The notes under the pieces: generated by a model
What the model was told of the DNA's origin: nothing
What the model saw: only the letters and a program-made list of their open reading frames with translations
Databases searched by the model: none
Assembly: GCA_019056805.1 (NCBI GenBank)
Contig: DXJG01000001.1
Coordinates: 120,001 to 152,000 of the forward strand
Source: Candidatus Baldrarchaeota archaeon
GTDB taxonomy: Archaea; Asgardarchaeota; Baldrarchaeia; Baldrarchaeales; DXJG01
Direction: 5' to 3'
Length of the DNA: 32,000 nucleotides
Shown: one piece after another, positions 1 through 32,000 of the stretch
Position numbering within the stretch: the stretch's first letter is position 1
Layout of the letters: every line of letters begins with the position of its first letter
Made by a program: the position numbers and the translations under genes

Positions 1-1056
1 ATCAAAAAACTTTTGATAAGACATAGTCCAAAGTTTGTCTGAAGATTTAACGAAGTACTTTTCTCTGGAGATTTTAATAACTCCTTCTGGACAGGCATTT
101 TCACATGCACCACAAAAGATGCAGAAATCTTCTACAATTAATATTTTTGTCGGTACAGGTTTTCTAGGAACATATATTACATTAACTGGGCAGATATTCA
201 TACAGTTTTTACAGCCACTCGGGTCACATTTCTCAGGTTTTAATATTTCAGCTTTGCCAAGAAGAGGTTTTGCAAATTGGATTGCTTCCGTAGGACAAAA
301 CTTAGCACAAATACCGCACCAAACGCATTTCTCATCATCAATTACAAGGCTTCCTTCGATTTTTAACTCACCTATTTTACGGGGAGCTGAAGCAGTGCAT
401 TCAACCTTTATAGCGTCTGATGGACATATTTTTTCACATAGCCCACAATAATCGCAAGAGTTCTCTTCTACTGAAATGGTAATGCCAGGCTTATATTCTG
501 GTGGTTGTGGATCAACCCATGTAATTTTTACAGCATCGCATAAAAGTTCACATAGTCCACAAAATGAACATTTCTCCACATCTATACTTATTTTACCCTT
601 AGCCCATTCTTTATCTTCATATTTTACCAGTTCTTCCTTTTTTGGTACTTTAATGTCAACCTTTACAGCATTGCGAGGACATATTTTTTCACATAGCAAA
701 CATGGTATGCACTTCTCAAGATCTACTTTTATTTCACCTTTAATTTGTGGATATTGAGGTTTTTCTTCGAATTCTAATTTTAGAGCTTCAAAAAAACACA
801 CTGATGAGCATAGAGGACAAGCAACGCATTTAGTTTCATCAATTACTATGAGAGGGGCTTCAAATTTTCCAGCAGCTACTTCAGTTACTGGTCCAAGGGA
901 AATCGCATCCACAGGGCAAACCAATTTGCAGAGGCCACAAGCCGTGCATTTTTCCATATAGAAGTTAAGTTGCTTAGAAAGTTCTGGGGCTTTCCACTCA
1001 TAAGTTAAAATATTGTCTAAGATGATTAGCTCCAATTTTGGTTTTTCAACAGCCAT
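1..1056 (-). CDS. fwdF: Polyferredoxin, formylmethanofuran dehydrogenase subunit F-like (3' end runs off the window)
   Basis: Missing from the ORF track; translated by hand from ATG at 1056 (1 nt after the hdrA stop): MAVEKPKLELII...YMEKCTACGLCKLVCP...KVFD, open to position 1. Eight ferredoxin-type Cys motifs: CTACGLCKLVCP, CVACPLCSSVC, CIPCLLCEKICP, CSFCGLCELLC, CDYCGLCEKICP, CVWCGICAKFCP, CDPSGCKNCMNICP, CIFCGACENACP. Confidence 0.85.
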   Translation of the reverse strand, partial: MAVEKPKLELIILDNILTYEWKAPELSKQLNFYMEKCTACGLCKLVCPVDAISLGPVTEVAAGKFEAPLIVIDETKCVACPLCSSVCFFEALKLEFEEKPQYPQIKGEIKVDLEKCIPCLLCEKICPRNAVKVDIKVPKKEELVKYEDKEWAKGKISIDVEKCSFCGLCELLCDAVKITWVDPQPPEYKPGITISVEENSCDYCGLCEKICPSDAIKVECTASAPRKIGELKIEGSLVIDDEKCVWCGICAKFCPTEAIQFAKPLLGKAEILKPEKCDPSGCKNCMNICPVNVIYVPRKPVPTKILIVEDFCIFCGACENACPEGVIKISREKYFVKSSDKLWTMSYQKFFD

Positions 1057-1057
1057 A

Positions 1058-3442
1058 TTAATCCCCTTCAGTAAATTCACTGCCTATAGGTCCAAGCTGT
1101 TTAATTCTATTTACAAAATCAGTGATTATTTCAGCAAGTCTTTTTCCCTCAGCCGCCGATGCCCCAACGATTTCTACTCTATCAGGTTTTATTCCATGAA
1201 ATTCTAATAATTTTTTGAGATGTTCTATCTTTTTGTCCGCTTTCAGACGACCAGTACGGTAATGACAGTCCTGTTCATGGCAGCCAACGATTAGAACTCC
1301 ATCGGCTCCAAGACTTAAAGCTTCTAGTATATGAATTGGATTAACTCTAACTGAACAAGGAACTCTAATGATCCTAATATTTGTCGGATAATTTATTTTA
1401 TTCACTCCAGCATTATCAGCAGCAGCGTAACCACACCATTTACACATAAAACTTACAATTAGAGGGTATTCTTTCTTATCAATCAACAAAACTTCCAACA
1501 TTTGTGATATTTGTTTATCACTGAGTTCAATTGATGGTTGAAGAGCACCAGAGGGACATACAGCTAGACATGCACCACAACCCCTGCATGCAGCTTCTTT
1601 AATATATACCTTCCTCTGTTCTATTTGAATAGCCCCAAAGTCGCAAGCTAAAGTGCAGAGACCACAGTGAATGCATTTTTCTTCGTCGAACTCTGGAGCC
1701 ACAGATTCTAATTCTAATTCTTTTAGAGATAGAAAAGTTAATGCTCTACTAGCTGCCAATCCTGCATGAGTTACAGTTTCAGTTATATCTTTTGGACCAT
1801 TACAAGTACCTGCTAGAAATATACCACTACTAAAGGTGTCAGACGGATTTAATTTTGGATGATATTCCATGAAAAAGCCATTTTCATCTAATTGTAACCC
1901 AAGAACGCTAGCTAGCTGCTTTGTGTCAGCACTAGGCTCCATACCAACACTTAAAACTACAAGGTCGAATTCTTCTTCCCTATATTTACATTCGAGAGTA
2001 TCTTCATAGAAAATTCTCAGTTTACCGGTTTTACTTTTCCTTATGTAACTTACTCTTCCCCTTACAAATTTTACACCAAGACTTAATGCCCTTCTATAGG
2101 CTTCTTCTCCCATTTTTCCGATTATCCTAATATCAGTGTAAAATATTGTTATATCCGTATCGGGTTTTGTGAGTTTTGTTTGTATAGCTTGCTTTATTGC
2201 ATACATACAACAAACTCTGCTACAATATTGTCTACCCACTTTATCTGATCGACTACCTACACATTGTATGAACGCTATTTTCTTAGCATCTTCGTTATTT
2301 GAAAATCTAATAATTTTCCCCTTGGTTGGTCCCATACTATTTAACATTCTCTCATATTCAGGACCTGTAACAACATCTAGATACCTACCATAACCATACT
2401 GTTCAATTTCCATAGGATTGATCGGAGAATATCCGGTTGCAACTATGATTGCTCCCACTTTAAGGGTAAAACGTTTTTCAGTATCTGAAAAGTTTATTGC
2501 ACCCTCACGGTCACAAATTCCTACACAATTCATACATCCAATGCACTTATCTATGTCGATATAAGGTGCCATGGGAACGGTTTGGGGAGCAGGCTTAACC
2601 ATTGCTTTTCTATAACCTATACCATATTCATATTCATTTGGAACTTCTATTGGACATACTTCTAAGCACTTATTACATCCATTACATATTTCCTCGTCAA
2701 TAAATCTTGGTTTTTTAACTATTTCAACAATATAACTGCCTGGTAATCCTTCGATTCGAATCACTTCACTTAGTGTAAAAACTTTAATTTTAGGATGGTT
2801 ATATGCCATCGCTAACAGAGGCCCTAAAATACATATGCTACAGTCAAGTGTAGGAAATACTTTATCCCATTTGGCCATATGCCCGCCTAAAAAACCGGAC
2901 TTTTCGACCAAATACACATCGATACCCATATTTGCGAGATTAAGAGCAGAAGTTACTCCTGCAACGCCGCCACCAATGATAAGTACTGCTTTTTCGATGG
3001 GAATTTTCAGCTTTTTCACTGGGCGCGAGTATTGAATTGAAGCTAAAGCCATATTTATGAGATCTAAAGCCTTTAATGTCGCTCTTCTCGGATCATGCCA
3101 ATGAACCCAGCTACATTGCTCCCTTACATTTACGATTTCAAGAAAACCGGGATTTAAACCTGCTTTTTCAATTCTTTCTTTAAATAATCTTTCATGCAAA
3201 GACGGAGTACAAGCCGCTATTAAAACTCGCTTAACTTTTTCTTTCTCCACTATTTCTTCTATTTTTCTTAGTCCATCATCACTACATAAGTGTTCATGTT
3301 CAAAACAAACTACATTAGGAATTTTTGACAACTGTTGAATTAAATATGGAATATCAATTACACCCGCAATGTTCGTACCACAATGACAAAGAAATACTGC
3401 AGTCTTTTCCTTAATTTCAAGGGGAATAGACAATATAGTCAC
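1058..3442 (-). CDS. hdrA: Heterodisulfide reductase subunit A fused to a C-terminal MvhD ([2Fe-2S]) domain
   Basis: N-terminal CHCGTNIA...LCS...AACTP...REQCSWVH cluster, GGGVAG FAD motif, FPTLDCSICIL, inserted ferredoxin domain, QCVGSR...CSRVCCMYAIK, C-terminal 2x[4Fe-4S], then MvhD motifs CKWCGYAAAD / RVPCSVRV / GCHEQDCHY. GTG start directly after the upstream stop. Confidence 0.93.
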   Translation of the reverse strand: MTILSIPLEIKEKTAVFLCHCGTNIAGVIDIPYLIQQLSKIPNVVCFEHEHLCSDDGLRKIEEIVEKEKVKRVLIAACTPSLHERLFKERIEKAGLNPGFLEIVNVREQCSWVHWHDPRRATLKALDLINMALASIQYSRPVKKLKIPIEKAVLIIGGGVAGVTSALNLANMGIDVYLVEKSGFLGGHMAKWDKVFPTLDCSICILGPLLAMAYNHPKIKVFTLSEVIRIEGLPGSYIVEIVKKPRFIDEEICNGCNKCLEVCPIEVPNEYEYGIGYRKAMVKPAPQTVPMAPYIDIDKCIGCMNCVGICDREGAINFSDTEKRFTLKVGAIIVATGYSPINPMEIEQYGYGRYLDVVTGPEYERMLNSMGPTKGKIIRFSNNEDAKKIAFIQCVGSRSDKVGRQYCSRVCCMYAIKQAIQTKLTKPDTDITIFYTDIRIIGKMGEEAYRRALSLGVKFVRGRVSYIRKSKTGKLRIFYEDTLECKYREEEFDLVVLSVGMEPSADTKQLASVLGLQLDENGFFMEYHPKLNPSDTFSSGIFLAGTCNGPKDITETVTHAGLAASRALTFLSLKELELESVAPEFDEEKCIHCGLCTLACDFGAIQIEQRKVYIKEAACRGCGACLAVCPSGALQPSIELSDKQISQMLEVLLIDKKEYPLIVSFMCKWCGYAAADNAGVNKINYPTNIRIIRVPCSVRVNPIHILEALSLGADGVLIVGCHEQDCHYRTGRLKADKKIEHLKKLLEFHGIKPDRVEIVGASAAEGKRLAEIITDFVNRIKQLGPIGSEFTEGD

Positions 3443-4723
3443 CTATATTTTGGATAATATTTTTCTAAGTACTTCTTCTTCTGAGAACATATTTTTTGGA
3501 GGCTTCAAGAAAGGTTTTAACTCTATTTTCTTTCCGTCAGTTCTTGTTATATATCCACCCGTTTCTAACCCAGTCAAAGTTACAGGTATTGTAACAGAAG
3601 CAAATTCCGATACTAAAGTGGGAATTTCTTCCAACGCTATTGTTGGAATCTTTAATAATTGTTTTGTTGCAGATCTTGGAATATGGGTAAAAATATCTGA
3701 TTTTACGATTATTGCGGCGTCAAAATTCCCTCTTAACAACTGATTTGTTACACTTGTTACCGACGGATTACTAACCGGACTACCGTTAGAAAAATCTATA
3801 GCATAAGTAAATCCTGTTTTTTTCTTGGAAATTAATGTGACACCCATAGAATTTAGATTTTCAGCCAGGGGAGTTACTGTACAAGTCTTCTTCGTACTTA
3901 TGGATTTAACTAGTTTTACAATATTTTCAATGATTTGATCAACATTTATGCTATACATTACCCCAGAACCTACAAATACAGCTACAAATGTAGCATTTTT
4001 TAAATCATGCATAAATGTGGCAAAGGATAATTGCGAAATTCCAGCAACATCATCTTCTGTGGAAGACTCCTGGCTAAAAGCATCTTGGATTTTGCTTATA
4101 AGGTCAAGGTCTTCACCAATATTCACAATAAGTTGATGTTGCGCAATCCTCGTAACTTTCGTTTTTCTAACATCAATGGTGGCAACGATTCGATTTTCTC
4201 TACCCGTTTTTACTATTTCTCCTCTGGGAAAAACAGAATATCTACTAGCCTGTCTTAAATGGGTATCAGCAAGGTTTGCGCCCCAGAAAACTATAAAATC
4301 TGCTTTATCAAGAATTTCCTCCAATTCTCCAATTCTTACTCCGTACTTTTCTAACAATGGGACTGTTAAATGGCAAATACTCGGACTTGTATCAAATGTT
4401 CCACCAATCTTCTCGGCGAGAGCCAACCCTAGTTCAATGGTTTCATTAGTGCTATTTTCGAAACCATAAACTAGTACCTTTTCAGCTGAAGACAATATTT
4501 CCACAGCTTTATCTATAGCGTCTTCTGTTGCCACACTACGTGTAATTCCATTTTCAAAAATCTTTGCTTCTAATAAACGAGTTGCTAGTACTTCTTTGAA
4601 TCGTTTGGTACCGTGACTACATGATCCATACACTTTGCTAATGCTTCCATCAGATACATCAATAACTATGTCATCACATAAAAGCGAGCAACCTGTGCAT
4701 GGAATATCGGTCAATTTTTTCAT
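3443..4723 (-). CDS. fwdB: Divergent formylmethanofuran dehydrogenase subunit B paralog
   Basis: CTGCSLLCDD...C [4Fe-4S] motif, SICH metal-ligand motif, FWGAN, DVRKT and GLETGGYITRTDG align with the canonical FwdB at 15476-16759; the RGHFN motif is replaced by AENLN. Confidence 0.8.
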   Translation of the reverse strand: MKKLTDIPCTGCSLLCDDIVIDVSDGSISKVYGSCSHGTKRFKEVLATRLLEAKIFENGITRSVATEDAIDKAVEILSSAEKVLVYGFENSTNETIELGLALAEKIGGTFDTSPSICHLTVPLLEKYGVRIGELEEILDKADFIVFWGANLADTHLRQASRYSVFPRGEIVKTGRENRIVATIDVRKTKVTRIAQHQLIVNIGEDLDLISKIQDAFSQESSTEDDVAGISQLSFATFMHDLKNATFVAVFVGSGVMYSINVDQIIENIVKLVKSISTKKTCTVTPLAENLNSMGVTLISKKKTGFTYAIDFSNGSPVSNPSVTSVTNQLLRGNFDAAIIVKSDIFTHIPRSATKQLLKIPTIALEEIPTLVSEFASVTIPVTLTGLETGGYITRTDGKKIELKPFLKPPKNMFSEEEVLRKILSKI

Positions 4724-5199
4724 GCAATCACCTTAATAGCTTCACTATAACAAACTATTTCACAAATATTACAATTTAACCTATGTGGAGGGTTTCTTCT
4801 ACATTTATCTAGATTTAACATCTTTATTTTTCCATCTTCCACAGTAAAAACAACATCTGTGGTTCTAGGGTTAATTCCCTTTGCGACTGCTGGTTCTATA
4901 GCAACATTAGCTGGACAGGCAATTACACAATTACCACAACCTATACACTTGTCTTCATCGATTTGGATAAGTGTTTGCATAGCAGATAAAAGAGGAGCTA
5001 TTAATTCCTGTAGTTGTTTAAGGTTCTCAGCGTATTTGGGGTCGTTAAAAAGAGGAGTGCATTGCTCGAGAGTTACCTCTCTTTGTAAGAGTTTTATAGC
5101 GAATGACATGCAGGTATGGCCGCATAATTTGCAATTTGTTTTAGGAAGAAGCTTATAGATTTGAAGCGGTGTAAGTCTTGTTGACAACTTATTTTTCAC
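4720..5199 (-). CDS. fwdG: FwdG-like ferredoxin with an N-terminal CdhE/RnfB-type Fe-S domain
   Basis: N-terminal LLPKTNCKLCGHTC...C four-Cys domain; C-terminal CIGCGNCVIACP and CRR...CNICEIVC typical of FwdG; stop overlaps the fwdB-like ATG (ATGA). Confidence 0.7.
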   Translation of the reverse strand: MKNKLSTRLTPLQIYKLLPKTNCKLCGHTCMSFAIKLLQREVTLEQCTPLFNDPKYAENLKQLQELIAPLLSAMQTLIQIDEDKCIGCGNCVIACPANVAIEPAVAKGINPRTTDVVFTVEDGKIKMLNLDKCRRNPPHRLNCNICEIVCYSEAIKVIA

Positions 5200-5312
5200 C
5201 CCATCTGACCTTTAATTCATCACAATCTTCCATGAAAGTATGTGATTTTCTTTAATTTCTTTTAAGGATATCATATTTCAAAGGTCTTTCATATCTCATC
5301 GGAATATTCCTA

Positions 5313-5663
5313 TTAAGTAACTTGTTTTCCATACATTTTCCAAAGTTCTCTCATTATGAAGTCTCCTTTAGATTTAACCTCTTCCCACGCTTCCTCTATT
5401 TCTAAACTATATACGTTTTTTTGTAAACATTCGTTATATTTTTCTATGAATTTTATCACAGCTTTCACTACTGGTTGCTGTAAAATTTCTAGTTTTTCTT
5501 TGCCTACATCTATACTACTTATCAAAGCTCCCTCAATGTACTTTTTATTACCAAGAATATCCATCAACACAAGTTTTCCTTCTTCATAGTAGACTCTGAC
5601 TATATCTTCTGCTACTTTGCTTTCCCGGTCTCGGTCTTTTATAAAAACTTTAAATTCACACAT
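5313..5663 (-). CDS. cooT: CooT-family nickel-binding protein with a helical C-terminal extension
   Basis: The ATG at 5663 gives MCEFKVFI...EDIVRV...LVLMDILGNKKYIEG, with the Met-Cys2 N-terminus typical of CooT; GGTGG SD-like sequence upstream. The ORF track start (5672) is probably too far upstream. Confidence 0.7.
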   Translation of the reverse strand: MCEFKVFIKDRDRESKVAEDIVRVYYEEGKLVLMDILGNKKYIEGALISSIDVGKEKLEILQQPVVKAVIKFIEKYNECLQKNVYSLEIEEAWEEVKSKGDFIMRELWKMYGKQVT

Positions 5664-5827
5664 TTTTTCCACCAGTTTTCAAACAATCTTGAGACTTATA
5701 AATGTAAATAGTTTAATTAGTATTGGAAGCGGGCTGATTTATAAGAGGAATTAGATATTATGAAACATTCTACAAATTTTTAAGTTTTGTTTTAGGAAAC
5801 CCTAAAAATTAAACAAATCAACAATGA

Positions 5828-6727
5828 TTGTTGACATTGCTAACAACTAATAAAAGGGGTTTGGAAATTCGCAAAAAATACATGGTAATCACAATCAAAA
5901 CGAAGTATTGGAAGCCTGGTACAAACTACATAGGTGTGATAGTGGATGTTCTAAAGGACAAAATTCGAAATGGCGATATAATTGTATTATCCGAGAAAGC
6001 ATTATCCACAGCTATGGGAAATCTCGTTGACGAATCTAAAGTAAAACCAAGTTCTCTGGCAAAATTTCTCGCTAATTTTTGGAATAGAATAATTTGGGGC
6101 TACATACTAGGGACACTCTGCCATCTTAAACCTGAAACAATCATCAAGCTACGAAACTACCCAGTTCGATACGGTGCAGCTCACAAACAATTAGCATTGT
6201 TTTACGGCGGATTCTTTCAAGCATTAAGACATTATTCTGAAGGAGGCATCGATGTTAGCAATATACCCTACACCTATGCATGCCTACCTTTAAAAAACCC
6301 TATAGACATTGCAAAAAGAATCTTAAAGGCCATAACACATGCTACTAGGAAAAAAGTAACAGTTATGATCGTTGATGGTGACAGTACCTTCTCTTTTAGA
6401 AATATTCACTTAGCTCCAAGAAAAGTTCCTGTTAAAGGACTTATACACTTCGGTGGATTCCTAACGTTTGTTATAGGTAGGTTCTTTAAAATGAAGAAAA
6501 CAGCCACCCCCATAGCTATTGTAGGTCGTCCATTACACATAAATGACGCCTTAGAAATAGCCGAACTAGCAGATAAAGCCAGGGGTCATGGAGCAGGCAT
6601 GACAGCCTGGGACATGGCAAAAAGATTTAAAGTCGGATTAACTCAAGTAACATGGGAAATGCTTAATAAAATAAAACATAAACCGATAACGATAATTAGA
6701 AGAATAAATCATGTCGTGGTGACTTGA
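5828..6727 (+). CDS. F420-0:gamma-glutamyl ligase-like (CofE-fold) protein, divergent paralog; start uncertain (5828/5861/5882)
   Basis: GDIIVLSEKALSTAMG, GGIDVSN, VMIVDGDS and TPIAIV motifs resemble the CofE/F420_ligase fold but differ from canonical CofE. Confidence 0.65.
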   Translation: MLTLLTTNKRGLEIRKKYMVITIKTKYWKPGTNYIGVIVDVLKDKIRNGDIIVLSEKALSTAMGNLVDESKVKPSSLAKFLANFWNRIIWGYILGTLCHLKPETIIKLRNYPVRYGAAHKQLALFYGGFFQALRHYSEGGIDVSNIPYTYACLPLKNPIDIAKRILKAITHATRKKVTVMIVDGDSTFSFRNIHLAPRKVPVKGLIHFGGFLTFVIGRFFKMKKTATPIAIVGRPLHINDALEIAELADKARGHGAGMTAWDMAKRFKVGLTQVTWEMLNKIKHKPITIIRRINHVVVT

Positions 6728-6775
6728 AAAATTTTAAAATTAAGAAGGATATAAGTACAAGAGGAGGGATACAGC

Positions 6776-7672
6776 TTGTTATATATTGGTGATGTAGAAA
6801 TTGAAGACACCTTTGCTGAAATGTTTCCTATGTGGGCTTCTAGGATACTTATAACAGCCGACAATGAGAAATGGGCGTTGACTGCGGCTCAAGCGGCAAC
6901 AGGATTTGGAACTTCCATAATAATGTCTCCTGCAGAGGCCGGTATAGAGAGGCTTGTTTCACCTAATGAAACACCAGATGGGAGAGTTGGAGCTATAATT
7001 CAAATATATCACCGAACGAGATTGGAACTTAAAATTCAAATGATATTTAGAATAGGTCAATGTGTTCTTACATGTCCAACTACGGCAGCTTTTGATGCTC
7101 TGCCGGAGGCAAAACGCAAGGTGAAAATTGGTCCAGCTCTAAGAAAATTTGGAGATGGGTTTGAAGTAAGAGATAAATTAAACGGTAGAGACATTTGGCG
7201 AATACCCGTCATGGAAGGTGAATTTATTATTGAGAACCTTTTTGGAGTTAAACCAGCAATTGCTGGTGGAAACTTTCTCATCTTAGCTAAAGATAAGGCA
7301 ACGGGTCTTAAAGCAGCTGAAGAAGCTGTTGAAGCGATTAAAAAGAGCAAAGCAAAAGTAGTACTTACATTTCCAGGAGGAATTTGTAGATCAGGATCAA
7401 AAGTTGGATCACTTAAATACAAATTACCAGCATCGACAAATCATCTATTCTGTCCAACATTAAAGGATAAAGTGCCAGAAACAGCATTACCAAAGGATGT
7501 TAATAGCGTATATGAACTAGTTATAAACGGCTTAACAGTAGAAGACATCAAAGAAGCCATGGCAGTCGGAGTAAAAGCTGCTGCAAGTGTCGAAGGAGTT
7601 AAGAAAATTACAGCAGCAAACTATGGAGGAAAACTTGGACCATACAAAATATACCTAAAAGACATCATTTAA
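6776..7672 (+). CDS. ftr: Formylmethanofuran:H4MPT formyltransferase
   Basis: VEIEDTFAEMF, EAGIE, ETPDGR, RIGQCVLTCPTTA, GGNF, GGICRSGSKVGS, ASTNHLFCPTL, ITAANYGGKLG; GGAGGG SD upstream of a TTG start. Confidence 0.96.
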   Translation: MLYIGDVEIEDTFAEMFPMWASRILITADNEKWALTAAQAATGFGTSIIMSPAEAGIERLVSPNETPDGRVGAIIQIYHRTRLELKIQMIFRIGQCVLTCPTTAAFDALPEAKRKVKIGPALRKFGDGFEVRDKLNGRDIWRIPVMEGEFIIENLFGVKPAIAGGNFLILAKDKATGLKAAEEAVEAIKKSKAKVVLTFPGGICRSGSKVGSLKYKLPASTNHLFCPTLKDKVPETALPKDVNSVYELVINGLTVEDIKEAMAVGVKAAASVEGVKKITAANYGGKLGPYKIYLKDII

Positions 7673-7680
7673 ATCATGTC

Positions 7681-8736
7681 TCAGCTATCTAACAACCTCA
7701 AATAATCTGAACCATTAGCTTCAGGAGAGCCTATAAGTATTCGATAGTAGCTAGTTCCCACAGTCCTATTAATAATATTCTCCAATTTTCCCCTTACTTC
7801 AATTTTTTCTCCCTCTCTAGCTATATCACTATAAAGCCCCTCGTAAGAAACAACTTCCTTTATGTTACCATTAATTTTTGGGCCTTCCACAATTTTTACT
7901 TGACTAATCTCGTATATTGCTGGGTTAAATATCGAATTTTCTGCATTTACAACAGTAGCTCTAACTTTTACTATACCAACCGGCCGAAACACGAAATCAT
8001 CATATGAACTGGAAATTTCTTCTTCCACCTTTACTGGGTGTATAGAAAACAAAGTCCCATCAAAAATTCCTCGATTCCACTTTCTTTCACATATCTTTCT
8101 TGCATCATCTAATTCAAGACGATAAAGACTGGATACTTTAACACACCATTCCTTAAATTCAACTTTCGAAAATTTTCTTACATTAGAGGCAGAATCTCGA
8201 TAAAGATTTAACAACGTCTCCTTAACCTTGTAACTGTTGTCTTTTCCGTAAATTATTAAGTCTATGTCAGAGAATTCCACTCTATGAATATTAATAAGAA
8301 TCGACCCTGTAATCCCGAAAGAATTCAAAGGAACATTACTTTCCTTTGAAATCAACTTAACTAGTTTTATAACCTTTGATTCAAGTTCATCCTGCGCAGA
8401 ATTTTCTAAAATTTCTCTTAATCTTTCCTCAGGTTTAAAATGCTTTTCGATATAATCAGTCGGTACAAAAGACATCATTATATTCAGATTTTTATCCTTA
8501 TACAAATATTGCGGATACTTTTCCTTCAACAGGCTGAAAGTTTCCTTGAGCGAAGGTATTGTATAATGTCTTAATACACGTTTAAATTTCTCAACTCCAC
8601 GACCCCAAGAACCAGTTTCATCTGGTACATACTTTAAATATGCAATAATCTTGTCGTTAGGATGAATGTTGCCAACAACTACAAAAAATAAACCATCTTT
8701 AGTCAATAAATAATCTCTATCTCTAAATCCTCTCAT
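7681..8736 (-). CDS. Predicted Pol-beta-type nucleotidyltransferase (COG1665-like), paralog 2
   Basis: GITGSILINIHRVEFSDIDLIIYG (GS...DxD) motif, N-terminal HP...IIAYLKYVPD and a C-terminal OB-like region. Confidence 0.75.
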   Translation of the reverse strand: MRGFRDRDYLLTKDGLFFVVVGNIHPNDKIIAYLKYVPDETGSWGRGVEKFKRVLRHYTIPSLKETFSLLKEKYPQYLYKDKNLNIMMSFVPTDYIEKHFKPEERLREILENSAQDELESKVIKLVKLISKESNVPLNSFGITGSILINIHRVEFSDIDLIIYGKDNSYKVKETLLNLYRDSASNVRKFSKVEFKEWCVKVSSLYRLELDDARKICERKWNRGIFDGTLFSIHPVKVEEEISSSYDDFVFRPVGIVKVRATVVNAENSIFNPAIYEISQVKIVEGPKINGNIKEVVSYEGLYSDIAREGEKIEVRGKLENIINRTVGTSYYRILIGSPEANGSDYLRLLDS

Positions 8737-9767
8737 TATTCATCCTCCACCACAACCATGAAGTCCTTGGGATTTCCACCGATAATCAACCTATAATAAT
8801 AAAAATCATTTGATTGAAGGACTTTCTCGATAGTTCCTTGAACAACAACCTTTTCGCCTACACGAGCTTGTTCGCAAAATCTACCTCTAAAAGACACAAT
8901 TTCCTTTAGTGGGGCAACAGGATTTCCCTGTAAAAAAACAATACTATCTATAAGATATCTACATGGCGTAAAGATAGCTTCCTCATCATTGGTAATCCGT
9001 GCTTTTATCTTTGCCCTTCCTATAGGAACATAAATCTTTTCACCATACTTCTCTGTAATTTCACTCCAATCCTTAACAAATCTAATAAAATAATCTCTTC
9101 CTTTAAATTCTCCCTGCATAACTTTTCTTATTTCTGTTTTAATGAACTGTTCAAAAGAAACCTCAGTATCCCTGGCCCTAAATTTGTAAAGTTTTTTTAA
9201 ACCATTTTCATCGTAACTTTTAATGGGAGTTTCGGAAGAAACAAGCCACCTTAAAGCTTCATAGATCCTTACACAATTTGCGGTCCCGTAGACGACTACG
9301 TCTATATCCGAGTTTTCGTCATGTAAGTCTACAAGAATAGAACCTGAGATTCCAATTTTCTCCCAAGAAATTCCAGATTTTTCCTTCAACAGTTTGATAA
9401 ATTCGAAAGCATCTTTTTCTATCCCGGTGAGATTTTCGGAACGGTGTTTCATCTCGTGTAACTTTTTCTCAGGTTTATAATGCTTATATATACTTTCGGT
9501 AGGTACACCTTCTAATAACTGGTTAAAAACAGGGTCAAAGTAAAGATATTTAGGATAATTTTCTAATAAATACTTATTTCTTTCATGAAGAGAATAAATT
9601 TTCCTATAAAATCGTTTTCCTCTTTTTCTTTTTCCTTTCTCGTCTGGAGTATAACGAACATATGCTATTACACGATCTGGAGGATGAATTAAACCCTTTA
9701 CATCAAATATTAATCCCTCAAAGCTTTCGACAAAGTCTCCTTCACGTGCCTTCACTGTTTTTCTCAT
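8736..9767 (-). CDS. Predicted Pol-beta-type nucleotidyltransferase (COG1665-like), paralog 1
   Basis: GISGSILVDLHDENSDIDVVVYG motif; homologous along its length to the downstream gene; TAATG stop/start overlap. Confidence 0.75.
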   Translation of the reverse strand: MRKTVKAREGDFVESFEGLIFDVKGLIHPPDRVIAYVRYTPDEKGKRKRGKRFYRKIYSLHERNKYLLENYPKYLYFDPVFNQLLEGVPTESIYKHYKPEKKLHEMKHRSENLTGIEKDAFEFIKLLKEKSGISWEKIGISGSILVDLHDENSDIDVVVYGTANCVRIYEALRWLVSSETPIKSYDENGLKKLYKFRARDTEVSFEQFIKTEIRKVMQGEFKGRDYFIRFVKDWSEITEKYGEKIYVPIGRAKIKARITNDEEAIFTPCRYLIDSIVFLQGNPVAPLKEIVSFRGRFCEQARVGEKVVVQGTIEKVLQSNDFYYYRLIIGGNPKDFMVVVEDE

Positions 9768-9967
9768 GCCTTAGAACGCACCTATAAGTATGTGTATAAA
9801 AGTTGCGAGTCCTAAGTCTACTTAATCTTTGTGTTTTTAGTGATTTCATAAATAGCTCATAGATATCAGTAACTTAGATTTTCATCGAACTTAATGTTTC
9901 GTCGCTGCGATGTTATTTAAATTTAAATTATAATTTATAAAAAAATAAACGGTCTTGATGACGGGAC

Positions 9968-10702
9968 TTACGATCTGGGAAGAGGCCATCCGAGGTTTTT
10001 TAATGCTTCAACTAACGACATAGCTATTATTGCCGCAAATATTGCTTGGAACAACCGTATTATTGGATATACTAAGGGGCTAACAACAAATAGATATCTT
10101 ACAGTGTCGATTGTTAATCCAAAGATCCCGTTATAAACAATAGGAATAGCAAATATAACACATCCAAGTGCACTGTCGGCCTGATTTCCAATAAATGCCA
10201 AGAAGAAGTAGAAAACGAAGCTCCATACATGGGACAATTCATATTTTTTCATGAGATAAATTGTCGGGAAAATCATTAATAATGCGATTACTTTATCCCA
10301 GATGACAAGTGCTGCAACGTAATAGTACTGTATAATCGGTTGACTTGGAGGAAGAAATATGAAAGCTGCAATCACGGCTGCCATAACAGCAAATCCCTTT
10401 TTCCATTGACCCGTATAAACAAGACCAACAATAAATGCATTAATAGCTGGATTAAATAAAAACGGCATACCAAAGGGACTCCCCGAGCCAGGAGGCAGAA
10501 GCCATGCTAGAATAGCGCCCAAAAGAGCAGCCAAGGCACCAAGATATGGACCAAGAATAATGCCAAAAACTGAGGCCATAGCGGCTTCAAGTTGTATTGT
10601 TAACGTTGGTAAGCCTATGATAGGTAAACCAGGTAAAAGCGAGAAAATAGCATAGAGTGCAGCGAAAGATGCGGTTAGAGCAGTTTCTTTTGATGATACC
10701 AT
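9968..10702 (-). CDS. ECF transporter S-component-like integral membrane protein
   Basis: Strongly hydrophobic; N-terminal ALTASFAALYAIFS and GIILGPYLGALAALLG helix pattern typical of ECF S-components; GGTGA SD upstream. Confidence 0.7.
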   Translation of the reverse strand: MVSSKETALTASFAALYAIFSLLPGLPIIGLPTLTIQLEAAMASVFGIILGPYLGALAALLGAILAWLLPPGSGSPFGMPFLFNPAINAFIVGLVYTGQWKKGFAVMAAVIAAFIFLPPSQPIIQYYYVAALVIWDKVIALLMIFPTIYLMKKYELSHVWSFVFYFFLAFIGNQADSALGCVIFAIPIVYNGIFGLTIDTVRYLFVVSPLVYPIIRLFQAIFAAIIAMSLVEALKNLGWPLPRS

Positions 10703-10726
10703 ATTATCACCATCTTGTGTAATTTA

Positions 10727-10742
10727 CTACATAAGTATGTAG
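10727..10742. promoter_or_regulatory. Palindromic operator candidate CTACATA-AG-TATGTAG
   Basis: Perfect 7-bp arms with a 2-nt spacer, about 25 nt downstream of a minus-strand TATA box, i.e. across the expected transcription start of the ECF gene. Confidence 0.5.
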
Positions 10743-10760
10743 AGATTTACAGAACACTCA

Positions 10761-10780
10761 TATAAATACTTTGTGCACAA
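10761..10780 (-). promoter_or_regulatory. BRE/TATA promoter candidate for the ECF S-component gene
   Basis: Minus strand reads TTGTGCACAAAGTATTTATA: AAAGTA BRE-like plus TTTATA; includes a perfect 10-bp palindrome TTGTGCACAA (10771-10780). Confidence 0.45.
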
Positions 10781-11105
10781 CTAAAGAATCCCTAATTACA
10801 ATAAGACTAATTTAGCAGAACTAGTTGATTTAAAGAGACAGTATCTAATAAGAGATAGGAAACAAGTTGTATTTCCATGAGTTTTGTTATTTTAAATCCG
10901 AAGTAAATTAAAATTTCTATTTTTCAATTTTAATCGAGTTTCAAAGAAAAGTCAAGGCTCAACCATCATTTTTCTTACACAAAACCGGAAATAGACATAA
11001 TGCTAAAATGCACTTTTCAAAGCTTTTAGTATAGTGGTGTTTCCCAAGTTTTAATAAGTCTATTTTAATTCAAATATTGTTGACATTTTATGGAGAGTGT
11101 TGCTC

Positions 11106-12530
11106 ATGGAAGAATTATGGCCTTGGATTCTCCCTCTACCAAAGAAAACCAAAGAACAGTATGAGATCTTGTTATCAGTTTTCAAATCCAAGGTTTCACT
11201 AGATATTCTACTTAATATGGATATCAATAAGAAAAACTATCAAAAAGAACTAGTGGAGAAAATTCCTCATTCTAACAAATCAATAATAAATGCATTGAAA
11301 AAATTTGTTCGCGCAGGAATATTGGAACAAAAAACCGAGAAAATTAAAGTAAAAGATAAAGAAGTCTGGGTAAAATATTATACACTTACTTTTTTAGGCA
11401 AATATCTTAAATTGCTTTTAACACCTATAGATAAACTATCTTCTAAGGATGTAAAGGAAACAGTTAAAGAACTTTTTTATTTTTATGCTAAAAGCATAGC
11501 AAAACTATGCTTTGACTTTAATATAAGCCATGAAGTTTTTCATAACATTCTAAATAAATTATATCTGACCGAAGTTGTAAAAAGAGTTAGAGAATCAAGG
11601 AAAAGTGTTAAAGTAGTCGTATTTGGATCAACCGCAATTGACATAATAATACCCACCAGTAATGCCCCGATTGGACACGATCAAACCGTAACCATACGGG
11701 GATACATAAGTGATGTTGGTGGTTCAGCTACCAATGTAGCTATAGCACTTAGTAGACTAGGTGTTCCAACAGCGTTTTCTGGGAAGATTGGTGGAGACTA
11801 CGGAGGAAGAATTGCTGTTGAAAGAATGTTAGATGAAAACGTGGATATCTCATCTATTGTAATCGGCGAAGAACTTCAAACTCCACAATCAATAGTACTC
11901 GTGGGTAAAAATGGTGTAAAGAAGATACTTGTTCTCTTAGGGAATAATCCAGCTTTATCACTGTCATCCCCAGCAGAGGTGGACTGGTCCTTGGTAAATA
12001 GTTGTGAAATTGTCTATATTGGTGAGGTATTTGTAGAAGTAGCTTCTGCAATAGCTTCTTATGCGAAAAGCATGGGAAAATGGATAGTGTATAGACCTAT
12101 AACACCGTTCATAAAAATGGGATTTAAAAAATTAGAACCAATAATTAGAAGTTCAAATACCATAATTTTAAATGAAATCAACTGGAATGGATTAAAAAGA
12201 TCAACACCCGATGTAAATGCCCCCGCAGACCTATTAAATTTAGGTCCCGAGGAAGTTATCATAACAAAATCTAACAAAGGTGTAGAAGTTCATACGAAAG
12301 ATGAAATTTTTGAATTTCCTTCCTTTAAAGTCAAGGTTGTAGATACAACGGGAGCAGGAGATGCTTTCGCTGCTGGTTATATTAAAGCTCGGTTAGATGG
12401 AAAATCTTTACGAGAAGCTGTAAAATACGCATTAGCAGTTGCAGCATTGACAACCACAAAACTTGGAGTAAGAGTAGTTCTCCCAAAGGTTGAGGAAGTT
12501 GAAGAATTCATCAAAAAAGCTACATTTTAA
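11106..12530 (+). CDS. N-terminal winged-helix domain fused to a PfkB/ribokinase-family kinase
   Basis: Residues ~15-105 show a wHTH pattern (YQKELVEKIPHSNKSIINALKKFVRAGIL...YYTLTFLG); C-terminal GGSATNVAIALSRLG and VVDTTGAGDAFAAG PfkB signatures. ATG at 11106 follows GGAGAG; a GTG at 11097 is an alternative start. Confidence 0.85.
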   Translation: MEELWPWILPLPKKTKEQYEILLSVFKSKVSLDILLNMDINKKNYQKELVEKIPHSNKSIINALKKFVRAGILEQKTEKIKVKDKEVWVKYYTLTFLGKYLKLLLTPIDKLSSKDVKETVKELFYFYAKSIAKLCFDFNISHEVFHNILNKLYLTEVVKRVRESRKSVKVVVFGSTAIDIIIPTSNAPIGHDQTVTIRGYISDVGGSATNVAIALSRLGVPTAFSGKIGGDYGGRIAVERMLDENVDISSIVIGEELQTPQSIVLVGKNGVKKILVLLGNNPALSLSSPAEVDWSLVNSCEIVYIGEVFVEVASAIASYAKSMGKWIVYRPITPFIKMGFKKLEPIIRSSNTIILNEINWNGLKRSTPDVNAPADLLNLGPEEVIITKSNKGVEVHTKDEIFEFPSFKVKVVDTTGAGDAFAAGYIKARLDGKSLREAVKYALAVAALTTTKLGVRVVLPKVEEVEEFIKKATF

Positions 12531-12597
12531 TGCTCACTAAGTTTTACATTCAATAATAGTTAACAATAAAAATAAAATAAATTTTGAGAGTTCAAAA

Positions 12598-13593
12598 TTA
12601 TTCCTTGAAATGTGGTATTATTTCCTTGCTTATTAGGTCTATGGCTTCTCTTACGTTTGGTCCTATAGGTGATCCTACAACAAATTGCGAAATTCCTAGT
12701 TTAATCAATTCATTTATACGTTCGATACATGTTTCTGGTGTTCCGCTTATTGAAAATGCTTCAATCATTTCTGATGTCACTTTTGAGAATGCCTCACCCC
12801 AGTTTCCTGCTTCTAAAGCTTTCTTAATAGCCATGGCATCCTCTACACTAATTCCATGTTTTTCTAGTACAGGCTCTGGGCTACCAGAAACTATGAATGC
12901 AACTACTGGTGTTGCAGCCTTAATAGCTTTTTTCTCCTTTTCATGTATGGAGAAGGATGTATACGCAGCTACATCAATATCGGCTAGTTTTCTGTTTGCT
13001 GCTTCTGCTCCAGTTTTTATGTACTTTAGAGCATCCCCGATATCTTTTGGGTGTGAAGCATTAATCAGAACCCCGTCACCCATACTAGCTGCTAATTGAA
13101 GCATTTTAGGTCCTTGTGCACCTATATATATTGGAATTGTTCCTTTCGGTTTGAAATTGAACTTTGCCTTTTGAACACTGAATATTTTTCCAGCAAACTT
13201 TACTTTTCCTGTAGTGGTTAAAGATCTAATTATCTCTACACTTTCTCTGATAGCAGTAAGTGGTTTTTTAATTTCTATACCCAAGAGACTTAATGTAGTT
13301 TTGTCCCCAGCACCGATACCGAGGGTGACCCTGTTTGGAGCTATTTCAGATAGGGATGCAACTGATTGTGCAGTTACGACAGGGTTTATAAGATAGGGGT
13401 TTGTGACACCTGGACCTAATTTTATTTTGTTTGTATGTAAGGCTATGGTTGTTAAGGCTACGTAGACATTCCTATTATTGAAGTGGTCTGTTATCCATAC
13501 ATAATCAAAACCTGCTTTTTCAGCCTGAATTGTATAAAATGTGGTTCTCCAATACAAATCCATAGGAACGAATTCTATTCCAAACTTGACCAT
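12598..13593 (-). CDS. mer: F420-dependent methylene-H4MPT reductase
   Basis: KFGIEFVP, WITDHFNNRNVY, LGPGVTNPY, LGIGAGD, IGAQGPKML, VGSPIGP. Confidence 0.95.
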   Translation of the reverse strand: MVKFGIEFVPMDLYWRTTFYTIQAEKAGFDYVWITDHFNNRNVYVALTTIALHTNKIKLGPGVTNPYLINPVVTAQSVASLSEIAPNRVTLGIGAGDKTTLSLLGIEIKKPLTAIRESVEIIRSLTTTGKVKFAGKIFSVQKAKFNFKPKGTIPIYIGAQGPKMLQLAASMGDGVLINASHPKDIGDALKYIKTGAEAANRKLADIDVAAYTSFSIHEKEKKAIKAATPVVAFIVSGSPEPVLEKHGISVEDAMAIKKALEAGNWGEAFSKVTSEMIEAFSISGTPETCIERINELIKLGISQFVVGSPIGPNVREAIDLISKEIIPHFKE

Positions 13594-13620
13594 AACTCAT
13601 CCCCTCTTATCATTTTTACT

Positions 13621-13887
13621 TTACTTTTTCAACTCCTTAGCAACGTCCCCTAGACCAGCGTTACTCAATAGTTCTACAGTCTGTTCCGGTTCGATGGTAT
13701 ATGCTGCTTCGAGCAATTTCTGAAAACCTTCATCAGATTCAAGTTTGTCATATTGCCAGTAATGAAGAAGCAAATTAGCTGTGCTGCTTGGAAGCTTAGA
13801 AGCATTGCCAGATCGCAATAATATGTCAATTAAAGGTGTAACTAGGCCTTTTCTTTTTTCTAAATCTATTTTTTTCACAAGTTCCAT
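13621..13887 (-). CDS. Small hypothetical helical protein between mtd and mer
   Basis: 88-aa ORF filling the gap exactly (16 nt after the mtd stop, 27 nt before mer), GAGAGGG SD-like sequence upstream, protein-like composition. Confidence 0.75.
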   Translation of the reverse strand: MELVKKIDLEKRKGLVTPLIDILLRSGNASKLPSSTANLLLHYWQYDKLESDEGFQKLLEAAYTIEPEQTVELLSNAGLGDVAKELKK

Positions 13888-13903
13888 TTCGAACCCTCTC
13901 CGA

Positions 13904-14752
13904 TTACTCAGGTTTTTTAGGTTTTTCGATGAGTTTTCTTTTACTTAAAATTTCTCCAGTTTTGTGATGGGGCATTCTCAATAAGTAATCTCCATATTTT
14001 TCTATTTCTCGAGCTTCGTCAGCAAGCATAGCAGCTATTCGAATCATTTCATGGGCAGCAGCTACAATTGGAACATATCTTTCCATTTCTTTTATCATAA
14101 AGCAGCCTTCCACGGTAAGACTTGCAGCACTGCGAGCTATTTCATGAGCAGCCATAGCTTTTGCCAACGCATATGGATTCGAGAATCCTGCAGCCTTTAC
14201 AGCATTTTCTTTTTCAATGACTATTCTTGGAAGCTCAGGTTTTTCTCCTTTCTTTATTTGATCAATTACTCTGCCGATTTCTCTGTACACTATAGAAAAT
14301 ACACCAGTTACTGAAAGAACTTTAATTAAATCAGCGTTAAAGATAGCCATTTCTATTGGATCAAGAAATTCTCGTCTGGCACCGATCATAGCATCAGCGG
14401 CAATGATAAAATAACCCATATTTTTCTCTTCAATATCTTTCACCGCTTTTTTCCCAGGTTGATCACTGATAACTATTGTAGGAATATTTGATTGGGCTAA
14501 AATTTCTCTAGCCTTTTTGGGTCCAGGTAGTGCAGCATTTGGACTAATCACGATGATAAGATCCGGTTTGAAGTCTAAGATTTTTTTAGCAACTTCTTCT
14601 GCTTGCGCTGGACCCATTTTAGCTCCGCTTCCAACTACACGCACATCTAAATCTTCTCTATCAGCTCTTTCATCAAATAGAAACTCGATAAGAGGTGCCG
14701 TGCCAATATTACCGCATTTTACAACTCCTATTTTTATTATTCGCCCTTCCAT
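13904..14752 (-). CDS. mtd: F420-dependent methylene-H4MPT dehydrogenase
   Basis: KIGVVKCGNIG, DERADRED, GSGAKM, SPNAALPGP, MIGARREFLDPIEMAIFNAD, AAAHE; likely start is the ATG at 14752 after GGGGG (the ORF track start 14839 is AT-rich upstream sequence). Confidence 0.95.
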   Translation of the reverse strand: MEGRIIKIGVVKCGNIGTAPLIEFLFDERADREDLDVRVVGSGAKMGPAQAEEVAKKILDFKPDLIIVISPNAALPGPKKAREILAQSNIPTIVISDQPGKKAVKDIEEKNMGYFIIAADAMIGARREFLDPIEMAIFNADLIKVLSVTGVFSIVYREIGRVIDQIKKGEKPELPRIVIEKENAVKAAGFSNPYALAKAMAAHEIARSAASLTVEGCFMIKEMERYVPIVAAAHEMIRIAAMLADEAREIEKYGDYLLRMPHHKTGEILSKRKLIEKPKKPE

Positions 14753-14810
14753 TATTTTTCCCCCATTATTTTCTTCCAGTAAAATATTCAACAAACATAA
14801 TTTAACTGTT

Positions 14811-14818
14811 ATATATAA
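14811..14818 (-). promoter_or_regulatory. TATA box candidate for mtd-hyp-mer
   Basis: TTATATAT on the minus strand about 60 nt upstream of the mtd ATG, in the divergent intergenic region. Confidence 0.35.
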
Positions 14819-15048
14819 GTTTACTAGAATAACATTCATTACATAATTTTCGATATTTTTATGTTCACTTTACGTTTTAACACGTTTTTAATATCATTTT
14901 TTAACCTAAATGATAATAATTCGGTGGTTTAACACTAGAGAAGAGAAGTTACTATTATTGTTAATTTAGCATTTTTCAACTCTAGCTAAAATCTCAAAAA
15001 GGTTAAAAGCTAATATTATCAACATAACTCTGAGATTGAATCACCATC

Positions 15049-15056
15049 TTTATAAT
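15049..15056 (+). promoter_or_regulatory. TATA box candidate for fwdDBAC-mch
   Basis: TTTATAAT about 28 nt upstream of the fwdD ATG; GAGAGGG SD-like sequence between them. Confidence 0.35.
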
Positions 15057-15083
15057 TTATTAACAGAGTAGAGAGGGCCAAAT

Positions 15084-15479
15084 ATGATTAAAGTAATTTT
15101 AATAACGGGTAGGAGTTTGGATCAAGGAATCTCTAAGGAGTATGGTAAATTTTCTAAAACATACATGGAAAAAGTTGCTGTATGTGAGCTAGACGCAGAA
15201 GATATTAAAACGCTTGGAATAAATCCGGGTCAGAATGTTAAAGTGAAAACAAAATATGGAGAGGTCGTTGTTAAAGCTGTTGAATCTACTCAAGCTCCGC
15301 ACAAGGGTATAGCTTTTATACCCTATGGTCCTTGGGCCAGCAGTGTAATGCCTTCAACTACGGAAAGTACTGGCATGCCTTCACTTAAGGGAATAGAAGC
15401 AACGATAGAACCAGCTTTGGGTGAAGAAATTTTAGATCCTAAAAAACTCATAAAAACGATTGTGGGGAGAGAGCCTTGA
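15084..15479 (+). CDS. fwdD: Formylmethanofuran dehydrogenase subunit D
   Basis: LITGRSLDQG, VKVKTKYGEVVV, FIPYGPWA, TGMPSLKG; overlaps the fwdB start (TTGA). Confidence 0.93.
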   Translation: MIKVILITGRSLDQGISKEYGKFSKTYMEKVAVCELDAEDIKTLGINPGQNVKVKTKYGEVVVKAVESTQAPHKGIAFIPYGPWASSVMPSTTESTGMPSLKGIEATIEPALGEEILDPKKLIKTIVGREP

Positions 15480-16759
15480 AAACCATAAGTAATGTTGTAT
15501 GTCCGTTCTGTGGAAGTCTATGTGATGATATAGAAGTAGATGTAGAAAACGGTCAAGTGACAAAAGTAAGGCGAGGATGCGCAATAAGTATAGCAAAATT
15601 TACAAAATACGGTGAAGAGAGGATATATAAGCCGAGAATAGATGGAAAAGAAGCATCATTGGAGGAAGCTATAGATAAAGCTGTTGAAATACTTGCAAAT
15701 GCAAAATACCCAATTCTATACGGTTGGAGCTGTACCTCAACAGAAGCAATAAACGTAGGTATAGAAATTGCAGAATTAATAGGCGGGGTAATGGACAATA
15801 CAGCATCTGTATGTCACGGACCCACTATAATAGGGGAGCAAGATGCCGGAATATCCACATGTACATTAGGTCAGGTGAAACATAGAGCAGACCTTATAAT
15901 ATATTGGGGATGCAATCCGGCACATGCTCATCCAAGACATATGGCTAGATACTCTGCAGCAAGTAAAGGAAAATTTGTAAAAGGCAGAAATGAAAGAAAA
16001 GTGATCGTAGTTGATGTAAGGAAAACTCGCACAGCTAAAGCAGCTGATATATTTATTCAAGTTGAACCAAACTCAGATTACGAATTGTTAACAGCTCTAA
16101 GATGGGCAGTAAAAAACGGAGAATTAGAACAGCCGAAAATTGCAGGAATACCCGCGGAGAAAATAGAAGAAATAGCAGATATGTTAATTTCATGCCGATT
16201 TGGAGCATTGTTCTTTGGATTAGGATTAACCATGTCAGCAGGGAAAGCGAGAAACATAGAAGCAGCTGTATCCCTAGTTAGAGAATTAAATAATTACACA
16301 AAATTTGTAATGATGCCTATGAGAGGACATTTTAACGTTACCGGCGCCAACGAGGTAATGGCATGGATAACAGGTTATCCCTTTGCAGTCGACTTTAGTA
16401 GAGGTTACCCGTTCTATAACCCTGGAGATACAACTGTTGTTGATATACTTACACGAGGAGATTGTGACGCAGCACTAATAGTAGCCTCAGACCCCGTTTC
16501 AGGCTTTCCAACCGAGGCAGTAAGAAATCTTGCAAAGATCCCCGTAATAACAATTGACCCTCACGAGACACCAACAACTATGATATCAAAAGTGGTTATA
16601 CCAACAGCTTTGGTTGGAATAGAAGCGGAAGGATCAGCCTATAGGATGGATGCAGTACCTTTGAGACTTAAGAAACTTGTTGATCCACCGCCAAATATTT
16701 TATCGGATGAAGAAGTTCTAAAAATGATTCTTAAAAAGTTAAAAGAGAGGGTGGGATAA
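15476..16759 (+). CDS. fwdB: Formylmethanofuran dehydrogenase subunit B (Mo/W-pterin, Cys-ligated)
   Basis: CPFCGSLCDD, DNTASVCHGP, WGCNPAHAHPRH, MPMRGHFNVTG, EGSAYRMD. Confidence 0.96.
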   Translation: MKTISNVVCPFCGSLCDDIEVDVENGQVTKVRRGCAISIAKFTKYGEERIYKPRIDGKEASLEEAIDKAVEILANAKYPILYGWSCTSTEAINVGIEIAELIGGVMDNTASVCHGPTIIGEQDAGISTCTLGQVKHRADLIIYWGCNPAHAHPRHMARYSAASKGKFVKGRNERKVIVVDVRKTRTAKAADIFIQVEPNSDYELLTALRWAVKNGELEQPKIAGIPAEKIEEIADMLISCRFGALFFGLGLTMSAGKARNIEAAVSLVRELNNYTKFVMMPMRGHFNVTGANEVMAWITGYPFAVDFSRGYPFYNPGDTTVVDILTRGDCDAALIVASDPVSGFPTEAVRNLAKIPVITIDPHETPTTMISKVVIPTALVGIEAEGSAYRMDAVPLRLKKLVDPPPNILSDEEVLKMILKKLKERVG

Positions 16760-18451
16760 TTGGAGATACTCATAAAAAACGGATATGTTTATGACCCGAT
16801 AAACAAGATAGACGGCGAAAAAATGGACATAGCAGTCAAAGACGGAAAGATTGTAGAGTCAGTCGGTTCAAACGCCAAAGTAATAGATGCATCAAATATG
16901 TTAGTAATGCCGGGAGGAGTAGACATACATTCCCATATAGCAGGTTCAAAAGTGAATTCAGGACGAATACTAAGACCAGAAGATCACTATAAAGATGTAG
17001 AGCCAAGAACCACAGTAACAAGATCAGGAGTCGGTTACACGGTTCCTTCATCATATACAATAGGTTATCGATATGCAAAACTTGGATATACAACTGTAAT
17101 AGAGGCAGCATCACCTCCACTAAAAACAAGACATACACACGAAGAACTAAATGATATACCATTAATTGACAAAACCTGCTACCTTGTGCTTGATAATAAT
17201 TGGATTGTTCTAGATTATTTAAGCCAAGGAGAAATTGATAAATGTGCGGCGTTCATAGCATGGATTCTAAAAGCATTAAAAGGCTATGCTATAAAAATCG
17301 TTAATCCAGGAGGAGTAGAACTCTGGGGATGGGGGAGAAACGTAGAAAGCTTGGATGACCAAGTACCCCCCTTCAACATAACTCCACGAGAGATCGTTAG
17401 AGGATTATGTAAAATAAACAAAATACTCAATCTACCTCATACAATACATCTTCATACAAACAATCTCGGAAAACCTGGAAATTATCGCACAACCATAGAA
17501 ACTATGGATGCTGTAAAGGACTTAGCAGATGGAAAACCAAACATACATGTAACACATGTACAGTTTTGCGGATATGGTGGAGATACATGGATTACACTGA
17601 GGTCTGGAGCACCAGAAATAGCAAAATACGTAAATAATCATCCACATGTCACAATAGACCTAGGACAAGTAGTTTTCGGAGAAGCCACAACCATGACAGG
17701 TGACGGACCATTCCAGTTCATATTACAAAGTCTAACTGGAAACAAGTGGAAAAATGCAGATGTAGAGGCAGAGGGGAGTGCAGGAATTGTACCGTACAAA
17801 TTTAAACGTAAAAACTTCGTAAATGCAATACAGTGGACCATAGGGCTGGAATTAGCTCTTCTAATAAAAGATCCTTGGAGAGTGTTCTTAACAACAGATC
17901 ATCCAAATGCAGGACCATTTACGGAATATCCAAGGGTAATAGCTTGGTTAATGAGCACAAAAGCACGAGAAAAGACAATGGAAAGGATAAACAAAAGAGC
18001 CAAAAAACGGAGCGTATTACCTAGCGTGGACAGAGAATATACTTTCTATGAAATTGCCATAATAACAAGAGCTGCAACGGCAAAAGCTCTAAATCTAACA
18101 AATAAGGGACATTTAGGTGTAGGAGCAGACGCAGATATAGCAATATACAATATAAATCCGATGGAAGTAAATCCATCAAAAGAATACAAAAAAGTTAGAA
18201 AGGCGCTTAGAAGGGCAGCATATACCATAAAGGGAGGAGAGATCATAGTTAAGGATGGGGAAATTGTTAAATCATTTGTAGGGGAGACGTTCTGGGTAAA
18301 ACCAACAATGCCTGAAGAACTAGAGAAGGAAATTTTAAGAGAAGTTGCAGAGAAGTTCAAAGAATACTACACGGTGTCGCTTGAAAACTACATCATAGGA
18401 GAACATGAATTAGCCCGCTCAAGGTCAATAACAGTAAATACTTCCCTTTAG
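16760..18451 (+). CDS. fwdA: Formylmethanofuran dehydrogenase subunit A (binuclear amidohydrolase)
   Basis: GGVDIHSHIAG, AIKIVNPGG, HLHTNNLG, HVTHVQF, TTDHPNAGPF, GHLGVGADADIA. Confidence 0.97.
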   Translation: MEILIKNGYVYDPINKIDGEKMDIAVKDGKIVESVGSNAKVIDASNMLVMPGGVDIHSHIAGSKVNSGRILRPEDHYKDVEPRTTVTRSGVGYTVPSSYTIGYRYAKLGYTTVIEAASPPLKTRHTHEELNDIPLIDKTCYLVLDNNWIVLDYLSQGEIDKCAAFIAWILKALKGYAIKIVNPGGVELWGWGRNVESLDDQVPPFNITPREIVRGLCKINKILNLPHTIHLHTNNLGKPGNYRTTIETMDAVKDLADGKPNIHVTHVQFCGYGGDTWITLRSGAPEIAKYVNNHPHVTIDLGQVVFGEATTMTGDGPFQFILQSLTGNKWKNADVEAEGSAGIVPYKFKRKNFVNAIQWTIGLELALLIKDPWRVFLTTDHPNAGPFTEYPRVIAWLMSTKAREKTMERINKRAKKRSVLPSVDREYTFYEIAIITRAATAKALNLTNKGHLGVGADADIAIYNINPMEVNPSKEYKKVRKALRRAAYTIKGGEIIVKDGEIVKSFVGETFWVKPTMPEELEKEILREVAEKFKEYYTVSLENYIIGEHELARSRSITVNTSL

Positions 18452-18453
18452 AG

Positions 18454-19290
18454 GTGAAAGAATTGGGTGAAATAATATTAAAACCAAAAGTAGCATTTAA
18501 AGTACCGATAATTGCTGAGACGATAACTCCAGACAATTTTGCAGGAAAATCTATCAAGGAAATAGAAGATTTGGAAGCATGGGAAGGAAATAGGAAAACA
18601 ACTCTCGGAGAACTATTTGAAATCACTGGAGCTCCTGGAGAAACACCGAAAGACACAAAGATAATTATCGAAGGCGACGTAAAAAAGGTTAAAAAAATAG
18701 GCTGTAAAATGACAGATGGAGAAATTATAATTAAAGGATCCGTAGGAATGTATTTAGGCGAGGAGATGAAAGGCGGTAAAATAACCGTAGAGGGGGATGC
18801 AGATTCCTGGATAGGAACAAGAATGAAGGGAGGACAAATAGAAGTCAAAGGAAACGCTGGAGATTACATCGGAGCTCCCTACCGTGGAGACACAAAGGGT
18901 ATGAAAAAAGGCACCATAATAATACATGGAAATGCTGGAAATGAAGTAGGATGTTGGATGAGAGGGGGAACAATAATAGTAAAAGGAAACACGGGACTTT
19001 TCCCCGGAATACATATGAAGAAAGGTACAATACTAATTGAAGGGGATTGTGCAGGAAGATGCGGAGCCATGATGAAAGGCGGTAAAATAGCAGTTTTAGG
19101 CTATGTTCCTTCAATTCTTCCAAGTTTTACTTTCGAAGAAATCAAAAAATCCTTTAAGATCAAAGGGGAGAAAATTAAAGGACCATTCTACGTTTTTACG
19201 GGCGATCTAAATGAAAACGGAGCAGGAAGACTGCATGTTTCGGTAGAGAAAAATAAACATCTTCAATTCTATGAAAAGTTTCTGGAATGA
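18454..19290 (+). CDS. fwdC: Formylmethanofuran dehydrogenase subunit C
   Basis: GNRKTTLGELF followed by beta-helix repeats (MKGGKITVEGDA, MRGGTIIVKGN, GAMMKGG). Confidence 0.95.
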   Translation: MKELGEIILKPKVAFKVPIIAETITPDNFAGKSIKEIEDLEAWEGNRKTTLGELFEITGAPGETPKDTKIIIEGDVKKVKKIGCKMTDGEIIIKGSVGMYLGEEMKGGKITVEGDADSWIGTRMKGGQIEVKGNAGDYIGAPYRGDTKGMKKGTIIIHGNAGNEVGCWMRGGTIIVKGNTGLFPGIHMKKGTILIEGDCAGRCGAMMKGGKIAVLGYVPSILPSFTFEEIKKSFKIKGEKIKGPFYVFTGDLNENGAGRLHVSVEKNKHLQFYEKFLE

Positions 19291-19309
19291 CATGTAAGGA
19301 GGAATTAAA

Positions 19310-20278
19310 ATGCCTAAATTAAGCGTTAATGTGGAAGCGAAAAAAATTGTTGAAAAAATGATTGAAAATAGTAATTTGCTTAACATAAAAGTCGAAAAAA
19401 CACCATCGGGAGCAACAATTATAGATGCAGGAGTCGAAGTTAAAGGAGGGTTACTCGCCGGTAAATTCGTAACTGACATCTGTTTAGGAGGACTAGGAGA
19501 AACCCAACTGACCCAAGTTCCTTATGGAGATGTAGAGCTTCCCTCAATCTTTGTTGCTACAGATCATCCAGCTGTATCAACACTTGGTTCGCAGTTTGCA
19601 GGCTGGAGAATAAAAGTAGGCAAATATTTCGGTATGGGGTCTGGACCAGCTAGAGCTTTATCCTTAAAACCAAAAAAACTTTACGAAGAAATCGAATATG
19701 AAGACGAAGCAGATGTGGCTGTAATAGTTTTGGAATCTGATGAAAAACCAACAGAAGAGGCTCTAAAATATATTGCAGAAGAATGCAAAGTATCGATAGA
19801 AAATGTTTACGCCGTAGTTACACCAACTTCTAGTATAGCCGGATCCGTTCAAATATCTGGCCGGGTCGTTGAAACAGGTATACACAAAATTGCCGAAGTA
19901 GGTTTCGATCCAAAGAAGATTTTATACGCTTCCGGCTATGCACCAATAGCTCCCGTACATCCAAAATCCATAAAAGCTATGGGAAGAACAAACGATATGA
20001 TCCTCTACGGTGGGGTCGTTAAATTAATTGTCGAATACGATGACGATGAAAAACTAAAGGAGTACGTAGCAAAAGTTCCATCATGTACATCAAGAGACTA
20101 TGGTCGGCCCTTCTATGACATATTTAAAGCAGCTGAATTTGATTTCTATAAAATCAGCCCAGACTTGTTTGCACCAGCAAAAATAATCGTAAACAATGTA
20201 AAAACAGGGTCAACGTTTGTTGCAGGATACATTAACACAGAAGTTATACAACAATCAATAAAATTACAAAAACTATAA
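19310..20278 (+). CDS. mch: Methenyl-H4MPT cyclohydrolase
   Basis: IDAGV, CLGGLG, TDHPAVSTLGSQFAGW, GSGPARAL, GSVQISGRVVETG, MGRTNDMILYGG, DLFAPA; GGAGG SD. Confidence 0.96.
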   Translation: MPKLSVNVEAKKIVEKMIENSNLLNIKVEKTPSGATIIDAGVEVKGGLLAGKFVTDICLGGLGETQLTQVPYGDVELPSIFVATDHPAVSTLGSQFAGWRIKVGKYFGMGSGPARALSLKPKKLYEEIEYEDEADVAVIVLESDEKPTEEALKYIAEECKVSIENVYAVVTPTSSIAGSVQISGRVVETGIHKIAEVGFDPKKILYASGYAPIAPVHPKSIKAMGRTNDMILYGGVVKLIVEYDDDEKLKEYVAKVPSCTSRDYGRPFYDIFKAAEFDFYKISPDLFAPAKIIVNNVKTGSTFVAGYINTEVIQQSIKLQKL

Positions 20279-20445
20279 CCCATTTCTTTTATTTGTTTTC
20301 TAAATTTAAAATTGAAGTACACTACAGATTAGATTATTAAATACTATTTTTACTTAGAACTTGACTTGACATAGATCAAGTAACATGTAAAATAGGAACT
20401 AAAATAAGTGTTAGAAGTATGCTATTTTCTGGAGGCACTAACAAC

Positions 20446-21327
20446 ATGGTAAAGATCGGAATACTAACTAGGAACCCAGAAGCTTGGTGTTCAATGAATC
20501 TCATAAAAGCTTTTGAAAAACTAGGAGCAGAACCTGTATGTCTTCGATTTTCTAGACTTGTTGCAAAAGTAGGATCTAAACCGGTGGTTTATCACGAAGA
20601 CATTAATGTACTTGAAGAACTAGGAGCTTTGGTTATCCGCCCCATAGGTAGAGGGTCATTAGATGAATGTATATTCAGAATGGACATTTTACATAGACTT
20701 ACCCGACTGGGTCTCCCAGTAATAAATCATCCCTCGGCAATAGAAAAATGCATAGACAAATATTACGCTTTAACAATTTTAGAAGAACATGGAATCCCAG
20801 TACCAAAAACGGTTGTAACAGAAAGCGCCGAAGAAGCATTAAAAGCCTTTCATGAACTAGGAGGAGACGTAGTAATAAAACCACTATTTGGTTCAAGAGG
20901 AGTTGGTATAACAAGAATTTCGGATCCAGAAATAGCAACAAGAATATTTAGAGCTCTACAATTCACACATAACGTCTTGTACATACAGGAGTTTATACCA
21001 CATGGCACAAGAGATATCAGAGCGTTTGTAATAAACGAAGAAGTCGTAGCATCCATGTACAGAGAAGGAAGAAGCTGGAAAACAAATGTAGCGCAAGGAG
21101 CAGTACCAAAAATGTTAAAATTAGTGGGAGAAGCTGAAGAACTGGCTATAAAAGCTACAAAGGTAGTGGGGTGTGAAATAGCTGGAGTAGATATTTTAGA
21201 AGGTCCTAATGGACTCTACATAGTGGAGATAAACAGTCAGCCCGGATGGCGTGGAATACAAACAGTGACAAAAGTAAACATTGCAGAAGCAATAGCAAAA
21301 TATGTAATTGAAAGAGCAAAAAGGTAA
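20446..21327 (+). CDS. RimK/MptN (Orf5/MyfB-like) ATP-grasp alpha-L-glutamate ligase
   Basis: DKYY, VIKPLFGSRGVG, YIQEFI, DIRAFV, WKTNVAQG, AGVDILE, EINSQPGW; GGAGG 10 nt upstream of the ATG at 20446. Confidence 0.85.
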   Translation: MVKIGILTRNPEAWCSMNLIKAFEKLGAEPVCLRFSRLVAKVGSKPVVYHEDINVLEELGALVIRPIGRGSLDECIFRMDILHRLTRLGLPVINHPSAIEKCIDKYYALTILEEHGIPVPKTVVTESAEEALKAFHELGGDVVIKPLFGSRGVGITRISDPEIATRIFRALQFTHNVLYIQEFIPHGTRDIRAFVINEEVVASMYREGRSWKTNVAQGAVPKMLKLVGEAEELAIKATKVVGCEIAGVDILEGPNGLYIVEINSQPGWRGIQTVTKVNIAEAIAKYVIERAKR

Positions 21328-21330
21328 CTG

Positions 21331-22290
21331 GTGGCATCAATGCCAAAAGATACTGAAGAGATTATTAATAAAGTAGTGCAGTCAGCACAATTGGCAATGA
21401 TTCTTGAAGTAAGTGCTTATCCAAAACCTGGAAATGTACATAGAACGGCAGACTTTAAAGATACAACATACGAACATTTCTTGGCTTCGGCAATAGCGGT
21501 ATTACCTCAACTGCAAAAAGCAGCTAAAATGGGAGTTAAAGTTGCCCTATCTGAAATATCTCCTTCTCAAGCTGAGATAGGTAACATTATAAAAGAGGGG
21601 GTCATTGAGACAGCAAAATGGCAGAAAGGAGGAAATACAAATTTAGGGGTTCTCATACTTATGATTCCACTGATTATGGCAGAAACATACACACTTACGA
21701 AAAATCAAGAGTTAAAAAAACTTAGAAAAAATATTAAGCTATTTACTGAGGCAACAACACCTACTGACGCAATAAACTTGTACGAAGCCATAAAAATTGC
21801 AAAACCAGGAGGATTAGGAAAAACTAACTACCTAGATGTTACAGATCCAAAATCAACCAAGCAAATTATAAATCAGAAAATATCATTGTATAAAATTTTT
21901 GAAAAGTCAGCAAGCTACGATAAAATAGCCGAGGAATGGATTACAAATTATAAAATAACTTTTGAAATTGGGGCACCGTATTTACAAAGAGTGTATAAAG
22001 AAACTGGTAACACAAATATAGCGATAGTGCATACTTTTCTAAAAATTCTATCTACAATACCAGATACGTTAATTGCTAGGAAAACAAATTTCACTATGGC
22101 CCGAAAAATTTCTGAAAAGGCAAAACAAATTTTAGAACTAGGAGGCTTAACAACTGAAAGAGGAACAAAACTTCTATGGGAGTTCGATAAAGAATTAAGA
22201 AAGGAAGGTAACAAACTTAACCCGGGTACAACAGCGGACTTAACGGCATCAAGTCTCATGATTACAATATTTAACGGCTTCAAACCATAA
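21331..22290 (+). CDS. citG: CitG-family triphosphoribosyl-dephospho-CoA synthase-like protein (Orf7-like)
   Basis: LEVSAYPKPGNVHR, NTNLG, PDTLIARK, NPGTTADLTAS. Confidence 0.85.
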   Translation: MASMPKDTEEIINKVVQSAQLAMILEVSAYPKPGNVHRTADFKDTTYEHFLASAIAVLPQLQKAAKMGVKVALSEISPSQAEIGNIIKEGVIETAKWQKGGNTNLGVLILMIPLIMAETYTLTKNQELKKLRKNIKLFTEATTPTDAINLYEAIKIAKPGGLGKTNYLDVTDPKSTKQIINQKISLYKIFEKSASYDKIAEEWITNYKITFEIGAPYLQRVYKETGNTNIAIVHTFLKILSTIPDTLIARKTNFTMARKISEKAKQILELGGLTTERGTKLLWEFDKELRKEGNKLNPGTTADLTASSLMITIFNGFKP

Positions 22291-22461
22291 TTATATACTC
22301 GTAAAATTATTGATGATACTATTCAAATTCAAATTTAATAGTTTAAAAATAATTTATTTCAATGTTTTAAAATTATCTTGTTGCTACTAAAAATATAATA
22401 ATGAAAGAAGAATTGATTTGGTAATTGATGGTAATTTAAAATGTAAAGACGGGGGAACATT

Positions 22462-22800
22462 ATGATAGAACATTATAGTTTTGGACGAATAATTGTTAAC
22501 GGTAAGGAGTATACTAGAGATCTCATAATATATCCTGAAAAGATACATCCAAACTGGTGGAGAAAAGAAGGTCATAAATTACACATAGAAGACATAAAAG
22601 AGGTATTAGAGTATAGACCAGAGATACTTATAGTGGGAACAGGGTACTCAGGACTCATGAAGGTACCAAAAGAAGTAAAGGAAAAAATAGAAGAAATAGG
22701 AATAAAATTGATAGTACAAAAAACAAAAGAAGCTTGTGAAACCTACAATCAACTTCACAAAGAACATAAAACAGTAGCAGCCTTACACCTAACATGTTAA
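22462..22800 (+). CDS. Mth938-like (DUF498/DUF598) domain protein
   Basis: IEHYSFGRIIVNG, DLII, WWRKEGH, PEILIVGTG, TKEACETYN, AALHLTC. Confidence 0.9.
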   Translation: MIEHYSFGRIIVNGKEYTRDLIIYPEKIHPNWWRKEGHKLHIEDIKEVLEYRPEILIVGTGYSGLMKVPKEVKEKIEEIGIKLIVQKTKEACETYNQLHKEHKTVAALHLTC

Positions 22801-23040
22801 AATATCCTAACGTTATGATGTTCTTCTTCTAGATTTCCGATTTTACTAATCTTCGCTATACATGCTCGTTACTGTCTAGCTTAATTAATGGGTAAAGACG
22901 ATAGATTTGATTATCAATTCTAAAGGAGCGTCCGACATTATAAAGAAAAAGAGCGAACAATGTCAAAAGCCAAGAGAAGAATTTAAATAGGTAAACAAAA
23001 TCAACAATTAAGAGCTTACGATCACTTACCTGACGGAGGC

Positions 23041-25482
23041 ATGCATGTGAAAAATAAACAAGAAGCATTAATTCTATGGTTTGAGGAACTGACAAAAGAA
23101 GATACTTCAATAGTAGGAGGAAAAAACGCAAACTTAGGAGAACTTATGTCAAAAGCAAAGGTACCAGTGCCACCAGGATTTGCTGTAACAGCAGCAGCAT
23201 ATAGAAGATTTTTGGAAGACACAGGGATAGCTAACGAAATCTATCAAATTTTAAAAGAAACAGACATAGATAACCTAGAGCAGTTAGAAAAGGCTTCACA
23301 AAAAATACGTGAACTAATAGAGACAACACCAATGCCAGAATACATTCAAAAAGCAATAATTGATGCTTATAGAGATCTATGTCAAAGAACAGGTCAAGAA
23401 AATGTAAATGTAGCGGTAAGAAGCAGCGCAACAGCAGAAGACCTACCGGGAGCATCCTTTGCAGGACAGCAAGAAACTTTTCTAAATGTGTCAGGTGAAA
23501 AAGAAGTAGTAGAGAAAGTACAGAAATGTTGGAGTTCTCTATTCACTCCAAGAGCAATATCATACCGAGAATCTAAAGGATTTCGCCACGAAGACGTTTT
23601 AATCAGTGTTGCAGTGCAACAAATGGTAGATGCAAAAGCAGCAGGGGTCATGTTTACTCTACATCCAGCAACAGGAGATCTAGATAAAATAATGATAGAA
23701 GCAAATTGGGGCTTAGGAGAATCTGTAGTATCTGGTGCAGTGACACCAGACACATATATAGTAGATAAAAAGACCCTAAAAATACTAGAAAAACACATCG
23801 CAGAAAAAAAGGTGGAGTATATAAGAGATCCTAAAACAGGGAAGACTATACACGCAGAGGTGCCACCAGAAAGAAGAAACATACCTGCATTAACCGATGA
23901 AGAAATTATAGAATTAGCAAAATATGGGGTACAAATAGAAAATCATTATCAACATCCACAAGATATAGAATGGGCTATAGACCGCCATACCGGGAAAATT
24001 TACATTTTACAAGCAAGACCAGAAACAGTATGGTCTTTAAAACAAGTACCTGCAACACCAACAGCAACTCAAGAAGCAACGACAACGGAAAGACAGGTGT
24101 TAGTAAAAGGATTACCTGTATCACCAGGAATAGGTATAGGAAAAGCATTAGTATTCCTCGATGCAAAAGAAGCAATAGAAGCAATGGAAGAAAACGCAGT
24201 CCTAGTAACGAAAATGACAACACCAGACTGGGTTCCAGCGATGAAAAAGGCTTCAGCAATCGTAACAGATGAAGGCGGATATACATGCCATGCAGCAATA
24301 GTATCACGAGAACTAGGAGTACCATGTATCGTAGGAACGGGAAATGGAACCCAGGTACTTAAGGATATTGGAATAGTAACTGTAGATGGAACACATGGAG
24401 TAGTTTACAAAGGAGCAATCAAAGAAGAGGTAGAAAAAGCAGAAGCTGCTGCAGCAGCACCAACAACGGTAGCAGTAGCACAACCAGTAACAGCAACAAA
24501 AATCTATGTAAACATTTCAATTCCAGAAATAGCAGAAAAAGTAGCAAAAGAAACACAAGCAGATGGAGTAGGACTACTTAGAGCAGAACACCTCATGTTA
24601 TCCATTGGCAAACACCCACGAAAGCTTATTGAGGAAGGCGGAGAACAAGAAATGATCGATAAATTTGCAGAGGGCATTAGACAAGTAGCACAAGCCTTCT
24701 ACCCGAAACCAGTAGTCTACAGAGCACTAGACTTTAAACCAGACGAATTTTTAGAGCTTGAAGGTGGCAAAAAATACGAGCTAGAAGCAGGACACGTGGG
24801 ACCAAACCCCATGATAGGTTACAGAGGTTGCTACAGATACATAAAGGAACCAGAAATATTCAGACTAGAACTCCGAGCTATTAAAAAAGTAAGAGACGAG
24901 TATAGACTTAAAAACGTATGGCTTATGATTCCTTTCGTAAGAACACTAGAAGAGTTTGAAGAAGCAAAGAAAATAATGAAGGAAGAAGGATTAGACCCTG
25001 AAAAAGACCCAGATTTTCAATTATGGATAATGGTAGAAGTTCCCAGCACAGTATTCCTCATAGAAGAGTTCTGTAAAGCTGGAATTCAAGGAGTTAGTTT
25101 TGGAACAAACGACTTAACAATGCTTATATTAGGAATAGATAGAAACGACGCAGCAGTTCAAGAGCTTTATGACGAAAGGAACCTAGCAGTTTTACGAGCC
25201 TTAGCATATGTCATTAAGATTTGTAAGAAATACGGTGTAACCACAAGTATATGTGGCCAAGCTCCATCAGTATATCCAGATTATCTAGAGTTTCTAGTAC
25301 GTATGGGAGCTACTAGTATTTCTGTTAACCCTGATGCTGTTATTGAAGCCCGACGTATGGTTGCTATGATTGAACAACGCATTTTAATGGAGAAAGCCAC
25401 TGGTAAATATCGAAAAAGAGTTGGCAAGAACTTTATGGACGAAGTAGAATTCTGGAAACTTGTACCAGAAGACGACGAGTAA
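23041..25482 (+). CDS. ppsA: Phosphoenolpyruvate synthase (pyruvate,water dikinase)
   Basis: VGGKNANLGE, AVRSSATAEDLPGASFAGQQET, DIEWA, QARPET, CHAAIVSRELG phospho-His motif, GVGLLRAE, SFGTNDL, SICGQAPS; GGAGG SD. Confidence 0.96.
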   Translation: MHVKNKQEALILWFEELTKEDTSIVGGKNANLGELMSKAKVPVPPGFAVTAAAYRRFLEDTGIANEIYQILKETDIDNLEQLEKASQKIRELIETTPMPEYIQKAIIDAYRDLCQRTGQENVNVAVRSSATAEDLPGASFAGQQETFLNVSGEKEVVEKVQKCWSSLFTPRAISYRESKGFRHEDVLISVAVQQMVDAKAAGVMFTLHPATGDLDKIMIEANWGLGESVVSGAVTPDTYIVDKKTLKILEKHIAEKKVEYIRDPKTGKTIHAEVPPERRNIPALTDEEIIELAKYGVQIENHYQHPQDIEWAIDRHTGKIYILQARPETVWSLKQVPATPTATQEATTTERQVLVKGLPVSPGIGIGKALVFLDAKEAIEAMEENAVLVTKMTTPDWVPAMKKASAIVTDEGGYTCHAAIVSRELGVPCIVGTGNGTQVLKDIGIVTVDGTHGVVYKGAIKEEVEKAEAAAAAPTTVAVAQPVTATKIYVNISIPEIAEKVAKETQADGVGLLRAEHLMLSIGKHPRKLIEEGGEQEMIDKFAEGIRQVAQAFYPKPVVYRALDFKPDEFLELEGGKKYELEAGHVGPNPMIGYRGCYRYIKEPEIFRLELRAIKKVRDEYRLKNVWLMIPFVRTLEEFEEAKKIMKEEGLDPEKDPDFQLWIMVEVPSTVFLIEEFCKAGIQGVSFGTNDLTMLILGIDRNDAAVQELYDERNLAVLRALAYVIKICKKYGVTTSICGQAPSVYPDYLEFLVRMGATSISVNPDAVIEARRMVAMIEQRILMEKATGKYRKRVGKNFMDEVEFWKLVPEDDE

Positions 25483-25808
25483 AAACACCAAAATCATTTC
25501 TTATTTTACCATCAAAAATTAGCGGTTAGACTAGTTGTTAAATCTATTACTTTTTATTTCTACTTTAAATAGCACAAATTTAAACATGTGTCTAACTGAA
25601 GCCTATACGAATTAATTTTTCCTACTTTTAAAAACTATTAATTACTTAATTTTACAAATCTTGTAGCTGTAAAAGGAGAATACGAGACTATATTGTTTGT
25701 ATGAAGATTTTAGAACGTTTTAAATATAATTCCCAAGGAGGGAAGTTCCGTAATTGATATATTTTTGTGTTGCTTTAAGTTATTTATATCGGGTTGGAGG
25801 TTGTATAA

Positions 25809-27131
25809 ATGGGTAATAAGAAGGTTCAAATCGTTTTAAGTCCTGAAGAACTTCCAAGAAAATGGTATAATATTTTGCCTGATCTTCCTGAGCCTCTACC
25901 TAGACCCAAAGATCCTGAAGAAGGGCCTAGTAGAGTAGAGCTACTGCCCAAAATGATGATAAAAAAATGTTTGGAACAAGAATTTTCTGATCAGCGTTGG
26001 ATAGAAATTCCTGATGAAATTTTAGATTTATACATTCAAGCAGGCAGACCTAGACCTCTATACAGAGCTAAAAGGCTTGAAAAAACCTTAAAACTTCCAG
26101 AGAATAAAATTAAACTCTATTATAAGCGTGAAGATCTTTCTCCAACAGGTAGCCATAAGGTTAATACAGCTTTAGCTCAAGTTTTTTATGCTGCTAATGA
26201 AGGATACGATACAGTTTGCACAGAAACTGGCGCCGGACAATGGGGCAGTGCACTGGCCTACGCAGCATCATTAATGAACATGAAATCTGTGGTATTTTGG
26301 GTTCGCTTTGCTTATGAATGGAAACCCGGCAGAAGAACTCTAATGAAGCTTTATGGTGCTGAGGTTTATCCTAGCCCTAGTAATATTACCGAAACTGGAA
26401 GAAAGATACTTGCAAAAAACCCTGAACATCCGGGCAGTCTAGGTATTGCTGTATCCGAAGGTTTAGAATATGCTTTGACTCATGAAAACGCGGTATATTG
26501 TCTTGGAAGTGTTCTGAATCACGTTCTCTTACATCAAACCATCATTGGCCTTGAAACTAGAAAACAATTTGAACTCATAGACGAATATCCTGATGTCATG
26601 ATTAGTTGTTTAGGGGGAGGTAGTAATTTTGGCGGATTTGTGCTTCCTTTTATCGGTGAAGTACTGAGAGGTGAAGCTGAAAAGGACGTAAAATTTATTG
26701 CAGCCCAAACTCAAGCTGCACCAAGCTTAGTTAATGGAGAGTATCGCTACGACTTTGCTGATCATGCTGAAAAAACACCACTACTAAAGATGTATACTCT
26801 AGGGCACAAACGAGAAATGCCTACTGTCTACGCAGAAGGACTACGTTATCATGCTGCCGCGCCCATAATTAGTCTTTTGAGACATAAAGGTATTGTAAAT
26901 GCTATAGCCTACCCCACAGATGAAAAACACGTCTTCGAGAGAGCTAGACTTTTTATTAAATCTGAAGGATTCTTACCCGCACCTGAAAGCGCATATAGTG
27001 TTGCCTGCGCGATCGATGAGGCTTTAAAAGCTAAGGAAAAGGGTGAGGAAAAAGTTATAGCCTTTAATATTAGTGGACATGGATTTGTTGATCTATCATC
27101 ATACCAAAAAATTCTTTTCGAAAAAACTTAG
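25809..27131 (+). CDS. trpB2: Tryptophan synthase beta chain type 2 (stand-alone TrpB2)
   Basis: PRKWYNILPDLP, GRPRPLYRA, PTGSHKVNTA (PLP Lys), TETGAGQWG, GSLGIAVSE, GGGSNF, GLRYH, PAPES, SGHG. Confidence 0.94.
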   Translation: MGNKKVQIVLSPEELPRKWYNILPDLPEPLPRPKDPEEGPSRVELLPKMMIKKCLEQEFSDQRWIEIPDEILDLYIQAGRPRPLYRAKRLEKTLKLPENKIKLYYKREDLSPTGSHKVNTALAQVFYAANEGYDTVCTETGAGQWGSALAYAASLMNMKSVVFWVRFAYEWKPGRRTLMKLYGAEVYPSPSNITETGRKILAKNPEHPGSLGIAVSEGLEYALTHENAVYCLGSVLNHVLLHQTIIGLETRKQFELIDEYPDVMISCLGGGSNFGGFVLPFIGEVLRGEAEKDVKFIAAQTQAAPSLVNGEYRYDFADHAEKTPLLKMYTLGHKREMPTVYAEGLRYHAAAPIISLLRHKGIVNAIAYPTDEKHVFERARLFIKSEGFLPAPESAYSVACAIDEALKAKEKGEEKVIAFNISGHGFVDLSSYQKILFEKT

Positions 27132-27287
27132 AAAAAAAGTAACCGAAAATGCACCACAATAGTTAATTGCATAAAAAATGTACAACAACTATTTTTTAAT
27201 TATTAATTTCAAATTCAACCGGGAAATAAGATTACATAGACTATAGTCAAAAATAAGATATCCCTGACGAAGTTTCTGTTGAGGGCA

Positions 27288-27617
27288 TTATAAAAGTTGC
27301 ACTGAAAGTTGATTCGGAGTTCTTTTTACTATCTCGATCTTTCCTCCAGGAGCTATTATTGTGAGGGAGGTGACATTTTCCCTACCTTGCAGTCTATTTG
27401 GACCATTAAAGGAGATAATATCTACTCCAACGAATCTTAACGGATCTATTTCTCTCATAGTTTCCTTTAATAGTTCCAATTGTTCTTCCGGAGATAATCC
27501 CTCTTCCAATACTATCATTACGTTGTTTCTCACAAGTCTTAGTATCATTTGTATTTTTTCTCTTGTTGTAAGATATTTTGTAGCGTTTTTAGAAATGAAA
27601 TTTATTTCCATGACCAT
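27288..27617 (-). CDS. oapB: DUF2073-family protein (OapB/ArvB-like)
   Basis: EKIQMILRLVRNNVMIVLEEGLSPEEQLELLKETMREID...FVGVDI...LTIIAP; co-directional immediately downstream of the GTPase. Confidence 0.8.
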   Translation of the reverse strand: MVMEINFISKNATKYLTTREKIQMILRLVRNNVMIVLEEGLSPEEQLELLKETMREIDPLRFVGVDIISFNGPNRLQGRENVTSLTIIAPGGKIEIVKRTPNQLSVQLL

Positions 27618-27623
27618 TTCCCC

Positions 27624-28232
27624 TTATGCAAGTTTTGCTAAAGTTTCATACAGTTTTTCGATGTTTTGTCCTGTTAATGCCGAAATTGGAATTACTTTAT
27701 GGTTCGGAAAGGTTTCTTTCACTAGATGTGGCCTAGACTCCGCTAGATCTATTTTGTTTGCCACAATAATTATTGGTATACCTTTTGCTTCCAAAGTTCC
27801 GATGAGCATTATATTAATTTGATCATAGGGTACTTTTGTTGAATCTACGACAGCAATTGCTACATCTACCTTGTTTAACCACTTTACAGCTTCTATTACT
27901 CCTTTCGTAGCTTCTTTTGCCCGTTGAATAGCCTCCTCTTCCGTTAAACCATATTTTACAAACTCTCGATAATCTATTTTTGTTGCCAAACCAGGCATAT
28001 CTAACATTGTTATTCGAAGTACTCTACCGTTTATATTTAAATGGAGTTTTTCCACTTTCTCTACGGCCCTAGTTTCATGCGGAATTTCCGAGATGATTCC
28101 TTGTGGCTGAGCGCCACAGTCCTTTGCTATTCTATTTGCTAGTGTAGTTTTTCCGACATTTGGAGCCCCGTAAATACCCAGTGTTAATTCTTTTTCCCTT
28201 TTTCTCCCAAATAACTTAAGAAGCCAACTCAA
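27624..28232 (-). CDS. oapA: Small Era-like GTP-binding protein (OapA/ArvA-like)
   Basis: G1 GAPNVGKT, G2 HETR, G3 DMPG, G4 NKID, G5 SAL; ATKIDY...F...G...EA..RAKEATKG signature of this family; short amphipathic N-terminus. Confidence 0.88.
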   Translation of the reverse strand: MSWLLKLFGRKREKELTLGIYGAPNVGKTTLANRIAKDCGAQPQGIISEIPHETRAVEKVEKLHLNINGRVLRITMLDMPGLATKIDYREFVKYGLTEEEAIQRAKEATKGVIEAVKWLNKVDVAIAVVDSTKVPYDQINIMLIGTLEAKGIPIIIVANKIDLAESRPHLVKETFPNHKVIPISALTGQNIEKLYETLAKLA

Positions 28233-28354
28233 TGTTTAAACCCCTAATAACTTTACTGTAACATTCTTTTAAAGTGGGTAAATTCTCCGTAGCTTGCACG
28301 TATTACCCTAGTTTATATGCTAATGAAAATGGTATTTGAGTCGAAGAGTACCGT

Positions 28355-28741
28355 GTGAATAAGGTGAAAATATTGTCTTTACAAATAAAAATTAAAAAAG
28401 ACTATGTGAAATTATTTTACAAATGCTTGAAATGTGGAACATTGTATAAAACGGTTTTCCAAAAAGCTCCGAAGTATTGTAGAAATTGTGGAGGCACTGA
28501 ATTTCTACTCTTAAAATTCAATGTTCCTAGGTTAATTAAACCGAAAAAAGAGATCAATTATCATACTTCTGATTCAGAAAAAATAGAAACTGTTAAAGAA
28601 AATACTAGAGGGATATTTGAGCTAAATTTTGAAGCTATAGCTAAAGGAGCACCGTTAATTGTTTCTCCTCATCCTGGAGTATATGAAATAAAATTGGATT
28701 ATGAATTGGAAAAGATAAGAGGAAGAAGTTTTAAATATTAA
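28355..28741 (+). CDS. oapC: Zn-ribbon DUF2072-family protein (OapC/ArvC-like); start may be the GTG at 28406
   Basis: CLKCG...CRNCGGTEF Zn ribbon plus C-terminal ETV...GIFELNF...GVYEIKL typical of DUF2072. Confidence 0.75.
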   Translation: MNKVKILSLQIKIKKDYVKLFYKCLKCGTLYKTVFQKAPKYCRNCGGTEFLLLKFNVPRLIKPKKEINYHTSDSEKIETVKENTRGIFELNFEAIAKGAPLIVSPHPGVYEIKLDYELEKIRGRSFKY

Positions 28742-28904
28742 ACTGCATATATGGATGAAAATCAGTTTTAAACCGGAAAATCAAAGCTTCTGACTATTAT
28801 TAACTAAATTAAATAAGAACATGATATATCTTAATTCTGTCCATTATACAGAGAGAACTAAGTCATCACCGGTCTTCTATAAGAATTTTATATGGTAAGT
28901 AGCT

Positions 28905-28967
28905 TTTTTGTGAGGTTCTTAAGGAAATAAAGGAGTTTTTGTGAGGGTCAAAAGACATTTTGTGGAG
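28905..28967. repeat. Phased direct repeat TTTTTGTGAGG x2 plus a degenerate third copy
   Basis: Exact 11-mers at 28905-28915 and 28936-28946 (31-bp spacing); TTTTGTGGAG at 28958-28967. Confidence 0.55.
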
Positions 28968-29225
28968 ATGTCCTCAGACTCCTATTTTCAGAAAAATCGT
29001 ACTGTTTCGTATTTTTAGTTGATATTTTTTATCTAAAAGACGTTATACAGAATATCTTTCTTTCACTTTCTTTTTTGTGTATCAGCCACAGTATATTGGT
29101 TAATTATGTATGGTATGTAGTTGCTATTTGATATTTCAGTTAGTTCTGAATTTCTTTTATTTTTCATTTTGTTAAACAAAAATTTTATTAAATACTTTTT
29201 CCTTAAAATTATATGGTGCTCCAAA

Positions 29226-30224
29226 ATGAGCACAAATCTGTCTGATGTAGTTCCCATCAAGGATTTTCTTAAAGATGTTTTGAATGCTGTTAAAAATGTG
29301 AGAAGGCGTGTAATCCTACTAATTTTGAAAGAATATGGAGCTTTAAGTTTAGATGAGCTTCAGGAAAAGTTAAGAGATAAAGGATTTTATCATAGTAAAA
29401 GCACAATTGAAACCTGTTATTTGAACCCATTACTTAAGGCTAGGCTCATCGTAAGAAGGGGACGATTATTTGGTTTATCCTCTCTCGGTGAAAAAATCAT
29501 ATGTGAAATTGAGAATTTTGAATGGCCTCCTGAACTTTCTAAAATGAGGAAATGTTACGAAGAACTCTTATTAATTGCTTTAAACAATGGTGCACTTACA
29601 TTTAGAGATATTACATATTTTGTACCTCGTAACGAGGTTTCTAGGGTTGTTGGTAGAATAAAAAGGTTTCTGGTAAGAAGTAAGAATAGAGTTTTTTATT
29701 TTATTGTTTCCCCGAATGTTCACTACGATGTTTCTCCTTCTGAAAGAATAATTCTTGAAATTATTAGGGAAGCTGGAGAAATTTCTACTTCGGAAATTAT
29801 AAGGAAAGCACCTTTCAAGGCTAGAACGGTTTTCAAACGCCTCAAAAGTCTTAAAGAAAAGGGAATTATTGATAGTTTTAAACAACCTTTATTTTATAAC
29901 TTAACTGCCCAAGGAAAAGAAATTTCAAGTTTTTTGTGCAAGATAGTATCAATTATTAGGGAAGAGGAGAGGGCTAAGGAAGATTTAAAGAATATCATTA
30001 TTGAATATCTTTACAATAAAGGGGAACCGGTTTCTGAGATCGAGCTTATTGAAGAATGTTTATCTCCATTTTTTGAAAGCCGTTTTAAGAGATCCATAGA
30101 GCCAGATGAGTTCCAAACGCTTAAAAGAGAGCTCAAAAGAGCCGGAATAATTGTAGGAGATCCATATAACGGCTATCAACTCAATAAAGAGTTGCTCCCC
30201 AAAATTACTTCGGTTCAAAACTAG
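29226..30224 (+). CDS. Protein with multiple tandem winged-helix domains
   Basis: Likely ATG at 29226; repeated wHTH-like units (RRRVILLIL...LSLDEL...HSKSTI...FGLSSLG; SPSERIILEII...ISTSEI...RTVFKRLKSLKEKG...YNLTAQG; C-terminal unit ending GYQLN). Confidence 0.75.
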   Translation: MSTNLSDVVPIKDFLKDVLNAVKNVRRRVILLILKEYGALSLDELQEKLRDKGFYHSKSTIETCYLNPLLKARLIVRRGRLFGLSSLGEKIICEIENFEWPPELSKMRKCYEELLLIALNNGALTFRDITYFVPRNEVSRVVGRIKRFLVRSKNRVFYFIVSPNVHYDVSPSERIILEIIREAGEISTSEIIRKAPFKARTVFKRLKSLKEKGIIDSFKQPLFYNLTAQGKEISSFLCKIVSIIREEERAKEDLKNIIIEYLYNKGEPVSEIELIEECLSPFFESRFKRSIEPDEFQTLKRELKRAGIIVGDPYNGYQLNKELLPKITSVQN

Positions 30225-32000
30225 TTAACATCCTTTCTTTTTTCCCTACTTCATTATATTTATCAAAATTTAACATTTTAACTAATTTCTGCCCGTATTC
30301 TGTTATTTTATATGTCTGAGGCCCAACCCTTTTCGCTAAAGGATATTTCCAAGCATCTTTCCTTGTTAATAATTCACATACATCTTCCACAACTTTTTCA
30401 ATAAGCTTTAGTTCTCTTGCTAACTCATTAACTGTTGCTATTTCACGTTCCGCTATTTTCTGGAGTACTATCATCTTTAATGGCGACATTCTAACTTTCC
30501 TTAGGATTTCGAATAATTCTGATGGGTTAACGTTTTCTGTAAGGTTCAAGTGATTGTTATATTTTTTAAAACTATGAAAATGTGGCGGCATATGGATTTG
30601 ACTAGGTGATTGTATGTAGTTTTTTAGTTCTGTTAACTGATTTACAGCAAATATTTTTACAGGTAAGTTGTATTCTCCTAGATATTTTTCAGCTAGTTCT
30701 AGGTTTTTATCTTCTACTATGAGTATAACTTCCCTACTTCCCCTCTTTTCTGCTTCCTTTACTAAGCTCAGAATTTTACCTAAAAATTCGTATTTGTTTT
30801 TTAGTTTGTCTAATATTGCTATATGCTGTTCATTTATGGTGGAAAGTATGAAAGGGGCATCATCAGGCACACAAAGTTCATTAAGAAAGTTAGCTACTTT
30901 TTGTTCAATGCTCCTCTCTGTTACGTAGCCAACTGGTCTTGTGTATATATGTGGGAAATATTTTTTATTGTTTTCTTCTATTTCATGAGCTGATACTTTA
31001 GGTACATTAAACTCTATTGTTTTTAATCTGTAAGGATGCGGAAAATTAGGATGTAAAATGATAGCTTCCCTTTTTGGTAATACTCTTAGATAAGATTCTT
31101 GTTCTTCATTTAAATTCACATGTTTAGCTATAATATGTGAATCTGTTTGAGTTCTAAAAACAACCTTTGTTAAAGCATTTGCAAGTATATGTTCACTTAT
31201 TATCGGTCTTACTGCTGAAAATATTACTCCCTGTCCTGTTGCACGCTCAAGCATAATCATATCTTCGATAGGAGTTCCCTCTATTGTTGTTTTTTTAATT
31301 AATACTTGTGGAACAAGAAATTGAGCTTCCTCTACCACAATTAGATGCTTTAAATCTTCTTGTAACCCCCTACGCAATGCTGCGTCAAAAAAATACTTTA
31401 CTAAGATGTTCATAAGTAGTCTAGCATCTTCTCTTGTACCTTTTAGTCTAACTTTATTTAAATCTATAATGACTTTCTTGTTTAATAAGTTATCAAAATT
31501 AATATTAGGTGGATTCGTGAAAACTTCGCCTAGAGGAGGTCGTGTAAGCTTATCTAATCTATTTTTCAAAGCCTCTATTGTCATAGCTATGGCAGACATG
31601 TTTTTTTGCCATTTTTTCCCAAGACTATCTAATTCCATATAAAGGTCCTTAAAGGTCCTTTTATTAGGATCCATTACAACCCTAGTTAAAGCTTCTCTCA
31701 AAACCCTTTCCATTTGAAGCGATAATTGTGCTTCATGTGCTTCAAATAATGACGAATATATTTCTCTTATAATTGAAAACAACTTTTGAGAATGTTCCTC
31801 AGGTTTGGCACCCATGGGATCAAATAAATTTATATAAAGTGGTGCATATTTCGTTAAAGGTTTCAATACAAGTATCGGTTGATCAATCTTTTTTATTAAG
31901 CCCGCATATTCTCCTTTCCAATCAAATATAACCCATCCGACTTCTGGTTTTAATCTCACCAATTCACATAGTACTCTCTGTATATATCTTGTTTTTCCAA
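30205..32000 (-). CDS. HerA/FtsK/VirB4-like P-loop ATPase with a C-terminal wHTH (5' end off the window)
   Basis: The frame stays open past the ORF-track start to the window edge, giving GKTRYIQRVLCEL (end of Walker A); VIFDWKGEY, Walker B LIVVEEAQ, VIIDL; C-terminal wHTH (VLQKIAERE..TVNELAREL...YKITEYG). Confidence 0.8.
   Translation of the reverse strand, partial: GKTRYIQRVLCELVRLKPEVGWVIFDWKGEYAGLIKKIDQPILVLKPLTKYAPLYINLFDPMGAKPEEHSQKLFSIIREIYSSLFEAHEAQLSLQMERVLREALTRVVMDPNKRTFKDLYMELDSLGKKWQKNMSAIAMTIEALKNRLDKLTRPPLGEVFTNPPNINFDNLLNKKVIIDLNKVRLKGTREDARLLMNILVKYFFDAALRRGLQEDLKHLIVVEEAQFLVPQVLIKKTTIEGTPIEDMIMLERATGQGVIFSAVRPIISEHILANALTKVVFRTQTDSHIIAKHVNLNEEQESYLRVLPKREAIILHPNFPHPYRLKTIEFNVPKVSAHEIEENNKKYFPHIYTRPVGYVTERSIEQKVANFLNELCVPDDAPFILSTINEQHIAILDKLKNKYEFLGKILSLVKEAEKRGSREVILIVEDKNLELAEKYLGEYNLPVKIFAVNQLTELKNYIQSPSQIHMPPHFHSFKKYNNHLNLTENVNPSELFEILRKVRMSPLKMIVLQKIAEREIATVNELARELKLIEKVVEDVCELLTRKDAWKYPLAKRVGPQTYKITEYGQKLVKMLNFDKYNEVGKKERMLTSFEPK

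Follow-up and report, generated by a model that had tools for sequence, protein, structure and literature searches.

The window analysed here is a stretch of 32,000 nucleotides from a Candidatus Baldrarchaeota genome. Four ORFs, all on the minus strand, occupy its left end (4720-5199, 3443-4723, 1058-3442 and 1-1056), and the last of them, a FwdF-like polyferredoxin gene, overruns the left edge by 239 nt. Genes beyond that edge were read on L002, the sequence extending left of the window, which has its own coordinates. The features are the following.

5313-5672, minus strand: CooT-like nickel chaperone gene (PF10133 CooT, E 1.1e-12), 113 nt upstream of the cluster
4720-5199, minus strand: FwdG-like ferredoxin FwdG', 159 aa (PF04060 and Fer4; N-terminal CdhE/RnfB-type [4Fe-4S] domain; three predicted clusters)
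3443-4723, minus strand: FwdB', 426 aa, divergent FwdB paralogue of the "AE" clade (TIGR03129, solved FwdB match)
1058-3442, minus strand: HdrA-MvhD fusion, 794 aa, predicted flavin/Fe-S bifurcation core (NF040770 HdrA2; PF02662)
1-1056, minus strand (whole gene L002 12761-14056): FwdF-like polyferredoxin FwdF', 431 aa (NF042909; solved FwdF/FmdF)
15084-19290, plus strand: canonical fwdD-fwdB-fwdA-fwdC operon (NCBIfam matches)
L002 12401-12778, plus strand (antisense to the cluster), left of the window: fwdD'
L002 ~12380-11877, minus strand, left of the window: hdrC
L002 11880-10951, minus strand, left of the window: hdrB
L002 10935-10147, minus strand, left of the window: cooC
L002 9877-2612, minus strand, left of the window: cdhABCDE

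The TGA of the first gene overlaps the ATG of fwdB' in an ATGA junction, the fwdB' TAG is followed directly by the GTG of hdrA (0 nt), and one base separates the hdrA TAA from the polyferredoxin ATG (1 nt). ORF coordinates and junction sequences agree with the overlap and spacings given in a preliminary description of this DNA, and translation of the four upstream genes is coupled. Independent metagenome DNA contigs match the sequence identically, the polyferredoxin/fwdD'/hdrC junction included.

Seven genes make up the "Fwd-Hdr" cluster, in the order fwdG'-fwdB'-hdrA/mvhD-fwdF'-(antisense fwdD')-hdrC-hdrB; its 5' two-thirds fall inside the window, and it continues into cooC-cdhABCDE. A 137-aa minus-strand ORF between the polyferredoxin gene and hdrC (L002 12370-12783) was discarded as spurious, having no family match and an odd composition; the true gene at this place is fwdD', on the plus strand. 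The preliminary description had seen no hdrBC, mvhAG or fdhAB. For hdrBC this does not hold, as hdrC and hdrB lie within some 2 kb of its left edge, while mvhAG and fdhAB are absent there too; of the gene combination it had named as speaking against its own reading, one half is therefore present. The second fwdD for which it proposed to look was found as well, on the opposite strand ahead of hdrC-hdrB. The cluster contains no FwdA- or FwdC-like gene, and no donor module of the Mvh, Fdh or FrhB type.

Protein assignments and the altered motif of FwdB'

FwdG' is twice as long as FwdG and has an added PF04060 domain. Residues 83-135 match the solved FwdG 5t5i_G (E 9e-9), and residues 9-77 form a CdhE/CFeSP/RnfB-type Fe-S domain, with PF04060 over residues 18-49. 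This N-terminal part matches CdhE (NF003195, E 1.4e-17) and RnfB, and the protein also matches the solved CFeSP gamma subunit 2h9a_A (E 9e-6); among the NCBIfam matches listed, none is to a FwdG family model. When FwdB', FwdD' and FwdG' were submitted together to complex prediction, the ferredoxin domain of FwdG' was placed on the Fe-S end of FwdB', with predicted contacts at FwdB' residues 18-43 and 151-168. The ipSAE was 0.94, against 0.00 for the best control; among 78 solved complexes 51 reached the mark used, and among 108 mismatches 2 did. This pass may reflect likeness only, since solved FwdG-FwdB complexes exist. Agreement between runs was at least 99%, and partner pLDDT at least 82.

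In the HdrA-MvhD fusion, residues 12-651 match solved HdrA (E 1e-188) and residues 660-786 solved MvhD (E 1e-33; PF02662 over 662-784). Its best NCBIfam model is HdrA2 (NF040770), on which it scored 988 bits, below the cut-off of 1100. The polyferredoxin, with 8 cluster motifs and a C-terminal tail of about 85 aa, obtained 258 bits on NF042909 (cut-off 375); its best solved matches were FwdF (E 1e-53) and FmdF (3e-51), with MvhB at only 1e-24. According to a motif script, both C..CC..CxxC (CCG) cysteine sets are intact in HdrB, which PF02754 matches twice, and HdrC carries two [4Fe-4S] motifs. FwdD' is 32% identical to the canonical FwdD of the host. Scores of HdrB (215, cut-off 345), HdrC (76, cut-off 160) and FwdD' were under their NCBIfam equivalog cut-offs, so that HdrA, HdrB, HdrC, FwdF' and FwdD' all fall below. 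The identities proposed earlier for the first four genes can be kept, provided that the first is read as partly FwdG and that several scores are below cut-off.

FwdB' passes TIGR03129 marginally (345.8 bits for a cut-off of 327.8; 591.9 for the canonical copy) and is matched over its full length (residues 2-426) by the solved FwdB 8rja_B (E 4.6e-64). It keeps the [4Fe-4S] cysteines C9, C12, C16 and C35 and the metal-ligand pair C117-H118, and has Ala-Glu-Asn in place of the catalytic Arg-Gly-His of canonical FwdB. It is indeed a second, altered FwdB, as had been recognised, and a divergent paralogue; the missing catalytic Arg had been given no weight. Both Cys-His and Arg-Gly-His are intact in the canonical FwdB of the same host. 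FwdB' belongs to a monophyletic clade (98/93 support), the AE clade, in which all 17 members carry Ala/Val-Glu-x at this motif, while Arg-Gly-His was kept in 18 of the 18 canonical FwdB compared, and both solved FwdB chains included in the alignment have its Arg. The ligand Cys is present in 16 of the 17 members, with a Ser in the remaining one, and the His of Cys-His (His119) varies between H, Q, R and K. The clade and canonical FwdB have 31 conserved columns in common, including the four Fe-S cysteines and the ligand Cys. For FwdB-like representatives beyond about E 1e-50 motif classes were left out, as the alignment degrades and the classes become unreliable.

The Arg of the FwdB motif, a second-sphere residue, is generally conserved in formate dehydrogenases as well. 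It is numbered Arg288 for M. wolfeii, as deduced from its His being His290 in that numbering (PMC11656701). Because the change from Arg-Gly to Ala-Glu is fixed across the FwdB' clade, a plain formate/CO2 reaction is weakened. Judging from these residues, ordinary CO2/formate catalysis by FwdB'D' is improbable; the pair would act as a pterin enzyme whose chemistry is altered, or else as an electron relay or scaffold.

Distribution and relation to known systems

The seven genes were found in identical order, inverted fwdD' included, on Nezhaarchaeales contigs L072 and L073 and on a near-identical Logan contig, and the same set, rearranged, on Methanomethylicota-labelled, Methanomethylicia and Thermoproteota contigs. 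The survey of gene order suggested in the preliminary description thus gave a positive answer, and its claim of a dedicated module apart from fwdDBAC stands, the gene set being conserved across contigs of other lineages. In several lineages hdrCB does not adjoin the module, to which HdrBC may therefore be dispensable. The nearest relatives of the cluster are in Thermoproteota and not in sister genomes; this suggests that energy-metabolism modules have been transferred between Asgard archaea and Thermoproteota.

Linkage to CODH/ACS genes recurs. On L049, as in the Baldrarchaeota locus, the cluster and cdh lie on one strand with hdrB and cooC 15 nt apart; on L005 and L007, fwdD' is the last gene of a convergent cdh operon; and L051 also shows linkage to cdh, cooC or cooT. 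A cooT-like gene flanks the cluster on L005 and L049 too. In Asgard family f12, cdhDCBA..cooC-fwdB-like-FeSfd faces hdrA..pfd, with an antisense fwdD'. The Nezhaarchaeales and Methanomethylicia clusters have no adjoining cdh.

Across the Asgard phylum there are analogous modules whose FwdB-like proteins are of other subtypes. Within 1.5-kb flanks, 23 of 25 such loci have an FeS-ferredoxin directly upstream, and 11 of the 25 a divergent HdrA-MvhD; wider views add polyferredoxin, antisense fwdD', hdrCB or cooC-cdh as neighbours. Some of these modules include a FwdA-like paralogue, unlike the Baldrarchaeota cluster. Their FwdB-like proteins form an "xGH" clade (Arg lost, Cys-His-Gly-His kept) and an "EY" clade, in which the ligand Cys is lost too.

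The preliminary description overrated the novelty of the locus: a "Fwd-Hdr" cluster has been described in the cultured methanogen Methanonezhaarchaeia YNP3N (Kohtz et al., Sci Adv 2025, PMC12700198), where HdrABC, a FwdF polyferredoxin and FwdG are encoded together with a second FwdB and FwdD, apart from FwdABCD. These authors proposed a Fwd-Hdr complex for this cluster type; the complex and its formate reaction are predictions in that paper, which makes no mention of the missing catalytic Arg. Chadwick et al. 2022 (PMC9012536) contains nothing on this type of cluster. By its colocated second FwdB/FwdD, HdrABC, FwdF and FwdG, the Baldrarchaeota locus fits the type described, with a biochemistry that is predicted from its genes. 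Identity to the Nezhaarchaeales proteins is 60-63% for HdrA, 38-39% only for FwdB' and 31-37% for HdrB/HdrC. Three points go beyond the published account (PMC12700198): the cluster runs on into cooC-cdhABCDE, and several lineages show it linked to CODH/ACS genes; the host, in contrast to methanogenic YNP3N, appears from its gene content to be a non-methanogen of Asgard type; and, as judged by alignment, the change from Arg-Gly to Ala-Glu is fixed in the FwdB' clade. The draft genome of the host, 91% complete, gave no match to mcrA (MCR_alpha), mtrA or comA. This makes CoM-S-S-CoB an improbable high-potential substrate, in keeping with the earlier suggestion that the high-potential partner may differ from the methanogen heterodisulfide.

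Among the solved-structure matches of the cluster proteins are 7BKB, 9SW6 and 9SFI, which are, respectively, Methanospirillum hungatei Fdh-Hdr-Fmd, class I Hdr-Vhu/Mvh-Fwd and another Hdr-Fmd/Fwd supercomplex. In these methanogen supercomplexes HdrA and FmdB are bridged by FmdF. Their HdrA, MvhD, HdrBC, FwdF/FmdF, FwdG and FwdBD all have homologues in the cluster, with full-length matches, whereas FwdA, FwdC and the Mvh/Vhu/Fdh donor module do not. The Baldrarchaeota proteins differ further by the fusion of MvhD to HdrA, the extra Fe-S domain of FwdG' and the absence of Arg-Gly-His from FwdB', and the host, with no mcrA/mtrA/comA found, differs by having no heterodisulfide-producing pathway. 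Another relative is HdrA2B2C2 of Methanosarcina acetivorans, where HdrA2, as reportedly described by Yan, Wang & Ferry in 2017, is an HdrA-MvhD fusion encoded next to a polyferredoxin. With HdrA2B2C2 there is a precedent for direct electron donation by F420H2. The fused MvhD and neighbouring polyferredoxin are common to both systems, with the HdrA2 score below cut-off here; to our knowledge, the Methanosarcina HdrA2 locus has no FwdB/D-like genes.

Proposed electron path and alternative readings

Among archaea that produce no methane, Hdr genes are widespread; the locus bears on the question of their partners and substrates there, being an instance of the recently noted Fwd-Hdr cluster in a non-methanogen, physically joined to the acetyl-CoA synthase operon. 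It also bears on the low-potential electron balance of the Asgard Wood-Ljungdahl pathway. Starting from the observed gene content and order, their conservation and the motif states, we lean, by a little more than an even chance, towards the cluster encoding one soluble flavin-based electron-bifurcating or confurcating complex with an HdrA>FwdF'>FwdG'>FwdB' wire, an order inferred from the homologous Fwd/Fmd and Hdr-Fmd complexes of solved structure. HdrA-MvhD would carry the bifurcating FAD. HdrC and HdrB would pass the high-potential electron to a disulfide, other than CoM-S-S-CoB in a host without mcr, mtr or comA. The low-potential electron would move from HdrA through the 8 clusters of FwdF', then FwdG' and the [4Fe-4S] cluster of FwdB', to the pterin site capped by FwdD'. 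A genome search found no FrhB/FdhB-type subunit, a candidate mid-potential donor; this role may fall to F420H2, reacting directly with the HdrA2-type subunit, or to a hydrogenase whose genes lie elsewhere. The extra CdhE/RnfB-type domain of FwdG' could serve as a side port to ferredoxin or CODH/ACS. This reading is supported by the predicted FwdG'-FwdB' contact, the intact cysteine sets of HdrB and the Fwd-Hdr complex proposed by Kohtz et al. Counting against it are the cluster's lack of a donor module, the five subunit scores under the equivalog cut-offs, the lineages in which hdrCB does not adjoin the module, the lost Arg of FwdB', and the EY modules, whose unchanged neighbours despite a lost ligand Cys favour a non-catalytic role.

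A bolder reading is conceivable, although we regard it as doubtful: the Arg-less FwdB'D' would be no CO2/formate enzyme, and would either make, with FwdG' and FwdF', a hard-wired bridge between a bifurcating HdrA and CODH/ACS or be a pterin enzyme of new chemistry. Were this true, it would amount to an undescribed ferredoxin-independent route for supplying or withdrawing the ~-500 mV electrons of the Wood-Ljungdahl pathway in non-methanogenic Asgard and TACK archaea, and would explain the function of "heterodisulfide reductases" in archaea that make no heterodisulfide.

Taken alone, the first of these two options seems unlikely. A catalytically dead FwdB'D' would then form, with FwdG' and FwdF', an Fe-S relay or scaffold coupling HdrA directly to CODH/ACS; instead of free ferredoxin, CdhA or the corrinoid protein would be the partner with which it exchanges low-potential electrons. 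The cdh, cooC or cooT linkage recurring in the Baldrarchaeota locus, L049, L005, L007, L051 and f12 is consistent with it, as is the CdhE-type N-terminal Fe-S domain of FwdG', and the EY modules, which have the same neighbours without the ligand Cys, favour a non-catalytic role of FwdB'D'. Synteny by itself is weak evidence here, since Wood-Ljungdahl genes cluster in these genomes anyway, and the Nezhaarchaeales and Methanomethylicia clusters lie away from cdh. Conservation of the ligand Cys, the Ala-Glu switch and FwdD' in the AE clade, moreover, looks like selection on a working pocket.

The model of the preliminary description, in which the module supplies the missing F/G wiring and a bifurcating HdrA, docks on FwdABCD and delivers low-potential electrons for CO2 fixation, appears to us quite unlikely. 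As that description stated, no F or G gene lies beside the canonical operon (15084-19290); the genome's sole FwdF-like gene is the polyferredoxin of the Fwd-Hdr cluster, and the FmdF bridge of methanogen supercomplexes offers a parallel. The module, however, has its own FwdB'D', to which FwdG' is predicted by modelling to bind. Three genomes of the same genus (82-91% complete) keep mtd-fwdDBA, with canonical Fwd genes 85-92% identical to those of the host, and no FwdB', no orthologue of the cluster HdrA and no polyferredoxin were found in them. Canonical Fwd thus works without the module, and by their gene content these genomes argue against an obligatory wiring of the module to FwdABCD. In a further genome (G005), the canonical fwdDB comes with a short FwdG-like gene of its own, and the module is on another contig.

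We give least credence to the formate-donor proposal made for the same cluster type in YNP3N (PMC12700198), in which FwdB'D' is a formate dehydrogenase and HdrABC bifurcates its electrons to a disulfide and ferredoxin: FwdBD is an FDH-type module and the AE clade largely keeps the ligand Cys, but the fixed loss of Arg288 undercuts this only published functional proposal, formate oxidation, as do the variable His119, the place that FwdF/FwdG assign to FwdB by homology, where the wire ends at low potential and not at the MvhD donor port, and the lack of growth of YNP3N with added formate (PMC12700198).

A second Hdr cluster of the Baldrarchaeota genome, on contig C11, passes the HdrB and HdrC cut-offs. 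The FdhA-like gene upstream of it was rejected as an FDH, having neither the Cys/Sec-His nor the RGxxN motif, and looks from its sequence like a general DMSO-reductase-family subunit.

Gene order across the left edge of the window

The genes on which this part bears are listed below; a prime marks the Fwd-like genes of this cluster, as distinct from those of the canonical fwdDBAC operon.

4720-5199, minus strand: fwdG'
3443-4723, minus strand: fwdB'
1058-3442, minus strand: hdrA-mvhD
1-1056, minus strand: polyferredoxin gene (fwdF'), extending 239 nt past the left window edge
G000:C6:119401-119778 (12401-12778 of L002, the stretch C6:107001-126000 of the same contig, which crosses this edge), plus strand: fwdD', 125 aa, FwdD match with E = 6.6e-18
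Rest of the window: H4MPT Wood-Ljungdahl island with ftr, mer, mtd, fwdDBAC, mch and mptN

The tight coupling claimed in the preliminary description was recovered base by base: fwdG' and fwdB' share an ATGA overlap, the TAG of fwdB' is directly followed by the GTG of hdrA, and a single base separates the TAA of hdrA from the ATG of the polyferredoxin gene. Leftward of the latter, the order in L002 is fwdD' (plus strand), hdrC-like (minus strand), hdrB-like, cooC-like, cdhA, cdhB, cdhC, cdhD and cdhE, with the cooC-like gene starting 15 nt after hdrB. Inspection of these left-hand genes thus revealed hdrBC and a second fwdD, while mvhAG and fdhAB were absent from them. The earlier observation is confirmed, and the interpretation given to it is partly supported.

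The fwdD' gene lies antisense and fills the gap between the polyferredoxin gene and hdrC, with an 18-nt convergent 3'/3' overlap on the polyferredoxin side and the divergent hdrC start about 20 nt away on the other. Its product and the canonical FwdD of the same genome share 32% identity. As a consequence of this orientation, hdrCB must be transcribed either through the back of fwdD' or from a promoter within it. The junction from the polyferredoxin gene to hdrC was found without any difference in contigs of independent metagenomes, so that the inversion is no assembly artefact.

Elsewhere in the H4MPT island, a CofE-like ligase gene beside ftr, two nucleotidyltransferase-like genes and a CitG-like gene were seen (5828-6727, 7681-9767, 21331-22290), all with weak family matches.

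Subunits and the FwdB' active site

FwdB' scored 345.8 bits on the FwdB equivalog model, a narrow pass (cut-off 327.8; canonical FwdB, 591.9), and its alignment to solved FwdB chains covers the full length (E ~1e-64). HdrA is fused to MvhD, as in the HdrA2 type. The polyferredoxin carries eight cluster motifs and an extra C-terminal tail of ~85 residues, and among solved chains it matched FwdF (E = 1e-53) and FmdF (3e-51) much more strongly than MvhB (1e-24). In HdrB both CCG cysteine sets are intact; HdrB, HdrC and HdrA each fell under their own equivalog cut-off.

The C-terminal 2x[4Fe-4S] domain of FwdG' matches solved FwdG/FmdG. A plain FwdG was ruled out by a 75-residue N-terminal PF04060 Fe-S domain, of the kind found N-terminally in CdhE/CFeSP and RnfB. 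In a structure prediction with three chains, this ferredoxin domain contacts FwdB' at its Fe-S end (ipSAE 0.94, best control 0.00; agreement between runs at least 99%, partner pLDDT at least 82). Among solved complexes 51 of 78 reached this mark, and among mismatched pairs 2 of 108. Since solved FwdG-FwdB complexes exist, this predicted contact is to be read as a likeness, not as proof.

When aligned with solved FwdB chains, FwdB' retains all four Fe-S cysteines as well as the metal-site Cys-His, and its counterpart of the conserved Pro-Met-Arg-Gly-His stretch is Pro-Leu-Ala-Glu-Asn. Active-site residues of the M. wolfeii enzyme include His119 and His290 (PMC11656701), a numbering by which the lost arginine is Arg288. 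The Ala/Val-Glu replacement was present in every one of the 17 sequences of a clade with good support (98/93), which takes in Nezhaarchaeales, Methanomethylicia, Geothermarchaeota and Thermoproteota sequences. In a comparison with 18 canonical FwdBs, 31 conserved columns, the ligand Cys among them, were common to both groups. The fixed switches specific to the clade are Arg to Ala and Gly to Glu; the His that follows the ligand Cys is variable (H/Q/R/K). Judged from these residues, the pocket looks re-tuned rather than decayed. Other paralogue clades occur in the phylum, some lacking only the Arg and keeping Cys-His (xGH type), others (EY type) lacking the ligand Cys as well. Against re-tuning, modules of the EY type still have the same neighbours despite the loss of that ligand.

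Conservation and origin of the cluster

The closest relative of FwdB' (87% identical) was found on a Logan contig whose arrangement is the same from ftr through cdhC. Two Nezhaarchaeales contigs hold the same seven genes, fwdG' to hdrB, in the same order, antisense fwdD' included (HdrA 60-63%, FwdG' 56-60% and FwdB' 38-39% identical). On the Methanomethylicota-labelled contigs, fwdG'-fwdB'-hdrA-polyferredoxin converges with cdhABCDE, the cdh operon ends with fwdD', and hdrBC is not adjacent to the module. One contig from Methanomethylicia and one from Thermoproteota carry the same gene set, further rearranged. Nezhaarchaeales, the Logan contig and the Asgard genome G100 all share the antisense orientation of fwdD'.

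Within the window's phylum, 274 of 400 genomes gave a FwdB-family match, none of the 400 exceeded 38% identity to FwdB', and the best matches were other non-canonical FwdB-like paralogues. At 25 such loci, which are related rather than independent, with several families represented, a FeS-ferredoxin gene (product 41-56% identical to FwdG') lies directly upstream of the FwdB-like gene in 23, a divergent HdrA-MvhD within the 1.5-kb flank in 11, and cooC directly after the FwdB-like gene in 10. The pattern held in wider views of such loci. G005, of the same order, has hdrB, hdrC, fwdD', a FwdA-like gene, the polyferredoxin gene, hdrA-mvhD, the FeS-ferredoxin gene and a FwdB-like gene; in G100, cdhDCBA, cooC, a FwdB-like gene and the FeS-ferredoxin gene face hdrA-mvhD and the polyferredoxin gene, again with antisense fwdD'.

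Arg-less FwdB-like paralogues are numerous and varied in the phylum (loci L020-L048 and L076-L083); a FeS-ferredoxin gene precedes almost all of them, and many face HdrA-MvhD. A FwdA-like paralogue (27-41% identical) joins the clusters of G005, G114 and G308.

CdhA is 80-82% identical to its counterparts on the Thermoproteota contigs L005 and L007, and 62-67% identical to those of same-genus or same-order genomes; HdrA is 60-64% identical to Nezhaarchaeales. No orthologue of FwdB', the polyferredoxin or HdrA was found in the same-genus and same-order genomes compared, and three same-genus genomes lack a counterpart of the whole cdh plus Fwd-Hdr block (window 1-5700 and L002 2612-13000). The block is thus nearer to Thermoproteota contigs than to its own relatives, unlike mtd-fwdDBA (window 13900-19300), which is 85-92% identical to same-genus genomes. 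This suggests horizontal transfer of the entire block between Thermoproteota and Baldrarchaeia, with the reservation that the named records compared may contain binning errors.

The cluster type is already in print, as a genomic prediction only: Kohtz et al. (Sci Adv 2025, PMC12700198) described it in the cultured Methanonezhaarchaeia strain YNP3N, without discussing catalytic residues. The present locus is a new member of this type, to which it adds a non-methanogenic host, a cluster physically joined to the ACDS operon and a catalytic Arg whose loss is fixed. In the description of Baldrarchaeota a complete archaeal WLP is mentioned, the Fwd-Hdr cluster is not, and a 2026 paper on Hdr-Fmd supercomplexes calls the roles of FmdF groups outside classical methanogens uncharacterised.

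Proposed electron path and other redox loci

The most parsimonious model, based on homology to solved Fwd and Hdr-Fmd complexes, would place bifurcation at the FAD of HdrA. The high-potential branch would run through HdrC/HdrB to a disulfide other than CoM-S-S-CoB, and the low-potential branch through FwdF', FwdG' and the [4Fe-4S] cluster of FwdB' to a pterin site capped by FwdD'. Candidate donors at the MvhD domain would be F420H2 directly, or a hydrogenase encoded elsewhere. Direct reaction with F420H2 has been reported for HdrA2. That the wire may also connect to CODH/ACS is suggested by the extra CdhE/RnfB-type domain in FwdG' and by the recurrent linkage to cooC, cooT and cdh.

Two other readings are weakened. 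The preliminary description had the module plugging into the canonical FwdABCD, but same-genus genomes possess fwdDBA yet lack the module, which moreover brings its own FwdB'D'. That FwdB'D' acts instead as a formate-oxidising electron donor, as in the model of Kohtz et al., sits poorly with the missing catalytic Arg of FwdB'.

The genome is a 1.92-Mb draft in 18 contigs (91% completeness, 3.6% contamination). At this completeness no match to mcrA, mtrA or comA was obtained; mer and mtd (window 12598-14839) are of the F420-dependent types, though no gene of the FrhB/FdhB family, the F420-reducing subunit, was found genome-wide. Three [NiFe]-hydrogenase-type loci and about ten CCG-domain proteins were counted.

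A second Hdr cluster (G000:C11:203351-209509) encodes a 652-aa pterin subunit of the DMSO-reductase family, followed by HdrC, HdrB and the second HdrA-MvhD fusion of the genome (798 aa); this HdrC and this HdrB each exceed their equivalog cut-off. The pterin subunit was rejected as a formate dehydrogenase, its Cys-His and RGxxN motifs being missing. On the same contig (G000:C11:64717-70117) lies a Nuo/Mbh-like group-4 [NiFe] hydrogenase module with a fused NuoC/D-like large subunit, NuoB, a HycF-like protein and NuoH, in which an HdrB-like CCG protein and a DmsB-like four-cluster protein are embedded; the module is similar to the 'Ehg'-type arrangement that PMC12700198 mentions.

Follow-up and report, generated by a model that had tools for sequence, protein, structure and literature searches.

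The closest described system is the "Fwd-Hdr" gene cluster of Ca. Methanonezhaarchaeum YNP3N, in which a second FwdBD is found with HdrABC, a FwdF polyferredoxin, and FwdG, apart from the canonical FwdABCD operon, and for which formate oxidation was proposed (PMC12700198, Sci Adv 2025). A similar trio of genes, fwdG2B2D2 of Methanosarcina, which also carries hdrA(MvhD)-pfd, is constitutively expressed and has no known role (PMC2838876). These two papers are the only ones that our literature search found to bear on the module that we describe here. There are also precedents for the loss of chemistry from subunits of this kind. ElpA is a pterin-less homolog of FdhA that is bound to Hdr (PMC12350162): it derives from FdhA, is truncated, lacks the pterin-binding (MopB) domain, and pairs with the F420-oxidising ElpB. 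FhcB (6S6Y) is a homolog of FwdB that does not perform CO2/formate redox chemistry; it has about 355 amino acids, it has neither a FwdD-type partner nor a metallopterin, and it works with FhcA, FhcC, and FhcD.

We analysed a window of 32,000 nucleotides (the whole stretch of DNA shown above) that encodes two members of the FwdB family: a canonical copy and a paralog, which is our subject. The minus-strand genes around the paralog, in their order of transcription, are followed below by the FwdD-like gene beyond the left edge of the window and by the canonical operon. Coordinates are positions in the window unless a locus is named.

5313 to 5672, minus strand: CooT-like gene (nickel chaperone family; PF10133, E 1.1e-12), upstream of the operon
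4720 to 5199, minus strand: FwdG-like ferredoxin "FeS159", 159 amino acids (Pfam and NCBIfam; E 9e-9 to the FwdG chain 5t5i_G)
3443 to 4723, minus strand: FwdB-like paralog (P0001), 426 amino acids (TIGR03129, PF00384, and an AF2 model)
1058 to 3442, minus strand: HdrA2-type HdrA with a fused C-terminal MvhD, 794 amino acids (NF040770 HdrA2, 987.7 bits; PF02662 at residues 662-784)
1 to 1080, minus strand: FwdF-like polyferredoxin with 8 cluster motifs, 439 amino acids in total, continuing to the left as far as G000:C6:119761
L008:15401-15778, convergent, just left of the window: FwdD-like gene
15084 to 19290, plus strand: canonical fwdD-fwdB-fwdA-fwdC operon (TIGR03129, 591.9 bits; Pfam Molydop_binding, Amidohydro_3, and GXGXG)
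15476 to 16759, plus strand: canonical FwdB, our reference copy, 427 amino acids, with SVCH and PMRGHFN intact

The paralog is translationally coupled to the FwdG-like ferredoxin, HdrA-MvhD, and the polyferredoxin, and these genes either overlap or adjoin one another: the stop codon of the ferredoxin gene overlaps the start of the paralog by 4 nucleotides, and HdrA-MvhD starts one base past the paralog's stop codon. The ferredoxin has an N-terminal Fe-S domain (PF04060, of the CFeSP/RnfB type) and two [4Fe-4S] motifs, and 12 of its cysteines are invariant in our alignment. The polyferredoxin, whose full length we read from L008 together with the window, scores 257.5 bits against the FwdF family (NF042909), which is under the cut-off. 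To the left of the window, the convergent FwdD-like gene is followed by HdrC, HdrB, CooC, and CdhABCDE. So the locus has a second FwdB and FwdD with HdrABC, FwdF-like, and FwdG-like genes, as well as a separate canonical operon, and it is of the cluster type already known as Fwd-Hdr (PMC12700198). Furthermore, three Nezhaarchaeales loci (L020, L026, and L050) encode FwdB-like proteins of the same clade in the same gene order. Going by the published description of YNP3N, there are also differences: the cluster here adjoins CooC and CdhABCDE, canonical FwdB and FwdD are separate proteins, and we found no McrA in the genome, which is 91% complete.

This gene neighborhood is widespread. We compared 80 loci, drawn from Thermoproteota, Asgard archaea, Methanosarcina, Methanothrix, and Methanoperedens, and in 75 of them a FwdG-like gene comes immediately before an Arg-less FwdB-like gene. 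HdrA2 and the polyferredoxin adjoin the paralog in all 12 of the loci from its clade (described below) that have enough flanking sequence, and also in the window, in L089, and in L007. At least 12 loci of the clade still have a FwdD-like gene, and where the contig is long enough, the partners also include HdrBC and/or CODH/ACS. The CooT-like gene is beside the module in L009, L010, L015, L029, and L089 as well.

The genome (1.92 Mb) contains just two genes of the FwdB family, the paralog and the canonical copy. By tblastn, it has one FwdA, one FwdC, and one polyferredoxin of the FwdF-like kind, which is the one beside the paralog. The cluster of the paralog contains neither FwdA nor FwdC; the genome's single copies of these are in the canonical operon. 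We sampled 61 genomes of the class. Of the 15 that have the paralog, 14 carry a canonical FwdB too, and none of the 37 genomes without any match to the FwdB family carries the paralog, but these genomes are related to each other, so the association does not represent a set of independent events. The exception is G002 (about 1.0 Mb; its completeness is not established), which has the paralog without a canonical FwdB, FwdA, MoaC, or MoeA. We had looked for genomes with the paralog but without another pterin enzyme, to see whether they keep MoaC and MoeA; nearly all genomes with the paralog turned out to hold a canonical FwdB, G002 being the only exception.

The residues at issue lie in two short segments of the paralog, both read by translation.

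4370 to 4375, minus strand: codons of Cys117-His118, the W/Mo ligand and the neighbouring His
3857 to 3865, minus strand: codons of Ala287-Glu288-Asn289, in place of the Arg-Gly-His of the CO2/formate site

The reading frame of the paralog is intact, with an ATG start codon and no internal stops across its 426 codons, and the protein is 34% identical to the canonical FwdB from the same window over its full length (BLASTP, E 1e-85). An earlier note on this DNA claimed that the paralog keeps the cysteines of the [4Fe-4S] motif and the metal ligand but has lost the RGH motif, and direct translation bears this out. Cys9, Cys12, Cys16, and Cys35 are all present (positions 4619-4699), and S115-I116-C117-H118 (positions 4370-4381) aligns with SVCH of the canonical copy, as the note had it. 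At the aligned places, the canonical protein also reads NPAHAHPRH and PMRGHFN. Where it has PMRGHFN, the paralog has PLAENLN (P285-L-A287-E288-N289-L-N291, positions 3851-3871), that is, Arg is replaced by Ala287, Gly by Glu288, and His by Asn289; the note had given this change as MPMRGHFN to TPLAENLN. The alignment around the motif is free of gaps and is anchored by the invariant residues N291 and G294. In the numbering of the Methanothermobacter wolfeii enzyme, positions 287, 288, and 289 of the paralog correspond to Arg288, Gly289, and His290; the number of Arg288 follows from its adjacency to His290 and agrees with the earlier note. His119 and His290 of the M. wolfeii enzyme are named in a published study (PMC11656701). 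The equivalent of His119, which lies beside the Cys ligand, is still present in the paralog (His118). Thus, of the features of FwdB/FmdB, the paralog has the four-Cys motif and the Cys-His ligand, and it lacks Arg288 and His290.

Is this a peculiarity of one gene? An exhaustive profile search gave 1,066 relatives, many of which lack the catalytic residues, and we built a tree of 91 rows with IQ-TREE. The paralog and 24 other sequences, from Thermoproteota, form one clade (SH-aLRT 93), whose members are labelled Methanomethylicia, Nezhaarchaeales, Culexmicrobium, Bathyarchaeia, or "Nitrososphaerota." (Another sequence, P0080, had been chosen as a clade member by its residue pattern, but the tree placed it elsewhere and we dropped it.) As judged by the paralog's protein, the Culexarchaeia are close relatives; they are reported to lack the synthesis of CoM and CoB (PMC9723716). 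All 25 members of the clade have [A/V]-E in place of the canonical R-G. Glu288 is among the 44 columns that are invariant in the clade, and Ala287 is at least 90% conserved. The four cysteines of the [4Fe-4S] motif are invariant throughout, and 24 of the 25 members still have the Cys ligand, the exception being P0010, which has SISH. Other parts of the site vary: the residue after the Cys ligand may be H, Q, R, or K (it is His in about a third of members), and position 289 is variable as well. For example, the Nezhaarchaeales members read SICR...AE.

The clade is nested in a superclade of 44 rows (SH-aLRT 100), and the canonical RGH sequences fall on the opposite side of the tree. Within the superclade, an Hdr-linked branch that we call SGH/AGH has lost only the Arg, while the Cys ligand is missing from a branch of Thorarchaeota and from four strongly degenerate sequences, labelled "DG," whose gene context is not on record. 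Even without the Cys, the loci from Thorarchaeota retain the same order of genes: the FeS159-type ferredoxin, the FwdB-like paralog, HdrA2, the polyferredoxin, and the FwdD-like gene. The Cys-keeping clade is an intermediate step in a graded series that runs from the SGH/AGH forms to those that lack the Cys. At the Arg288 column of the alignment, 100% of the canonical sequences have Arg, as compared to 0% of every non-canonical group. The fwdG2B2D2 genes of Methanosarcina resemble the module in that they are a FwdG-, FwdB-, and FwdD-like trio without the Arg (V-G-[HNQ] for R-G-H), and in Methanosarcina sp. Ant1 the trio is about 2 kb from HdrA2 and a polyferredoxin (L040). However, they make up a clade of their own (SH-aLRT 100), which is opposite to that of the paralog in the tree, and they are usually not contiguous with hdrA. 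Provided that the bacterial "OT" rows represent proteins like FhcB, FhcB sits on the canonical side.

Could the paralog be a functionless duplicate that is decaying? Two observations point that way. First, the paralog scores 345.8 bits against TIGR03129, which is barely above the cut-off of 327.8 and well short of the 591.9 bits of the canonical copy, and the other members of the clade score 242-312 bits, which is under the cut-off. Second, as compared to its relative in L089, which has 87% amino acid identity and identical synteny, the paralog has a dN/dS of 0.17, which is the highest among the redox genes of the cluster: HdrA2 has 0.07, the FwdG-like ferredoxin has 0.04, and HdrB has 0.15. 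On the other hand, 0.17 is far below 1, the reading frame is intact, and there are the 44 invariant columns. Decay is effectively refuted by the conservation of the clade across classes of Thermoproteota and by its fixed synteny, and we consider it very improbable. The paralog belongs to a conserved clade under purifying selection. The earlier note had suggested checking the phylogeny for a conserved clade with systematic loss of RGH, along with dN/dS, and both came out on the side of conservation; it also reasoned that orthologs with RGH intact would mark this copy as decaying, and the orthologs in the clade all lack it.

What the clade has lost goes beyond the Arg. The fold itself is well preserved: the AF2 model of the paralog has a pLDDT of 97.3 and superimposes on the FwdB chains 8rja_B, 5t5i_B, and 7bkb_H with TM scores of 0.92-0.95 and an rmsd of about 2.1 Å, as compared to TMq of 0.65-0.67 for FhcB (6S6Y) and 0.60 for ElpA (8RVU_D). 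Yet canonical FwdB has roughly 90 columns with a conservation of at least 85%, and 54% of these are kept in the clade, as against 76% in the SGH/AGH group. Two of the pterin-binding motifs are not fixed in the clade, GxNP at 148, 150, and 151 and SDP at its P (344); in the paralog itself, GxNP is GANL (with Leu for Pro) and the P of SDP is Ile. PF00384 is matched by just 2 of 15 clade members (one of them is the paralog, with 27.9 bits) versus 15 of 15 sister or canonical sequences. The partner subunit has changed too. The canonical motif GRSLDQ, which we take to be part of domain IV of FwdD, over the pterin, has R and Q that vary in the FwdD-like proteins of the clade, while a His in this segment is invariant (9 of 9) and is specific to the clade. 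The paralog in our window is the least eroded member of the clade: it has the Cys-His pair, G148, and N150, and it passes PF00384.

These losses bear on the proposal that the paralog is still a formate dehydrogenase or CO2 reductase that feeds electrons from formate to Hdr. This was proposed for the Fwd-Hdr cluster of YNP3N (PMC12700198), and complexes of FdhAB with MvhD and Hdr exist (PMC12350162). The retention of the Cys ligand, along with His118 in the paralog, would fit. But the Arg is missing across the clade, the His at position 290 is replaced in the paralog and variable in the clade, and His119 is not conserved in the clade. We also looked in the clade alignment for an invariant, clade-specific Arg that might compensate, and found none: R157, R178, and R394 are shared by the paralog and canonical FwdB, and R167 and R175 are in the predicted interface with the ferredoxin (see below). 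The published proposal was made without examining the catalytic residues, and YNP3N did not grow with added formate (PMC12700198). Finally, the genome encodes a separate Mo-oxidoreductase of 652 amino acids, which is in a second HdrCBA cluster. So we think it improbable that the paralog uses formate. Because it lacks the substrate-activating Arg and His290, and because its pterin-binding motifs have loosened, it would be neither a CO2 reductase nor a formate dehydrogenase. We infer this loss of catalysis, and likewise the status of the pterin, from the sequences.

A subtler possibility is that the site was remodelled rather than lost: the paralog and its FwdD-like partner may bind a metal cofactor and catalyse some other reaction, either redox or hydration, at the donor end or the low-potential end of Hdr. 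The cofactor might be a W/Mo-pterin on Cys117, or there might be a new mononuclear site of Cys117, Glu288, and the His of the FwdD-like protein. Acetylene hydratase, with a Cys and a nearby carboxylate at its W-bisPGD site, offers a parallel. What makes us take this seriously is that both subunits have lineage-specific invariant residues at or beside the old active-site motifs (Glu288, Cys117, and the FwdD-like His). Furthermore, the FwdB fold is intact, the FwdD-like gene is kept in so many loci, and dN/dS is low. Weighing against it, the pterin-binding motifs vary across the clade in both subunits, P0010 has lost the Cys, the syntenic sister lineages do without the Cys, and the gene context does not yield a candidate substrate. 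Overall, we view a remodelled site as possible but rather doubtful. A more specific version, to which we give a little less credence, is that Cys117, Glu288, and the FwdD-like His form a rebuilt site for an undescribed reaction, or hold a pterin that is tuned as a pure redox centre. Such a site might sit at one end of HdrA2 and the polyferredoxin and exchange low-potential electrons with the canonical Fwd and CODH/ACS.

If catalysis was lost, which part of the protein is conserved? We predicted the structure of the complex of the paralog with the FwdG-like ferredoxin. The FwdG-like domain was placed over the [4Fe-4S] cluster of the paralog with an ipSAE of 0.92, as compared to 0.00 for the best control; the runs were in full agreement, and the partner's pLDDT was at least 83. 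(Of 80 solved complexes, 58 came up to that mark, and so did 2 of 110 mismatched pairs.) Complexes of FwdB with FwdG have already been solved, so this prediction shows that the pair resembles them, and it may be drawn from those known structures. Residues that are at least 90% conserved in the clade make up 16 of the 33 residues of the predicted interface versus 49 of the 393 residues elsewhere (odds ratio 6.6, p 2e-6). In the model, then, the best-conserved surface of the paralog is the [4Fe-4S] cluster together with the predicted ferredoxin interface. Similarly, the conservation of the stretch from T154 to G168 would be explained if it is a protein interface and not a cofactor loop.

On balance, we lean towards a role for the paralog in docking or relay, as a subunit that brings a cluster to an electron-bifurcating complex of the HdrA2 type, and we would give this about an even chance. 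The reading rests on four results: the Arg is lost throughout, the pterin motifs of both subunits have loosened, the Cys has disappeared from syntenic sister lineages, and conservation is centred on the cluster and on the ferredoxin contact. The paralog would be the B subunit of a module that derives from FwdBD and belongs to a soluble HdrA2(MvhD)-HdrBC complex. The FwdG-like ferredoxin would contact the [4Fe-4S] cluster of the paralog, as in the model of the interface, and this ferredoxin and the FwdF-like polyferredoxin would wire the module to HdrA. The paralog would thus keep the ferredoxin wiring of the Hdr complex in place, in a host that runs the H4MPT Wood-Ljungdahl pathway and CODH/ACS. 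Such a fate would parallel that of the pterin-less ElpA in Elp-Hdr, FhcB, or the C-domain of NuoG.

Some of the evidence does not sit well with a docking or relay subunit. A scaffold has no obvious need for Cys117 (24 of 25), Glu288 (25 of 25), or the His of the FwdD-like protein (9 of 9). The FwdB-like fold is of full length, unlike the truncated FhcB or ElpA, the FwdD-like cap is retained, and the copy in this window is the one that has eroded the least. Also, a relay needs an electron acceptor, and we did not identify one. The earlier note had framed the choice as a pterin enzyme with a new substrate or an inactive relay or scaffold. We think that this framing is sound and that the evidence tips towards the relay or scaffold, with a remodelled site as the lesser possibility.

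How close are the precedents? Canonical FwdB and FmdB (5T5I_B, 8RJA_B, and 7BKB_H) share with the paralog the fold, the four-Cys motif, the Cys ligand, a FwdD-type partner, and a FwdG-type neighbor; the paralog differs in its Ala-Glu-Asn, in its HdrA2 neighbor, and in having no FwdA or FwdC in the cluster. ElpA is a precedent for a subunit with the DMSO-reductase fold that lost catalysis and became a structural or electron-path element of an Hdr complex, but the fold of the paralog is complete and FwdB-like, and the cluster contains no gene like ElpB or FdhB. The analogy to FhcB, which the earlier note had drawn, is a loose one. It holds insofar as both proteins would do without CO2/formate chemistry; on the other hand, the paralog is of full length and has a FwdD-like gene, and there are no Fhc genes.

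Annotation pipelines give the paralog the name "formylmethanofuran dehydrogenase subunit B," and reconstructions of the metabolism of Thermoproteota and Asgard archaea then credit the organism with the capacity to reduce CO2 or oxidise formate. Most likely, the "FwdB" annotation overstates what this protein does. The pattern of residues argues against the sole published proposal for this type of cluster, which is a formate-oxidising Fwd-Hdr complex. Instead, it points to a module that is conserved in its cluster and in its contact with the ferredoxin. Once the role of this module is worked out, it would fill a gap in our understanding of how these archaea route low-potential electrons.

We searched the genome of this Candidatus Baldrarchaeota archaeon (91% complete) for McrA and did not find it, yet the window and its flank together encode Ftr, Mch, Mtd, Mer, FwdDBAC, and CdhABCDE. 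Because of this combination, the gene content points to a Wood-Ljungdahl archaeon and not a methanogen. Judging by the FwdB-like paralog whose canonical Arg-Gly-His is replaced by Ala-Glu-Asn, this archaeon is closest, among named relatives, to Ca. Culexmicrobium (44% identity).

The genes that we discuss here, from the window, its left flank (locus L008), and another contig of the same genome (C11), are as follows.

L008:15401-15778, plus strand: FwdD-like gene, convergent with the FwdF-like polyferredoxin gene (L008:15761 onward, minus strand)
Window 7681-8736, minus strand: ORF of about 345 amino acids
Window 8736-9767, minus strand: neighboring ORF, also about 345 amino acids
C11:203351-209509 (L090:5351-11509): second Hdr cluster of the genome, in the order Mo/W oxidoreductase of the DMSO reductase family (652 amino acids; Fe4S4, Molybdopterin, and Molydop_binding domains), HdrC, HdrB, and another HdrA-MvhD fusion
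Immediately downstream of this cluster, opposite strand: GcvH-like gene

The FwdD-like and polyferredoxin genes overlap by 18 bp at their 3' ends. The start of the FwdD-like gene also overlaps that of the divergent HdrC gene (L008:14877-15407, minus strand) by 7 bp, so one of these two starts may be wrongly set. Neither of the two ORFs of about 345 amino acids matched Pfam at E = 1e-5. In a comparable neighborhood, the related loci L003 and L007 have two DUF166 genes adjoining an F420-ligase-like gene.

In Asgard loci (L024, L025, L027, L031, L034, L036, L038, L039, and others), genes for a FwdG-like ferredoxin (similar to FeS159, encoded directly upstream of the paralog) are grouped with FwdB-like, FwdD-like, and FwdA-like genes. 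Their FwdB proteins have the Cys, and the Arg is replaced by Ala, Gly, or Ser (AGH, GGH, or SGH). In Methanosarcina sp. Ant1 (L040:1825-9604), a trio of the fwdG2B2D2 type lies about 2 kb from an HdrA(MvhD)-polyferredoxin pair; this proximity hints that the two sets belong together in Methanosarcina.

Finally, genome G002 (about 1.0 Mb; source of locus L011) encodes the paralog, and we found no canonical FwdB, FwdA, MoaC, or MoeA in it. A complete genome with the same gene content would be an argument that the paralog does not require a pterin.

Follow-up and report, generated by a model that had tools for sequence, protein, structure and literature searches.

A CitG-like protein and a family of Pol-beta-type nucleotidyltransferases (NT family), encoded in a C1-transfer island of an Asgard archaeon (probably Baldrarchaeia), may be the two missing final enzymes of the methanopterin tail. 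This proposal falls slightly on the doubtful side of even. It would transfer the CitG/CitX protein-tagging logic to a small-molecule cofactor, would let the presence of NT predict capped vs. uncapped cofactors in archaea and bacteria alike, and would read the four NT paralogues and ECF importer of Bathyarchaeia and Asgard archaea as marks of salvage and of undescribed cofactor variants. Methanopterin is the one-carbon carrier of methanogens, methane oxidisers and many uncultured archaea, and several of its biosynthetic genes have been assigned since 2011. A genome analysis of that year listed only three such genes, with about seven unknown (PMC3087415). In the literature, no paper assigning the tail steps was found, nor a relevant one on COG1665, MJ1086 or citG with methanopterin.

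The window (the whole stretch of 32,000 nucleotides analysed) is a C1-transfer island with ftr, mer, mtd, fwdDBAC, mch and rimK, as judged from the ORF translations (Table 1). The earlier note placed everything in a single H4MPT gene cluster. This holds for the C1-enzyme island, but there is no pterin-biosynthesis operon, and the NT genes and citG lie on opposite strands, separated by 11.6 kb. The citG-family gene is the last of an mch-rimK-citG run, while the NT1 and NT2 frames share a one-base stop/start overlap. The ECF transporter S component matches the folate family model TIGR04518 (FolT) under its cut-off (E 1.8e-4) and is a candidate importer of a pterin precursor.

Table 1. Genes of the C1-transfer island and their positions in the window.
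Feature	Position	Strand	Remarks
CofE-like gamma-glutamyl ligase family protein	5828..6727	+	profile matches
ftr	6776..7672	+	convergent with NT1
NT1, three-domain Pol-beta-type nucleotidyltransferase	7681..8736	-	351 aa; third-carboxylate position Ser
NT2, NT1 paralogue	8736..9767	-	343 aa; third-carboxylate position Phe
ECF transporter S component	9968..10702	-	200 bp upstream of NT2, same strand; weak FolT match
HTH-PfkB ribokinase-like fusion	11097..12530	+	profile matches
mtd + 88-aa ORF + mer, H4MPT-dependent C1 enzymes	12598..14839	-	translations; order repeated in a related locus
fwdD-B-A-C formylmethanofuran dehydrogenase genes	15084..19290	+	translations; named by family
mch	19310..20278	+	
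RimK/MptN/MyfB-like ATP-grasp glutamate ligase	20419..21327	+	stops 3 bp before citG; MptN model 293 bits, cut-off 350
CitG-family protein, archaeal type	21331..22290	+	319 aa; candidate ATP-dependent triphosphoribosyl transferase for pterin ribitol

The CitG homolog reported in the earlier note is confirmed: the ORF is present and covers the whole PF01874 profile (E 1.7e-79, 268 bits vs. a cut-off of 27). Its closest solved relative is a putative triphosphoribosyl-dephospho-CoA synthase (3h9p, E 9e-22). Unlike CitG and MdcB, the protein reaches only 67-76 bits with the respective equivalog models, far under their cut-offs of 272-282, and among the window ORFs no citrate lyase, malonate decarboxylase or carrier gene is recognisable, in agreement with the note. 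The predicted complex of the CitG-like protein with NT2 scores 0.20 vs. a mark of 0.32, which weighs neither for nor against an interaction.

NT1 and NT2, presumably COG1665-like, are 33% identical (E 9e-58) and belong to the Pol-beta nucleotidyltransferase superfamily by the hG[GS] and DxD motif and by the core fold. In Pfam they match PF01909 alone, weakly, and no dedicated Pfam or NCBIfam model for the family was found. The G-x-x-GS and S-D-x-D motifs are invariant across an alignment of 129 members. The NT2 model comprises an N-terminal beta domain, a Pol-beta NTase core (112-233, pLDDT 97) matching TUT7 (Z 7.8) and PolX (Z 7.5), and a C-terminal OB fold (245-343) whose top matches are ssDNA-binding proteins of the SSB/RPA type (Z about 8-9). 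Motif and core fold are thus shared with PolX, TUTases and minimal NTases, whereas the two flanking domains set the NT family apart from the superfamily. No solved structure related in sequence was found: PDB searches with NT2 and with the family profile return nothing significant, and Foldseek with the NT2 model gives no match at E below 0.001. PHROGs and PADLOC yield no family-level match; hits in PADLOC are marginal. Pseudogenes are ruled out by the open frames and invariant motifs, and a toxin-antitoxin NTase by protein size and the lack of a partner (no toxin or HEPN neighbour).

Both proteins had been described as intact. This stands for the ORFs, the GS..DxD motif and both DxD aspartates, but not for the probable third carboxylate, which is replaced by Ser in NT1 and Phe in NT2; the position is taken from the alignment and strand order, not from structure coordinates. 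The residue is Asp in 9/9 methanogen-type sequences inspected and Glu in NT4. The genome contains four old NT paralogues, two of them located ~12-14 kb before the window. They fall into four well-supported clades common to Bathyarchaeia, with S, F, V/M and E at the third position, respectively; the FastTree tree does not single out which of the four is the ortholog of the methanogen NT.

In the proposed pathway, which we judge evenly poised between right and wrong, the CitG-like protein would add alpha-triphosphoribose, taken from ATP, which the NT family would cap with 2-hydroxyglutarate, forming the distal methanopterin tail. By the model of CitG acting on dephospho-CoA, the CitG-like protein would transfer the triphosphoribosyl moiety of ATP to the free hydroxyl at the end of the pterin-aminophenyl-ribitol, with adenine as leaving group and an alpha-ribosyl 5-triphosphate as product. 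The NT-family enzyme would then hold this ribosyl triphosphate like an NTP, and attack on the alpha-phosphate by a hydroxy acid (in H4MPT, 2-hydroxyglutarate) would release PPi. In CitG-bearing lineages without NT, the cofactor would end in ribose. The scheme resembles CitG and CitX of citrate lyase, and MdcB and MdcG of malonate decarboxylase: the first enzyme is of the CitG family (PF01874), and transfer of a triphosphoribosyl group from ATP would be followed by hydroxyl attack on the alpha-phosphate and loss of PPi. In contrast to the CitG/CitX acceptors, dephospho-CoA and a protein serine, those proposed here are the pterin ribitol and a small hydroxy acid. NT, with 340 aa and three domains, also differs from CitX, to which it shows no detectable similarity: hhalign against E. 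coli CitX, with a single-sequence template, gives a probability of 0.3%. CitX and MdcG are missing from the NT fold-search lists as well, but these are filled by the OB domain, so this carries little weight. The late H4MPT route that White reportedly proposed proceeds through PRPP ribosylation, an ATP-dependent triphosphate and hydroxyglutarate condensation. The triphosphate intermediate and a last condensation releasing PPi are common to both schemes, whereas ATP as the ribosyl donor would combine two of White's steps into one and yield the alpha anomer through a single inversion.

Phylogenetic profiling, as the earlier note had proposed, shows that NT follows CitG and RFAP synthase; the profiled genomes are related to each other and hence are not independent samples, so that Fisher values computed on them are inflated and carry no weight here, and Methanococci and Methanopyri are not knowingly among them. 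One full-length NT occurs in 81/81 Methanobacteriota, including Methanothermobacter; the copy of M. marburgensis is ADL59195.1. Among 121 Halobacteriota, 92 have NT and Mtd, 19 have neither and 10 are discordant; NT is present in 92 of the 100 Mtd-positive genomes. The outcome that the earlier note had named as refuting, NT missing from many H4MPT producers, was not seen. Within Thermoproteota, it is found in every CitG-positive genome (47/47) and in every genome with a strong RFAP-synthase match (38/38), and 57 genomes lack both NT and CitG.

NT was also not found in CitG-bearing groups whose cofactor has no cap. The cofactor of Thermococci reportedly lacks the phosphate-hydroxyglutarate cap, and a profile search of checked sensitivity detects full-length NT in 0/41 genomes and CitG in 41/41. 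A CitG-like orf7 is said to have been linked to the dephospho-H4MPT gene island by Chistoserdova in 2005, and the link to be long known. These proteobacterial islands have the same mch-rimK-citG order as the window but contain no NT, in keeping with a cofactor that has neither phosphate nor hydroxyglutarate, as in the dH4MPT of M. extorquens (PMC8141765). None of 36 mch-bearing proteobacterial replicons (not whole genomes) is among the NT matches, and the Azospirillum island carries mptG and mch-rimK-citG with no NT found on the replicon. NT is also undetected in some CitG-positive genomes that are Mch- or Mtd-positive, namely Ca. Odinarchaeum and kin, two Asgard genomes that are 98-99% complete, and ~7 small Halobacteriota genomes.

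Gene neighbourhoods elsewhere bring the two families together. In 56/80 related loci, citG is found no more than 6 kb away from NT2, in several arrangements, which rules out chance proximity. The genes overlap in Metallosphaera and in the C1 island of Vulcanisaeta. Furthermore, an mptE-mptH-mptA-NT2-NT1 run is seen, NT adjoins mptA in 5/10 Halobacteriota loci, and a fusion of NT to the pterin kinase HPPK is located upstream of flavoprotein and pterin-binding genes.

The claim that a CitG-like protein and an NTase finish H4MPT is supported in part: it gains from the distribution and the pterin-operon context, and loses from the absence of detected CitX similarity and of the third Asp in NT1 and NT2. 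Further points against the pathway are the CitG-positive genomes lacking NT, the presence of four paralogues for one reaction, the OB domain resembling ssDNA binders, the homoserine dehydrogenase and queD/queE-like neighbours in Methanobacteria, CitG retained in Haloarchaea, which are described as folate users (PMC8305020), and a full-length NT homologue in an unrelated operon of Streptomyces. In the present genome, which is 91% complete, no RFAP synthase was found, suggesting salvage; the early pterin pathway seems to be absent. Given this and the ECF S-NT2-NT1 run, the module here probably completes a precursor brought in by import, and at least one of the four paralogues probably does the capping.

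The NT family could instead act on the pterin cofactor tail by other chemistry, which is rather unlikely yet deserves weight. NT1 and NT2 might attach other caps or edit and recycle imported methanopterin fragments, or one might be a non-catalytic partner, with hydroxyglutarate added only by the methanogen-type enzyme (here perhaps NT4). Such a division of labour would suit four old clades each with its own third-position residue, the recurrence of ECF S (17/80 related loci, near NT2) and PfkB genes (33/80) near NT, and the lack of a strong RFAP-synthase match in this genome and in 16 NT-positive Thermoproteota. However, NT1 and NT2 are nearer to the methanogen orthologues (33-35% identity) than NT3 and NT4 (25-26%), and Ser likewise occupies the third position in the single strong NT copies that adjoin citG in Vulcanisaeta and Sulfolobales.

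It is improbable that the NTs modify nucleic acids or proteins, whether by tailing tRNA or other RNA or by AMPylating C1 enzymes; the OB fold would then hold the target, and the C1 linkage would reflect shared metabolism or regulation. In favour are the SSB/RPA-like OB fold, the TUT7/PolX-like core and the queD/queE-like neighbours in Methanobacteria. Yet the Z values are middling, OB folds bind many ligands, neither a toxin nor a HEPN partner was seen and PADLOC gives marginal hits only, while the kinase fusion, the citG overlap in several phyla and the mptA adjacency point to small-molecule pterin chemistry. Slightly less probable still, the pair could act on a different cofactor (the tail of methanofuran or F420) or place a CitG/CitX-style phosphoribosyl-dephospho-CoA tag on a carrier protein. 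Bacterial CitG is a dephospho-CoA enzyme, and the Vulcanisaeta pair sits among methanofuran genes; against this, methylofuran is made in Proteobacteria that have no NT, Mch is missing from Sulfolobus although CitG, NT and RFAP synthase are present, and the neighbourhoods read show no recurrent small gene for a carrier next to the pair.

NT-family genes are commonly labelled 'DNA polymerase subunit beta'. If the tail assignment is true, this label would be corrected, NT genes would allow the structure of the cofactor to be predicted from genomes, and a methanogen-enriched enzyme would be available for methane-mitigation work. NT is single-copy in tractable methanogens, which opens the tail question to genetics.

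CitG displaces adenine from ATP with inversion, yielding an alpha-ribosyl triphosphate, and a triphosphate intermediate has been proposed in H4MPT biosynthesis. The CitG-like protein of the window would act with ATP on the ribitol hydroxyl to give this intermediate; a nucleotidyltransferase (NT) of the Pol-beta fold would then promote attack of a hydroxyl on the alpha-phosphate, releasing PPi. All substrates are presumed. The CitG-like protein is probably the ribosylation enzyme, a role of the NT family in forming the cap (the phosphate and 2-hydroxyglutarate end of H4MPT) is slightly favoured, and confidence that both assignments hold together is about evenly balanced. As a candidate assignment of missing cofactor steps, this is real and well motivated. 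A CitG-like gene has long been tied to the H4MPT islands of methylotrophs. For the NT family, profile, structure and literature searches returned no dedicated model, structure or paper.

Window translations confirm the three reading frames where the earlier note placed them. The CitG-like protein matches the PF01874 profile along its whole length and scores far under the equivalog cut-offs of CitG and MdcB. Its gene closes the run mch-rimK-citG, 3 bp after rimK. NT1 and NT2 (33% identity) overlap by one base, are preceded by an ECF S-component gene, and both retain the G-x-x-GS and S-D-x-D motif, invariant in 129 relatives. The pair lies 11.6 kb from citG on the opposite strand. The genes around the NTs and citG are C1-transfer genes, not pterin-synthesis genes. 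MAGs under the labels Baldrarchaeota and Odinarchaeota hold the closest relatives (73%), one of them in identical gene order, which makes the host an Asgard archaeon.

Coordinates of the NT and citG genes and of further features (G000, the window's genome; C6, its contig; L, loci with internal coordinates)
Feature	Location	Strand	Remark
NT1	window 7681-8736	-	
NT2	window 8736-9767	-	
CitG-like	window 21331-22290	+	
ECF S component	window 9968-10702	-	weak folate-family match
HTH-PfkB ribokinase-like fusion	window 11097-12530		PfkB genes near NT genes in 33/80 loci
Divergent CofE-like glutamyl ligase	window 5828-6727		adjoins ftr; three further paralogues in genome
Small GTPase gene, two short neighbours	window 27288-28741		one neighbour a zinc-finger protein; unrelated to CitG/NT
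NT3 and NT4	L081:5671-7775 = G000 C6 105671-107775		follow the CO dehydrogenase/acetyl-CoA synthase genes; distance to window start about 12-14 kb
HPPK (FolK)-NT fusion	L085:5626-7143, genome G174		flavoprotein and pterin-binding gene follow
NT, Methanobacteria	L147:8113-11572		divergent from DUF366, queD-like and queE-like genes
NT homologue, Streptomyces plasmids	L087:6256-10458		full-length; one run with histidine phosphatase, phosphotransferase, methyltransferase
citG, Ca. Odinarchaeum yellowstonii	L096:1465-2358		TGA near frame start; first start codon late

The earlier note's own refuting condition, absence of NT from many H4MPT producers, is not borne out in the genomes sampled. One full-length copy occurs in all 81 genomes sampled from the phylum of Methanothermobacter (E 2e-92 for the single copy of Methanothermobacter sp. 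K4). NT is concordant with Mtd in 111 of 121 Halobacteriota and with Mch in 48 of 60 Asgard archaea; 19 Halobacteriota, mostly of haloarchaeal genome size and including Natronorubrum, have neither NT nor Mtd. Among Thermoproteota, every CitG-positive genome (47/47) and every genome with a strong RFAP-synthase match (38/38) has NT, and 57 have neither CitG nor NT. A further phylum, probably Thermoplasmatota, whose centre lacks Mch, yielded no NT in 61 genomes.

A sharper test comes from lineages with CitG and no NT, which separate the two steps. CitG is present in 41/41 Thermococci and full-length NT in 0/41; their modified folate keeps the alpha-ribose and carries N-acetylglucosamine in place of phosphate-hydroxyglutarate. 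An Azospirillum island has mch-rimK-citG in the window's order with no NT on its replicon, and the NT hits include none of 36 mch-bearing replicons. The dH4MPT of M. extorquens lacks exactly phosphate and hydroxyglutarate (PMC8141765). CitG thus accompanies the ribose and NT the cap, with exceptions. Even with a broader profile, NT goes undetected in three sets of genomes that have Mch or Mtd and, where tested, CitG: Ca. Odinarchaeum with its kin, two Asgard genomes that are nearly complete, and about seven small ones from Halobacteriota. These may make an uncapped cofactor, or may contradict the model. In Ca. Odinarchaeum yellowstonii, where NT was not found, the CitG/NT module may be decaying.

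In the NT2 model (pLDDT 97) a Pol-beta core (residues 112-233), matching TUT7 and PolX, stands between an N-terminal beta domain and a C-terminal OB fold; the OB fold matches domains of SSB, RPA and MCM with middling Z. Comparison with E. coli CitX detected no similarity to NT. The likely third catalytic position is Asp in all nine methanogen-type sequences inspected, Glu in NT4, Ser in NT1 (as in citG-adjacent copies of Vulcanisaeta and Sulfolobales) and Phe in NT2. Because of these differences, NT1 and NT2 cannot simply be equated with the methanogen enzyme, though they are closer to it (33-35% identity) than NT3/NT4 (25-26%).

The window's genome has four NT paralogues, each in a separate, well-supported clade shared with Bathyarchaeia. 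It contains methanofuran genes; no RFAP synthase, MptH-type (DUF6513) gene or AfpA-type flavoprotein was found in the 91% complete assembly. Given these absences, in an incomplete genome, and the S component, it is plausible that a pterin precursor is imported and then finished, hinting at methanopterin salvage. A strong RFAP-synthase match is missing also in 16 NT-positive Thermoproteota.

Elsewhere, 56 of 80 related loci have citG no more than 6 kb from NT2, sometimes directly upstream, sometimes divergent. The Vulcanisaeta NT overlaps citG, and their island also contains mptE, ftr, fwd, mch, rimK, methanofuran genes and fae. Metallosphaera shows an overlap of three genes: NT, citG and one for a probable phosphoesterase. 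One Thermoproteota genome has the run mptE-mptH-mptA-NT2-NT1, and another groups NT1, NT2-citG-DUF447, mptE, flavoprotein-ferredoxin, mptG and mptH. In Halobacteriota, mptA adjoins NT or is one gene away in 5/10 loci. Methanobacteria have NT unlinked, as do some genomes of Asgard archaea and Thermoprotei. In the genome with the HPPK-NT fusion, probably bacterial by gene content, a different contig bears an archaeal-type citG together with mch and mptG, which suggests capped methanopterin in some bacteria. The Streptomyces plasmid run is possibly a small-molecule pathway.

Follow-up and report, generated by a model that had tools for sequence, protein, structure and literature searches.

The window is the whole 32,000-nucleotide stretch of DNA that was analysed. 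Between its ftr and mer genes, an ECF S-component-like gene (S-like) is followed co-directionally by two nucleotidyltransferase genes (NTaseA and NTaseB) and transcribed divergently from a wHTH-PfkB fusion. These four ORFs stand as a preliminary description had placed them, and the features are as follows.

6776-7672, plus strand: ftr.
7681..8736, minus strand: NTaseB, ORF; Pol-beta-fold nucleotidyltransferase paralogue, 351 aa.
8736..9767, minus strand: NTaseA, ORF; 343 aa, with an N-terminal beta domain, a Pol-beta NTase core and a C-terminal OB fold.
9768..9967, minus strand: 200-nt spacer between S-like and NTaseA, from sequence reading.
9968..10702, minus strand: S-like, an ECF S-component-like membrane protein of 244 aa, from the ORF, PF07155 and a model.
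10718..10751, no strand: operator-like element of two 14-bp dyads, TGTAA-N4-YTACA, from motif matches.
10760..10766, minus strand: TATA-box-like TTTATAT, from sequence reading.
11097..12530, plus strand: wHTH-PfkB fusion, whole ORF.
11097..11600, plus strand: wHTH-like N-terminal domain of the fusion, about 165 aa; conserved family, weak wHTH matches.
11610..12530, plus strand: PfkB (ribokinase-superfamily) kinase domain of the fusion, from PF00294.
12598-13593, minus strand: mer.
20419-21327, plus strand: RimK/MptN-like ATP-grasp ligase, from Pfam.
21331-22290, plus strand: CitG-like gene, from Pfam (267.8 bits).

The NTaseB start overlaps the NTaseA stop by 1 base, and alignment with homologues makes the ATG at 11106, rather than 11097, the more likely start of the fusion. 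The RimK/MptN-like ligase and the CitG-like gene (20419..22290) lie downstream of mch, beyond the four-gene module, and are probable pathway partners of the NTases; the gene set considered earlier had missed the CitG-like one. The order mch, glutamate ligase, CitG-like gene is also listed for Methylomonas DH-1 (PMC11533326).

The S-like protein matches the riboflavin-type S-component family PF07155 (28.5 bits, cut-off 26.7) and, weakly, the folT family. Its model (pLDDT 90.5) has the ECF S components BioY, FolT, RibU, PanT and ThiT as top-ranked PDB matches and TM values of 0.71-0.78 against Atlas structures. Predicted docking on the EcfT of its own genome scored 0.63, the best of three controls reaching 0.02, with contact agreement of at least 80% between runs and a partner pLDDT of at least 78; among solved complexes 58 of 80 attain the docking mark, against 2 of 110 mismatched pairs. 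ECF complexes have already been solved, so the docking pass shows likeness and may come from predictor memory. No ECF A or T gene adjoins the module, as had been remarked, and the genome's A/T sets sit on other contigs (a solitary EcfA-A'-T set on contig 17 and a fused EcfAA'-T set on contig 9, with CbiMNQO also present). The S-component fold of the model and the EcfAA'T set elsewhere in the genome agree with the group II-type system that had been suggested. Like the group II S components FolT, RibU, BioY, ThiT and PanT, the protein has the S-component fold, is encoded by a solitary gene and is predicted to place its conserved, Ala-rich helix 1 on the EcfT coupling helices, within the predicted interface. 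Unlike them, it is a longer protein, with 244 aa here and 320-410 aa in certain Bathyarchaeia, scores under the PF12822 and TIGR04518 profile cut-offs and carries conserved motifs of its own (GPxxG; G-N-Q-A-D; YPxxR).

Co-localization of the module genes, predicted in the preliminary description, was found in other genomes across phyla. Of 80 species-level loci, 53 have S-like upstream of NTaseA and in the same orientation, far beyond chance; a CitG-like gene intervenes in some of these 53 loci and a mer-like stretch in one. The earlier idea of a C1-cofactor pathway also holds, and comparative genomics identifies the cofactor as tetrahydromethanopterin (H4MPT). A tight operon in Asgard families f2, f8 and f18 comprises MptG, DUF1464, a flavoprotein/Fer4 (DmrX-like) gene, a DHPS-like enzyme (DUF6513/Pterin_bind/DUF4346), MptA, NTaseA and NTaseB, NTaseA being the penultimate gene of the MptG...MptA operon in loci L118-L120. 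In one contig of Bathyarchaeia type, the DmrX-like and DHPS-like genes precede NTaseA, with MptE and MptA adjacent. The window thus shares the NTaseA/B pair at the 3' end of the de novo H4MPT operon of other Asgard families but has S-like in place of the five upstream genes, and neither MptG nor DUF1464 nor the DHPS-like gene was found anywhere in its own genome (91% complete). In a set of 121 Asgard genomes, no family has the NTases unless it also has MptG or the S-like gene. NTaseA and NTaseB are thereby associated with H4MPT biosynthesis, in which they would act as enzymes; being integral to the de novo operon in other lineages, they are not the salvage-specific enzymes they had been taken for.

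NTaseA just passes the PF01909 cut-off of 21 bits (21.7) and NTaseB falls under it (18.7); both keep the G-S ... D-x-D motif and are 35% identical. NTaseA has 3287 homologues (50-56% identity in Bathyarchaeia), and NTaseB orthologues (41-52% identity) follow or face it in Asgard and Bathyarchaeia loci. In the NTaseA model (pLDDT 93.5), the core resembles TUT7 and PolX (Z 8.0), and among annotated structures MdcG comes closest in shape (TM 0.58 by target, 166 residues), a likeness that is structural only, with no Pfam MdcG or CitX match in 20 family members. The commonest partner is the CitG-like gene: 56 of 80 loci have one no more than 10 kb from NTaseA. Rather than FAD-synthetase-type adenylyltransferases, as in the logic invoked earlier, the NTases resemble CitX/MdcG-type transferases working with a CitG-like enzyme. 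As in CitG-CitX (citrate lyase) and MdcB-MdcG (malonate decarboxylase), a CitG-family enzyme is genomically paired with an NTase-fold protein, and such chemistry would fit the alpha-ribosyl-5-phosphate diester of methanopterin. Differences from MdcG and CitX are the missing sequence-level match, the extra OB fold, the four conserved paralogues (A to D) and the acceptor, presumably a small molecule rather than an acyl carrier protein. Known CitX and MdcG act on acyl-carrier proteins, and the NTases might likewise be holo-protein synthases, transferring a phosphoribosyl prosthetic group made by CitG to some Wood-Ljungdahl protein, or else RNA-directed nucleotidyltransferases. Such targets would suit the C-terminal OB fold, most like those of SSB, RPA, MCM and editosome proteins (Z 8-9 to SSB and MCM), the number of paralogues, and a second NTase pair that adjoins CdhD, a CooC-like gene and DUF166. 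We consider them decidedly unlikely, given that NTaseA/B sit within an operon otherwise purely of H4MPT biosynthesis genes, that their phyletic pattern tracks MptG or the S-like gene, and that no conserved carrier-protein gene lies next to the NTases in the loci examined.

S-like on one side and MptG with the DHPS-like enzyme on the other have complementary distributions, which looks like the salvage pathway that the preliminary description envisaged. Among 56 NTase-bearing genomes, mostly incomplete MAGs, MptG exceeds its cut-off in nine, and the DUF4346 DHPS-like enzyme occurs in exactly these nine. S-like sits upstream of NTaseA in none of the nine and in 38 of the 47 genomes without MptG and the DHPS-like enzyme (Fisher 6e-6). 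The same complementarity extends across about 15 Asgard families: f2, f4, f8, f9, f10, f17, f18, f23 and f27 have MptG and the DHPS-like enzyme without S-like, and f1, f3, f15, f20 and f26 have S-like without either, a pattern shared by f7 apart from one of its 17 genomes, which gives a DHPS-like match. MptG is missing from all four genomes of the window's own family and from a closed 1.4-Mb f3 genome. On the NTaseA tree, MptG changed independently at least four to five times in Bathyarchaeia, with S-like going the opposite way or unchanged each time; a sign test on independent pairs has little power, with 4-5 of them (p 0.125-0.5).

Several observations count against salvage: 9 of the 47 MptG-minus genomes have no S-like by NTaseA, Asgard f13 has both MptG and an S-like paralogue, and the genome of the window holds a strong Pterin_bind ORF, which could be another kind of condensing enzyme. 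S-like lineages also retain an MptE-like gene, which is unexplained if the pterin-arylamine core is imported. Together with the PF07155 match barely over its cut-off, the several S-like paralogues per genome and the non-significant sign test, the persisting MptE-like gene and Pterin_bind ORF would fit an S-like protein importing an unrelated vitamin (riboflavin, folate or biotin), with the core made by non-homologous enzymes and with neighbourhood and complementarity reflecting clade history. This account is unlikely in view of the 53 loci with S-like upstream of NTaseA, the S-like gene between mtd and mer in Asgard f3, the recurrence of the complementarity in two phyla, in about 15 Asgard families and at the four to five or more tree changes in Bathyarchaeia, and the close relative L058, which has regained or kept MptG and lacks the S-like gene carried by its nearest neighbours. 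We propose instead, from sequence comparison and modelling, that the S-like protein imports a methanopterin-core compound.

A built-in regulator, as first suggested, is supported by sequence conservation. The N-terminal 170 aa of the fusion give sub-threshold wHTH matches only (weakly to MarR, ArsR and TrmB) and belong to a conserved, regulator-like family (alignment A3, mean column identity 54%) whose members in most Bathyarchaeia and in Asgard f3 are separate proteins of 154-173 aa. The divergent pairing of wHTH, with or without PfkB, and S-like is retained in Asgard f1, f3, f7, f15 and f20, and an HTH_N gene lies inside 36 of 80 loci. The intergenic DNA predicted to be bound carries a conserved dyad element. 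Its dyads (10718-10731 and 10738-10751) are 20 bp apart and 16-49 nt upstream of the S-like ATG, with the TATA-like box 8 nt further upstream. The dyad matches twice in the window (0.17 expected), and the full two-dyad element occurs once in the 1.92-Mb genome. The element is kept in L006, L011 and L012 while the remaining spacer diverges; across 1.07 Mb of related loci there are 53 sites where 4.6 are expected, some 46 lying at an S-like or CitG promoter, and variants are present in other Asgard families. A dyad element, usually in two copies, between TATA box and S-like start is conserved in Asgard and Bathyarchaeia, the order recurring in Bathyarchaeia (TTATTAA, then GTGTAA-N4-TTACAC) and Asgard f3. 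In the spacer between S-like and NTaseA, an oligo-T tract follows the S-like stop by about 20 nt and a TATA-like box precedes the NTaseA ATG by about 30 nt, which hints at a separate NTaseA/B promoter here; the corresponding gap in most Bathyarchaeia loci measures no more than about 30-60 nt. The four genes are read as one conserved, co-regulated unit; with this 200-nt oligo-T spacer and with the dyad at the S-like promoter only, co-regulation of the NTases is a tentative part of that reading in this genome.

RbkR- and ThiR-type archaeal fusions join a wHTH to a cofactor enzyme of the pathway they control. The fusion here likewise joins a wHTH to a kinase of the pathway it would control, adjoins a vitamin-type transporter gene divergently and shares with it a promoter region holding a palindromic site, the predicted operator. 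It differs in its PfkB-type kinase, which takes the place of a CTP-dependent riboflavin kinase or ThiN, in the methanopterin pathway and in an HTH part that also stands alone in most lineages.

The PfkB domain scores 160.6 bits to PF00294 and falls under every NCBIfam equivalog cut-off (ribokinase, 150.5 versus 299.65). Phosphorylation had been thought a constant step of the module, which does not hold: the domain is lineage-specific, present in a minority of modules, and also encoded within mptD-X-mptE operons of lineages with de novo synthesis, hence not confined to salvage. An unfused orthologue is part of an EcfAA'-EcfT-S-PfkB operon, next to NTaseC, B and D. Conceivably the domain is a ligand sensor of the repressor without a metabolic role, or the fusion controls ribose or nucleoside metabolism, its place beside the transporter being incidental; NxxE is degenerate (NEIN), Asn14 and Lys43 of RbsK are replaced by Ala and Ser, most modules have an HTH protein without PfkB, and by family the domain comes closest to ribokinase and ribose-1-phosphate kinases. 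We hold both to be quite unlikely, as 23 homologues keep, with few or no exceptions, the catalytic Asp of GAGD, the GG pair, N359 and D182 (the Asp, anion hole, GG pair and D182 in fusions down to 33% identity), and all contexts found are H4MPT-related (S-like/NTase module, CitG, mptD-X-mptE), with no ribose-catabolic neighbours.

We favour, with moderate confidence in the full multi-step reading, a supply system for a tetrahydromethanopterin-type C1 carrier, here in its salvage form. The S-like protein would act as a group II S component on the genome's shared EcfAA'T module and import a preformed compound already holding the pterin-arylamine core, since no RFAP synthase (MptG) or DHPS-like condensing enzyme was found in the genomes with S-like by NTaseA; the tail would be completed afterwards, most likely by NTaseA/B and the CitG-like enzyme. 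The latter would attach a 5-triphospho-alpha-ribosyl group, and a CitX/MdcG-like NTase would transfer the phosphoribosyl-bearing intermediate to a hydroxyl acceptor such as 2-hydroxyglutarate, releasing PPi. The wHTH domain would bind the paired dyads and repress uptake once the cofactor pool is sufficient, and the fused PfkB probably has kinase activity and works on, or senses, an intermediate of the pathway that bears a ribosyl group, for example re-phosphorylating a dephospho form before the NTase step. Comparative evidence suggests the transporter substrate and EcfAA'T use, the DNA binding and the kinase role alike. Folate salvage by FolT and pABA-glutamate uptake by AbgT take up a preformed cofactor or fragment; here too a preformed pterin-arylamine compound would replace de novo synthesis, but the carrier is methanopterin-type and the tail-building enzymes are retained. 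Archaea without the first enzymes of methanopterin synthesis thus most likely import a ready-made piece of the cofactor and then finish it, and the module points to a new vitamin-type transporter, its regulator and further cofactor enzymes.

The window spans positions 120001-152000 of contig 6 in an Asgard genome (1.92 Mb, 91% complete) whose nearest public relatives are MAGs of the Baldrarchaeota type. The module consists of genes for an ECF S-component-like protein (S-like), two Pol-beta-fold nucleotidyltransferases (NTaseA and NTaseB) and, divergent from these, a wHTH-PfkB fusion. Re-calling the ORFs of the window confirmed the four genes at the coordinates first called.

Features of the module and its surroundings (window positions)
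5828-6727, plus strand: CofE-like gene
6776-7672, plus strand: ftr
7681-8736, minus strand: NTaseB
8736-9767, minus strand: NTaseA
9968-10702, minus strand: S-like gene
10718-10731 and 10738-10751: two 14-bp dyads, TGTAA-N4-YTACA, 16-49 nt upstream of the S-like ATG
11097-12530, plus strand: wHTH-PfkB fusion, with the ATG at 11106 as likely start
12598-13593, minus strand: mer
13904-14839, minus strand: mtd
19310-22290, plus strand: mch, a RimK/MptN-like ligase gene and a CitG-like gene, in this order
21331-22290, plus strand: the CitG-like gene

Beyond mtd, the window also holds fwdDBAC ahead of mch, the RimK/MptN-like ligase gene and the CitG-like gene; together with ftr, mer and mtd, these genes place the locus within a large tetrahydromethanopterin (H4MPT)/C1 gene island. 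With E values up to 1 allowed, positions 7000-13000 matched no Rfam family and hence no riboswitch. The CofE-like gene, 48 nt upstream of ftr, encodes a CofE-fold protein (F420_ligase, 68 bits, far under the CofE equivalog cut-offs) that also accompanies ftr or the module in loci L006, L012 and L101; we regard it as a candidate polyglutamyl ligase acting on a different C1 cofactor. An 88-aa ORF at 13621-13887 (minus strand), between mer and mtd, recurs at the same position in L006 (90 aa) and L012 (77% identity) and has a 37% match in L101.

By a pattern scan of one genome per species we obtained 547 NTaseA relatives and kept the best 80 loci, which came from Asgard, Methanomethylicia and mostly Bathyarchaeia, taking 10 kb around NTaseA as the neighbourhood. 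A CitG-like gene was present in 56 of these 80 loci and an HTH domain in 36, and in 53, by profile search, the S-like gene precedes NTaseA on the same strand. Bathyarchaeia loci are usually arranged as CitG(-) / S-like(+) NTaseA(+) / NTase(-) NTase(-) / HTH(+), and the divergent pair of wHTH(-PfkB) and S-like genes is kept in five Asgard families (f1, f3, f7, f15 and f20). The preliminary description had treated the four genes as one unit; the S-like/NTaseA and wHTH/S-like pairings hold, and PfkB was rejected as a constant member, being found at 4 of the best 80 of 547 loci, with orthologues in about 5 of 56 genomes, and absent from most Bathyarchaeia modules.

The two nucleotidyltransferases are 35% identical. 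Their Pol-beta hG[GS] ... [DE]h[DE]h motif is intact, with G142-S143 and D154-x-D156 invariant in all four NTase paralogue groups, and PF01909 matches 19 of 20 family members. The NTaseA model (pLDDT 93.5) comprises an N-terminal beta domain, an NTase core (residues 112-235; Z 8.0 to TUT7 and PolX) and a C-terminal OB fold (Z 8-9 in PDB structure comparison). By sequence NTaseA had no meaningful match among PDB chains, and Foldseek of the whole model against the PDB returned OB-fold matches only, with E above 1e-3. Among annotated entries of the ESM atlas, the closest in shape was an MdcG cluster (TM 0.58 by target and 0.39 by query; 166 aligned residues, rmsd 3.9); no MdcG or CitX structure occurred among the PDB structure matches of NTaseA, and none of the 20 family members matched the CitX/MdcG families PF03802, PF10620 and PF20866 at E up to 5. 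The closest matches and atlas clusters are from Bathyarchaeia, Thermoproteota and Asgard. The genome encodes a second tandem pair, NTaseC and NTaseD, 22 kb upstream (L010:5671-7775, contig 6 105671-107775), next to DUF166, a CooC-like ATPase and two CdhD genes. Types A-D are separate, widely conserved orthologous groups.

The genomic company of NTaseA and NTaseB points to methanopterin. In Asgard f2, f8 and f18, a tight operon encodes, in order, MptG (RFAP synthase), DUF1464, a DmrX-like flavoprotein/Fer4 protein, a DHPS-like enzyme (DUF6513/Pterin_bind/DUF4346), MptA, NTaseA and NTaseB, and on a Bathyarchaeia-type contig DmrX-like, DHPS-like and NTaseA genes stand in a row adjoining MptE and MptA. 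Across 121 Asgard genomes, the NTase family occurred only in families with MptG or an S-like gene, and the ten families without either yielded no NTase. By operon membership and co-distribution, NTaseA and NTaseB belong to the H4MPT biosynthesis genes. The dephospho-H4MPT of methylotrophs is without phosphate and hydroxyglutarate, which fits a CitG-like ribosylation common with bacteria and an archaeal NTase step. The order mch, glutamate ligase, CitG-like, as in the window, also appears in a gene list of Methylomonas sp. DH-1 (PMC11533326). Beside an Asgard de novo H4MPT operon, L118:13150-14262 (minus strand) encodes a 370-aa protein with a TrmB-type HTH and TiaS TCKD/FLD-like domains.

The S-like gene is distributed in complement to the core biosynthesis enzymes. 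MptG was absent from the genome of the window and from the other three genomes of its family, and exceeded its cut-off in 9 of 56 NTase-bearing genomes. An S-like gene stood by NTaseA in none of these 9 but in 38 of the 47 remaining genomes (Fisher 6e-6). The NTaseA tree implies at least 4-5 changes of MptG, and across independent pairs the S-like gene varied opposite to MptG in a mean of 3.3 of 4 and never the same way, pairs so few that a sign test cannot reach significance. The DUF4346 DHPS-like enzyme occurred in exactly the same 9 genomes as MptG, adjoining it. Among Asgard families, f2, 4, 8, 9, 10, 17, 18, 23 and 27 have MptG and the DHPS-like enzyme without the S-like gene, and f1, 3, 15, 20 and 26 have the S-like gene without either enzyme; f7 has the S-like gene without MptG, with a DHPS-like match in 1 of 17 genomes. 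The exceptions are f13, which has both, and f12, which combines MptG with weak S-like paralogue matches. Orthologues of NTaseC and NTaseD occur in about 40 of the 56 related genomes and were found in only 2 of the 9 MptG-positive Bathyarchaeia genomes. We rejected the idea that this pair replaces MptG, because Asgard f8 and f18 and two Bathyarchaeia genomes have both the pair and MptG.

A closed 1.4-Mb genome of Asgard family f3 (G056) has the order mtd / HTH / S-like / mer; at the f3 loci L109 and L117, HTH and S-like genes alone stand between mtd and mer, with paired dyads. CitG-like genes occur in 3 of 4 f3 genomes and MptE-like genes are present; MptG, the DHPS-like enzyme and the NTase family were not found in f3. 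In the genome of the window, tblastn found MptA and MptE, and returned no MptG, DUF1464, DHPS-like enzyme, MptD or clear DmrX; one strong Pterin_bind ORF of this genome is ambiguous.

Structure prediction is consistent with a transport role for the S-like protein. Its model (pLDDT 90.5) has the six-helix S-component fold, and its top-ranked Foldseek PDB matches are ECF S components (probability 1.00, E 4e-3 and weaker; RibU TMt 0.68), with atlas structure matches at TM 0.71-0.78 by target. Profile matches lie near or under cut-offs: PF07155 at 28.5 bits (just above 26.7), PF12822 at 28.7 (under 30.7) and the folT family TIGR04518 at 21.3 (under 60). EcfT is encoded in a solitary EcfA-A'-T set on contig 17 and a fused EcfAA'-T set on contig 9; the solitary set makes a group II organisation plausible for the S-like protein, in line with the earlier remark that no A or T gene is adjacent, and the module matches known group II ECF S components in its logic. 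A predicted complex of the S-like protein with the EcfT of the solitary set scored 0.63, the best of three controls 0.02; of 80 solved complexes 58 attained the mark for this score, as did 2 of 110 mismatched pairs; as ECF complexes have already been solved, the score shows likeness, not proof. Runs agreed in at least 80% of contacts, partner pLDDT was at least 78, and the predicted interface involved the Ala-rich helix 1 and included residues 7-20. The prediction supports docking of the S-like protein on this EcfT.

S-like proteins vary in size (L056:3820-5058, L057:2895-4097, L072:1-1194, L080:7595-8794 and L023:8964-9965): in forms of 382-410 aa, some 145 aa are inserted behind residue 153, whereas forms of about 320 aa, like that of Bathyarchaeota BA2, have an additional hydrophobic segment in the middle. 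At L092 (contig 9, 601432-605082), fused EcfAA' and EcfT genes are followed by ORFs of 227 and 217 aa without a Pfam match, possibly additional S components; the 227-aa ORF contains a single dyad half-site.

The regulator appears to have an operator at the S-like promoter. The N-terminal 165 aa of the fusion form a well-conserved family of their own and weakly resemble wHTH domains: Pfam matches are sub-threshold (DUF2250, E 0.007; MarR_2, E 0.014), the family profile matches AdcR at E 0.037, and the nearest clusters in a language-model comparison are HTH_27, TrmB and MarR (0.90-0.93). The paired dyads lie 8 nt downstream of a TATA-like box, and archaeal repressors usually sit between TATA box and start. 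By pattern scan, the genome has a single copy of the paired element, which is kept in three relatives in which the remaining spacer diverges. Across the best 80 of 547 loci, we counted 53 dyad sites where shuffled sequence predicts 4.6, and about 46 of the 53 lie in the S-like/CitG divergent promoter directly after a TTATTAA box. The same paired dyads occur in Asgard f3, and variants of the same geometry in f15, f7 and f20. The paired dyads are conserved beside the HTH gene in different phyla, and we predict in silico that they are the cognate operator of the wHTH protein. NTaseA and NTaseB may be transcribed separately, given an oligo-T tract and a 200-nt spacer after the S-like gene. The divergent spacer also contains a 26-nt direct repeat (77% identity) at 10789-10814 and 11042-11067, with one copy about 90-110 nt ahead of the S-like start and the second 30-55 nt ahead of the fusion start.

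The PfkB domain of the fusion is a clear family member (PF00294, 160.6 bits). G208/G209 of the GG motif and D422, the catalytic Asp of DTxGAGD, are invariant or nearly so in 23 homologues, and these conserved catalytic residues argue for a catalytically active domain. At the NxxE motif the fusion reads N-E-I-N against N-E-T-E of ribokinases, with the Asn (N359) nearly invariant; the score against the RbsK equivalog TIGR02152 is 150.5 bits, under the cut-off of 299.65; and of the ribose-binding residues Asp16 is retained, Asn14 is replaced by Ala and Lys43 by Ser. Judged by its sequence, the domain is not a canonical ribokinase. As candidate substrate, the domain may use the ribofuranosyl 5-OH of an intermediate that was imported or dephosphorylated; 6-hydroxymethyl-dihydropterin is a less likely candidate.

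Full-length fusions form about 32 sequence clusters, and all contexts inspected are H4MPT-related. The fusion follows NTaseA / S-like, or it follows NTaseB, NTaseA / CitG-like and precedes a CofE-like gene, or it stands between mptD and mptE; an unfused PfkB orthologue belongs to an EcfAA'-EcfT-S-PfkB operon next to NTaseC, B and D. That operon and these NTase genes directly adjoin ThiW and a ThiD/ThiN fusion (L103:1025-2918). The position between mptD and mptE in the MptG-positive families f8 and f18 marks the fusion as a methanopterin-pathway protein, not a salvage-specific one.

These results partly support the initial proposal of a salvage pathway for a C1-cofactor precursor or nucleoside-like vitamin: for it, the S-like gene is complementary to MptG and the DHPS-like enzyme, and against it, NTaseA and NTaseB sit in a de novo operon and PfkB is not confined to salvage. 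Import of RFAP alone is less likely, since the DHPS-like enzyme is absent together with MptG. Most simply, the S-like protein would bring in a compound from beyond the pterin-arylamine condensation step, which the retained tail enzymes complete or remodel; import of such a compound leaves the persistence of MptE-like genes unexplained. More broadly, and with somewhat less than even confidence, we propose that most Bathyarchaeia and several Asgard families, including the Baldrarchaeia-type lineage, cannot make the pterin-arylamine core of methanopterin, obtain it from other archaea by way of an ECF S component dedicated to this uptake and repressed by a pathway-specific wHTH(-PfkB) regulator, and rebuild the tail with the CitG-like enzyme and CitX/MdcG-like NTases, which would be the long-missing tail enzymes of methanopterin biosynthesis. 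The two-step chemistry is likened to that of CitG-CitX and MdcB-MdcG, and the proposed control of the S-like gene follows the same logic as RbkR/ThiR-type regulator-enzyme fusions, which control vitamin transporters.

A 2011 inventory listed about seven methanopterin biosynthesis proteins as still unknown (PMC3087415), and we found no paper assigning these or the module genes. The locus gives testable candidates for the missing proteins, namely the CitG-like enzyme, NTaseA-D and the PfkB kinase, and for methanopterin no transporter and no transcriptional regulator with an operator had been proposed before those put forward here. Besides these proposals, this analysis contributes the complementarity of the S-like gene with MptG and the DHPS-like enzyme, and a de novo operon to which NTaseA and NTaseB are anchored. 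If the complementarity reflects genuine auxotrophy, many Wood-Ljungdahl archaea that are still uncultured, among Bathyarchaeia and several Asgard families, rely on neighbours for their central C1 carrier, which would bear on their ecology, on cultivation (with methanopterin or a precursor as supplement) and on reconstructions that presume self-sufficiency.
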